Origin: Chlamydiota bacterium
Lineage (GTDB): Bacteria > Chlamydiota > Chlamydiia > Chlamydiales > JAAZZY01
Length of the DNA: 64,000 bases
NCBI GenBank assembly: GCA_022601345.1
Contig: JAJACU010000039.1
Span: 25,741 to 89,740 of the forward strand
Reading direction: 5' to 3'
The position numbers and the translations under genes are program-made. The notes beneath the pieces are model-generated. The model worked only from the letters and a program-made list of their open reading frames with translations. It was not told where the DNA came from and did no database searches. Shown piece by piece: positions 1 to 64,000 of this stretch; positions within the stretch are counted from its first letter, which is position 1, and every line of letters starts with the position of its first letter.

Positions 1-10036: not shown

Positions 10037-11690
10037 AGCGCACGTTATTATTGAAGAACTCATTCGTTTAGGAGTTGATTATTTTTGTATTGCTCCAGGT
10101 TCACGCTCAACGCCCCTCACATATGAAGTTGCTATAAAGAAGGAACTTAATGATCTTATTCATTATGATGAAAGAGGCCTTGCTTTTCATGCTTTAGGCT
10201 ATGCCAAGGCAACTAATAAACCTGCTGTAATTGTGATTACTTCAGGCTCTAGCCTTGCAAATGTTTTTCCTGCTGTAATCGAAGCTCACTATAGCAGTGT
10301 GCCACTCATTATTTTATCCGGAGACAGACCCCACGAACTCATTGATTGTGGCTCGAATCAAGCTATCGATCAAGTCAAGTTTTTTCAGAAATATGTAGAA
10401 TGGCAATCTGACTTGCCACTTTGTGATAACAAGCTTCCCATTGCCTCGATTTGCTCAACTGTCGACTTTGCATATTCAAAGGCAAATCTTGGCCCAGTTC
10501 ACCTTAACTGTCACTTTAGAGAACCCTTTTTACAAGATGAGGACGTCTTAGATGAAAAGGAGTATCAAAGCTGGAAGTCTAAAACAGTCCCTTATTGCAA
10601 CTATTCTAAATCACACCTTACATCAAAGCTTTGCACCCCTCCTGACTTACCTGAAAAAGGCGCAATTATTTTAGGTAAAGAAGTAGAAGAAGATGATCTT
10701 TTGCCTATCATTGAGCTTTCCAAAAAGCTTGAGTACCCAATTTTTTCTGATATTTTGGCAGCAAAATCACCAAAATTAACAGGACTAACAATTGAAAATT
10801 ACGAAACTATTATCAAAAGCAACTCAGAGATTTCCTTTGATTGTATTTTACAATTTGGTCACGCTTATTTGTCAAAAGCTCTTCTTCAACGTCTTAAAAA
10901 TAGCCCTCCATTAGAATACCACTTAATTTCAAAGACCCTTAGAAGATCTGATCCTAATCATCTATCGAGCACAACTCATATTATGAGTAGCCAAGATTTC
11001 TGCGGCTGCTTTTCTCAATTAAAAGCATCATCAACATGGATAGATTTTTGGAAAAGCTCAGATCATAAGATTTCAAAATTTTTAAATTCATATTTTGAGA
11101 ATTCAAAATCTTTAACCGAACCCTCAACGCTCAAAACTGTTTTTGCAAATGCAAAAGAAAATGACATTTTTTATATTGCTTCAAGTATGCCCATTCGAGA
11201 TGCATTGACCTTTGGAGCATCCCCAATGCCAATTAAGATTTTTTGCAATCGTGGTGCGAGCGGGACAGATGGAAACCTTGCGACTGCTTTTGGTGTTTCT
11301 CAAGGAGCCGACAAACCCGTAACAATTGTTATAGGTGACGTAGCATTTCTCTATGACTTAAATTCTTTAGCTATGATTGAAGAAATAAAGCACCCCCCAA
11401 CTATTGTAGTTATTAACAACTCAGGTTGCGGTGTATTTTCTTTTCTCCCTATTTCTAATCAAAAAGAAATTTTCAAACGCTACTTTCAGGCAGAGCATCC
11501 ATTTGTATTTAAAGGCGCAGCCGAGCAGTTTAACTTAGAGTATTCTAACCCACAAACCAATGAAGAACTACAAGAGGCGCTTACAAATAGAAATTCTAAA
11601 GGATCTCTAATAGAAATAACGACAATGGCTACAGAAAATTTTACGCTACACAAAACTATTGAAAGTGAAGTCCAAAATGCTTTGGCATAG
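10017..11690 (+). CDS. menD: 2-succinyl-5-enolpyruvyl-6-hydroxy-3-cyclohexene-1-carboxylate synthase
   Basis: ThDP enzyme pattern (IAPGSRSTPL, GDRPHELIDCGSNQAIDQ, GASGTDG, GDVAFLYDLNSL). 20-nt overlap with menF. Confidence 0.9.
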   Translation: MKVHNFKAHVIIEELIRLGVDYFCIAPGSRSTPLTYEVAIKKELNDLIHYDERGLAFHALGYAKATNKPAVIVITSGSSLANVFPAVIEAHYSSVPLIILSGDRPHELIDCGSNQAIDQVKFFQKYVEWQSDLPLCDNKLPIASICSTVDFAYSKANLGPVHLNCHFREPFLQDEDVLDEKEYQSWKSKTVPYCNYSKSHLTSKLCTPPDLPEKGAIILGKEVEEDDLLPIIELSKKLEYPIFSDILAAKSPKLTGLTIENYETIIKSNSEISFDCILQFGHAYLSKALLQRLKNSPPLEYHLISKTLRRSDPNHLSSTTHIMSSQDFCGCFSQLKASSTWIDFWKSSDHKISKFLNSYFENSKSLTEPSTLKTVFANAKENDIFYIASSMPIRDALTFGASPMPIKIFCNRGASGTDGNLATAFGVSQGADKPVTIVIGDVAFLYDLNSLAMIEEIKHPPTIVVINNSGCGVFSFLPISNQKEIFKRYFQAEHPFVFKGAAEQFNLEYSNPQTNEELQEALTNRNSKGSLIEITTMATENFTLHKTIESEVQNALA

Positions 11691-12480
11691 ATTTTGGGGA
11701 GAGCCCAAAAATCCGACTTTAATATTTTTTCATGGTTTTATGGGAACGCACGGTGACTTCAAGCCCATCATCAAAAATCTACAAAAAGATTATTTTTGCA
11801 TTGCCTTGGATTTACCTGGGCATGGCTTTTCTAAAAGTTTTCTACCATCTACAGCATGTGAATTTGACAAACTCATCCTTGAGACCATTGAGCCTTACAC
11901 GCATAACGACTATACACTCATAGGTTATTCAATGGGCGGGCGCATTGCATTAAAACTATTAAAGAATCTAAAACCTAATGCTTTAGCATTAATTTCAGCT
12001 AAAATATTTCCCTTAACAATCCAAGAGCAAAAAAAACGTTCTGAAAAAGATCACATACAATCTCTCGAGATGCAAGATTTGCCCTTTTTAAATTTTTTAA
12101 CAAACTGGTACAATCTTCCGTTATTTAAAACATTAGACAAAAAACAGAAGTTACTTCGTCAAATGATTGAAGAAAGACAACAACAATCTCCTCAAGCATT
12201 GTCACACATTTTAAAGCTCGTCTCTCCAGCTAGTTATTCTGTTAACAGGCAGGTTCTACATGAACTTCAATGCCCTTTGCTCTATTGTGCTGGAATTGAA
12301 GATGAAAAATATTATCGGCAAATTCAAGAGATCAAAGATCAAAAAAAAGATCTGTGGCTTGCAGCTTTTTCGGGAGCCTCGCATGCTCTACACTTAGAGC
12401 GCGCCAATGATTTTGCCCAAACCCTTAAACAATTTAACAGGTATTATTATGATAGATTGGAAACAACCTCACCTTTTTGA
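11659..12480 (+). CDS. menH: 2-succinyl-6-hydroxy-2,4-cyclohexadiene-1-carboxylate synthase (alpha/beta hydrolase)
   Basis: Alpha/beta-hydrolase motifs (LIFFHGFMG, nucleophile elbow GYSMGG) and position between menD and menB. The true start may be the ATG at 11677 (MLWHRFWG). Confidence 0.75.
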
Positions 12481-13267
12481 AGATATCCTTTATCAAACAC
12501 ATCAAGGGATTGCAAAAATTACAATTAACAGACCTCATGTCCACAATGCGTTTCGCCCTAAAACTGTAGACGAAATGTCACAAGCTTTAACTCATGCTCG
12601 TAACGATTCATCTGTAGGTGTTGTTATCTTGTGTGGTGCAGGTAGCAGAGCCTTTTGCTCGGGTGGGGATCAAAAAATTCGTGGGCATGCTGGCTACAGT
12701 GACCATGAAGATGGAGCAGAACGCCTTAATGTTTTAGATTTTCAAAGACAAATGCGCACAATGCCTAAACCTATTATAGCAATGGTTGCAGGATATGCAA
12801 TTGGTGGCGGGCATATTCTCCACCTTATTGCAGATCTCACAATCGCAGCAGACAATGCTGTTTTTGGACAAACAGGCCCAAAAGTTGGATCATTTGATGG
12901 AGGCCTTGGAGCTTCCTATATGGCTAGAATAATTGGCCAAAAGAAAGCTCGTGAAATGTGGTTTTTATGCAGGCAATACAATGCTCAAGAAGCTCTCGAT
13001 ATGGGACTTGTCAATACCGTCGTACCTCTTGAGGACTTAGAAACAGAAACCATTAAATGGTGCAAAGAAATTCTCCAACACTCTCCAATTGCTCTAAGAT
13101 GTTTAAAAGCTGGCCTAAATGCGGATTGCGATGGACAAATTGGTTTGCAAGAACTTGCCGGAAATGCAACTATGCTTTTTTACATGACAGAAGAAGGGCA
13201 AGAAGGTCGCAACGCCTTTGTTGAAAAAAGGCAGCCTGATTTCAGCTCTTTTCAAAGACAACCTTAA
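12449..13267 (+). CDS. menB: 1,4-dihydroxy-2-naphthoyl-CoA synthase
   Basis: Crotonase fold with MenB-typical sequence ([36 protein letters not shown]). The track ORF starts at 12407. I prefer ATG 12449 (MIDWKQP...), which matches normal MenB N-termini. Confidence 0.92.
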
Positions 13268-13284
13268 ACATTGAGGACGTTAAC

Positions 13285-14175
13285 ATGAAAACAAAACCAA
13301 TAGCATTAAACCCATGGTTAATCGCAACGCGCCCAAAAACGTTAACAGCTGGGCTCTCTCCTGTTGTTTTAGGGATGAGCTTTGCCCTTAGTGAAGGTTT
13401 TTTTAATTTTAGAATTTTAATAATGATTCTTATTGCAACTGTCGCTTTGCAAATTGCAACAAATCTAACAAACGATTACTTTGATTTCATAAAGGGAATT
13501 GATGACAAAGACCGTGTTGGCTTTACCAAAGTTTTAGTTGAAGGGTTAATATCAGTTCAATCTATGCGTAAAGCTATTTTTGCTGTTTTCGCAGTTGCAG
13601 GACTTGCTTCTACCTACCTGATTATCAAGGGAGGTTGGCCAATTGCAATTATTGCAATCACAGCTATTTTATTTGCTGTGCTCTACACTGCTGGACCATT
13701 TCCATTAGGACACATTGGTTTAGCAGACCCTGTTGAATTTATTTATTTTGGCCCAATTGCAGTTAGCGGAACTTATTATTTACTGGCCCATTCATTACCT
13801 CTATATGTCATGATAGGCGGTTGCATACCTGGCTTTTTATCCCTTGCAATACTTACTGTTGACAATCTTCGTGATTATGAAACAGATAAAGCAAAAGGCA
13901 AAAAATCTCTTTGCGTTCGCTTTGGTAAAAAATTTGCTCAATTTGAATATTATCTTTGTGTGCTCTGTGGCTTTTTAACTCCCATAGTTTTAGTCGCCAT
14001 TACAAGGAAACATTTTCTTTCTTTAAGTTGCTTTATTATGCTCCCATTGTATAAAACCTGTCTAGACGCTGTAAGAGACAACCACAGTGCAGATGACCTT
14101 AACAAAGCGCTCAAGCAAACAGCAGCGAGTCTGCTTTTGTTTACGCTTATTTTTTCAACAGGATGGCTTTTGTGA
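13285..14175 (+). CDS. menA: 1,4-dihydroxy-2-naphthoate polyprenyltransferase
   Basis: UbiA-family membrane prenyltransferase (NDYFDFIKGID, DNLRDYETD), about 8-9 TM. Confidence 0.9.
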   Translation: MKTKPIALNPWLIATRPKTLTAGLSPVVLGMSFALSEGFFNFRILIMILIATVALQIATNLTNDYFDFIKGIDDKDRVGFTKVLVEGLISVQSMRKAIFAVFAVAGLASTYLIIKGGWPIAIIAITAILFAVLYTAGPFPLGHIGLADPVEFIYFGPIAVSGTYYLLAHSLPLYVMIGGCIPGFLSLAILTVDNLRDYETDKAKGKKSLCVRFGKKFAQFEYYLCVLCGFLTPIVLVAITRKHFLSLSCFIMLPLYKTCLDAVRDNHSADDLNKALKQTAASLLLFTLIFSTGWLL

Positions 14176-15236
14176 AGATCCAAAATCTTCAACTCTACTC
14201 ATATCATTTAAAATTAAAACAACCTCTATCGTTGAAAGGATCCCTTTTAGATCATAGAGAGGGGTTGATTTTAAAAGTTACTTGTGAGCACGGACAATCG
14301 ATTCAAACAGATATCGCACCCCTTTTAAATTTTCACACTGAATCTATTTCAAGCATTTTAAAAATTTTTCCACAAATCAAAAAAGCTCTTACTAAAAGCT
14401 TTTGGTCTTTAAAGCTTCTTTTAAATTCAGAGAACCTTTTATCCCAAAATCTATCATACAAAAAATATCCCTCACTGTATTTTGCGATTGAATTTGCGCT
14501 TCTATGCCATTTAATGCCAAAATTAGATCACTTCCAAGATATTAAAATTAACGCGCTTCTATCTGGAGCTGACAGTGAGCTAGAATTGAAAGCTCCTCTT
14601 ATTAGAGATTATGAATCAGTGAAACTCAAGGCAGGGCCTAGAAATGCTTATGAGCTTTTATCACTCATTGAAAAAATTCAACCCCACCTTAGGCCTCAAC
14701 AAAAGCTACGCATTGACTTTAACAGATCATGGAAGCTTACAGAGCTTCTCGAATTTTGTAAGTATTTCCCAATTGAGCTTTGTGAATACCTTGAAGAACC
14801 TTTAGAAAATCCACTTGAGCTTTTACATTTCTCAAGCCACTGCGCTCATCCTATTGCATTTGATGAATCACTGCTCGACACTTCACTTGAATTTTTACTT
14901 ACAATTCCCACCAAGCGTGCATTTATTATAAAGCCGACTCTTATCGGATCGCTCCAAAAAGTCAACTACTTATATTCTAAGGCAAGGCTACACAACCTTC
15001 AATTCATATTAACCAGTGCATTTGAAAGCGGCATTGGACACTTAATGGTTGCTCAACTTGCACACTACCTAGCCATTGAAGACCCTATTGGTTTAGACAC
15101 CTATCAATGGCTAGAAAATGATGTCTTAACAAAGCCCCTAGAGTTTAACAAAGGCAAGCTCGATTTAAAAGAGCAGCATATCTTAAACCCCTACATCAAC
15201 TGGAAAGCTCTTACTTCTTGCTATGAAAATGCTTAA
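14163..15236 (+). CDS. menC: o-succinylbenzoate synthase
   Basis: Enolase-superfamily size and pattern (VKLK, RIDFNRSW, EEP, FDES), placed between menA and menE. Overlaps menA by 13 nt. Confidence 0.75.
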   Translation: MAFVKIQNLQLYSYHLKLKQPLSLKGSLLDHREGLILKVTCEHGQSIQTDIAPLLNFHTESISSILKIFPQIKKALTKSFWSLKLLLNSENLLSQNLSYKKYPSLYFAIEFALLCHLMPKLDHFQDIKINALLSGADSELELKAPLIRDYESVKLKAGPRNAYELLSLIEKIQPHLRPQQKLRIDFNRSWKLTELLEFCKYFPIELCEYLEEPLENPLELLHFSSHCAHPIAFDESLLDTSLEFLLTIPTKRAFIIKPTLIGSLQKVNYLYSKARLHNLQFILTSAFESGIGHLMVAQLAHYLAIEDPIGLDTYQWLENDVLTKPLEFNKGKLDLKEQHILNPYINWKALTSCYENA

Positions 15237-16539
15237 ATGCCAACTCTACAATAATGCTCTAAACTACCCCAACCAAAGTTTTATTGCAGGAGCTCAGACT
15301 TTCACATATTTAGAGTTTGAAACCTACACACAACAAATTCAAGCGCAACTTAGCGTCTATAGTCCTGGCCAAGTCATTGCTTCATCTTGCAAAAACCCTT
15401 CATTTTTTATAGCGCTTTTGATTGCAGCTATGCGACAAAAACTAATTGTTTTTCCAATAAACTTTCGCTTACCTCCAGAAGAAATCGACAAAAGAGTTCT
15501 AGAAGTTAATGCAGTAGGTATATTTGAGAAAGCTATTGCACTTGATGCGATGTTCAAACCAAGCTTTGAAGTAGCACCTACATACTCTCAAAGAGCTCCT
15601 GCAACTTATTTAATGACCTCAGGCAGCAGCCAATCTCCAAAAATATGTGTTCACTCCATAGAAAATCATTATTGCAATGCTAGAGCTTCTAATGAAGTTT
15701 TAAACTTTTCACAGGGCGATGGATGGCTGCTTTCTCTTCCACTTTTTCATGTTAGCGGCATCAGCTTAATTTTCCGCTCTTTACTTGCAAAAGCAACACT
15801 TATTCTACCTTCTAACGACACCTCACATGATCTTTTAACACAAAAAATAACTCACCTATCTTGCGTCAATGCGCAACTGCAAAAACTTCTAGACAACCCC
15901 AAGCTTTTAAAGCCCCTTAAAGTTATTTTGTTGGGAGGAAGTGCTCCTTCTTTAGAGTTAGTAAATAAATCAAAAGACTTAGGCCTTGCTCTGCACGTAA
16001 CCTATGGGTTAACAGAGATGGCTTCACAAGTGGCAACTTCTGAGCAAAGAGGCCTAGAACTACAAATATTAAATTGTGCAAATGTTCAAATTGATTTTAA
16101 CAGTCAAATTCTTGTAAGAGGGCCTGCTCTTTTTCTAGGATATTTATTTGATGGAAAAGTTTTGTCCTCTACAAATAAGGATGGCTGGTTTGAGACAGGT
16201 GATATAGGAGAGCTAAACACAAAATACCTAAGTGTAATAGGTAGACGAGACAATCTTTTCATCAGCGGCGGTGAAAATATTCAACCCGAAGAAATAGAGG
16301 CTCTCCTTCAAGAATACCCAGATATAACTGAAGCTATTGTGGTGGCAAAACCTCATCCTAAATTTGGACACATTCCAGCAGCATTTATAAAAGCAAAAGA
16401 AAATTTCAATGCAGGTAGCCTAAAAAAATTTTTGGAAAGCAAACTGCCCAAGTATAAAATTCCTAAACTTTACCTTCCTTTAAACTACAAAACTTTAAAA
16501 CCTTGCAGAAAACTTCTTAAAAAGTTAGTTGAAAGCTAA
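15223..16539 (+). CDS. menE: o-succinylbenzoate-CoA ligase
   Basis: Adenylate-forming enzyme motifs (YLMTSGSSQSPK, YGLTE, GDIG, GRRDNLFISGGENI). Overlaps menC by 14 nt. Confidence 0.8.
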   Translation: MKMLKCQLYNNALNYPNQSFIAGAQTFTYLEFETYTQQIQAQLSVYSPGQVIASSCKNPSFFIALLIAAMRQKLIVFPINFRLPPEEIDKRVLEVNAVGIFEKAIALDAMFKPSFEVAPTYSQRAPATYLMTSGSSQSPKICVHSIENHYCNARASNEVLNFSQGDGWLLSLPLFHVSGISLIFRSLLAKATLILPSNDTSHDLLTQKITHLSCVNAQLQKLLDNPKLLKPLKVILLGGSAPSLELVNKSKDLGLALHVTYGLTEMASQVATSEQRGLELQILNCANVQIDFNSQILVRGPALFLGYLFDGKVLSSTNKDGWFETGDIGELNTKYLSVIGRRDNLFISGGENIQPEEIEALLQEYPDITEAIVVAKPHPKFGHIPAAFIKAKENFNAGSLKKFLESKLPKYKIPKLYLPLNYKTLKPCRKLLKKLVES

Positions 16540-16627
16540 ATATTTTCAACTCATTGATTTTCAAAATAATCAGAAAATTGTTAGAATGATTCCTTATTAG
16601 GAAAACACCGTAGCATAAAATTTTAAA

Positions 16628-16999
16628 ATGACAACTTATAGTAATGATTTAAGCCCGAGATCTCAAAATCTTTTAAGCATGCAATGGTTAAAAAATCCTA
16701 GAGATAAGGATCCTGCAGAGGTTAGTGTTACATATGATGGTAACAGTAGTTTTGAAATTAAATGCACAAGTGGGCATAAAACATTTAAAATCAATCTTCA
16801 ACGAAATCCCACATCGAGAACCGATCTAGATAGAATCTATGCCCAGTTCGAAGGTTCAATGGAGATCAGCGCCGGACCACTGTTTGCAGAAGAAAATGTC
16901 CGTGTAAGAGAAGGTGAGACTTCGTTTCAGCTCAAAATATTTACAGTAGGCAGATCGTCTGATGAACCTATGGTTTTATTCTTTGAAAAAGACTCTTAA
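16628..16999 (+). CDS. hypothetical protein
   Basis: 123-aa ORF with no recognisable motif. Its 3' end overlaps the convergent thioesterase gene by 4 nt. Confidence 0.4.
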   Translation: MTTYSNDLSPRSQNLLSMQWLKNPRDKDPAEVSVTYDGNSSFEIKCTSGHKTFKINLQRNPTSRTDLDRIYAQFEGSMEISAGPLFAEENVRVREGETSFQLKIFTVGRSSDEPMVLFFEKDS

Positions 17000-17415
17000 A
17001 TAGAATTATTAGAATATTTTTTTAGTAATTCTCTAAAATTGCTAGGTATAACCTTCTTCTCAAGTTTAGAACCGCCAATTGTCGCATGTACAACTTTTGC
17101 TTGGGCCACTTCATTTTGAGCGACCAAAAGCTTGTAACACATTGTAAAAGAACTTTCCCCTACTTCACCAACTGTAAGCTCAATATCTACTTCATCATCT
17201 AGAAAAATCAAACCCTTATAGTCTGCCTCAGCATGCACAACAGGAAAAACAAAATCCCTTTTTTCAAGCCTGTCTTTGATGCCAAATCCAAAATCTCTTA
17301 AAAATCCAGCAAAGGCATCATGAATAAAATAAAATAGCTGCCCGTAGAATATGATTTTTGCTCCATCTAAGTGATAGAGCTCAATGCGTTTTTTGTAGGT
17401 ATAGACTTGATTCAT
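16996..17415 (-). CDS. hotdog-fold acyl-CoA thioesterase (4HBT/YbgC-like); candidate DHNA-CoA thioesterase
   Basis: 139 aa with a 4HBT-type N-terminal pattern (RIELYHLDGAKIIFYGQLFYFIHDAFAGFL). Convergent with the end of the men operon. Confidence 0.65.
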   Translation of the reverse strand: MNQVYTYKKRIELYHLDGAKIIFYGQLFYFIHDAFAGFLRDFGFGIKDRLEKRDFVFPVVHAEADYKGLIFLDDEVDIELTVGEVGESSFTMCYKLLVAQNEVAQAKVVHATIGGSKLEKKVIPSNFRELLKKYSNNSI

Positions 17416-17457
17416 GGTATGGATGTTAATAACTATATTATTAAAAAAAAAGTAAAA

Positions 17458-18693
17458 CTACTGTGCAGTATCTTCTTTTGGAATCACAGATTGCATGGTG
17501 AGCCCTTGAACAAGAACTGAAAAGGCCATTACAATATAGGTTGTCGTCAAAATAATTTCTCTATAGGGATTTGGTGGAATAGAGAGAGCCATGGCAACTG
17601 AAAGTCCCCCGCGTAAACCTCCCCATGTAAGCATTAAGACAACCTTATCTACAAAACCTCGAAAAAAGGAGAAACAGCGAATCGGCACCCAAACGCTTAA
17701 AAAGCGTGCAAAAAGAACAACAGCAATGGCAATGAGACCTACAAAAACATTGTTCCAAGTAAAAGATAAAAGAAGAACTTCAAGCCCAATCAATACAAAT
17801 AAAATTGAATTTAAAACTTCATCAATAATTTCCCAAAAAGTATCTAGATATTTCCTTGACTCTTCATCTAGTGCTTTTAAACGTCCGTGGTTACCTACAA
17901 GAATACCTGCCATAACCATAGCAATGGGGCCAGACGTTTCAAGGGCAAGTGCTAGAGCATACCCTCCAGTGACAACCGCTAAGGTTATGAGAACCTGCAC
18001 ATAATAATCTTTGACGGTATTGAGTAAAAAATAGGCAAACCACCCTAAAATGAAACCAAGTACAAGCCCTCCAAATGCTTCTCTAATAAAAAGTAATAGC
18101 ACCTGAGTTGGAGCAAAATCAGCAGTTGTTATGACTTGCATTATGGTGATAAAGATCACAATGCCTACTCCATCATTAAAAAGAGATTCTCCAGCTATTT
18201 TGATTTGAAGAGGTTGAGGGGCTTTAGCATTTTTTAACATAGCTAAAACAGCGATGGGATCTGTTGGAGAAATTAGGGCTCCAAATAAAAAACAGTAAAT
18301 CCAGGGCAGTTCGAAACCAAAAAGGCGAAAAACAAAGTAAATCAAAAAACCAACGATAGCTGTTGAGGCGATAGTTCCTAATAAAGCTAAGGTTACAACA
18401 ACCCATTTTTCTTTACGAAGATCTGTAAGGTTAATATGTAATGAACCTGCAAAAAGCAGAAAGCTAAGCAATCCATTGATTAAAACCTTACTAAAATCTA
18501 AATTACCAATAAGTTTAGAGGCTGGAGCTTGAACATCAAAACCTACTAAGTGTAGAAAAATCAAAAATGCAGAAAAAAGAATTGAAATTGCCATCAACCC
18601 AATAGTTGTTGGCAATTTGATAAATTTATAGTTGATGTAGCTGAATAAACCTGTAATTGTAATTACAATGGCAATAAGGTTGAATAAAGTCAT
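17458..18693 (-). CDS. Na+/H+ (cation:proton) antiporter, CPA1/NhaP-type
   Basis: 411 aa with about 11-12 TM. Typical motifs: FGALISPTDPIAV and ESLFNDGVGIV. Confidence 0.85.
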   Translation of the reverse strand: MTLFNLIAIVITITGLFSYINYKFIKLPTTIGLMAISILFSAFLIFLHLVGFDVQAPASKLIGNLDFSKVLINGLLSFLLFAGSLHINLTDLRKEKWVVVTLALLGTIASTAIVGFLIYFVFRLFGFELPWIYCFLFGALISPTDPIAVLAMLKNAKAPQPLQIKIAGESLFNDGVGIVIFITIMQVITTADFAPTQVLLLFIREAFGGLVLGFILGWFAYFLLNTVKDYYVQVLITLAVVTGGYALALALETSGPIAMVMAGILVGNHGRLKALDEESRKYLDTFWEIIDEVLNSILFVLIGLEVLLLSFTWNNVFVGLIAIAVVLFARFLSVWVPIRCFSFFRGFVDKVVLMLTWGGLRGGLSVAMALSIPPNPYREIILTTTYIVMAFSVLVQGLTMQSVIPKEDTAQ

Positions 18694-18781
18694 AACTTTT
18701 GTAATTGTTTAAAATTACATCTATAACTTTTGAAGATTTTATAAGCAAATACATGGTGCTATAAAAAATACGAAACTAACT

Positions 18782-20137
18782 TTAGACTAAAGCAAGTGGA
18801 GACACAGGCTTTAAAACTGTTCCTACAAGATCATACTCTAAAGCTTCTGTAATTTTGACTTTGTACTTCTTACCAAAAGCATCCACTTTATCATGTTGGT
18901 TTAGAATGACCATGCCATCAATTTCAGGGCTTTGTCCAAAAAATCGACCTCTCATTAAAAGCTCTGACTCTGGGTGATAACCTTCAACAAAAACATCCAA
19001 AGTTTTACCAACCCATTTTTGGTTTTGCTCTTTTGAAACTTTATTTAGAATTTGCATTAGGCGATCATAACGAGCCTCTTTAACATCTTCTGGTATTTGT
19101 TCATCCATTGAGTAAGCATAGGCTCCTTTTTCCTTAGAGAACTGAAACACACCAACGTTATCTAAGGGATATTTTTGAACAAAATCACAAAGTTCTTCAA
19201 ACTCTTCATCTGTCTCTGAAGGAAAACCCACCATTAAGCTTGTGCGCACAACAACTTCAGGTATTTTCTCTTTAAGAGTTTTAATAATGTGAATAATTTC
19301 AGAACGAGAAGTTTTTCTGCGCATTTTTTTCAAAATGCGATCGTTAATATGCTGCAAAGGCATGTCTAGATATGGGAGAAGCCTCTCATCACTTTTTATC
19401 AAGTCAATGAGCTCATCATCAATTTCATCGGGATAGATATATAAAAGACGGATCCAGTGATCACCCTCTACTTTTAAAAGTTCTTTAAGAAGAATTTTTA
19501 AATTACCATCAGCATGCCCCTGGTCTTTTCCAAAGTCTCCTAAATCTTGAGCAATCAAAATTACTTCTTGTACACCCTGTGAGAGTAGAATTTTAAATTC
19601 TTTGACAATTTGATTTATATCTTTACTTTGAAGCGGGCCCTTGATCTTAGGAATAATACAAAAAGAGCATCTCTTGCGACAGCCTTCTGCTATTTTCAAG
19701 TATGCATAATTAGGAGGAGTGGTAAGAGTACGAGGCACCTCTCCTTGTTCAATATAGCTTCTAGCAGAGGTAATAAAATCTTGAGGATTTTCTGATTCAA
19801 TTGCTTTTAAAACACTCTTAACATCGCCTGACCCAATCAAGGCATCAATTGAAGGATATTTTTCTCTAATCTGTTCTTGGTGTTGGCCAACCATGCAACC
19901 TGTAGCAATCACCTTAGCCCCTTTTTTACGATAGGCCAAAAACTCTTCGATAACTGAATTGGACTCGTCGCGAGAAGCTTGAAGGAATCCGCATGTATTT
20001 ACAATTAAGTAATCAGCTTTTTCCAGTTCACCAATAATCTCATAGCCTGCTTTCATCAGCATGCCAATCATCACTTCGCTATCTACTAGATTTCTAGGAC
20101 AGCCTAAAGATGTAAAATGTATTTTATTTCCACTCAT
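18782..20137 (-). CDS. rimO: ribosomal protein S12 methylthiotransferase (radical SAM MTTase)
   Basis: N-terminal SLGCPRNLVDSE, radical SAM CxxxCxxC (CRKRCSFCIIP) and a C-terminal TRAM-like region. Confidence 0.82.
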   Translation of the reverse strand: MSGNKIHFTSLGCPRNLVDSEVMIGMLMKAGYEIIGELEKADYLIVNTCGFLQASRDESNSVIEEFLAYRKKGAKVIATGCMVGQHQEQIREKYPSIDALIGSGDVKSVLKAIESENPQDFITSARSYIEQGEVPRTLTTPPNYAYLKIAEGCRKRCSFCIIPKIKGPLQSKDINQIVKEFKILLSQGVQEVILIAQDLGDFGKDQGHADGNLKILLKELLKVEGDHWIRLLYIYPDEIDDELIDLIKSDERLLPYLDMPLQHINDRILKKMRRKTSRSEIIHIIKTLKEKIPEVVVRTSLMVGFPSETDEEFEELCDFVQKYPLDNVGVFQFSKEKGAYAYSMDEQIPEDVKEARYDRLMQILNKVSKEQNQKWVGKTLDVFVEGYHPESELLMRGRFFGQSPEIDGMVILNQHDKVDAFGKKYKVKITEALEYDLVGTVLKPVSPLALV

Positions 20138-20180
20138 AATGGGAAGTATTTTGCCTTAAATTCATAAAAAATTAAAGGAT

Positions 20181-20218
20181 AAAAAAAAGCTCAAGTCAAT
20201 TATTATTTTGACTCGAGC
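20181..20218 (-). terminator. rho-independent terminator downstream of the 20276..20926 gene
   Basis: On the minus strand: GCTCGAGTCAA, loop AATAATAA, TTGACTTGAGC (11-bp stem, one G-U pair), followed by T8. Confidence 0.6.
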
Positions 20219-20275
20219 TCTATACCTAAGTATTTAACTTAAATAGTCTCTCAATTGAGTAAGTTACAGATAAAC

Positions 20276-20926
20276 TTAAACTTTCTCTTTAATTGTGATA
20301 GAAAATAAGCGGCTCATTAGGCTTGAATCACCTAATATTTTAGATAAGCACTTTTCACGGATACTTTTTTCACAATCAACTCGTCTGTTGACATCAGCCA
20401 TAACATCCTCAACAGAAAGCTTTATCTTACCACAATGAGTAACATCAGTAGTTGTCCCACAGTAGTCTTTTACCAGCATGGCGGCCCGAGTAGGTGATTT
20501 TGTAATATATTCAAATGCCTCAACTGGAAAATCTTTAGAGAACAGTTTTTCTAAGCTCTTTGCTCCATGTTGCTTATCAGGAAAGTCCCTTCCTTTACCA
20601 TTGACGTTATAAAAAAAGAGGTTAGCAAGATTTACAACTCCACAGTCATGTTTGTACGTATATGCAGACCCTCCTGTATCTGTATAAGCAACACAAGTAG
20701 TCGCAGGAAATACATTACTTGAAAGACTTAATTTGCCATCTCCCAAAACTATCCCAACAGAGAGTGCTGAAACTGCAGCTGTAAGGCCTAGTCGCAAAGT
20801 TCCTTCTGCAAATTGAGTTCCTGCTTGTTTATATTCTTTGCTTCCAACGCTTTTCACTGAACTACCTAAGTAGCCAAGCCCTGTAAAATTTGATAAATTA
20901 TTCAATGTTCCTAATACAGCTGGCAT
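20276..20926 (-). CDS. hypothetical Cys-rich protein (orphan)
   Basis: The track ORF extends to 21007. I prefer ATG 20926 (MPAVLGTLNN...), which is preceded by AAAGGAGG (complement of 20931..20938). One hydrophobic segment and 8 Cys. No family recognised. Confidence 0.55.
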   Translation of the reverse strand: MPAVLGTLNNLSNFTGLGYLGSSVKSVGSKEYKQAGTQFAEGTLRLGLTAAVSALSVGIVLGDGKLSLSSNVFPATTCVAYTDTGGSAYTYKHDCGVVNLANLFFYNVNGKGRDFPDKQHGAKSLEKLFSKDFPVEAFEYITKSPTRAAMLVKDYCGTTTDVTHCGKIKLSVEDVMADVNRRVDCEKSIREKCLSKILGDSSLMSRLFSITIKEKV

Positions 20927-21051
20927 GTTGCCTCCTTTTAGCTTTTTTGGATGAATGATAACCGATATTATACAATAATAAGTGTTAAGATTCAGTAAAA
21001 ACAACATGTTCTTTAGAAAAAAATAGTCTAAATAGTGTTATAAAAAATATT

Positions 21052-22065
21052 TTAAACACTGACAAGCTGCTTGTTTACAGGCAATATGGAGCCCATAATT
21101 TTGGAAAAATCTTCTAAAGAAATTGTTTGAGCGGCATCTGAGAGAGCTTTGTCGGGCTCAGGGTGGACTTCTATCATTAACCCATCAGCTCCAGCAGCTA
21201 TGGCAGCCTTAGACATGGGAGCTACAAGAGATCGAATCCCCGTTCCATGGCTAGGGTCAGCAATGACAGGCAGATGGCTTAAGCTTTTCAAAATAGGAAT
21301 TGCAGCGATATCTAAAGTATTTCTAGTATAGGGTTCAAAAGTGCGTATACCTCTTTCACATAAGATAACCCGCTCATTTCCACCGCTGAGAATGTATTCA
21401 GCCGACATTAGAAATTCTTGGTACGTGGCAGAAAGCCCCCTTTTAAGCAGTATAGGCTTTGAAGTCTTACCTAGTTTTTTAAGTAGACTAAAGTTTTGCA
21501 TATTGCGCGCACCAACCTGCAAAATATCAACATACTCTTCAATTAAAGGTAAATCTTCAGCATCCATAATTTCAGATACAGTTAGAAGCTTGTATTGAGC
21601 CGCTGCCTTTTGCATGAGTTTGAGCCCTTCTTTACCCAACCCTTGAAATGAATAGGGTGACGATCGAGGTTTAAAAGCTCCTCCGCGCAAAATTTTGGCT
21701 CCAGCTGAAGACACCGCCTCTGCAATGTTAAAAATTTGTTCTTCCCCCTCTATTGAACAAGGGCCGGCCATAACACTAAAATGTCCTTGCCCAAAAGTGA
21801 CATCTTCAATTTGAAAAGTTTTTGATTTTTCGCGCAGTTCTTTACCTGCGAGTTTAAACGATTGTTTAAAAGAGCTAACGTTCTCTACATAGGGCAAATT
21901 TTTAAATTGGTTTATATCGACTTTAGAATCAGAGCCACTAATAATAGCAATATCAGTCCTCTCATCAGTTTTATGAATGCTATAGTTAAATCCCATCCAT
22001 TCTAATTTGTCTGCAAGTGCACCGAGCTGTTTAGGATCAATATCTTTTGCAAGTTCTAAAATCAT
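21052..22065 (-). CDS. aroG: 3-deoxy-7-phosphoheptulonate (DAHP) synthase, type I-beta, with an N-terminal regulatory domain
   Basis: KDSA/DAHPS I-beta core (MAGPCSIE, GAFKPRSSPYSFQGLG, KRG, DPSHG) preceded by a domain of about 75 aa, as in Thermotoga-type DAHPS. Confidence 0.85.
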   Translation of the reverse strand: MILELAKDIDPKQLGALADKLEWMGFNYSIHKTDERTDIAIISGSDSKVDINQFKNLPYVENVSSFKQSFKLAGKELREKSKTFQIEDVTFGQGHFSVMAGPCSIEGEEQIFNIAEAVSSAGAKILRGGAFKPRSSPYSFQGLGKEGLKLMQKAAAQYKLLTVSEIMDAEDLPLIEEYVDILQVGARNMQNFSLLKKLGKTSKPILLKRGLSATYQEFLMSAEYILSGGNERVILCERGIRTFEPYTRNTLDIAAIPILKSLSHLPVIADPSHGTGIRSLVAPMSKAAIAAGADGLMIEVHPEPDKALSDAAQTISLEDFSKIMGSILPVNKQLVSV

Positions 22066-22170
22066 AGTTTTCCTTTTTAAAGTTTTATGCTGCTTACTTT
22101 ATTTCAATTTGATCATGCAAAAAAAAGCAGATGGTTCAAAGTAAACACTCCCTCATATTTTGGAAAGCAC

Positions 22171-22776
22171 TTATTCGTGTGATTGAGCAATAAATTCTCT
22201 TATCTTTGTAGCATCCTTCTTAACATTGCTCGAGTTGCACACACCCGATGCAACATCTACACCATTGGGTTTTATTATTTTAATGGCTTCTTGTACGTTA
22301 CTAGGAGTGAGCCCCCCTGCAAGCAAAAAAGCTCCTTGTTCTATGCGTTTAAACTGGTTCCAGTCAAAAGATTGACCCGAGCCAAATGTTGCACAATCAT
22401 AAATTAAAAAATCTCTTTTATCTAAAGTATAGGTAAGAGGCTCATAACTTCCATCGAAGTTAACCTCTACAACTAAAAGCTTTCTAAATTTTTCTAAAGG
22501 CTCTAGCTCCTTTTTAGATGCAGGGGCAACAACTTGCACCCATTCAAGCTCTAAGTCTTTAGCTTTTTTTGCAACTTGCATCAAATCATCCTCCAAAAAA
22601 ACACCTACGACGTGAATAGGATGATTTTGAAGCTCTTGAATTAAACTGATTGCTCTTTCATCGTCAAGATACCTTTTAGTGTCCCTATGAAAAATAATGC
22701 CTATAAAATCTGCGCCCGCTCCCACAGCTGCTTTAGCATCTTCTAAATTGGTAATCCCACAAATTTTAACCAACAT
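22171..22776 (-). CDS. trpF: phosphoribosylanthranilate isomerase
   Basis: MLVKICGITNLEDAKAAVGAGADFIGIIF..., LAGGLTPSNV, GVDVASGV. Confidence 0.88.
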   Translation of the reverse strand: MLVKICGITNLEDAKAAVGAGADFIGIIFHRDTKRYLDDERAISLIQELQNHPIHVVGVFLEDDLMQVAKKAKDLELEWVQVVAPASKKELEPLEKFRKLLVVEVNFDGSYEPLTYTLDKRDFLIYDCATFGSGQSFDWNQFKRIEQGAFLLAGGLTPSNVQEAIKIIKPNGVDVASGVCNSSNVKKDATKIREFIAQSHE

Positions 22777-23580
22777 CTATATGTTCCCTATTTCTGAAAT
22801 AATCCCTCTAGGATCTTTAGCATTGACTAGCATTTCTCCAATCAAGACACCATCATAGCCACATTCGTGCATGGCTCGAGCATGCTCAACATTCAAGATG
22901 CCTGACTCTGCAATTTTAATAATACCTTTTGGAATTTTTGGCGCTAAATTTTTAGCGATATCTAAATTTACTTCTCGAGTTTTTAAATCCCTGCTACAAA
23001 CTCCAATAATTGAAGCTTTTTCCTCAAGAGCTCTGTTGAGTTCTTCCTCATTATGAACTTCAACAAGTGCATCGACTCCAATATATTCAGCAATATCTAG
23101 AAACTCTCTAAGACGATCTTTCACCACTGCAACAATCAACAAGACTGCTGATGCTCCTGCTTTTTTGCTTTGGGCTATTTGATAAGGATCAATAATAAAA
23201 TCTTTACTCAAAATTGGGCATGGGTGAAGAGTTGTAAACCCCTGTGATATATGCATAAGATCGTGCATGCTGCCACCAAAATAATCTTCATCCGTTAAAA
23301 CAGAAATGGCTGCTGCGCCAGCTTTACTGTACAGGTGTGAGAGCTTCACTAGATGATCTATTGATGAAGCCTTTCTTTTTAAAAGGTCTTCTCGTTTAAT
23401 CTCTGCAATTACTGATAAGCCTGCAACTTTAAGAGCATCCCGAAAGTGGTGTCTATTAGGCTTACGGCGGCTTAAAATTTTTTCTAAAGGTTTTGCCTCA
23501 TCCATTTTTTCAATTTCGATGAGGATATCAACTTTTTTTTGCTTATTGGCAACGATCTCATTTAGCTCATTATTCATCAT
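22777..23580 (-). CDS. trpC: indole-3-glycerol-phosphate synthase
   Basis: VIAEIKR, ISVLTDEDYFGG, ILSKDFIIDPYQI, LVEVH, ESGI. The stop abuts the trpF start. Confidence 0.88.
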   Translation of the reverse strand: MMNNELNEIVANKQKKVDILIEIEKMDEAKPLEKILSRRKPNRHHFRDALKVAGLSVIAEIKREDLLKRKASSIDHLVKLSHLYSKAGAAAISVLTDEDYFGGSMHDLMHISQGFTTLHPCPILSKDFIIDPYQIAQSKKAGASAVLLIVAVVKDRLREFLDIAEYIGVDALVEVHNEEELNRALEEKASIIGVCSRDLKTREVNLDIAKNLAPKIPKGIIKIAESGILNVEHARAMHECGYDGVLIGEMLVNAKDPRGIISEIGNI

Positions 23581-23681
23581 ATGTCCTCGAGGTGTTTTAC
23601 CTTTTTAGTATAGTTTACCAAGCTCTACTACTTTCGTGCATTTTTTTGTTTATATTTTTTATAGATTTGCTTAAGCAATTC

Positions 23682-24257
23682 TCAAATAATATGTGCAAAC
23701 TTCAAAAAATTCGAAATAAGTTCTTCACCTTGTTCTGAAAGTATTGACTCGGGATGAAATTGCACACCCCACATTGGGTAATGGAGATGTCTTAAAGCCA
23801 TAATTAGATCGTCTTTAGAAAGTGCCTCTACAATTAATTCTTTAGGTAATTTTTTTGAGTCTACTACGAGTGAATGATAGCGAGCTGCATTGAAAGGCAG
23901 TTTTATTTTTTCAAAAATTCCTTGCCTCCTATGAAAGATCAAAGCCGATTTTCCATGCACACATTTTGTAGCTCTGATAACTGTTCCGCCATAAGCATAA
24001 GCCATTGCTTGCATGCCTAAGCAAACCCCCAAGATAGGAGTTGTTGGACCAAGTTTTTTTATAAGATCTACACAGATTCCAGCATTTTCTGGTGTCCCAG
24101 GCCCAGGAGAGATTACAATAGCCTTGGGGTTCATTTTTGCAATTTGATCAACACTTTCATGATCATTTCTAATGACTTTAATGTTTGAATAAATTCTAGC
24201 TAACAGCTGATAAAGGTTATAGGTAAAGCTGTCGTAGTTATCAATTAAGACAATCAT
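23682..24257 (-). CDS. trpG: anthranilate synthase component II (glutamine amidotransferase; could also serve as PabA)
   Basis: MIVLIDNYDSFTYNLYQ, ISPGPG, GVCLGMQ, FHPES. 191 aa, so it is not fused to TrpD. Confidence 0.88.
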   Translation of the reverse strand: MIVLIDNYDSFTYNLYQLLARIYSNIKVIRNDHESVDQIAKMNPKAIVISPGPGTPENAGICVDLIKKLGPTTPILGVCLGMQAMAYAYGGTVIRATKCVHGKSALIFHRRQGIFEKIKLPFNAARYHSLVVDSKKLPKELIVEALSKDDLIMALRHLHYPMWGVQFHPESILSEQGEELISNFLKFAHII

Positions 24258-25729
24258 AAATCCCCTCGATCAGCTTTGTTAATAGCCTCAAGTATAGTTT
24301 TTGCTTTTATGGCAGTTTCCAAAACCTTTTCCTCAGGTTTTGAATCACAGACAATTCCAGCGCCCACTCGCACACTTGCCATACCATCTTTAATGAGTGC
24401 CATACCAACAGCAATGCAGCTGTCTAAATTCCCAAGGTTATCCATGTAACAAATATTCCCACCGTAAATTCCTCTACGAGAACTTTCTATTTCATCAATA
24501 ATTTCCATAGCCCTAATTTTGTGGGCACCGGCAAAAGCGGCAGAAGGCATAAAAGCTTTCATTACATCCAGTGCATCGCATTCAGGTTTAATGCGCCCCG
24601 TTACTCGAGAGGTTATATACATTACAAGTGAGAGCCTTTGAATTGACTTAAAGTCTTTTACATTGACACTTTCAAGCGCACAAATTGAGGCCATATCATT
24701 TCTTGCGAGATCAAGAAGCATCACATGCTTAGCAATTTCTTTTTCATTCGATAAAAGCTGTTTCTCAAAAAAATGGTCCTCTTGACCCACACCTCTGGGA
24801 ACAATACCTGTAATTGGCAGGGCCTCGACTTTTCCATTTTTCAATGATGCAAAATGCTCTTGAGAAGAGCCTGTTATCACGTAATCTTCATTATCCAAAT
24901 AAAACATGAAAGGTGAAGGATTCTTTCTCCTAAGTACACGAAAGACATCCAGTGGATCTGACTTAAACTCTCTATAGAATGTGCGCGAAGCAGCTAATTG
25001 AAAAATGTCTCCTGAAAAAATATACTCTTGGCTTTTTTTAACCATTTTTTGGTAGCTCTCATCATCACAGTCAGTGTTAAAGTCTGCATTTAATGACGGC
25101 TTGCTTTCCAAATCAATTAATGTTTGCTCAGAATATGAAAATATATCGTTTAATAATTCTTTTAAATGTGACACCCCTTTTTGATATTGATTTTCTTCAC
25201 AACCTTTTCTATCAGGAATATTAATCAAAGTCATTCGCTCGAAGAGATGATCAAAGACAATGATTGTTTCGTAAAACCCAAAGTATATATCTGGCAGCTG
25301 ATCTGGGTCTTCATGTCTAGAAGGAATTTTTTCATATAACCTCACAGCATCATACCCCATAAAACCTACAGCCCCTCCTGCAAGTGGAGGTAAATCAAAA
25401 TTTTGGATGATCCTGTTTTGTTGCATGATTTTTCGTATCACCGATTTAAAATCTGAATCTACAAGTTGCTTTTTATGCTTGTGTATAAGATGAGTTTTAT
25501 CCCCTTTTACTTCGACGCTTATTTTAGGGTTAAATCCAACAAATGAATAGCGTCCAATATCTTGAACGCATTCTCCAGATTCCAATATAAAGCCTTTTTT
25601 ATACTTATGTCTCAGGGCATAAAAAACTCGGATAGGACTTACGAGATCTGATGACAATTCTATATAAACCGGTACCTTCAAAGGTTGATCGCATAGACTT
25701 TTGTACTCATCCAAAGACAATACCTTCAT
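24254..25729 (-). CDS. trpE: anthranilate synthase component I
   Basis: ILESGE...IGRYSF, then the chorismate-binding core (LFPSAAF-like PSAAFAGAHK, RGIYGG, IVCDS). The track start is 25741. ATG 25729 forms an ATGA overlap with the aroC stop. ATGA-type overlap with trpG at 24254..24257. Confidence 0.86.
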   Translation of the reverse strand: MKVLSLDEYKSLCDQPLKVPVYIELSSDLVSPIRVFYALRHKYKKGFILESGECVQDIGRYSFVGFNPKISVEVKGDKTHLIHKHKKQLVDSDFKSVIRKIMQQNRIIQNFDLPPLAGGAVGFMGYDAVRLYEKIPSRHEDPDQLPDIYFGFYETIIVFDHLFERMTLINIPDRKGCEENQYQKGVSHLKELLNDIFSYSEQTLIDLESKPSLNADFNTDCDDESYQKMVKKSQEYIFSGDIFQLAASRTFYREFKSDPLDVFRVLRRKNPSPFMFYLDNEDYVITGSSQEHFASLKNGKVEALPITGIVPRGVGQEDHFFEKQLLSNEKEIAKHVMLLDLARNDMASICALESVNVKDFKSIQRLSLVMYITSRVTGRIKPECDALDVMKAFMPSAAFAGAHKIRAMEIIDEIESSRRGIYGGNICYMDNLGNLDSCIAVGMALIKDGMASVRVGAGIVCDSKPEEKVLETAIKAKTILEAINKADRGDL

Positions 25730-26817
25730 AATTGAGCACACCTATTCATCAATAGAGCATCGGCTAAAACAAGAGCAGTCATTGCTTCTACAATAGGAAC
25801 GGCCCGAATAGCAACACATGGGTCATGGCGAGATCCTTTGGGCAAAGAAAAGCTTTTACTCTCTCCTTTTAAATTGACAGTCTTTTGAGGTTTCATGATG
25901 CTCGATGTCGGTTTGAAAGCAACCCTAAAGATAAGCGGCATCCCGGTCGATATTCCACCAAGAGTGCCTCCTGCATGGTTGGTTGCTGATTTAATTTTTC
26001 TACCTCTCATAATAAAAGCATCGTTGTGCTCAGAGCCTTTCATCCTAGCTGCATTGAAGCCCTCTCCAAACTCTATTCCACGAGTTGCTGGAAGAGTCAT
26101 CATCGCTTTAGCAAGGTTTGCTTCTAGCTTTTCATATATTGGGTCTCCTAAACCCACTGGCAATGAATCTACTTTAGTCTCAATAATAGCACCAAGAGAG
26201 TCCCCATCTTTTTTGGCTTTCAAGATTTGGCCCATCATAAGTTTTGATTGTTTAAAGTCTGGGCAATATATTGGGCTTGTGCTTATTTTTTTTTGGAGAG
26301 TTTTAAAAGTTGCGTTGGGCGTTTGTGCATCTATGTTTCCGATAGAATGGATGTAGGCCAGTGGATTAATTTTGTGATGCTTTAGAAACTTTTTTGCAAC
26401 AGCACCTGCTGCGACTCTAGCAGCTGTTTCTCTTGCAGAGGCTCTTCCGCCCCCTCTATAATCAAAAATGCCATATTTTTTTATGTAGCTAAAGTTAGCA
26501 TGGCCTGGGCGAAGCAAGTTTTTAATAGGCTCATATTTGCTAGAGTCTGCATCTTTATTAAAGATTACAATAGCAATTGGCGCTCCTGTTGTCTTCCCTT
26601 GAAAAATTCCAGAGAGGATTTGCGCTTTGTCTTTTTCTTTTCTCGGTGAAGTAAAAGGAGTTTTACCAGGAGCTCTTTTATCCAGTTCCTTTTGAATGTC
26701 TTCTACCTCAAGAGGAAGAAGCGCTGGACATCCATCAATGACAACTCCGATGGCAGCCCCATGAGACTCTCCAAACGTTGTTATTCTAAAGATATTACCA
26801 AAGCTATTTTGCGCCAT
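25726..26817 (-). CDS. aroC: chorismate synthase
   Basis: FGNIFRITTFGESHG, RPGHANFSY, GGGRASARETA, GGISTG, RHDPC. Confidence 0.92.
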   Translation of the reverse strand: MAQNSFGNIFRITTFGESHGAAIGVVIDGCPALLPLEVEDIQKELDKRAPGKTPFTSPRKEKDKAQILSGIFQGKTTGAPIAIVIFNKDADSSKYEPIKNLLRPGHANFSYIKKYGIFDYRGGGRASARETAARVAAGAVAKKFLKHHKINPLAYIHSIGNIDAQTPNATFKTLQKKISTSPIYCPDFKQSKLMMGQILKAKKDGDSLGAIIETKVDSLPVGLGDPIYEKLEANLAKAMMTLPATRGIEFGEGFNAARMKGSEHNDAFIMRGRKIKSATNHAGGTLGGISTGMPLIFRVAFKPTSSIMKPQKTVNLKGESKSFSLPKGSRHDPCVAIRAVPIVEAMTALVLADALLMNRCAQL

Positions 26818-27229
26818 AAAAGAGGGCCGAGGTTATAAAAATTAATTTTTTATAACGTAATTGCGAATTTTGTGTAAGAGAGAATAAATTAAGACTCACT
26901 AACCTAGATATAATCTTTTTATTCCATGAAAACCAATTTGAAGAAGTAACCTAGGCTCTTTTACTAAGTTTTGCAATATAAACCTCAACCATAAAACCCA
27001 ATTAGGTTCCTTGCATAGGAAGCTTCTAAAAGCACCCTCAATTTGCAAGATGCCTCTTCATTCTTGTTTTACAATACATGCCCAGTTTTCGAGATATTCA
27101 TTTTAATTTAAGATCAACTATCTAAATACAAGAGGCTTAAAAAAAATTGCAACTTTTATAGTATTTTATCAGCGATCTTTGTAGAAGGAGCTTTAGAGAC
27201 GTTATTTTAATAGGATAAGGAGTAAATCA

Positions 27230-28459
27230 ATGGAGACCACGCAATCTGGTGATCTTTTTGACAAATGCCATAACCAAGAAGGCATGTTTTTAGATGTTCG
27301 ATCTGACAATAATTACTATGTACAACCTATATTAGAAGGGCCACTTGGTACACGCATGCTCTTCAACAATAAGCCTATGATTGTTTGGTCTATTAATGAC
27401 TATTTAGGACTATCAGAACACCCTAAGCCAAGAAAGGTTGCTCATGAAATACTCGAAAAGTATGGAACCTCTTATCCAATGGGAGCAAGGTTGATGAGTG
27501 GACTTACAAAGTACCATGAAAACTTTGAAGCAAAACTTGCTGATTTTTGCAATAAAGAGTCTTCTATTCTATTTAATTATGGATACTTAGGAGTTATGGG
27601 TACAATAACGAGCTTAGTGGGTAAAAATGACACGGTTATCATTGACCATGACGCCCATGCCTGCATTGTTGATGGTGCGAAACTAGCAGCAAACAAGCGC
27701 AGCCAATTTAGAGTCTTCAAGCACAACAATATGGAACACCTTGAGCAAATATTGAAATCTACTCGTGCACGCTCAAACGGAGGAATTCTAATTGTTACTG
27801 ATGGTGTCTATGGGATGAGCGGAGAACTCGCTCCCCTTCCTGAAATATGCGCTTTAAAAGAGAAATACAACGCCAGATTACTGGTCGACGATGCCCACGG
27901 AATAGGCATAATGGGTAAAACGGGCCGAGGAGTGGGTGAACACTTTGGGCTTCAAGATAAAGTAGACTTATATTTTTCTACATTTGCAAAATGTTTTGCA
28001 GGAATTGGTGGCTTTGTTGCAGGAGACTCTGCAGTTATTGAGCACATTAAATGGAATGCACGCCCAGTCATCTTTGCAAAAAATTTACCCTTAATATATA
28101 CAGAAACAATGTCAACAACTCTCGACGTTATGCTCCAAGAGCCTGAACGCAGGGATAAGCTTTGGACAATTGCAAAACAATTACAAAAACGCCTTGTAGA
28201 AGAAGGTTTTGATATTGGCAGCACGGGATCACCGATCACACCTGTCCATATGCTTACTGGAGACCTAGATAAAACGAAAGAGTTTATCAAAACGATGAGA
28301 GAAGATCACAACATCTTCTGCTCCGGGGTAATGTACCCTGTAGTGCCTCCAGGGGTTTTACTACTTAGGCTTGTTCCAACATGCAAGCACACTATGGAAG
28401 AAGTAGAACAAACTGTTGAGGCTCTAATTGCAACAAGAAAGAAGGTATTAAAACTATAA
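27230..28459 (+). CDS. alpha-oxoamine synthase family PLP enzyme, serine-palmitoyltransferase-like
   Basis: AAGGAG sits 7 nt upstream. NDYLGL, DHDAHACIVDG, GVYGMSGELAPLPEI, LVDDAHGIG, and the PLP-Lys motif STFAKCFAGIGGFVAG. By eye it is closer to SPT (GVYSMxGDxAPL, GTFSKSxGxxGGFV) than to Kbl or BioF, but the subfamily is not provable without a search. Confidence 0.8.
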   Translation: METTQSGDLFDKCHNQEGMFLDVRSDNNYYVQPILEGPLGTRMLFNNKPMIVWSINDYLGLSEHPKPRKVAHEILEKYGTSYPMGARLMSGLTKYHENFEAKLADFCNKESSILFNYGYLGVMGTITSLVGKNDTVIIDHDAHACIVDGAKLAANKRSQFRVFKHNNMEHLEQILKSTRARSNGGILIVTDGVYGMSGELAPLPEICALKEKYNARLLVDDAHGIGIMGKTGRGVGEHFGLQDKVDLYFSTFAKCFAGIGGFVAGDSAVIEHIKWNARPVIFAKNLPLIYTETMSTTLDVMLQEPERRDKLWTIAKQLQKRLVEEGFDIGSTGSPITPVHMLTGDLDKTKEFIKTMREDHNIFCSGVMYPVVPPGVLLLRLVPTCKHTMEEVEQTVEALIATRKKVLKL

Positions 28460-28469
28460 AAGGAGCCCC

Positions 28470-29675
28470 ATGGTATATTCAGCTATTGATCATTTAAAGT
28501 GCAGTAAATGTGAAAAAAAATACTCTGCAAATAACCTGATTAATATCTGTGACTGCGGCTCTCCATTATTCGTTTGTTACAATTTAGATCTTGTTAAAGA
28601 ATCAACAAGTCCACAAGAAATCTCTAAAAGAGATGTCAATATGTGGCGCTACCATGAGCTTTTACCTGTAAAAGATCCAAAAAATGTTGTCTCAATTGGA
28701 GAAGGGTTTTCTCCATTACTATCCTTAGATAACCTTAAGAAGGATCTAGGGCTGAACAATCTTCATATGAAATATGAAGGCTCAAATGTCGGTGGGACAT
28801 TTAAGGCTAGAGGAGCTTCTTGTGGTCTATCTAAAGCAAAAGAGCTTGGCGCTGAAAAAATAGCCATTGCAACAAACGGAAATGCTGGCGAAGCCTGGGC
28901 TATGTATGCAGCAAGAGGCTCTATTCCTATTTCAGTAATCATGCCTATTGATGCTCAAGATACAACCAAGATGATCTGTAAAGCTGTTGGCGCTGAAACA
29001 TTCCTCATTAATGGAATGATTTCAGATGGTGGTAAATACATTGATACATACAAAATTGAGAATAGATGGTTTGACGTTTCTACCTTAAAAGAGCCCTACC
29101 GATTAGAAGGTAAAAAGACAATTACCTTTGAAGTTATTGAGCAACTAGGCTGGACTTTCCCTGATGTTATGATCTTCCCAACTGGGGGAGGAATCTCTAT
29201 TGCTGCAGCATACAAAGCTTGTTGCGAATTAAAAGAGCTCGGCTGGGTGTCAGGACAATTACCGCGTCTAATTGCTGTCCAAGCTGAGGGCTGCGCTCCA
29301 CTTGAAAAAGCCTTTTTAGCCAAACAAATGACTACTGATTTTTTTGAAGGAGCTCACACTAAAGCAAATGGTCTAAGGGTTCCAAAACCATTTTGTGACT
29401 ATATGGTTTTAGACGCTATATACAAAACAAAGGGTTGCGCAATCTCGGTTCCTGATGAAGAAATGGTAGAAAGCATTTCGCGCATTGGAGGAAAAGAAGG
29501 TTTATTTTTATGCCCTGAAGCTGGCGCTTGCGTCTCAGGAATAGAAAAGCTAAAAAATAACAACTTGATTAGCGCAGATGACAATATTGTTATTTTGGGA
29601 AGCGGAAGCGGACTTAAGTATAAAGACATCATTAAAACGAATGATTTGGAAGTGCTTGATGCAGTTAGCAAATAA
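28470..29675 (+). CDS. threonine-synthase-like fold-type II PLP enzyme (function uncertain; candidate amino-acid head-group synthase)
   Basis: AGGAG sits 4 nt upstream, and the ORF starts 10 nt after the previous stop. N-terminal Cys ribbon (CSKC...CDC), WRYHELLP, a PLP-Lys motif GGTFKARGA (Lys codon 28803..28805), and ATNGNAG. The Lys is followed by Ala, where the ThrC enzymes I remember have Asp (SFKD). Confidence 0.75.
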   Translation: MVYSAIDHLKCSKCEKKYSANNLINICDCGSPLFVCYNLDLVKESTSPQEISKRDVNMWRYHELLPVKDPKNVVSIGEGFSPLLSLDNLKKDLGLNNLHMKYEGSNVGGTFKARGASCGLSKAKELGAEKIAIATNGNAGEAWAMYAARGSIPISVIMPIDAQDTTKMICKAVGAETFLINGMISDGGKYIDTYKIENRWFDVSTLKEPYRLEGKKTITFEVIEQLGWTFPDVMIFPTGGGISIAAAYKACCELKELGWVSGQLPRLIAVQAEGCAPLEKAFLAKQMTTDFFEGAHTKANGLRVPKPFCDYMVLDAIYKTKGCAISVPDEEMVESISRIGGKEGLFLCPEAGACVSGIEKLKNNNLISADDNIVILGSGSGLKYKDIIKTNDLEVLDAVSK

Positions 29676-30504
29676 GTTTGATCAAAAGGTAATTTGGATA
29701 ACAGGTGCATCAGGAGGGCTTGGTAGAGAGCTTGCTATTGCACTTGCTCAATACAATGTGCGAATTATCCTTTCTTCACGCCAAGAAGATAAGCTAAGAG
29801 AAACGCAAAGGCTTGCAAATCTTCCTCCCGAAAGATGCTTGATTCTTCCAATGGACCTTACTTCTATTAAAGAAGAACAAATTAAAATGATTGGAGATCG
29901 CATTCTTCTTAAATTTGGAAAATTAGATTTACTTATTCACAATGCTTCGCTTTCACAACGCTCAATGGCTCACCAAACAGTTGATGAAGTCGACCGAAAA
30001 ATTATGGAAACCAATTTTTTTGGTCCAGTGCGCCTTACCAAATATATTTTACCCACACTACTTAAATCCAGCGATCCAAAAATTATTGTTATAAGTAGTC
30101 TTGCAGGTAAATTTGGAGTTCCTTTGCGCTCAACTTATTGTGCTGCTAAACATGCTCTGCATGGTTTTTTCGATGCTATGAAAATGGAATTGCACAAAAA
30201 AATAAAAGTTACTTTCTTTGTTTTAGGCGGAGTAAAAACAGAGTCTGCAATGCACGCTCTTAATGCAGACGGTACCATTCACAATCAGCTTGATCTTTGG
30301 CATGAGCGTAATATGCCTGCTGATAAGTGTGCTAAAGAAATTATCCAAAAGCTTCATAGCAACCGTGATGAATGGGTTATTGGACGAGTTGAAAAGTTTG
30401 GACTTTGGTTAAAGTTGCACTTCCCTACTCTTCACAAGAAAGTTTTATTTAGTTTTTATGCAAAAGATAAAGAAAATCTCGATCAAGAGCCTTCAATAGA
30501 TTGA
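29659..30504 (+). CDS. classical short-chain dehydrogenase/reductase (3-keto reductase candidate)
   Basis: TGASGGLGRELA (cofactor motif), NASL, and catalytic S...YCAAK. The track ORF starts at 29578. The ATG at 29659 (or 29641) gives a normal SDR N-terminus and overlaps the upstream stop (29673..29675). Confidence 0.85.
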   Translation: MQLANKFDQKVIWITGASGGLGRELAIALAQYNVRIILSSRQEDKLRETQRLANLPPERCLILPMDLTSIKEEQIKMIGDRILLKFGKLDLLIHNASLSQRSMAHQTVDEVDRKIMETNFFGPVRLTKYILPTLLKSSDPKIIVISSLAGKFGVPLRSTYCAAKHALHGFFDAMKMELHKKIKVTFFVLGGVKTESAMHALNADGTIHNQLDLWHERNMPADKCAKEIIQKLHSNRDEWVIGRVEKFGLWLKLHFPTLHKKVLFSFYAKDKENLDQEPSID

Positions 30505-31172
30505 TTTTCAACATCTGCAACAGCCGTCACTTCTTCCTCTGAATTTTTTTCCTTTACTCCACCTAAAAGATAAGTCACCACATAGGTGTTGGCAACCCAG
30601 AAATAGCCAATAGGAACAATAATAATAAAATAGTATTTACCAAGAACCTCCATAAATGGAGCTGGCTCTTTAAGATAAAGAATATTTTGATTTAAGAATC
30701 TGTTATAGAAATACATGACGCCGCAATAGGCTAAGAACCCAAAAACAGCTGTATAGCATGACCATCTAGAAATACGCCTGCCTTCAACACGAATAAAATA
30801 AATTGACATTACAAGTGGAGCAATATGCTTGATCCAGTAAGCTACCCAAATAACTGGTAGATCTTTGATCATCAACGAATATGGATTTTTTGGCATTAAG
30901 CAGATAAAGAAACACCCTATCCAAGTAAAGAAAAAGTAGAGATCAAAAACTTTTTGCTTAAACTTGAACAGCAAAAAAATGTTCATAAAAACAGCAACGT
31001 TGCACAGCCAAGCAATCTGAGCTGGTTCTCTAAATATGATGTCATAGACGCAAAGCATCTGAGAAGCTATAAGAGAGCCTCCCAGGATCCAATAGATGCG
31101 GACTTTGCGTATTGATAAAACAAGTGTAAGAACTGCATAACCAAGTACAATTGCAACAGGTAGGTAGCCCAT
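30483..31172 (-). CDS. 7-TM integral membrane protein of unknown function
   Basis: 229 aa with seven hydrophobic helices and an acidic C-terminal tail. GGAG lies upstream of the start. Its 3' end overlaps the 3' end of the SDR gene by 22 nt (convergent). Confidence 0.6.
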   Translation of the reverse strand: MGYLPVAIVLGYAVLTLVLSIRKVRIYWILGGSLIASQMLCVYDIIFREPAQIAWLCNVAVFMNIFLLFKFKQKVFDLYFFFTWIGCFFICLMPKNPYSLMIKDLPVIWVAYWIKHIAPLVMSIYFIRVEGRRISRWSCYTAVFGFLAYCGVMYFYNRFLNQNILYLKEPAPFMEVLGKYYFIIIVPIGYFWVANTYVVTYLLGGVKEKNSEEEVTAVADVENQSIEGS

Positions 31173-31423
31173 TAGATGTTTCTCCTTTTTTTTATGGATT
31201 AATCCATTATGAAGGAGAAGTCAAGTAAATTTATGGGCCTCTAGAGGTAAATGGCCCAGTTTTATGCAACAGCACTTTGAATCATAGGGTCAGCCAGCTT
31301 GTTGTCTTTTGAACTACTTTTCTTATTTGCCAAACTGTTGAGCCTTTTAGCAAGATCTCTTCAAGTAAATTTTATCTGTTTGATCAAAAACTTTATAAAA
31401 GGTGACTATATATCCAAAATAAA

Positions 31424-31951
31424 CTAGAGAGCTAATGCCTTTGCCAGCAACGAAAGTCTTTCAAGAATCTCTTTTTCAGAGAGCTCACTTATATCTAGAA
31501 TATGATCTGCAAGCCCCTCATATATAGGTAGGCGCTCATTATACATCCTTTCAAAAGTCTCTTCAAAGTTATCTGGGTCTAAAAAACTCGGGATCCTGCC
31601 TTTCTTTAAATTTTGCCTCGTAATCTCTTTATCTTGAAATAAATAAACAATTGTCCCCTGAGCCTTTAGCCATCGAGCAGATTCTGGGTTTAAAACTGTG
31701 CCGCCGCCGACTGCTAGAACTCGCTCTCTTTGCTCTAGCTGATATAGCACTTCTTTTTCAAGAAGTCTAAATTTTTTATCCCCTATTGCTACCTGAACTT
31801 GGTGAACAGCCTTGCGCTTTTGAGTTTGTTTAAAGTAAGCCTCTATAACTAGATGGTCACTATCAACAAAGTCACAGTGAAGTTTATTAGCAAGCTTTTG
31901 GCCATAGGTTGTTTTACCGACTCTTTTAAAGCCTATTAAGATAATGCTCAT
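31424..31951 (-). CDS. aroK: shikimate kinase
   Basis: P-loop IGFKRVGKTTYG, DSD, GGG. 175 aa. 4-nt overlap with aroA. Confidence 0.88.
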   Translation of the reverse strand: MSIILIGFKRVGKTTYGQKLANKLHCDFVDSDHLVIEAYFKQTQKRKAVHQVQVAIGDKKFRLLEKEVLYQLEQRERVLAVGGGTVLNPESARWLKAQGTIVYLFQDKEITRQNLKKGRIPSFLDPDNFEETFERMYNERLPIYEGLADHILDISELSEKEILERLSLLAKALAL

Positions 31952-33228
31952 ACAACCTCAATCTTAGCACCAAGCTTTTGCATGTCATCAATAAATGTGG
32001 GGTAGCTCTTAGAAATACAATCAACGCTAAGAATCTTACTAGGCCCATCAGCATGAAGGGCAGCAATGATCAAAGACATCGCCATGCGATGATCATGATA
32101 AGTTTTTAAAGTGCACCCATGAAGTTTTGAGGGTTCTATAACAAGACCATCAGGTTTCTCTGTCATTTTCGCTCCCATTTTTTTTAATTCACAAGCAATA
32201 GCGCTAATGCGATCAGACTCCTTTTTACGAGCAATTGCAGCATTAGTTATATGGGTTTCATTTTTTGCAAAGCAGCCTACAACAGATAAAATGGTAATCG
32301 CATCTATATAATCATTAATATCAAGTTTATGTCCTTTCAAAAAGCGACCTTGAACACTTAACTTGCGCAACTTTTCATCATAAAAGATTTGAGCACCCAT
32401 CAACTTAAAGGTATCAAAGATCTTTTTGTCTCCTTGAGGATCTTGCATATCTATATTGTTTAGTACTATTTTAGATTCACTAAGAAGAGCCGCTGCAGCG
32501 GGAAATGCTGCAGATGAAAAATCTGCTGCAACAGTATAGTCAAATGCTTTTATAAATCTCTTGCCTGTGACTTTATATCTTTTATATTGATCATTCTCAT
32601 AGGGAACATTAAGTTTATCAAGCCAGTAGAGCGTAAGATCAATCCAAGGTTTTTCACCCGGATTATTAACAGAAATAGTTGTCTCGCCTTCTAAAAAAGC
32701 GCTGAGCATCAACAGACCAGAAACAGGTTGTGAGTCCTGGCCGCAAATCAGTGCAGCTCCTGGCTTACAAGGTCCTTTTATACTAATAGGAGCGCAATCG
32801 TTATTTTTCAAAGAAGCAGCATGTGCTCCAAGCTGCTTTAGAGCCTCTAACAAAGGTTTTACCGGCCTGCGCTTCTGTATAGAGTCATCGCCAGTAAGAA
32901 GGGTTTCACCTTCTCCTAATGCAGCTAGAGCTCCAATAAATCTAAGAATTTGACCTGAATTTCCAGAGTCAATTTCAAGTTGTGGGCTGTGGAATTTTCC
33001 AGCTGTTCCACGAATAAATAAATCATCTCCTTTTTCATCGATCTCTGCACCAAATTGACGACAAGCTGCAATTGCCCCGTGAACATCAGGAGAGTCGAGT
33101 CTTTTATAGATACGACTTGTTCCTTGCGCTAGAGATGCAAAAATAATTGCTCGAATAGAATGTGATTTTGATGACGGAATACTGGCTATGCCTGATAATT
33201 TAGAGGGATGTACAATAAGGTCTGTCAT
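31948..33228 (-). CDS. aroA: 3-phosphoshikimate 1-carboxyvinyltransferase (EPSP synthase)
   Basis: PSSKSHSIRA, GNSGQ, DHRMAMS. The track ORF extends to 33342. The internal ATG at 33228 (MTDLIVHPSK...) shares a TGATG overlap with the aroDE stop and gives a normal N-terminus. Confidence 0.9.
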   Translation of the reverse strand: MTDLIVHPSKLSGIASIPSSKSHSIRAIIFASLAQGTSRIYKRLDSPDVHGAIAACRQFGAEIDEKGDDLFIRGTAGKFHSPQLEIDSGNSGQILRFIGALAALGEGETLLTGDDSIQKRRPVKPLLEALKQLGAHAASLKNNDCAPISIKGPCKPGAALICGQDSQPVSGLLMLSAFLEGETTISVNNPGEKPWIDLTLYWLDKLNVPYENDQYKRYKVTGKRFIKAFDYTVAADFSSAAFPAAAALLSESKIVLNNIDMQDPQGDKKIFDTFKLMGAQIFYDEKLRKLSVQGRFLKGHKLDINDYIDAITILSVVGCFAKNETHITNAAIARKKESDRISAIACELKKMGAKMTEKPDGLVIEPSKLHGCTLKTYHDHRMAMSLIIAALHADGPSKILSVDCISKSYPTFIDDMQKLGAKIEVV

Positions 33229-34679
33229 CAAAACTTTTTTTTCATTTTTTCTTTTGCAGCTGAAGCCTCTAAGCCATGCCAAAGGCGAAATTGCAACGCT
33301 GCTTGGTCCACCCAAAAGTCTACACCATTGTAGGCAACACACTTTTTTTCTTTGGCAGATTGTATAAGCTTTGTGTCGTTAAAAACAACATCGAGTACGA
33401 TTTTACCAGGATAAAGAATATCTGATGGAACTAAAGACTCCGTTTTATCTTTCATCCCTACAGATGTAGTATGAATTAAAATGTCATAGTCATTTTTTTT
33501 GATTTTTTTTAGTTCTCCAAAAGATCTCCATTTCGCATGAAACATATTTGCTAAATTTTTAGCTTTTACATCCGTTCTATTCATAAAAGTAACCTTGGCT
33601 CCGGCTTGGTTTAAAACAAACCCAAGGCCGTGGGCCGTTCCTCCAGCTCCCACAATTAGAATCTTTTTATTTTTGACATCACCATGCTGCTCTAATAAAC
33701 TAAGAGAACCAAGCCCATCAGTATTGATTGCAAAGACTTTGTTTTTCTTAAACTGTAGTGAGTTCAAAGATAAAAGATCTTTTTGCATCGAGTCTTTTTG
33801 ATCTACAAAAGAAGCGATCGTTTCTTTGTGAGGAATGGTTACTGAAAGCCCGTAGAACTTCAATTTTTTAGCCAAAGGTATAAAATCCTTTAACTCTTCT
33901 GACTCGAGCTCAAAATTTAGATAAATACTATCAATATCATTTTGTGCAAAAATGGAGTTATAAACTCTTTGCCCAGGGCTTTGTGATAGAGGAGTTCCAA
34001 TAATACCTAAGACTTTAGTACTTGAACTAAGCTTTGGATATCTATAAAGGTCTACCATTGTATCTAACGCTACTTGTCCACTGGCAAGTGAATCACATTC
34101 ATTTAAGCAAGCATACGTAATAGGTTGGTTATAAACAGGCGCTAAGACTCGCGAGATATACCCTCTATTTCCCATGCTTATGCCAATAAAATCTTTGTAT
34201 CTTTTCATTAAAAGAAGCATTTTCATTGCGTCTATTACTGATGTAGAAAAACAAGCAACCTTATACTTCCAGGCTTTAACCTTTTTCATTTGCTTAAGCT
34301 TTTTCTCAACATCAATTGAAGCGCCTTTGAATTTATGAAAAGATAAAATGATGCTGGTTTTAGGAGATTTTGATTTAGCGTAGCTCAAAAGATCTTTATC
34401 TCTCTCAAACTCTAGATCGAGGTAGGCAGGTTTTAAATCGATGATCTCTTTCAATACTTTGCGTCGATTTGCAACGGTTTGAGCCCCTTTGCCACCCTCT
34501 GCTTTAGATCTAAGCGTGAGTAAAATAGGATATGTGCAGATTAACTTTTCTATCTTAGGAATTGAAATATCATCTAAAAAATCTAACCTAAGCTCAACAA
34601 CATCTGCTTTTTTTAAAATTTTAGGAATATGCTTTCTACAATCTGAAAGGGTATTTTCACCAACTGGAACTATAATCAT
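33228..34679 (-). CDS. aroDE: bifunctional 3-dehydroquinate dehydratase / shikimate dehydrogenase
   Basis: N-terminal type I DHQase-like half (VELRLDFL, ILSFH), and a C-terminal AroE half (GIIGTPLSQSPGQRVYN, SVTIPHK, NTDG, GAGGTA). Confidence 0.86.
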   Translation of the reverse strand: MIIVPVGENTLSDCRKHIPKILKKADVVELRLDFLDDISIPKIEKLICTYPILLTLRSKAEGGKGAQTVANRRKVLKEIIDLKPAYLDLEFERDKDLLSYAKSKSPKTSIILSFHKFKGASIDVEKKLKQMKKVKAWKYKVACFSTSVIDAMKMLLLMKRYKDFIGISMGNRGYISRVLAPVYNQPITYACLNECDSLASGQVALDTMVDLYRYPKLSSSTKVLGIIGTPLSQSPGQRVYNSIFAQNDIDSIYLNFELESEELKDFIPLAKKLKFYGLSVTIPHKETIASFVDQKDSMQKDLLSLNSLQFKKNKVFAINTDGLGSLSLLEQHGDVKNKKILIVGAGGTAHGLGFVLNQAGAKVTFMNRTDVKAKNLANMFHAKWRSFGELKKIKKNDYDILIHTTSVGMKDKTESLVPSDILYPGKIVLDVVFNDTKLIQSAKEKKCVAYNGVDFWVDQAALQFRLWHGLEASAAKEKMKKKF

Positions 34680-35764
34680 TTATTTCCTATTTCTTGAATA
34701 AATTTAAGTGCATTTCTAACAACATCAATTTCAATGGGCATGCAATATTCACTTGAGCAGTCGTGAACTTTTCCAATTCCTTCTAACATGACAAACCGAG
34801 CTGTTTTATCTTTGGATTTTTTATCTAGAATCATTAAATCAATAACTTGATTCACATCAAAGCTTGTTTGCTTAGTAAATGGCAGTAGAAACTCTGTCAT
34901 TTCATGGAAATCATGCCTTGGAAGTATTTCTAGTTCACAAGACATAAATCCTTCTGCAATCATGCCAATGGCCACAGCCTCACCATGAGACATCTGGTAG
35001 TCAAAAAAACGCTCTAAAGCATGACCGACTGTATGCCCAAAATTTAAGATGCGGCGAATTCCGCTTTTTTCTTCAAAGTCTTGCTTTACAACTTCTAGTT
35101 TAATTTGGCAGCACCTATGAATCATTTCTTCGAGCTGGCTATCAAGAGGCATGCCGTTTTTGTAATAAGTAATAAGCTGCATAAAAAGCTTCTCATCATA
35201 AATAAGAGCTGTTTTGATTAATTCGACAAGGCCTTCTTTTATTTCTTTTTGTGGCAAAGTCTTTAAAAGTCCAAAATCAATAACCACAGATTCAGGCAGA
35301 TAAAAAGCTCCCACTAAATTCTTGCCATAAGGGGTATTTACCCCTGTCTTTCCTCCAAGAGCCGCGTCAACCATACCTAGTAAAGATGTAGGCACTGATA
35401 TGAATGGAACTCCCCGACAGTAGGTTGCTGCTATAAAACCAGAGAGATCGGTGGTAACTCCCCCACCTATACCAATAACGGTTGTGTCTCTTCCAAGGCC
35501 TTGACTTAGCATTTGATCTTCAATGGCTTCTTTATTGGCCCTACATTTTGAGGCTTCTCCAGGAGTAAATGTAAACAAGTGGGCCTCAACTGAAGATTTT
35601 TGAAGTAACCTTAAAAGTTTTTCCCCATAGAGCTCAGCGATATGATGATCGCAAACAATAGTTGCTACTTGAGTTTTACAGGCTTCTACAATTAAGTTTG
35701 TGTCGACTAAATCTCGACCCAAAACAATAGAGCTATTTTTGAAATTTATAATTTGTGTATGCAT
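34676..35764 (-). CDS. aroB: 3-dehydroquinate synthase
   Basis: GIGGGVTTDLSGFIAATYCRGVPFISVPTSLL, GGKTGVN, HTVGHALE. Confidence 0.9.
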   Translation of the reverse strand: MHTQIINFKNSSIVLGRDLVDTNLIVEACKTQVATIVCDHHIAELYGEKLLRLLQKSSVEAHLFTFTPGEASKCRANKEAIEDQMLSQGLGRDTTVIGIGGGVTTDLSGFIAATYCRGVPFISVPTSLLGMVDAALGGKTGVNTPYGKNLVGAFYLPESVVIDFGLLKTLPQKEIKEGLVELIKTALIYDEKLFMQLITYYKNGMPLDSQLEEMIHRCCQIKLEVVKQDFEEKSGIRRILNFGHTVGHALERFFDYQMSHGEAVAIGMIAEGFMSCELEILPRHDFHEMTEFLLPFTKQTSFDVNQVIDLMILDKKSKDKTARFVMLEGIGKVHDCSSEYCMPIEIDVVRNALKFIQEIGNK

Positions 35765-35925
35765 ACCTTTGGAAGGTATAACTTACTAATAATTTTTTCA
35801 ACTATTTTGAACTTGTAAGGCAACTTTTAAATCCAAAAGTCACCTTGTAAGAAATCTTGAAGCTACCAAGTTTTCAAGTTAATCAGCTCGCGAATAACCC
35901 CTGTGTCCTTTAACCAAACACAAAG

Positions 35926-37356
35926 TTAAAGCCCAAAGAAAAGACTACCAAGACCCCAAGAAATCAAAAAGTAGATCATCATAGAGAAGATGTCATTGAA
36001 AGCTGTAACAATAGGGCCTGAGGCAATTGCAGGATCAACACCCATTTTAGAGAAGAATAAAGGAGAAAAGACTCCTAGTAGCGTCCCTACCATGCAAGCT
36101 CCCATTAAACCTGCGCATACAATGATCCCAATAATTACAGGATTTACAGCAATATGAGATGGAGCAGAAATATCTAAAAGAAAAACAAGGAGCCCTGATA
36201 GTACTCCAAAGAAAAGGCCCATACAAAGACCAATAATCAACTCGTGCCTAACCGCCTCTCGAGTTCCTTTATTTGATAAAAGTCCAGTTGCCATACCTCT
36301 CACAAGAACCGTGCTACATTGAATGCCAATATTGCCTGACATTCCGGTAATTAAAGGAACAAAAAAGAAGACAAAAGCAAGCAATACCCCTTCATAGCTA
36401 TCAAAAAATGCCATACAAAAAGCATTTACAAGCCCAGCGATAAGAGTGACCAAAAGCCAAGGAGCTCTTGCAACTAACTTCCTCCATACAGGTTCATACT
36501 CACCAATAGATTCGTTAGTCCCCCCCATGTGGGCAATTGTTTCATCTGCAATATCTTCTAGAGCCTCTACTACGTCTTCATAGCAAATAACTCCCATCAG
36601 CTTGCTCTCACTATCTAAGACAGGTAGTGCGGGAATTTTATAACGCTCGACAACATCAACAACTTCCTCGCGCTGAGCCTCAGGTCCAACACTATGAGAG
36701 ATAGAGCGCATAACTTGCTTTAAGGCAAGTGTAGGAGGGTTAATAATTAAGTTGCGATCGGGAACATATCCTTGAAGTTGACCTTTATCATTTTGAACAA
36801 ATATACGCCGGGTCATTTCTATATGTGGATGCTCTCTGATATATTCAGAAACTTCGCCAATAGTTGTATCCATCGAGAAGACAAAAAAGTCATTGACCAT
36901 CATACGTTGAGCTGTGTGGCAATCTTTAGAACGCAGATTGAGCATCTTTTGAGCTTTTTTGGAGTCTAAGAGCTTAAGTAATCTTCGGAATTTGCGATCT
37001 GATACATTATCAAGCACCCAAACAGCTTCATCCGTAGGCATTTTGTTAATAAACTCCACGATTGCCGCGTCATCAAGGTGTCGCAGAATATGGGCAACAA
37101 CTGTCTCTTGTGCATTAATTAGAAAAGGAGCCTTCTCACTTCCACTTAGATTTTCAAACAAAACTAAACAAGCTGCAAGTGGCATACGTGAGGCTGCATA
37201 AGCCAAATCAATTGCATTGTGCTCGCTTGCAATTTTGGCCATCTCATGAACTTGGACTTCATAGGTTAATTGATGAAGAGCACGCTCAAGTTTTTCTTTG
37301 AGAATATCGTCAACTGTAGAAGTCTTTGCATCTCTATCTGTTAAAAGATCGCTCAT
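35926..37356 (-). CDS. mgtE: magnesium transporter MgtE
   Basis: N-terminal MgtE domain, tandem CBS region, and a C-terminal 5-TM domain with GNIGIQ and PIVTAFNDI. Confidence 0.9.
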   Translation of the reverse strand: MSDLLTDRDAKTSTVDDILKEKLERALHQLTYEVQVHEMAKIASEHNAIDLAYAASRMPLAACLVLFENLSGSEKAPFLINAQETVVAHILRHLDDAAIVEFINKMPTDEAVWVLDNVSDRKFRRLLKLLDSKKAQKMLNLRSKDCHTAQRMMVNDFFVFSMDTTIGEVSEYIREHPHIEMTRRIFVQNDKGQLQGYVPDRNLIINPPTLALKQVMRSISHSVGPEAQREEVVDVVERYKIPALPVLDSESKLMGVICYEDVVEALEDIADETIAHMGGTNESIGEYEPVWRKLVARAPWLLVTLIAGLVNAFCMAFFDSYEGVLLAFVFFFVPLITGMSGNIGIQCSTVLVRGMATGLLSNKGTREAVRHELIIGLCMGLFFGVLSGLLVFLLDISAPSHIAVNPVIIGIIVCAGLMGACMVGTLLGVFSPLFFSKMGVDPAIASGPIVTAFNDIFSMMIYFLISWGLGSLFFGL

Positions 37357-37471
37357 GCCACATCCTTGAATCGATTAATGCAAAAATTTTAGTATGATTT
37401 GGATAAAAAATCAACTCAAATTAAAGGTGTGAATTATCAGGAATAAATAATTTTTTAACAATAATCAAAAA

Positions 37472-39544
37472 TTAATTATCATCAAATCTTTCTTTGACAG
37501 GGCTCGATTGCACAAAATCATGGAAAGGCTCATATGAGCGCAATGCTTCTAGTGCGGGCTCATACATAAGCTCTTCAACATCTGGAAGGCTGTTTTTCGA
37601 TTGTGCCATTTGCAAGAAGTGCAAGGCCTCCATTGGATTTTTTTTCATTGAGTGCAAACAACCCATTTGAAAGTAAGACTCTTCCTCTCCCAGCGCCATC
37701 GCCTGACGAAGTTTCTTTTCAGAGTCTTCCAAAAGTGCTTCATAAAAATCTTGCTTAAGATCTTCATTAATTAACTGAGCATATTGCATTAGGGTTGTAG
37801 CCCACCTAAGCCATATTAAGCCGTCTTCGGGATCATCTTGTGCCGCTAAATGAAAATTTTCAAGCGCTCTGCAGTAGTAATCCACATCAGAATCCATTTC
37901 AGCTAAGTGTTGATAAACAAGAGCTAGGTTATAGTGTACACACTCGTAACCTGAATAATTTTTTATAAGCAGTTCTAAAATCTCAGCAGATTTTTGATAA
38001 TCACTTGGATCATCGGTATAGTTGCCTAAAAAGTCGAGAGCACAGCCATAGTTAAATAAAAGTAAAGCTGGCGGTTTTAAGCCTTTATAAAATGATAATG
38101 AACGCTCAAATTTCTCTACAGCCTGCCTAATATTTTCAGATTCATCAAGAAGCTGCGCTAGACGCAAGTGTACCATTCCCCACTGGTTCCAAAGATCAGC
38201 AAAATTTTCGCCGCCATTAGAGGCTTTTCTAAAATATTTGTGAGCAGATAAATAGTGTTCTTCATCTTGATGCAGGTTGCCCAGTGCAAGCTCAGTTATT
38301 CCCAAGCCAAAGAGCGAATGAAAGTGATTAGGCTCTATTTCTAAAGCTCTCTTATAATTTTCGATGGCCATCAAGTAATAACTAGAGTCATCAAAATATT
38401 GCCCATGCATATGGTAGCAATAGCCTTTACAATAAAAAATTGAAGAGCTGTTGTTTTGCAGGCTTTGAGCCTCTTCTATTTTTTGTTCAGATAACTTTAA
38501 ATGTTCTAAATTAGCATTAATATTACCAAGAGTTGCGTAAGCCTCACTTAAACCGGCTAAAGCTACAAAGCTTTTCGAATCCATCTCCAAAGATTTATCA
38601 AATTTCATAATCGCCATTTGAAGGTGCTTTACATCTTCTTTTGCTACGCCCGACTGTAAAAATAACTGCCCCCAGTTAACCCATAGCTCTAAATTTTCTC
38701 TTTCAAGATCAGCTGCCTTTGAGTAAGCCGTGTGAGCTTGTGATAAAAAGTCTTCTTTATTTGTTAATTGATAGAGCTTGTGAAAAGTATTTGCTGTTGA
38801 AAGCCACCCTTTATAATAGGTAGGCTTAATTTGAAGAGCCTTTTGATAACATCCAAGAGCTTTTTGTAAAAAACGTTCATCTGAAATTAGGAGTCCCATT
38901 GCTACATAAGCATTTCCAAAATCTCTCCAGAAATTTTCTCTATCTAAGTCAATTTTAGCAGCCTGGTCAAAAAGATCTATTGACCTTTTGATGTCAACGG
39001 CTTCTCCTGAATGCTTGCCTAGATAGTAAGAACAAAGCGCCCAGTCCCACATAAATTTCTTAAGATATTTTGGGTTATTTTGAGAAAGATCGTATGCTTT
39101 TTGATATTTTTCGTCTGCTGAATGAAAGTGACAAGAGTCAGAATTCATTAAGCCAAGGTGCACTAAAATGTCTCCGCAAATTGCCCAGGCGTCAATACCT
39201 TGATTTTCTAACTTTAGAGCTTGCTCCACATATTTTAGAGCGAGTTGAAGATATTTTTCATTAGATTTATGAACTCCATAATCAAATAAGAACACGCCAA
39301 GCTTAAAGTGCATCGTTGCACTTTGTGGCGCAATCCTTCTTACAAGATCAAAGGCGTTAAAAGCAAAGTCTTGCCCCCCAATAATTAGCTTTTTTGCTTC
39401 TTCTAAAACCTGCGATGCTAAGTTTTCTTTTTCTTGAGTGTTAAAAGAATCCCAACAAGAAGAAATAGACGAAATCGGTTTGGACTCCTTGAGCTGCCTC
39501 AAAAGATCTAATGCTAAAATCTGTGTTGTTTTGGACTCTTTCAT
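37472..39544 (-). CDS. large tetratricopeptide-repeat (TPR) protein
   Basis: 690 aa made of many 34-aa-like repeats (xxAxxxYxxALxxxP patterns, e.g. ALGCYQKALQIKP, AIENYKRALEIEP). Lies immediately downstream of the 580-aa orphan. Confidence 0.8.
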   Translation of the reverse strand: MKESKTTQILALDLLRQLKESKPISSISSCWDSFNTQEKENLASQVLEEAKKLIIGGQDFAFNAFDLVRRIAPQSATMHFKLGVFLFDYGVHKSNEKYLQLALKYVEQALKLENQGIDAWAICGDILVHLGLMNSDSCHFHSADEKYQKAYDLSQNNPKYLKKFMWDWALCSYYLGKHSGEAVDIKRSIDLFDQAAKIDLDRENFWRDFGNAYVAMGLLISDERFLQKALGCYQKALQIKPTYYKGWLSTANTFHKLYQLTNKEDFLSQAHTAYSKAADLERENLELWVNWGQLFLQSGVAKEDVKHLQMAIMKFDKSLEMDSKSFVALAGLSEAYATLGNINANLEHLKLSEQKIEEAQSLQNNSSSIFYCKGYCYHMHGQYFDDSSYYLMAIENYKRALEIEPNHFHSLFGLGITELALGNLHQDEEHYLSAHKYFRKASNGGENFADLWNQWGMVHLRLAQLLDESENIRQAVEKFERSLSFYKGLKPPALLLFNYGCALDFLGNYTDDPSDYQKSAEILELLIKNYSGYECVHYNLALVYQHLAEMDSDVDYYCRALENFHLAAQDDPEDGLIWLRWATTLMQYAQLINEDLKQDFYEALLEDSEKKLRQAMALGEEESYFQMGCLHSMKKNPMEALHFLQMAQSKNSLPDVEELMYEPALEALRSYEPFHDFVQSSPVKERFDDN

Positions 39545-39688
39545 AGTTTCTCAGTATAGTTTTTATTTCGTTTTACTCAAAACTTTTTTAGCACAATCAA
39601 AAAAAGTTAAAAAGAGCGTCACAAACCTATCTTATAAATAGATCATATAGTCAAGTCCATTTTTGCTTTTAAATAAACAGCCTGCTTA

Positions 39689-41431
39689 CTAAGAAGTTTC
39701 CTCTACAACTTCTTCACTACTTTCTTGAGCTTGCATCATTTGCTGCATTAACTGTTCTTGCATCAATTTCAATTGGTAGTAAATATTTTGTAGCTTAGCT
39801 TCATTAACTAGCACAGCATTTGCCTCTTCAATAATTGCATTAGGCTCTAGAGCACTCAAAGAGAACTCAACACGTGGAAATTTAACATCAGATGGTTTTT
39901 TATCTGTATGCGCGGCTATCACCTGAGTTAAAAATGCTTTGTCTTCTTCAGAAGATCTTGACCCAAGCTGGCCCAAAAGGTGCGAAACAAGTGATGCATA
40001 TTTATCTCCATCTTTAGAAACTTGTCCAAGCTCTGGACGCGCTGGATTAATGATGCAATGTTTGAGGTATGTTTGCATAAAGAGTTTGGGTTTGAATTCT
40101 TCACTAACAAACTTCTCAAGTTCGGCTAGTTTATTCCCTTGCACCAGCTCTGCGTATTTCAGTGCATCTTTTTTTATCTCTTCATCGAGCATAACAAGCT
40201 TTGCTATTACCGGGCGAGCTGCCAATTCAGGAGCTTGTGGGTTGCGACTTTTTAAAGGTTCAAAGAGGTGCGCTATTTGAATAAAATTCTCAACGCCCAT
40301 GACTTCAGCAACCACTTGTTGATATTCTTCTCGACTGATATTTCCGAGTCTTTCATAAGTTCCTGAGTGCTTTTCAGCGTCTTTGTAGCCTTCTAACTCC
40401 TTATTTAGCCCTTGAAAGGCTTGTCCCACGACCTTCATCAGAGCCACCTGCTGTCCAAGCATAAGTCCTAAAGGCAAAATATATAAAAGAGGAGTTGCTG
40501 CAAAAGTAGAAGCTACCCCACTTATAAATGAGGTTCCAGTTGATGCTGAAGCAATGGCCGGCCCAATCCAATCAACAATTGTTGATAGGCCTGGGAACTT
40601 CTCGTAACCAATCAATCCACTAGCACCTGCAAGCAAGCCATAGGCTGCGGCACCAACTTTTATAGTTGAAAAAGCTTTTTGCCCAAGCCAAGATAGTTGA
40701 CTTTGAGGTTCTGATTGTTTTGAGGCTCCAGATGATAAGTAAGTTAGCGCGCCTCCCCCAGCTAGAGCTAAGCTAACTGCTGTAGTTGACCCTAAAACTC
40801 CAAGACAACTTGCTGTGGCGTAGCCTGCTAACCCTATTTTAGCAACTGTGGCTACCTTATCTGCAGCCCACGAAAGAGCTCCTTTTTGTTCTGAATCACC
40901 AAAGACTAAATGTTCTATATTACTTTTCAAAAAATATGCTGATGCAGCCGCTCCACCTACTCCTGCTAATCCAGGAACCCCATATTTTATAGATAGGTTT
41001 AGAAATGATCCCAAAGCAGCAAAACTTGGACCTAAGGCTTTAAGCTGCAAAGCAGAAGGACCTACTGAAGCTTTTAGAACGTTGAATAAGTGCTTGTATG
41101 CTTCAAAAGTTTCATCAAAGATTGGATTAGCGTTTACACCATGATCTATTAAATTTAATTGAGGAGCCTCACCTTTTGGAGCATCATCTTGTACAAAATC
41201 GTGCCTTGCATCTTCTGTCCCTGGCGCAGGAGGATCTAACCTCTTGTCATCAGCCTCTAGTTGCTTTAAAAAGGCTTGTACTTCTTCCAATTCAGTGCGA
41301 GAATCAGTTGCAGCGAGAGTCTCTGTAGGGTCAAGTTCAACTTCTTTTGCAGATTGCTGCATTTCTTTCTGAGCATGTAAGTCAGCTTGGGGTAGTCGTG
41401 TCGTTGAGTCAATTGGTGCTAAAAATGACAT
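39689..41431 (-). CDS. hypothetical membrane-interacting protein with a repeated Gly/Ala-rich hydrophobic core
   Basis: The track start is 41449. ATG 41431 follows AGGAGA. Acidic N-terminus, a long hydrophobic G/A-rich region (track aa 125-345) containing a repeated motif (ALSWAADKVATVAKIGLAGY / QLSWLGQKAFSTIKVGAAAY), and a coiled-coil-like Gln/Glu-rich C-terminus. Confidence 0.65.
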   Translation of the reverse strand: MSFLAPIDSTTRLPQADLHAQKEMQQSAKEVELDPTETLAATDSRTELEEVQAFLKQLEADDKRLDPPAPGTEDARHDFVQDDAPKGEAPQLNLIDHGVNANPIFDETFEAYKHLFNVLKASVGPSALQLKALGPSFAALGSFLNLSIKYGVPGLAGVGGAAASAYFLKSNIEHLVFGDSEQKGALSWAADKVATVAKIGLAGYATASCLGVLGSTTAVSLALAGGGALTYLSSGASKQSEPQSQLSWLGQKAFSTIKVGAAAYGLLAGASGLIGYEKFPGLSTIVDWIGPAIASASTGTSFISGVASTFAATPLLYILPLGLMLGQQVALMKVVGQAFQGLNKELEGYKDAEKHSGTYERLGNISREEYQQVVAEVMGVENFIQIAHLFEPLKSRNPQAPELAARPVIAKLVMLDEEIKKDALKYAELVQGNKLAELEKFVSEEFKPKLFMQTYLKHCIINPARPELGQVSKDGDKYASLVSHLLGQLGSRSSEEDKAFLTQVIAAHTDKKPSDVKFPRVEFSLSALEPNAIIEEANAVLVNEAKLQNIYYQLKLMQEQLMQQMMQAQESSEEVVEETS

Positions 41432-41625
41432 ATGTTCTCCTAATTGCATATTTTTAATCCTTGAATGTAATAGTCATTATCCCAAATTCGTGTTAATTTT
41501 GTATAAAGAAACTACCTTATTTTTTATTAAAATAATTTTTTAACAACATAATATGAATAATTTATAAAATCTTAATCTAAAATTCATATAATAAGTTAAA
41601 CGATAAAAATTCAGGACCACAAAAT

Positions 41626-43275
41626 ATGCCTATTTCAACTCAAAAAGTAGTTCAAGAAGCTCCACAAACCGACCAACCTACAGAAGCATGGACTTATTTT
41701 AAAACTGCTAAAAATTCTGCAGCTCTTTTAGCTGGAGCAGCTCTTTCAGCAAGCGCATACTTAGGCTATAGCTATGCTTCGAATATCAAGGATAATTTTG
41801 AAGCTTTATCGCAGTATATTAGAGAATCTGGGGCCTACAAAGCTACAGTAGATGCTGGTGGATATTCTGCCCATTTTGGTAGAAGATTAAAAAATGCAGA
41901 AGAGAGTGGTTTGCTCTACCAGGCTGTTCCTGTTGCTGTAGGTACATATTTTGGATTTCTTGGAGTACAAAAACTCATTGAAGGGATTTTTGGATATGAC
42001 TCAGTAAAAATGAGAAAAGAGTTTATCGATAGAGCCTATAGCGGAGTGCATAATAAGCAAGTTCTCTCTACTTCAGAAAGAATTTCTTACTTATCTCGAG
42101 CTACTTTTGGGTCTATTAATTCAGGATCAAGAGCCTATGTTTTTGTAGAAGGCGCAGCAAGACTTCTTATTGCAGCAGCTCTTATATACCCTATCTTTTT
42201 GAAAGATCATTCTGAAACACCAGATACTGATGAGATTAAATTTAATAACATGCAAATGCGACAAGCGCAACATGAAGCTAATGTAGGTGGTTATTCAAGA
42301 GCACAAACACTAAGAACTTCCAAAGATCTATTTTACGGCGGCCTTTCCCAACCTTGGGAGCAATCAATTAGTAAGGGGTCAATAGATGCCAATGCACAAA
42401 AATTTGCTAGCGATATCTTAGATGCTCCAACAGGAGTTCCAACTTTTAGCGACAGCCTCAAATCAGGATTGAAAAGCTCATGCGACTGGACCTTAGGATT
42501 TACACAGTTTGCTGACCAGTGCGAGATACTAACCCCACCAAAGCCAGAAAAACTTTTTTCTACAAATGCTGATGGAACAACTCTAATAGATAAAGCTGTT
42601 CTAGAAAAAACGTGCAGGGCAACTCAAGAGTTTATTGCATCAGACCCAAGCATTGACTCATTTAGTACACAAGTTAGAAGACAACTAGATTCTGTTTGTT
42701 CATATATCAACTCTACGAGCTGCCAAGCCTTTAAAGAGTGGGCCCTTCCAGGTAATGGAACTGAGCCTCGTAAAGAGCTTGCAACTCTTACAAAAAGAGT
42801 CTGCGACGTTTTAGAGACTCGCGCAAGATATCAAAGTCTATTTACCTATAAACCCTTTACCAGTGAAGTCTCAACTAGCTATCGTTTGGGGCAAATGCTT
42901 AAAACATCAGGACTACTAGAAGCGATAACAAGAAGACCTGAGCATGCTAGAACAAGCTATGAATCACCTTTAATTTCATTTTGTGATAGCAATCCCGAAA
43001 GCTATAAAAACCTCGTAAGAGGTTTTTATAGCGCTAGCGAAAGTGAGTTAACATCTGCAAAAGCAATAAAGGGAGTCACTCGAAAATTTGCTCTAGACTT
43101 TCACCCAGATAAATTTAGAGGAAATAAAGAGATTGCAACTGAAATTTTCAGAGCTGGGGAAATTTTGAGAGATTCATTAACAAGATGCTCTATTCATGCC
43201 GGTCATGCCAGTCAGTTTTTTACGCTCACTGAACTTGCAGATCAAGTTGCAAACTATTTCAAGTATGAAGGCTAA
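41626..43275 (+). CDS. hypothetical membrane protein with a C-terminal J-domain (DnaJ-like, HPD motif)
   Basis: Three N-terminal hydrophobic segments, a Cys-rich middle region and a C-terminal KAIKGVTRKFALDFHPDKFRGNKEIATEIFRAGEILRDSL. The HPD codons are at 43102..43110. Confidence 0.7.
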   Translation: MPISTQKVVQEAPQTDQPTEAWTYFKTAKNSAALLAGAALSASAYLGYSYASNIKDNFEALSQYIRESGAYKATVDAGGYSAHFGRRLKNAEESGLLYQAVPVAVGTYFGFLGVQKLIEGIFGYDSVKMRKEFIDRAYSGVHNKQVLSTSERISYLSRATFGSINSGSRAYVFVEGAARLLIAAALIYPIFLKDHSETPDTDEIKFNNMQMRQAQHEANVGGYSRAQTLRTSKDLFYGGLSQPWEQSISKGSIDANAQKFASDILDAPTGVPTFSDSLKSGLKSSCDWTLGFTQFADQCEILTPPKPEKLFSTNADGTTLIDKAVLEKTCRATQEFIASDPSIDSFSTQVRRQLDSVCSYINSTSCQAFKEWALPGNGTEPRKELATLTKRVCDVLETRARYQSLFTYKPFTSEVSTSYRLGQMLKTSGLLEAITRRPEHARTSYESPLISFCDSNPESYKNLVRGFYSASESELTSAKAIKGVTRKFALDFHPDKFRGNKEIATEIFRAGEILRDSLTRCSIHAGHASQFFTLTELADQVANYFKYEG

Positions 43276-43298
43276 GAAGCCTGAGTCTAGTGATATTG

Positions 43299-44621
43299 CT
43301 AGGATGCGACTAAATTTTTCAATGAATCAGAAGACACGAGTTCATCATCAGATATATTAAAAATGATTTTAGGAGCGTGCTTTTCGCAGAATTTCTGAAG
43401 GTTATCAACTTTCCTTATAATAAAATCAATTTCATTAAAAGATGCAAGAAGCTCTATTAGAGCTTCATCTTGATTGTCATTTTCTAAGTACAGCACGACT
43501 TTACAGTCAGGATAATCTTGCTTTATCTTTTTAATATGGGTGAAAAGACTTGGAGATAGTGTGTTTTTAAATGAAGCTTTTAAAAGAACAAAATCTTCAT
43601 GATCCAAAATAAATTGTAAGACTTGCAGATAACTTTGAGAAAAGACTTTATTATCTAAATGTTGATTTAGAATTAGCTCTGCCAAGGTCTTTATAGAAAT
43701 TCGAGCGCAACCTAAATGTTCTATCACTTCTGCAGCCGCTAAGTTGCATAGTACTACAGCTTGATCAACTGAGACCCCATTTGACAGAGCAAAAGTAAGC
43801 ACAGCAAGTACTGTATCACCGGCTCCTGTCACATCAGTAACCTCTTTAACTTTTACAGGAAAGTCTTCTCGTTTGTTACCTCGAAAAAGTGAAATTCCAT
43901 TTGATGATCTTGTAACCATAATATTTTCTATTTGGGTACTCTGCAAAATTTTATTAGCTGCAAGATCAAGTGGCACAGATTCATCATAGCCGCTGGCTAA
44001 GTAAGCTTCATGTGAATTGGGTTTAATTAAATAGGCACCTTTATATTTTTCAAAATCAGCCCCTTTAGGATCTACTATTACTGGAATATCCATTTCATTG
44101 GATTTTTCTATTAAACATTTAAGTAAGTTATCAGTAAGAAAACCCTTCGCATAGTCTGATATTGCAACAACAGAAATAGATTTTAAAATCTTTGGAAGGT
44201 CTGCAATAATTTCTTTTTCTAGAGAGCTCGATAAATTATCTTTTTCCTCAAAATCAACCCGTACAATTTGTTGATTTCCCGCAATAACCCTATTTTTTAT
44301 TGGTGTGTTGTAGCCCTTTTGAATATATAAGTAGTTTGTTTGAGCCTTCTCAGCTTTAAGGCTGTCTAACAGTTGATCTTTGACATCGTCATCCCCAAGC
44401 CTTCCTAGTGCAGTTACATTAGCCCCCAAAGAAATTAAATTAAGTACGACATTACCAGCACCGCCCGGGAGCTTCTGAACACTTTTAGCATTTACTACAA
44501 TAACAGGAGCTTCAGGAGAAACCCGTCTAACTGTTCCAATCGTGTAGGAATCCATCATGAAATCCCCAACAACTAAAACGTTCTGCTTTTTAAAACGACT
44601 AAAGAGGGCTGATAAGCTCAT
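43299..44621 (-). CDS. hldE: D-glycero-beta-D-manno-heptose-7-phosphate kinase (HldE/RfaE domain I) with a degenerate domain II
   Basis: Ribokinase-like domain: VLVVGDFMMDSY, SPEAPV, PGGAGNV, DVTGAGDT. The C-terminal 120 aa or so align by eye to the adenylyltransferase domain but lack HxGH (ASFKNTLSPSL in place of [11 protein letters not shown]). Confidence 0.78.
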   Translation of the reverse strand: MSLSALFSRFKKQNVLVVGDFMMDSYTIGTVRRVSPEAPVIVVNAKSVQKLPGGAGNVVLNLISLGANVTALGRLGDDDVKDQLLDSLKAEKAQTNYLYIQKGYNTPIKNRVIAGNQQIVRVDFEEKDNLSSSLEKEIIADLPKILKSISVVAISDYAKGFLTDNLLKCLIEKSNEMDIPVIVDPKGADFEKYKGAYLIKPNSHEAYLASGYDESVPLDLAANKILQSTQIENIMVTRSSNGISLFRGNKREDFPVKVKEVTDVTGAGDTVLAVLTFALSNGVSVDQAVVLCNLAAAEVIEHLGCARISIKTLAELILNQHLDNKVFSQSYLQVLQFILDHEDFVLLKASFKNTLSPSLFTHIKKIKQDYPDCKVVLYLENDNQDEALIELLASFNEIDFIIRKVDNLQKFCEKHAPKIIFNISDDELVSSDSLKNLVAS

Positions 44622-44625
44622 AAAC

Positions 44626-45615
44626 CTAATATACTTTTTGTGGTATCAAGTGGTTGTTTATATAATCTCCAATAGCCTCATGTAAAGGAGTAAATTTCAA
44701 TTTCGATAATTTCTTCTCAAGTTTACTCATTTCTGCTCGAGTGTAGTTTTGATACTTACCGTGAAGGTCTTCTGGCATACTGCGGTATTCAATATTTGGG
44801 GCTTTGCCGATTGCACTAAACATTCCATTTGCTACACTATTCCAAGTATTAGCAACACCACTGCCTAAGTTATATATTCCGTAGATATCATCTGTAAGAA
44901 TCTGCATGACCACGTCAGCTGCATCTTTGACATAAATAAAGTCTCGGCATTGTTCTCCATCACCAAAATTTGCGGGATCATTCGATTTAAATAAACGGAT
45001 AATATTTTCAGTACGCACCTGTGGAAGAAGGTTATAAATAACAGATGCCATTCTTTCTTTATGGTGTTCGTTTGGTCCAAATACGTTAAAAAACTTTAAT
45101 CCAGTAATTTCATTGAGCACGCCTTGGTCTTTTGCCCATAAATCAAAAAGATGCTTGGAGAAGCCATATGCATTTAAAGGTTGAAGTTCTTCAAGTTGGT
45201 CTTCATTGTCTTCAAAGCCATATCGACCATCACCATAGGTAGCAGCAGACGAGGCATAGACAAAGCGGATATCATGGTTGAGTGCATATTCAGCAAGTTT
45301 AACAGTGTATCTGTAGTTGTTCTCCATTAAAAAATCTACATTTTTTTCTACGGTACTTGAGCAGGCGCCCATATGAATAATGGCTTCTATTTCAGTGTGT
45401 TTACCTGGCTGGTTCAACCACTCAAAAAGTTGATCTTTATGAAGGTATTCTAATAGTTTTTTTCCTACTAAATTTTTCCATTTAGGACTCTCGCCCATTT
45501 CATCGACCACGACAACGTTATTAATGTTGCAATCATTGAGTTTTTTTAAGATGCATGAGCCGATAAAACCTGCTCCACCCGTTAAAATCACTAGGCGATC
45601 ATCATGTAATTGCAT
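44626..45615 (-). CDS. hldD: ADP-L-glycero-D-manno-heptose 6-epimerase
   Basis: LTGGAGFIGS, HMGACSST, ASSAATYG, YGFSK. Collinear with E. coli RfaD as I recall it. Confidence 0.88.
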   Translation of the reverse strand: MQLHDDRLVILTGGAGFIGSCILKKLNDCNINNVVVVDEMGESPKWKNLVGKKLLEYLHKDQLFEWLNQPGKHTEIEAIIHMGACSSTVEKNVDFLMENNYRYTVKLAEYALNHDIRFVYASSAATYGDGRYGFEDNEDQLEELQPLNAYGFSKHLFDLWAKDQGVLNEITGLKFFNVFGPNEHHKERMASVIYNLLPQVRTENIIRLFKSNDPANFGDGEQCRDFIYVKDAADVVMQILTDDIYGIYNLGSGVANTWNSVANGMFSAIGKAPNIEYRSMPEDLHGKYQNYTRAEMSKLEKKLSKLKFTPLHEAIGDYINNHLIPQKVY

Positions 45616-46453
45616 TATGAGTTCCTTGATACCATTTAGTATGAGTTCTACTTATATACTGAATGGGAAAAATTTGAACAGGATTTTCGAACTTAGGTTT
45701 ATGATTTCCAATGCAAACATATGCGCTTCCTGAACCCGTCATAAAAACTTGTTTAAAGCCTTGGTATTCTAGTTCGTCTTTTAATAGAGCAAGCCTTGGG
45801 CATATCATGAAGGCTGCTTCTTCAAGATCATTTTCTAGTACTGGTTTTCTAGAATAGACTTTGTCTAGCAAAATTTGCAGACTATCAGATATTTTTGACT
45901 CTTTTTTAGAGTACAAATACACTTCTTTTGTTGAAAGAGAGTAAGGGGGTTTTACAATCCAAATATTGCTATTAACGTTAGGTGTTTTGACATCAGATAT
46001 GATCTCACCTCTGCCCTCACAGATAGCACTGCCATTGGAGAAAAAAAATGGAGCATCAGAGCTAATTTCCTTTGACCACTCTTGGAGTTGAGCTATATCA
46101 ATAGCTGAGTTGCATAACTGATTTAATCCCCATAAAGTGGTTGCAACATTACTGCTACCTCCTCCTAGTCCTGCTTCTTTGGGAATTTTTTTATCGAGTA
46201 CAATTCTAACGGGTGAAAAATTGTTTGTTTTGTTGCGAAATAGCTGGAGCGCTTGATAAATAAAGTTATCATTATCAAACCTTAAAGTCGCATCATTTGA
46301 AATAAACTCGTCTTTTGACGAAAGTGAAAAGGTTAGTTCATCACCTAAATTAATGGCCTGAAAAAAGGACTCAAGATTGTGAAATCCATCCTTTCTCAGG
46401 CCAATCATTTTAAAAAACAAGTTTATTTTCGCAGGTGAAAATAAACTTATCAT
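45602..46453 (-). CDS. ispE: 4-diphosphocytidyl-2-C-methyl-D-erythritol kinase
   Basis: SPAKINLFFK...RKDGFH, and the GHMP motif KIPKEAGLGGGSSNVAT. Confidence 0.88.
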   Translation of the reverse strand: MISLFSPAKINLFFKMIGLRKDGFHNLESFFQAINLGDELTFSLSSKDEFISNDATLRFDNDNFIYQALQLFRNKTNNFSPVRIVLDKKIPKEAGLGGGSSNVATTLWGLNQLCNSAIDIAQLQEWSKEISSDAPFFFSNGSAICEGRGEIISDVKTPNVNSNIWIVKPPYSLSTKEVYLYSKKESKISDSLQILLDKVYSRKPVLENDLEEAAFMICPRLALLKDELEYQGFKQVFMTGSGSAYVCIGNHKPKFENPVQIFPIQYISRTHTKWYQGTHNAIT

Positions 46454-47005
46454 TTAACCTTCTTTAGACTCTTCTTCAGGCTGTTCAAGATCTTCTTCTG
46501 GTTTTTCTGCCAGCTTATCTCTTTTTTGTTTAGCAGCCATCGCAAGTCCACTTTCTTCATCTGGCTCAATTTTAAGATTAAAATGAGCTTCAATGCCCTC
46601 TCTCAGCTTAAGATTGATGGTAAAAGTACCAACCTTCTTAATTGAGTGGTCAATAGAAACCATTCTTCTTTCAATTGAGATGCCATTTTGAGAGAGTAGC
46701 TCCACAATATGTTTAGCTGTAACTGAGCCATACATATGTCCATCTGGATCTACTTTCACTTCTTGAGTAATCACTAAGTGTTCAAGTTTTTCACGCATAG
46801 CTTCAGCATCTTTTTTATCTTCGATGGATTGCTTTGCGCGCTCTTCTTTAAGACGAGCTTGAATTTTAATGACACTGCGATCGGCAACCAGAGCCTTTTG
46901 TTGAGGCACTAAAAAGTTTCTGGCAAAACCAGCTTTAACTTTAACTAAGTCTCCTTTGCGCCCAACATTGGCAATATCTTCTAAAAGCAGTAGTTGATTT
47001 TTCAT
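46454..47005 (-). CDS. rplI: 50S ribosomal protein L9 (with an acidic C-terminal extension)
   Basis: LLLLEDIANVGRKGDLVKVKAGFARNFLVPQ. 183 aa, with about 35 extra Glu/Lys-rich residues at the C-terminus. Confidence 0.92.
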   Translation of the reverse strand: MKNQLLLLEDIANVGRKGDLVKVKAGFARNFLVPQQKALVADRSVIKIQARLKEERAKQSIEDKKDAEAMREKLEHLVITQEVKVDPDGHMYGSVTAKHIVELLSQNGISIERRMVSIDHSIKKVGTFTINLKLREGIEAHFNLKIEPDEESGLAMAAKQKRDKLAEKPEEDLEQPEEESKEG

Positions 47006-47019
47006 TTTTATCCTTTCTT

Positions 47020-47262
47020 TTATTCCTTAGCAACAAAGGGCAAAATCGCCATGTATCTTGCTTTTTTAATAGCTCCAGTAAGTTTCTTTTGATAATACGC
47101 AGAAACTCCTGTGATACGTCTGGGTAAAATTTTACCTCTTTCTGTTATAAAGCGAGTAAGTAAATCTACATCTTTGTAGTCCACTTCCTTGATCCCTTCA
47201 GATTTAAAAGGACAACTCTTTTTCTTCTTACGAGAAAAGCTTGATCTTTTTCGTTTCATCAT
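47020..47262 (-). CDS. rpsR: 30S ribosomal protein S18
   Basis: [49 protein letters not shown]. Confidence 0.92.
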
Positions 47263-47272
47263 AATTGTCCTC

Positions 47273-47611
47273 CTATTCCGATGCCGATTTAAAAGTTACT
47301 TCTTCTTGCACTTTGTCTGCTCGAAGCGTCATAAAACGCAACAAGTCTTCATGAAGATGATAGTTTTTCCAAAGTTCATCTATCTGGCAGGGATTGATAG
47401 AAAAGTAGAGCACAAAGTAGTGACCTTCTTTTCGTCCACGGATATCATAAGCTAATTTACAACGACCTAAATCGTGCTGCTTATGCACTTCCCCTCCTCG
47501 CTCAACGATACCATTTTGGATTTTCTCCATAGCATTGCTTCTGGCATCTTCGCTTAGCGTGGTACTTATTATATACATACCTTCGTAAAGGTAATTCCTA
47601 TTGTTCTTCAT
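47273..47611 (-). CDS. rpsF: 30S ribosomal protein S6
   Basis: YEGMYII...[18 protein letters not shown], and its position upstream of rpsR-rplI. Confidence 0.9.
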
Positions 47612-47629
47612 GGATCTCCTATTTTTTAA

Positions 47630-48211
47630 TTAATCCATTTTTGTATTCACTTGGTTCATTGTCTTCTCAAGTCCAATATCCAACCATCTTTCAATAGCTT
47701 GAACACCTTTGTCGAGAAAATGTCCCAAATGAGCTACTTCCTTTGTGTTAAACTTCTCTAACACATAGTCCTCTAAAATCATTCGTCCAGGCTGGCCAAC
47801 TCCCATTTTGAGTCTTGCATAGTCCTTTCCGATATGACTTTCTATATTCTTCAATCCGTTGTGACCACCGCTTCCACCTTTAGGTTTGATCATTACTTCT
47901 TCAAACTCCAAGGCAACATCGTCGACAACAACGAGAATGTCTTTAACTTTAATTTTATAAAAATCAATACACTTTCTAACTGAAAGCCCACTCAAATTCA
48001 TAAATGTTTGAGGCTTGAGCAAGTATACTTTATGCTCATTAACCTCTGTTTTTGCAACTTCGCCTTTAAAGCGAACTTGATTTTTAAATTCTATCTGTCG
48101 CTCTTTTGCAAATTCATCTAAAACAAGAAACCCCAAATTATGCCTTGTGTATGCATATTTTGTTCCCGGATTTCCGAGTCCTATAATTAACTTAGAGCTA
48201 TGTCCTTCCAT
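47630..48211 (-). CDS. pth: peptidyl-tRNA hydrolase
   Basis: LIIGLGNPGTKYAYTRHNLGF, PQTFMNLSG, DDVALEF, GGHNGLK. Confidence 0.92.
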   Translation of the reverse strand: MEGHSSKLIIGLGNPGTKYAYTRHNLGFLVLDEFAKERQIEFKNQVRFKGEVAKTEVNEHKVYLLKPQTFMNLSGLSVRKCIDFYKIKVKDILVVVDDVALEFEEVMIKPKGGSGGHNGLKNIESHIGKDYARLKMGVGQPGRMILEDYVLEKFNTKEVAHLGHFLDKGVQAIERWLDIGLEKTMNQVNTKMD

Positions 48212-48214
48212 CCG

Positions 48215-48775
48215 TTATCGTTTTGCAATAATTACAGCAACTTCATTTAAATTCATTAATGGACGAACGTTATCAGGTAAATTAATACTTGAAAGCCTTC
48301 TTGATTGGTTTAACTTCATATCCACAACATTAATTTCAAACGTATCAGGAATATTTTTCGGCAAACACTTCACTTTTAAGTAACGAAGTACAGGTCGTAT
48401 TACACCACCAAGCTTTACCCCAGCACAATCTGCTGTTCCCTTTAAGCTTAAAGGAATATTTATATTGATTTCTTTGTCTTCTTTCAGCTCAAGAAAATCA
48501 ATATGAAGGATGTTATATGTTGTTGGGTGATACTGAATTTCTTTTACGATAGCTTGAACTGATTGCCCTTTTTCATCTTCTAGTTTAAATTTTTTAGAAG
48601 AGAGGTGACCTTTTTGAGTGTGCCTTAAGTGGGTGTGAAATTCATCTGCACGTACAACTATTCTTCTATTTGCTTGACCACTTGAATAAACTACAGCAGG
48701 TATTGAGCCTTCACGACGAACTCTCTTAGCATCTTTTTTAATTTGAGATTCTCTCTCTTTAACTAGTAATTTCAT
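48215..48775 (-). CDS. rplY: 50S ribosomal protein L25 / general stress protein Ctc
   Basis: RREGSIPAVVYS...VKEIQYHPTTYNILHIDF, and its position next to pth. Confidence 0.86.
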   Translation of the reverse strand: MKLLVKERESQIKKDAKRVRREGSIPAVVYSSGQANRRIVVRADEFHTHLRHTQKGHLSSKKFKLEDEKGQSVQAIVKEIQYHPTTYNILHIDFLELKEDKEININIPLSLKGTADCAGVKLGGVIRPVLRYLKVKCLPKNIPDTFEINVVDMKLNQSRRLSSINLPDNVRPLMNLNEVAVIIAKR

Positions 48776-48804
48776 TGTTTAGACTCCAAAACATTAATTA
48801 ATTT

Positions 48805-49752
48805 TTAGTTCGCAAATAAAGAAGAAATAGAGCTTCCATGTAGTATTGATTTTACTGCTTCTCCAAAAATACTGGCAATAGAAACAATTTCTATTTTAGG
48901 GTGATTAACCGCTGCCTTTTGGGAAATAGTATTACTCACAAAAATCTTCTCAATTTGACTTTTTTCTATTTTTTCTAAAGCTTGAGCAGCAAACAGTCCA
49001 TGTGAAATCATCGCATGAACAGATAAAGCTCCCGCTCTTTTACAAGCATCAGCTGCTTTACATAACGTTGTTGCTGTGCTACATATATCATCAATAAATA
49101 GCACATTTTTCTGCTTAACACTCCCAATAATGGGTGATAATTCTACTTGATCTCCATCCAGTCTTCTTTTATCAATGATAATAAGATCAGACTCAATACG
49201 ATCTGACACAGCTTTTGCAAGCTTTGTACTTCCAACATCAGGAGCACCAACAATTAGCTGATCAAAATTTAATTTTCTTATGGCTTTAATAAGTTCAGGC
49301 CTCGCATGGAGGTTGTCTGTCGGTATGTCGAAGAAACCTTGAACTTGATCCGTATGCAGATCCATCGTAACAACACGATCTGCTCCAGCCTTCTCAATCA
49401 AATTAGCGACTAATTTCGCGGTGATTGGAACTCTTCCTTTGTCCTTTCTGTCTTGGCGAGAATAAGCGTAGTAGGGAATCAGAACAATTATAGACTCTGC
49501 TGAGGCCCTTCTTAAAGCATCAATCATAATCAGAAGTTCCATTAGATACGTGTTGGGATTGTGCGCTAAACTTTGCAGTACAAAACAGGCCTTACCACGA
49601 ACATTCTCTTGAATTTGAACAAAAGTCTCCCCATCAGGAAAAGTCTTTGAAATTAACTTTCCCAAAGGAATCTGACTATATTCTGATATTTCCTTAGCGA
49701 GTTCGTAATGCGAACTTCCACTAAATAAACAAACTTCTTGCACTTTAGACAT
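48805..49752 (-). CDS. prs: ribose-phosphate pyrophosphokinase
   Basis: FPDGETFVQI, LIPYYAYSRQDRK, DLHTDQVQGFF, and the PRPP loop VLFIDDICSTATT. Confidence 0.92.
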   Translation of the reverse strand: MSKVQEVCLFSGSSHYELAKEISEYSQIPLGKLISKTFPDGETFVQIQENVRGKACFVLQSLAHNPNTYLMELLIMIDALRRASAESIIVLIPYYAYSRQDRKDKGRVPITAKLVANLIEKAGADRVVTMDLHTDQVQGFFDIPTDNLHARPELIKAIRKLNFDQLIVGAPDVGSTKLAKAVSDRIESDLIIIDKRRLDGDQVELSPIIGSVKQKNVLFIDDICSTATTLCKAADACKRAGALSVHAMISHGLFAAQALEKIEKSQIEKIFVSNTISQKAAVNHPKIEIVSIASIFGEAVKSILHGSSISSLFAN

Positions 49753-49786
49753 TTAAATTTTTTTCTCGAGAAATTTAAAAATTAAA

Positions 49787-49858
49787 TTGGGGTGGCAGGA
49801 TTCGAACCTGCGATACACGGTACCAAAAACCGTTGCCTTACCACTTGGCTACACCCCA
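49787..49858 (-). tRNA. tRNA-Gln (anticodon UUG), CCA not encoded
   Basis: Reverse complement: TGGGGTG TAGCCAAGTGGTAAGGCA ACGGT TTTTGGT ACCGT ... GCAGG TTCGAAT CCTGC CACCCCA A. It folds as a cloverleaf with a 7-bp acceptor stem, T-loop TTCGAAT and anticodon loop TT-TTG-GT. Very similar to E. coli tRNA-Gln. Confidence 0.9.
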
Positions 49859-50081
49859 ACAAAATTTAAGCCCAATATTTTAATTTAAGCTCTCAATTAT
49901 TTCAAGAAAGATTCTCAATGAAAAAAAAATAGCTGCTTTTTGTCGTTCATTTTTTTTAAAAATCTCTCTGGTTTAATGCATTGCTTCAAATATAGTTACA
50001 GAGTAATTCTTTTCTTGAAAAAGAACCTATTCTATTATATACAGTAAAGTTAACACACAAGACATTAGAGTTAAGCTATTT

Positions 50082-51545
50082 ATGAAAATAATATATATAT
50101 CTAGTGAGATTAGCCCAATTGCAAAAGTTGGAGGGCTTGCTGATGTATCTTTAGGACTAAGCCGAGCAGTCCAAGCATTAGGAAATGAAGTTAGCATCAT
50201 CCTACCCAAATACAAATGCCTTAAAAATAGCTACTTGGAACATTTAAAGCTTTTAGATGTTGAATACAAAGTGAAGTTTGGGGCGACTACATATACAGTG
50301 AAAGTTTGGGAGGCTATGCTACACGGGCTAAAGCTATACCTAATAGATGCGAGCAGCCCTAAATCATTTTTTGACTCCCCTACTATATATGGACAAAGAA
50401 ACGACTCACAACGTTTTGCATTTTTTTCATTAGCGTCTCTTGAATTTATTAGTAAATACCATAGCGACACAGAGCTTTTACATATTAACGAATGGCATAC
50501 AGCACTTGCAGCTCCCTTATATAAAGAAAAATATAGATATAAGTTTGATGCAAAAATTATGTTTACAATTCATAACATGAATTACCAAGGTGTCACAGGC
50601 GCTTCACTTTTAAAAAAGGTAGGGCTCGATACTGATAAATATTTACCTCAGTGTTCTCATCCTGGATCCCCTACTAAAATAAATCTTATCAAAACAGGTA
50701 TTTGTTTTTCGGACTATATCAATACGGTGTCTCCTAAGTACTATGAAGAAATCAAAGTCCCTAAAAACGGGCATGGGCTCGAGAGTCTTGTGCAAGAAAA
50801 TGAAAAAAAATTTACAGGGATTCTCAATGGCATTGACTACGAAATATGGAACCCAAAACTTGATAAATCTTTAAACACAAATTACAGTTTTGATCACCTT
50901 GAAAATAAGTATGCCGCTAAAGCCTATTTAAGAGAGCATCTTAAAATGCCTCAAACAAACCAAGTGCCAATTGTTACTTGCATCTGTAGACTTGTTCCTC
51001 AAAAAGGCATTAGAATGATAAAACATGCCATTGAATGCACTTTAAAATCTAATGGCCAATTCATCTTATTTGGTTCCAGTCCCATTCCTAAAATTCAAAG
51101 TGACTTTGAAAAGCTTGCTAAAAAGCATGCTGACAATCCAAATGCACAATTTATTTTTGATTCTTATAATGAAGAGTTGTCTCACCAAGTTTATGCTGGA
51201 GCAGATATGTTAATTTGCCCATCTATTTTTGAACCTTGCGGACTCACTCAACTTATAGCCCTACAGTACGGCACCATACCTATTGTACGACAAACCGGTG
51301 GGCTTGCAGACACCATTTTTGATATTGAAAACCATGAAGACTCAGATAAACTTGGAAATGGATTTTCATACCTACCCCCAACTCAAAAAGCTATCGAACA
51401 AACTCTTCATAGAGCATTTAAAATTTATTTCAAAAATCCTATGCTATGGAAGAGAACAATTCAAAGAGGAATGAATATGGACTTTAGCTGGAAAAATTCA
51501 GCAGAAAAGTATTTTGAAATTTACCGCAAGCTTACACATAAATAG
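50082..51545 (+). CDS. glgA: glycogen synthase
   Basis: MKIIYISSEISPIAKVGGLADV, HNMNYQG, RLVPQKG, PSIFEPCGLTQL, TGGLADT. Confidence 0.92.
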   Translation: MKIIYISSEISPIAKVGGLADVSLGLSRAVQALGNEVSIILPKYKCLKNSYLEHLKLLDVEYKVKFGATTYTVKVWEAMLHGLKLYLIDASSPKSFFDSPTIYGQRNDSQRFAFFSLASLEFISKYHSDTELLHINEWHTALAAPLYKEKYRYKFDAKIMFTIHNMNYQGVTGASLLKKVGLDTDKYLPQCSHPGSPTKINLIKTGICFSDYINTVSPKYYEEIKVPKNGHGLESLVQENEKKFTGILNGIDYEIWNPKLDKSLNTNYSFDHLENKYAAKAYLREHLKMPQTNQVPIVTCICRLVPQKGIRMIKHAIECTLKSNGQFILFGSSPIPKIQSDFEKLAKKHADNPNAQFIFDSYNEELSHQVYAGADMLICPSIFEPCGLTQLIALQYGTIPIVRQTGGLADTIFDIENHEDSDKLGNGFSYLPPTQKAIEQTLHRAFKIYFKNPMLWKRTIQRGMNMDFSWKNSAEKYFEIYRKLTHK

Positions 51546-51548
51546 AAG

Positions 51549-52148
51549 CTACGACGATTCTTTATTTTGAATGATATTCCTTACATGCTTTTGATGAGCA
51601 TAAAAATAATCTACAGCCGAGTACAGTGTATAAAGAGCTGCGCAGCTAACTATGTACACACTTATAGTTCTGTAGTCTCCAATTGAAAGGCGCCCTAATG
51701 AATAGGGAATCATAAATACTACAATTAGAAAAATTGCTACTGCTTGAACAATTGCTTTAATTTTCCCGCTAGGCCTTGCAGCTAATGCAACGCCTCTAAG
51801 AGCACATATTGTTCGAAGGGTGCTGATCATAAAATCACGGTAAATAAACACAAAAATTAACAGCAAAGGCATCTTTAGAGGGCCTTGTGTAAAGGCCAAA
51901 AAACAAGAAATTCGCGAAATACTGTCTGCCATGGGATCTACAATTTTGCCAAAGTCGCTGACTTGATTATACTTTCTTGCAAAAAAACCATCAAAAGCAT
52001 CAGTTAATTCAGAAGAAGTTAGTAAACCCAAAAGTATATATGGTAAAACAGTTTGAGTGATTCCAAACTTTGCATACCACAAGTAAAATATTACAAATAC
52101 TGGGCTTAATACAATTCTTGTAAAAGTCAAAAAATTAGCTATGGTCAC
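51549..52148 (-). CDS. pgsA: CDP-diacylglycerol--glycerol-3-phosphate 3-phosphatidyltransferase (CDP-alcohol phosphatidyltransferase family)
   Basis: CDP-alcohol motif DAFDGFFARKYNQVSDFGKIVDPMADS. 199 aa, multi-TM. Confidence 0.82.
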   Translation of the reverse strand: MTIANFLTFTRIVLSPVFVIFYLWYAKFGITQTVLPYILLGLLTSSELTDAFDGFFARKYNQVSDFGKIVDPMADSISRISCFLAFTQGPLKMPLLLIFVFIYRDFMISTLRTICALRGVALAARPSGKIKAIVQAVAIFLIVVFMIPYSLGRLSIGDYRTISVYIVSCAALYTLYSAVDYFYAHQKHVRNIIQNKESS

Positions 52149-52248
52149 AGGTTCCCTATAAGTAGCGCGTAATTGTAGAATGGTTTATCAAATTAAGCTT
52201 TTAAATTTCAAGTAAACATCTTATACAGGGTCAACAAAAGTTAGTTTT

Positions 52249-53121
52249 ATGATCAACTCAGTAGTATCACCTCTGGTTTCTTTATTGCTCAGCATCTCTC
52301 TTTTTGCTGCCTATATTCTGCTAGGAAAATATTTAGTTCTGTCTATGCCCATTATTCAGCTTATATTTTTCTATCATATTGTTTCATCCTTAATACAGTT
52401 ATTTGAAATACGAAAGGATTTAAAGAAAAAAATACAGTTTGATCAAATAGGTCTTCAAGCTTTGATGAGCCTCATTTACTTGGGGTTCATTTTCTGTTTT
52501 TTGGGTTCGCTTTCTCACCTACCCCTAGTTAGCGCAGTAGCAATCTACCTAGCCTATCCCTTGTTTGTTCCTTGGGTCTTAAAAATGTGGATGGGCAAAA
52601 GGCTCAGCATGCCTATAACAATTGGAAGCTACATCGCATGGGTGGGAATAGTTTTTTCATTTAATCATAAACTCCAACTTAACAATGTTTTAGTTGTTGT
52701 TGCAGCTTTTGGAGCGGTGTTTAAAGCTATTTATCAAGCAGGGCGCGCTCGCCTTCAGGTTTCTGAACCTCCTTTAGTCCTTTGGGCTACAAAATTTTTC
52801 ACGATAACAATAGCTACTGTTTTGCTGCTTGTTGGGTCATGGAGTACCCCTCATTGGAAGATGTTTGTCATTATATTGCTTTTCTGTTGCATAGAGCAGG
52901 CTTATAAACTTACCCTTAAAGTGTGCTTTAAAAACTACAACCTTCTAAAAACAATAAACTTATTCAATTTATCGATCTTCTTTTGTGGAGCTCTTGACTA
53001 CTTTATTTTCCAGTCACTTCTTCCGTTTAAGTCAATATTATGCGCCGTTTTAATCTATTTGGGCATTTTTTTTACATTTTTGCAAAAAAATGTTTTATCA
53101 AATTCCGTCTATGACATATGA
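52249..53121 (+). CDS. DMT/EamA-like membrane transporter (about 10 TM)
   Basis: 290 aa, entirely hydrophobic helices in a 5+5 arrangement. Family assignment rests on topology only. Confidence 0.5.
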   Translation: MINSVVSPLVSLLLSISLFAAYILLGKYLVLSMPIIQLIFFYHIVSSLIQLFEIRKDLKKKIQFDQIGLQALMSLIYLGFIFCFLGSLSHLPLVSAVAIYLAYPLFVPWVLKMWMGKRLSMPITIGSYIAWVGIVFSFNHKLQLNNVLVVVAAFGAVFKAIYQAGRARLQVSEPPLVLWATKFFTITIATVLLLVGSWSTPHWKMFVIILLFCCIEQAYKLTLKVCFKNYNLLKTINLFNLSIFFCGALDYFIFQSLLPFKSILCAVLIYLGIFFTFLQKNVLSNSVYDI

Positions 53122-53157
53122 GCACCTTATAGAAAGGGTCAAGTCATAGGGGGCACA

Positions 53158-53424
53158 ATGGACAATCCATTCACAAAACATCCACACGAAGTTGGAGAGA
53201 GTTATTTTAAACACCTGCTTGAAGCGCTATACCTTTTTGCGCGCCTAACATACTCTGGATCAGTAATGCTTATCCACGCATTCATACCTTTTCTATTCAC
53301 TAAAACAGCATCAAATACTATTTTTTACTTTCATAAGAGGTTTACTGAACGCCTCAATTCTTTGGAGACCACAGAAAAAGAAGAAGATAGCTCAGAATCT
53401 GAAGCCATACTTACTGAAGAGTAG
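53158..53424 (+). CDS. small membrane-associated protein (DUF6356-like)
   Basis: 88 aa. FTKHPHEVGESYFKHLLEALYLFARL...LIHAFIPFLFTKTAS resembles a small conserved bacterial family as I remember it. Unverified. Confidence 0.45.
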   Translation: MDNPFTKHPHEVGESYFKHLLEALYLFARLTYSGSVMLIHAFIPFLFTKTASNTIFYFHKRFTERLNSLETTEKEEDSSESEAILTEE

Positions 53425-53427
53425 TAA

Positions 53428-53640
53428 CTAGACGCGGACGCTATAATCCGGAACGACCCTGTCATCGTCACGTGGATCTGTTGCTTCTTTAGGAGGAGCA
53501 GCCACAGCCTTCTCCTTTTCCTCACTAGGGACAGTGGGCACATCTTGAACAGTGCTGTATGTACGGGGATCCACTTCTGATGGAACAAGATCACTCCCAC
53601 TAGCATGGATTGAAGGAACATTCGAACTTACTGCTGACAT
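53428..53640 (-). CDS. hypothetical small Pro/Asp/Glu-rich protein
   Basis: 70-aa ORF in a locally GC-rich patch (hand count: 106 G+C in 210 nt). It competes with an overlapping 96-aa frame, so coding status is uncertain. Confidence 0.3.
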   Translation of the reverse strand: MSAVSSNVPSIHASGSDLVPSEVDPRTYSTVQDVPTVPSEEKEKAVAAPPKEATDPRDDDRVVPDYSVRV

Positions 53641-53758
53641 ATAAATTTCACCATTTGTAAAAAATATTGTAATTATCCTGCCCCATATTAGTCAAGGCAG
53701 CAATAAGTTGATTTTTATCAAGAATGCCTCTAACATTAAATTAAAAATACACTGCCAT

Positions 53759-54346
53759 ATGATCATACTTGCATCCACATCACCTAGACGAAGAGAGGTG
53801 CTTAATTTCTTTTCAGTACCTTTCAAACAAGCTCAACCAGACTTCGAAGAGTCATCTATTGAGTATTGTGGAGATCCTAAAGAGCACGTCATGCAGCTTT
53901 CTAAAGGAAAAGCTCTAAGCCTTCAAAAAAAATTCCCAGGCCAAACAATACTTGCTGCAGACACTCTTGTTTATTTTGAAGACGCAGTTTTAGGAAAACC
54001 AGAAGATGTAAATCATGCTTTTGAAATCCTAAAAAAACTTCAAGGGCATTGGCATCAGGTTTACACAGGAATCACTGTTGTCAATAACGATAAGATTGTT
54101 TCAGACTTTGATCAAACCAATATCTTGTTCAAAGATTGCACCGATCAAGAAATCCAAAAATATCTTGCTGGCATTTCTTGCTTGGATAAAGCCGGCGCAT
54201 ATGCTATTCAGATGGCTGGAAACATTATGGTAGATAAGCTCGAGGGTTGCTTTTATAACACTGTGGGCATGCCAATTAATACTCTTGAGAGAGCTTTAAA
54301 AGTATTTGGAATCAGTCTATGGGATTACTTAAAAAAGGATGCATAA
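53759..54346 (+). CDS. maf: Maf-like nucleoside triphosphate pyrophosphatase
   Basis: MIILASTSPRRREVL, ILAADT, KAGAYAIQ. The track ORF starts at a TTG (53708). ATG 53759 gives the canonical Maf N-terminus. Confidence 0.88.
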   Translation: MIILASTSPRRREVLNFFSVPFKQAQPDFEESSIEYCGDPKEHVMQLSKGKALSLQKKFPGQTILAADTLVYFEDAVLGKPEDVNHAFEILKKLQGHWHQVYTGITVVNNDKIVSDFDQTNILFKDCTDQEIQKYLAGISCLDKAGAYAIQMAGNIMVDKLEGCFYNTVGMPINTLERALKVFGISLWDYLKKDA

Positions 54347-56088
54347 CTTGCCTAATTACTCTGGCATGCATTAGTTGCAATAGTACAAAGCAAACGGCTA
54401 TGTCGATAAAAGACCAAGATCTTTTAAACCTAACCATTAAAAATTCAGTTTTAGCATACAGCACTGACCCTCAACTTGCAGAAGCAGAGGCTCAACTTCA
54501 AATGCAAGTACCTAAAAACCTACAACAAGCACTAACATTCTATAAACAGCAATACAAAAGCGTTGGTGTGCATGATTATGAAAGCCTTCAAAAAATTGGA
54601 TTTAAAATCTTACAAGAAGCCATTTTTCAAGAGGATGTAGAAGCCCAATTACTAAGCCTTTATGGTGTTGATCTAGCCAAACATCCGAAGCTAATGCCCG
54701 TTCTTGAGCAAGCTCTAGACAGCCCCTATAACCTTGTTCAAATGACTGCTATTCAAACCCTATCCAAGTTGCCTGACGACAAAGCCAATAAGCTTTTGAT
54801 TAAAGGTTGCAGCTCACCCTTTTTAGATGTGGCGCTTACCACAACCTATATCTTAGCCGAAAGAAGACACCCTGAGGTTTTTGGGCTCTTAGAGTCTTTG
54901 ATGAGCAAAGCCCCCCCTGAGTGCACCGAATTTTTTCCAGCTTTACTTGCACTAATAGACAATAACCAAGCAACAGCTAAATTGCGTAAACTAATGAGCC
55001 ATCCCAATGAACGTGTTCGCTCTGCATCTATTATTGCGGCAGCGGGATCACGCAGAACAGAATTGCTTTCGGATATAAGAGCGCTTTCTAAGCAACATAA
55101 CATCTACCTACAAGAAGCTTGCGCTTTTGCTCTTGGAGAGCTTCATGATGAAGCTTCAATTCCTACTCTAGAGCAAATTGCAAACTCTCCATCAGAATCT
55201 GCAAGCTTAGCTGCGCTAAATGCGCTTAGAAAACTGGGTTTTGAAAGTTCTACAGCAAAAATAGAAAAAAATGCACAAGATGGTAATTTGTTTGCTATTG
55301 GACTACTCAACAACTGCTCTTGTGACACAGATATATTAGTTTCTCTTGCAGCTCAAAATCAAAATAGGAATGTGGCCCTAAATGCAACTCTTGCGCTTTT
55401 ACAAAAAAAAGACCTGCGCTGCTTACCTCAGATTATCTCACTACTTAAAACAAGCGACCCCAACATCGTCATAAGCGAATTTCCATCTGCGGCAACAACA
55501 TTAACTGCAAAAAAAATAGCCTATAAAACTTCAGCTCGAACGCAAGAAAATTTTGCTTTAGAACAGGCATCTTTCGCTCTTAGGCAAAAAATTCTATCCG
55601 ACTGCACTGAGCTACCAGAGCAGGCTTTTTTAAAAGTAGCAAAAGCTATTGTAGAAGCTGACCAAAATGATCTTATTCCAGCAGTTATCAACCATCTTAT
55701 TGTAATGAAAACCTCAAATGCAAAAGAACTGCTCAAAGAATGGCAGCAAAAAGTGGGCTCTCCATATGTGCGAGCGTGGAGCAACCTGGCCCTTTTAAAA
55801 CTTAGTGAGCCTGGACCCTGGAAAGAAGATGTTCTAAAGTGGATCAAAAAAAGAAAATATCACAGGCTAGTTCGGCTAAAAGATTTTGCTCAGATGCATA
55901 AAAAAAAGCTTATAAACCCCTTTGAAATTAACCCAATGGAAACCTCGCAGCTTCTTCTAGAGTCATATCTTGCAATTGCTCAAACGCAAGACAGTGAAGG
56001 TATAGAAGTCATACTAGATAGCCTTGCTAATAACGAGCTCAAAAACCGCTATGCTATTGCTGGAGTCTTAATCCTTGCCTCACAATAA
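54319..56088 (+). CDS. HEAT/armadillo-like repeat protein with an N-terminal hydrophobic, Cys-containing signal-like segment
   Basis: 589 aa with repeated helical units (e.g. VRSASIIAAAGS, ACAFALGELHDEASIPTLEQI, SLAALNALRKLG). N-terminus MGLLKKGCITCLITLACISCNS. Overlaps the maf 3' end by 28 nt. Confidence 0.65.
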   Translation: MGLLKKGCITCLITLACISCNSTKQTAMSIKDQDLLNLTIKNSVLAYSTDPQLAEAEAQLQMQVPKNLQQALTFYKQQYKSVGVHDYESLQKIGFKILQEAIFQEDVEAQLLSLYGVDLAKHPKLMPVLEQALDSPYNLVQMTAIQTLSKLPDDKANKLLIKGCSSPFLDVALTTTYILAERRHPEVFGLLESLMSKAPPECTEFFPALLALIDNNQATAKLRKLMSHPNERVRSASIIAAAGSRRTELLSDIRALSKQHNIYLQEACAFALGELHDEASIPTLEQIANSPSESASLAALNALRKLGFESSTAKIEKNAQDGNLFAIGLLNNCSCDTDILVSLAAQNQNRNVALNATLALLQKKDLRCLPQIISLLKTSDPNIVISEFPSAATTLTAKKIAYKTSARTQENFALEQASFALRQKILSDCTELPEQAFLKVAKAIVEADQNDLIPAVINHLIVMKTSNAKELLKEWQQKVGSPYVRAWSNLALLKLSEPGPWKEDVLKWIKKRKYHRLVRLKDFAQMHKKKLINPFEINPMETSQLLLESYLAIAQTQDSEGIEVILDSLANNELKNRYAIAGVLILASQ

Positions 56089-56101
56089 ATGAATTGAAGG
56101 G

Positions 56102-56464
56102 CTATTCACTTTTCACTTCAATAACCATAACTTCTATCGGATAGCTATTTCTATTGATATCAGCGTGAAGCTGATTAGGTGGATCTTTTTCAAGCCACAA
56201 AGCAGATCCTTCTCTAAACTCTAAGTCATGTTCACGGCCATTTTGTTCAATAACTTGAAGGGTTCCTCCTTTTAAAGGAACAATTACTCTAGAGCTATTG
56301 TGGCGATGCATTGAAAGAGGCTGATTTGGCATGATAAGAGTTTTCCAAACTTTTACATATTTATTTTCAAACTGCAAAACTCGATTTGTAGATGGACTTT
56401 CGTGTGCATCTGAGAATAAATGCATAGAAGAAAATAAGAGTAGACACAAAGTAATTTTGAACAT
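56102..56464 (-). CDS. small secreted cupin-like protein
   Basis: Signal-like N-terminus (MFKITLCLLLFSSMHLFS), then a beta-rich body of about 95 aa with MHRH...L...E, typical of single-domain cupins. Confidence 0.55.
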   Translation of the reverse strand: MFKITLCLLLFSSMHLFSDAHESPSTNRVLQFENKYVKVWKTLIMPNQPLSMHRHNSSRVIVPLKGGTLQVIEQNGREHDLEFREGSALWLEKDPPNQLHADINRNSYPIEVMVIEVKSE

Positions 56465-56640
56465 AATGGCTCCTGCAAAAAATTAATCAAGCTCTAATTT
56501 TAGCTCCAATTTCCTTTTAAACGATAGCATTATAAAAAAGTTCGTGAAGCATACTGTGATCCTTTTTAATTAAGCTGATTTCGAAAATTACCTTTCTGTG
56601 GTAAGATGCGCACCAATAAAACTTTAATCTACTTTTTTAA

Positions 56641-64000: not shown

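Follow-up and report, generated by a model that had tools for sequence, protein, structure and literature searches.

Capnine-type bases are sulfur analogues of sphingosine that have so far been encountered almost exclusively in Bacteroidota, where the pathway comprises CapA/Cys (cysteate synthase), CapB/SulA/CFAT (cysteate-C-fatty acyltransferase) and CapC/KCR (3-ketocapnine reductase) (PMC9304779, PMC11211663). In a survey of human-gut genomes, 99.99% of the predicted sulfonolipid producers belonged to Bacteroidota. A second point of reference is MetM of Streptomyces albulus, which is described in the GapMind 2026 preprint and in PMC12172450 as a MetO-thiocarboxylate-dependent homocysteine synthase and as a threonine-synthase homologue "often misannotated as such".

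The locus described here lies in a 64-kb stretch of DNA from a chlamydial genome, which was analysed as a whole (the window). With somewhat better than even confidence, and from the genes alone, it is read as a module of four genes that would make a lipid of the capnine (sulfono-sphingoid) type, in which gene 2 would most likely supply cysteate. Such a base would most likely be made here by an uncultured chlamydial lineage; the known pathway would then occur in a phylum where it was not expected, and its head group would be formed by a type of threonine-synthase-like enzyme that had not been recognised before.

Organization and conservation of the locus

Open reading frames and a reading of the sequence bear out the three tightly packed plus-strand genes of the initial annotation, including the ribosome-binding site, the short gap before gene 2 and the start of gene 3 inside gene 2 (Table 1). 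The overlap of genes 2 and 3 is 17 nt and equally short in orthologous loci (11190 vs 11203); a second in-frame ATG lies upstream of the gene 3 start, at 29578. An Rfam search of the divergent intergenic region matched neither a family nor a riboswitch, and a sigma-70 promoter search of the same region gave nothing convincing. The composition of the triad is not foreign, its GC content being 39.1% against 37.2% for the window. The unit had been described as interrupting a minus-strand aro/trp cluster; this is correct for the flanks, but a minus-strand TMEM164-like gene between gene 3 and aroK had been missed.

Table 1. Features of the chlamydial locus (positions are those of the window)
Feature	Position	Strand	Description
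Flank on the aroC side		-	DAHP synthase, trpF, trpC, trpG, trpE, aroC
Divergent intergenic region	26818-27229		Between aroC (-) and gene 1 (+); holds the gene 1 ribosome-binding site
Ribosome-binding site	27217-27222		AAGGAG, 7 nt ahead of the gene 1 ATG
Gene 1 (AOS)	27230-28459	+	ORF, 409 aa
Gene 1/gene 2 spacer	28460-28469		10 nt, AAGGAGCCCC
Gene 2 (ThrC-like)	28470-29675	+	ORF, 401 aa
Gene 3 (SDR)	29659-30504	+	ORF, 281 aa; ATG at 29659
TMEM164-like gene	30483-31172	-	Pfam PF14808, 54.8 (cut-off 25); between gene 3 and aroK
Opposite flank		-	aroK, aroA, aroDE, aroB

Eight related chlamydial loci, seven from genome assemblies and one on a metagenome contig (L001/L011, L007-L010, L012, L013 and L021), were compared, and the order alpha-oxoamine synthase (AOS), ThrC-like enzyme, SDR was found in all eight. 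Around this conserved module the flanking trp genes are variably present, and there are insertions of ankyrin or RHS genes. The triad is conserved as a unit in each of these chlamydial loci and also recurs outside Chlamydiae. The TMEM164-like gene, which is convergent with gene 3 and overlaps its 3' end by 22 nt, adjoins the triad in each of the seven chlamydial loci that extend far enough on that side.

In other phyla, members of the gene 2 subgroup are found in gene clusters for lipids or natural products, and in four cases a CapB/SulA-like enzyme is encoded immediately next to them. Non-chlamydial arrangements include AOS, ThrC-like, glyoxalase-fold and TMEM164-like genes (L003, in which the TMEM164-like homologue is 30% identical and lies downstream of the AOS/ThrC-like pair); overlapping AOS, ThrC-like and SDR genes (L034); ThrC-like, AOS, fatty-acid desaturase, SDR, Rieske oxygenase and MFS transporter genes (L004); and a FAAL-ACP-AOS fusion followed by a ThrC-like gene (L028). 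Two further subgroup members appear from their neighbors to feed fatty-acyl or NRPS machinery: one accompanies a GlsB-like N-acyltransferase and a FAAL-ACP-C protein (L017), and the other lies in an NRPS cluster beside a PF01177 racemase whose best NCBIfam match, below cut-off, is the cysteate racemase CuyB (L031).

Assignment of the encoded enzymes

All motifs quoted in the initial annotation (LVDDAHGIG, STFAK, WRYHELLP, GGTFKARGA, TGASGGLG and YCAAK) were found. Gene 1 (Pfam Aminotran_1_2) is assigned by its sequence to the cysteate-C-fatty-acyltransferase (CapB/SulA) clade of AOS enzymes and is predicted to join the head-group amino acid to a fatty acyl-ACP. Its top PDB matches are 28eh, "Cysteate-C-fatty acyltransferase" (402 bits, 47% identity), and SulA, 7u7h (368 bits, 45% identity), compared with 260 bits for SPT (34% identity to SmSPT), at most 217 for Kbl/BioF-like enzymes, at most 205 for named Kbl structures and 112 for CqsA. 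In the AOS tree, gene 1, CapB and SulA are monophyletic to the exclusion of SPT and Kbl (bootstrap 200/200); the two validated cysteate acyltransferases are 66% identical to one another and gene 1 branches outside them. The family and motifs proposed earlier are upheld; placed against SPT, Kbl, BioF, ALAS, CqsA and CapB/SulA, gene 1 sides with CapB/SulA. SPT was rejected as an assignment, gene 1 scoring below all three NCBIfam SPT cut-offs by a wide margin and lying outside that clade in the tree. Many relatives of gene 1 carry the JGI annotation "glycine C-acetyltransferase".

Gene 1 keeps the four catalytic residues N56, H143, K254 (PLP) and R380, together with K284, which corresponds to SulA K281, and no change was seen at any of the SulA active-site positions checked. 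The SulA-type lysine is present in 120/120 nearest homologues of gene 1; SPT has Ala at this position, and the Thermus Kbl/BioF-type enzyme lacks the SulA lysine that gene 1 has in its FAK motif. Lys281 was proposed in the SulA paper as the discriminator from Spt, but the K281A mutant retains cysteate binding, so this lysine is unproven as a specificity determinant.

Gene 2 (Pfam PALP) is a fold-type II PLP enzyme with an N-terminal Cys ribbon, of the subgroup N[PV]GGTFKARG, and is classed by sequence in the deep ThrC-like family PRK08197, a "threonine synthase" model that it matches with 500.6 against a cut-off of 303; this family is probably also that of the homocysteine synthase MetM. Ala does follow the PLP lysine, as first reported, but it is no peculiarity of gene 2, since, among the 120 best homologues listed, 119 have FKARG. 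Three more specific identities were rejected: canonical threonine synthase (TIGR00260 thrC, 147.8, under the cut-off of 167.1; loops FKDRG, STGNT and GNAGN lacking; a long separate branch away from the Bacillus subtilis and Aquifex enzymes), Methanosarcinales cysteate synthase (TIGR03844, 70.7 against 324.9) and CapA (34.7 against 600). Gene 2 is accordingly not nested among canonical threonine synthases, and the suggested parallel with the Methanosarcinales enzyme holds as a functional analogy, not as descent; no active-site motifs common to gene 2 and TIGR03844 cysteate synthases were found. Its closest non-chlamydial homologues are cyanobacterial (52-57% identical) and mostly have no adjacent AOS. 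Gene 2 is predicted to be the synthase of the amino acid in the head group, with cysteate as the likeliest product; its substrate and nucleophile are suggested by context only.

Gene 3 is a classical SDR, as recognized earlier from TGASGGLG and YCAAK, with an adh_short match of 146 bits. It narrowly misses NCBIfam PRK06181 (211.9, cut-off 215), scores 95 against KdsR (cut-off 400) and has 11-beta-hydroxysteroid dehydrogenase 1 as its best PDB relatives; it shares no more than 27-28% identity with the SDRs of L034 and L004. By sequence it classes as a generic SDR of the lipid-ketone type, and it is predicted to be the 3-keto reductase of the condensation product. The TMEM164-like product, which scores 45.1 against TIGR02206, under the cut-off of 75, is classed as an integral membrane acyltransferase and is a candidate for acylating the long-chain base.

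Proposed pathway and competing readings

In the proposed pathway, gene 2 would form the head-group amino acid, most likely L-cysteate from O-phospho-L-serine and sulfite by beta-replacement, and gene 1 would condense it decarboxylatively with a fatty acyl-ACP to 3-ketocapnine, a substrate suggested by phylogenetic bracketing. Gene 3 would then use NAD(P)H to reduce the 3-keto group, giving capnine, as its position and the logic of the known pathway suggest, and, more speculatively, the convergent TMEM164-like membrane transacylase would acylate the base to a mature sulfonolipid. Neither a source of sulfite nor serA/serC, an ACP or an acyl-ACP synthetase was seen in the 64-kb window. All computational tests proposed in the initial annotation favoured its interpretation of a sphingoid or sulfonolipid pathway.

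The choice of cysteate draws on a sample of three gene 1 relatives from outside Chlamydiae (L035, L036 and L037). In two of these (L035 and L036) the AOS is translationally coupled to a TIGR03844 cysteate synthase (460 and 454 bits, cut-off 325), followed in L035 by an SDR; L037 has no PLP partner nearby. Seven further AOS/cysteate-synthase pairs have their members on contigs of identical size. Since a TIGR03844 cysteate synthase occupies the corresponding operon slot beside the Spirochaetia sister enzymes, the most parsimonious reading is that gene 2 supplies cysteate. Moreover, AOS enzymes partnered with gene 2-type proteins are monophyletic in 0/200 trees and interspersed with those partnered by TIGR03844 proteins; the kind of partner does not follow the branching of the AOS enzymes, which suggests that partners were exchanged while a single substrate was kept.

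Against cysteate, the gene 2 family passes the PRK08197 "threonine synthase" model, and the same architecture might use another head group: L-homocysteate (from O-phosphohomoserine and sulfite by MetM-like gamma-replacement), homocysteine, threonine or 2,4-diaminobutyrate. This is rather unlikely; the product, a "homocapnine" or another sphingoid base not derived from serine, would then represent a new class of lipids. MetM, the probable relative of gene 2, uses O-phosphohomoserine and not O-phosphoserine, which favours a gamma-substituted product such as homocysteate; the want of motifs in common with TIGR03844 is in keeping with this, as are a sister NPGD subgroup coupled to group II decarboxylases (best match, a weak one, 2,4-diaminobutyrate decarboxylase) and the separate clade (96% bootstrap) that the chlamydial and L003 AOS enzymes form apart from the validated and the TIGR03844-partnered enzymes. 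Bracketing nevertheless favours cysteate, the validated cysteate enzymes being basal and the cysteate-synthase-coupled operons lying in the sister clade; a different substrate common to the AOS enzymes with gene 2-type partners would be expected to cluster them, and the SulA active-site residues are conserved.

That gene 2 is a housekeeping threonine or homocysteine synthase lying by chance between the AOS and the SDR, with no joint pathway, is very improbable. Besides the PRK08197 match, the many stand-alone family members, such as those of Geobacillus (L005) and cyanobacteria (L006 and L014), would fit it, and a related cyanobacterial "ThrC" formed threonine weakly in vitro (PMC12172450). 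Set against this are the packing of the genes, which fits translational coupling, the AOS/ThrC-like adjacency in the eight chlamydial loci and on four unrelated contigs with different flanks, the cysteate synthase in the same slot of the sister operons, the missed TIGR00260 cut-off and missing loops, and the finding of neither hom nor thrB within the window, where the sole GHMP kinase is IspE. An ordinary small-molecule pathway, either Kbl with threonine dehydrogenase (threonine to glycine) or a CqsA/LqsA-type alpha-hydroxyketone autoinducer synthase with a reductase, is scarcely credible: the JGI labels and sub-threshold NCBIfam matches of gene 1 to Kbl, BioF and CqsA (298, 296 and 197 bits) suggest it, but the cut-offs (460, 426 and 428) are far higher, the PDB scores and the SulA lysine contradict it, and gene 3 resembles 11-beta-HSD1 and not a GalE-like threonine dehydrogenase.

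Comparison with known systems

The bacterial SPT pathway (Sphingobacterium, Sphingomonas) uses the same chemistry, AOS condensation followed by keto reduction and N-acylation, and the Caulobacter sphingolipid pathway consists of Spt-CerS-CerR; gene 1 differs from SmSPT in sequence (34% identity) and in having Lys where SPT has Ala. Canonical threonine synthases (TIGR00260; PDB 6cgq, 2zsj and 1uim) have the same fold-type II PLP fold, PLP lysine and PYRLEG arginine motif as gene 2, but identity is only about 30-35% (138 bits), the loops FKDRG, STGNT and GNAGN are replaced by FKARG, TNGNA and GGGIS, and the N-terminal Cys ribbon of gene 2 is extra. MetM, probably of the same deep ThrC-like family, shows that enzymes of this kind can attach a sulfur nucleophile to a phosphorylated hydroxy-amino acid; it works with MetO, whereas gene 2 lies within a lipid operon and no MetO-like sulfur-carrier gene accompanies it.

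The operons L035 and L036, from uncultured Spirochaetia and other MAGs, have an AOS of the same clade (about 51% identical to gene 1), a coupled PLP enzyme of the ThrC superfamily and a downstream SDR. Their PLP partner is a Methanosarcinales-type cysteate synthase (460 bits to TIGR03844), whereas that of the chlamydial locus is of the PRK08197 type (70.7 bits), and the gene order is CS-AOS-SDR against AOS-ThrC-like-SDR. With the Bacteroidota capnine pathway the locus has in common the three-step logic, a true CapB/SulA homologue in gene 1, at only 45-47% identity to the validated enzymes, and an SDR as reductase. It differs in its host phylum, Chlamydiota, in the attached TMEM164-like acyltransferase, in having one operon where the capnine genes of Chryseobacterium and Alistipes are scattered, and in gene 2, to which the CysK/CBS-like CapA is unrelated. 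The module would thus be a non-orthologous variant of the CapA/CapB/CapC pathway of Bacteroidota, parallel to the TIGR03844-AOS-SDR operons of Spirochaetia MAGs.

Organization and conservation of the locus

Three plus-strand genes of the window very probably constitute a single amino-lipid pathway: gene 1 encodes an alpha-oxoamine synthase (AOS) of the CapB/SulA type, gene 2 a threonine synthase (ThrC)-like PLP enzyme and gene 3 an SDR. The positions, tight packing and Pfam families given for this triad in the initial annotation are borne out, and its inventory is extended by a TMEM164-like gene that it had overlooked. The spacer between genes 1 and 2 is 10 nt long (AAGGAGCCCC), and the end of gene 2 overlaps the gene 3 ATG at 29659 by 17 nt, a short overlap that is repeated in orthologous loci. 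No small ORF was seen in the sequence of the operon interior (genes 1 to 3), and no significant riboswitch, promoter or terminator delimiting the unit and no Rfam match were found. The GC content of the triad (39.1 %) is close to that of the window (37.2 %).

Coordinates and gene content of the features discussed; window features are numbered on the window and all others on the comparison locus named
Sequence	Feature	Position	Strand	Description
Window	men operon	8061-17415		ubiE/menG, menF, menD, menH, menB, menA, menC, menE and a 4HBT thioesterase gene; complete
Window	243-aa ORF	20276-21007	-	between rimO and the DAHP synthase gene
Window	trp cluster	21052-26817	-	trpE-trpG-trpC-trpF beside the DAHP synthase gene
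Window	AAGGAG	27217-27222		7 nt ahead of the gene 1 ATG
Window	gene 1	27230-28459	+	ORF call; Pfam Aminotran_1_2
Window	gene 2	28470-29675	+	ORF call; Pfam PALP
Window	gene 3	29659 (or 29578) to 30504	+	ORF call; Pfam adh_short
Window	TMEM164-like gene	30483-31172	-	convergent with gene 3, 22-nt overlap
L008, chlamydial	trpD	2888-3898		
L008, chlamydial	ankyrin-repeat gene	7208-8101		aroC-AOS interval
L021, chlamydial	ankyrin-repeat gene	5647-6573		aroC-AOS interval
L007, chlamydial	RHS-repeat gene	4881-6782		aroC-AOS interval
L003, non-chlamydial	gene cluster			AOS, ThrC-like, glyoxalase-fold protein, TMEM164-like gene 30 % identical to that of the window
L003	glyoxalase/VOC-fold gene	11207-12235		
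L034, non-chlamydial	gene cluster			AOS, ThrC-like, SDR; genes overlapping
L034	glyoxalase/VOC-fold gene	4078-5229		
L004, non-chlamydial	gene cluster			regulator, ThrC-like, AOS, fatty-acid desaturase, SDR, Rieske oxygenase, MFS transporter
L028	gene cluster	1059-4373		1104-aa FAAL-ACP-AOS (CapB/SulA-like) fusion, then ThrC-like gene, Rce1-like membrane protease
L017, cyanobacterial	gene cluster	7250-16506		GlsB-like glycine-lipid N-acyltransferase, ThrC-like, FAAL-ACP-condensation protein, MFS transporter with EF-hands
L031	NRPS cluster	1559-18167		two WelO5-like halogenases, asparagine-synthase-like gene, ThrC-like, adjacent PF01177 racemase
L035	cysteate synthase-AOS operon	6658-10075		
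L036	cysteate synthase-AOS operon	6727-9245		
L016	decarboxylase, then NPGD-type gene	5167-11185		
L026	decarboxylase, then NPGD-type gene	2222-9000		
L027	decarboxylase, then NPGD-type gene	991-3673		
L005, Geobacillus	PRK08197-family gene and neighbours	8001-10226		
L020	MAPVTAPTKPQ ORF	9482-9805		
L006	MAPVTAPTKPQ ORF	7437-7772		
L015	MAPVTAPTKPQ ORF	9352-9723		
L022	MAPVTAPTKPQ ORF	7303-7626		

The module formed by the triad and the TMEM164-like gene is flanked by minus-strand genes, with rimO, a 243-aa ORF, DAHP synthase, trpF, trpC, trpG, trpE and aroC on one side and aroK, aroA, aroDE, aroB and mgtE on the other. The men operon adjoins the aro/trp genes, so that the neighbourhood is a chorismate-centred supercluster of ~28 kb. 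The 243-aa ORF has no Pfam or NCBIfam match. By tblastn, trpD is absent from the 64 kb, the gap between trpG and trpC being only ~100 nt, and trpA and trpB were found neither in or beside the trp cluster nor among the annotated ORFs of the window. The chlamydial relative L008 has retained trpD at the corresponding position and another, L001, is missing trpE, trpC and trpF; this chlamydial lineage seems to be losing its tryptophan genes. No hom, thrB, serA/C, cysH, ACP or sulfite source was found within the 64-kb window, in which the sole GHMP kinase is IspE.

A pattern scan for the subgroup of gene 2 (motif N[PV]GGTFKARG), made on one genome per species across 185,579 species, returned only 13 loci, seven of them in chlamydial metagenome-assembled genomes (MAGs) and the rest in cyanobacteria, a single member of the Steroidobacteraceae and a single planctomycete; among these genomes the subgroup is absent from all named, cultured chlamydiae. 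A metagenome scan added 10 further loci. The triad, read at the outset as one unit, is kept as such in every chlamydial locus in the order AOS, ThrC-like, SDR, with the convergent TMEM164-like gene and the aro genes next wherever the contig reaches that far. Since the triad is constant while the flanks vary, both in their trp genes and in the ankyrin or RHS genes inserted in some relatives, the module is under selection and its surroundings are eroding. The inserts in the aroC-AOS interval are typical effector-like insertions; as ankyrin-repeat, RHS or no-family proteins, the inserted genes were rejected as members of the pathway.

Gene 1 and its cysteate synthase-coupled relatives

Gene 1, initially proposed as the AOS of a sphingoid or sulfonolipid pathway, was placed on the CapB/SulA side of its family when compared with SPT, Kbl, BioF, ALAS and CqsA. 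It matches PF00155 with 152.7 bits, and fails the three NCBIfam SPT equivalogs (326.6, 268.8 and 212 bits against cut-offs of 640, 500 and 670) as well as the models for Kbl (298.4 against 460), BioF (295.9 against 426) and CqsA (197.4 against 428). Among PDB entries it scores 402 bits to 28eh (‘Cysteate-C-fatty acyltransferase’), 368 bits to 7u7h (Alistipes SulA), 260 bits to Sphingobacterium SPT, at most 217 bits to Kbl/BioF-like proteins, ~163-175 bits to ALAS and 112 bits to CqsA, and its BLASTP identities to the first three are 47, 45 and 34 %. Residues N56, H143, K254 (PLP) and R380 align with N53, H140, K251 and R376 of SulA. K284, in the motif FAKNLP and 30 residues beyond Lys254, occupies the position of SulA Lys281, where SmSPT has FSASM; a lysine of this type is present in all 120 of the best gene 1 homologues listed. 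Lys281 (Ala in Spt) was put forward as a discriminator from Spt in the paper on SulA.

In a neighbour-joining tree (200 bootstraps, fast distance measure), every replicate (200/200) set the lysine-bearing clade that includes CapB and SulA apart from SPT and Kbl as a monophyletic group. AOS sequences from chlamydial loci form one clade (200/200), joined by the non-chlamydial L003 AOS in 192/200. The two validated cysteate-C-fatty acyltransferases (CFATs), CapB and SulA, are mutually 66 % identical and gene 1 branches outside the pair; its 47 %/45 % identity and this position are to be read against a published rule that asks of a CFAT either a similarity of 50 % or more to validated members or a place nested among them (PMC11525784).

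Three non-chlamydial relatives of gene 1 (L035, L036 and L037), ~51-52 % identical to it and all bearing the lysine, were sampled for their surroundings. In L035, a Spirochaetia MAG, and in L036, a TIGR03844 cysteate synthase gene (460 and 454 bits, cut-off 325) precedes the AOS gene and its stop overlaps the AOS start, so that the two are translationally coupled, and in L035 an SDR lies downstream of the AOS; the L037 AOS stands without a cluster. A YeiH-type putative sulfate exporter is located near the L035 operon. Seven more AOS/cysteate synthase pairs were matched by equal contig sizes (190934, 172484, 136182, 20820, 11901, 8929 and 3545), their co-location being read from the size match between the lists of AOS and cysteate synthase homologues. 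From these cases, operons of ThrC-superfamily cysteate synthase, CapB-like AOS and SDR exist, and the slot held by gene 2 in Chlamydiae is occupied in them by what sequence models recognise as a cysteate synthase. AOS enzymes with a gene 2-type partner are monophyletic in 0/200 replicates and intermixed with TIGR03844-partnered ones, the pattern expected from partner replacement around a constant substrate. The cysteate synthase-AOS operons of Spirochaetia and other MAGs suggest that sulfonolipid synthesis extends well outside Bacteroidota and is much more widespread than current surveys indicate; a literature search found no paper describing them.

Gene 2 and the choice of head group

Gene 2 passes the NCBIfam model PRK08197 (NF006050) with 500.6 bits against a cut-off of 303, a match that says family and not function, ‘threonine synthase’ being the model's name only. 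It fails the thrC equivalog TIGR00260 (147.8 against 167.1), its closest solved structures are ThrC enzymes at merely 138 bits, and its family lies on a long branch apart from the B. subtilis and Aquifex ThrC. In the alignment it bears an additional N-terminal Cys ribbon and has the loops FKARG, TNGNA, ST..EPYR and GGGIS, versus FKDRG, STGNT, NS..NPxR and GNAGN in canonical ThrC, the latter presumably serving substrate and phosphate binding as in the Thermus ThrC structures. The suspected separation from canonical ThrC is therefore upheld. Archaeal cysteate synthase and CapA had been named for comparison, and gene 2 belongs with neither: it scores 70.7 against 324.9 for TIGR03844, its motifs differing from the ones in the enzymes of L035 and L036, and 34.7 against 600 for the CapA model NF053679. 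The Ala after the PLP lysine, earlier regarded as a special feature, was discarded as a specificity marker because FKARG occurs in 119 of the 120 best homologues listed and is family-wide, stand-alone Firmicutes genes included.

The residue three positions before the lysine (NPGG or NPGD) is only partly useful as a marker of AOS linkage: an AOS is present in 0 of ~10 NPGD loci, the NPGG loci L017, L018, L030, L031 and L033 are also without one, and the two types are intermixed in the tree. In L017 and L031 the subgroup member feeds acylating machinery of other kinds: the L017 cluster looks like an N-acyl lipoamino acid pathway with an unusual head group, and the top NCBIfam match of the L031 racemase is the cysteate racemase CuyB (99 bits, below cut-off). 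Outside Chlamydiae the AOS/ThrC-like pair is found again in L003, L034, L004 and L028, each time among very different genes. Beside this pair, the unrelated contigs L003 and L034 encode a glyoxalase/VOC-fold protein of 342-383 aa. The cyanobacterial NPGD sister type is never AOS-linked and in three loci lies behind a group II PLP amino-acid decarboxylase, the top, weak match of which is 2,4-diaminobutyrate decarboxylase; what these loci make may be a product of decarboxylation, for example taurine, homotaurine or a diamine. Upstream of the decarboxylase and the NPGD-type gene, L016 has P450s and an OlsC/LpxO-like hydroxylase, and L026 a PKS. The Geobacillus member of PRK08197 (L005) is a stand-alone gene, beside a small ECF-transporter fragment and a sulfite-oxidase-family (Oxidored_molyb) gene and not adjacent to hom or thrB.

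The principal alternative to cysteate is a homocysteate head group. MetM is described as a homocysteine synthase and a threonine synthase homologue ‘often misannotated as such’, and a ‘ThrC’ from cyanobacteria, belonging to a lineage apart from the canonical enzymes, has 51.6 % identity to it (PMC12172450), so that the gene 2 family is probably the MetM family. For such a family O-phosphohomoserine and gamma-replacement would be expected, hence homocysteate, and the cysteate reading is weakened by the position of gene 1 outside the validated pair and by the K281A mutant of SulA, which in the SulA paper is still able to bind cysteate. Against homocysteate stands the intermixing of the two AOS partner types, which argues for a constant substrate. 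The MetM hallmarks of an adjacent MetO sulfur-carrier gene and a SAM riboswitch were not found at the locus. Directly upstream of stand-alone cyanobacterial ThrC-like genes is an ORF of ~107-123 aa that starts MAPVTAPTKPQ and includes WKELLAARHSASFW; it was rejected as MetO, being conserved and helical, with no Gly-Gly tail, no family match and no ThiS/MoaD-type character.

Validated cysteate enzymes are basal in the tree, and the sister clade contains cysteate synthase-coupled operons, so that parsimony favours cysteate as the gene 1 substrate; with that substrate, it would likewise favour cysteate synthesis as the function of gene 2. The cysteate version of the pathway is modestly preferred.

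Proposed pathway and comparison with capnine synthesis

In the proposed pathway, gene 2 would supply cysteate, gene 1 would condense it with a fatty acyl donor, gene 3 would reduce the 3-keto product and the TMEM164-like protein would acylate the resulting base. Gene 3 is a classical SDR (TGASGGLG, YCAAK; adh_short 146 bits) that falls slightly below the PRK06181 cut-off and fails KdsR (NF049977, 95.2 against 400). Its nearest solved relatives are of 11-beta-hydroxysteroid dehydrogenase 1, which reduces lipophilic ketones. The 3-ketocapnine reductase activity of Bacteroidota is borne by several unrelated, promiscuous SDRs that are polyphyletic and unclustered, so the missing orthology of gene 3 to KdsR, KCR or CapC tells little, and the chief argument for a 3-keto reductase is operon position. 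The TMEM164-like protein passes PF14808 (54.8 against 25) and is below the TIGR02206 subfamily cut-off (45.1 against 75). The TMEM164 superfamily comprises membrane transacylases, including human TMEM164 and Bacillus LhaT, which N-acetylates lipoproteins; a candidate acylase of the long-chain base is therefore a reasonable guess, and a TMEM164-type transacylase is nominated for this still-missing step.

A wider proposal is put forward as speculative and rather improbable in its entirety: that the N[PV]GGTFKARG subgroup comprises unrecognised head-group amino-acid synthases (sulfite-dependent, or catalysing other beta/gamma-replacements on phosphoserine or phosphohomoserine) that supply the lipid or NRPS pathways of various phyla, and that the product here might be a new sulfono-sphingoid lipid, such as a homocysteate-derived ‘homocapnine’ N-acylated by the TMEM164-type enzyme, with which an obligate intracellular bacterium would produce its own mimic of sphingosine-1-phosphate or ceramide-1-phosphate, directed at its eukaryotic host.

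Chlamydiae are textbook thieves of host sphingolipids rather than makers of sphingoid lipids. Sulfonolipids are viewed as a Bacteroidota trait, linked to gliding motility and, in eukaryotes, to choanoflagellate rosette induction and TLR4 signalling (PMC3463246, PMC11525784), and in a large survey of human-gut genomes 99.99 % of predicted producers were Bacteroidota. The literature search found no paper tying Chlamydiae to sulfonolipid or SPT-type synthesis, or threonine synthase-like enzymes to AOS enzymes. A conserved, self-contained operon of capnine type in this lineage would imply that some intracellular symbionts or pathogens produce their own sphingosine-1-phosphate analogue. The locus also indicates a third independently recruited synthase of cysteate, or of a cysteate-like amino acid, in a family that annotations now label ‘threonine synthase’ throughout. 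Within the reach of sequence analysis, the interpretation in the initial annotation is supported. Compared with the known capnine pathway, the type of head-group synthase, the operonic layout, the added TMEM164-like gene and the phylum are rated as new.
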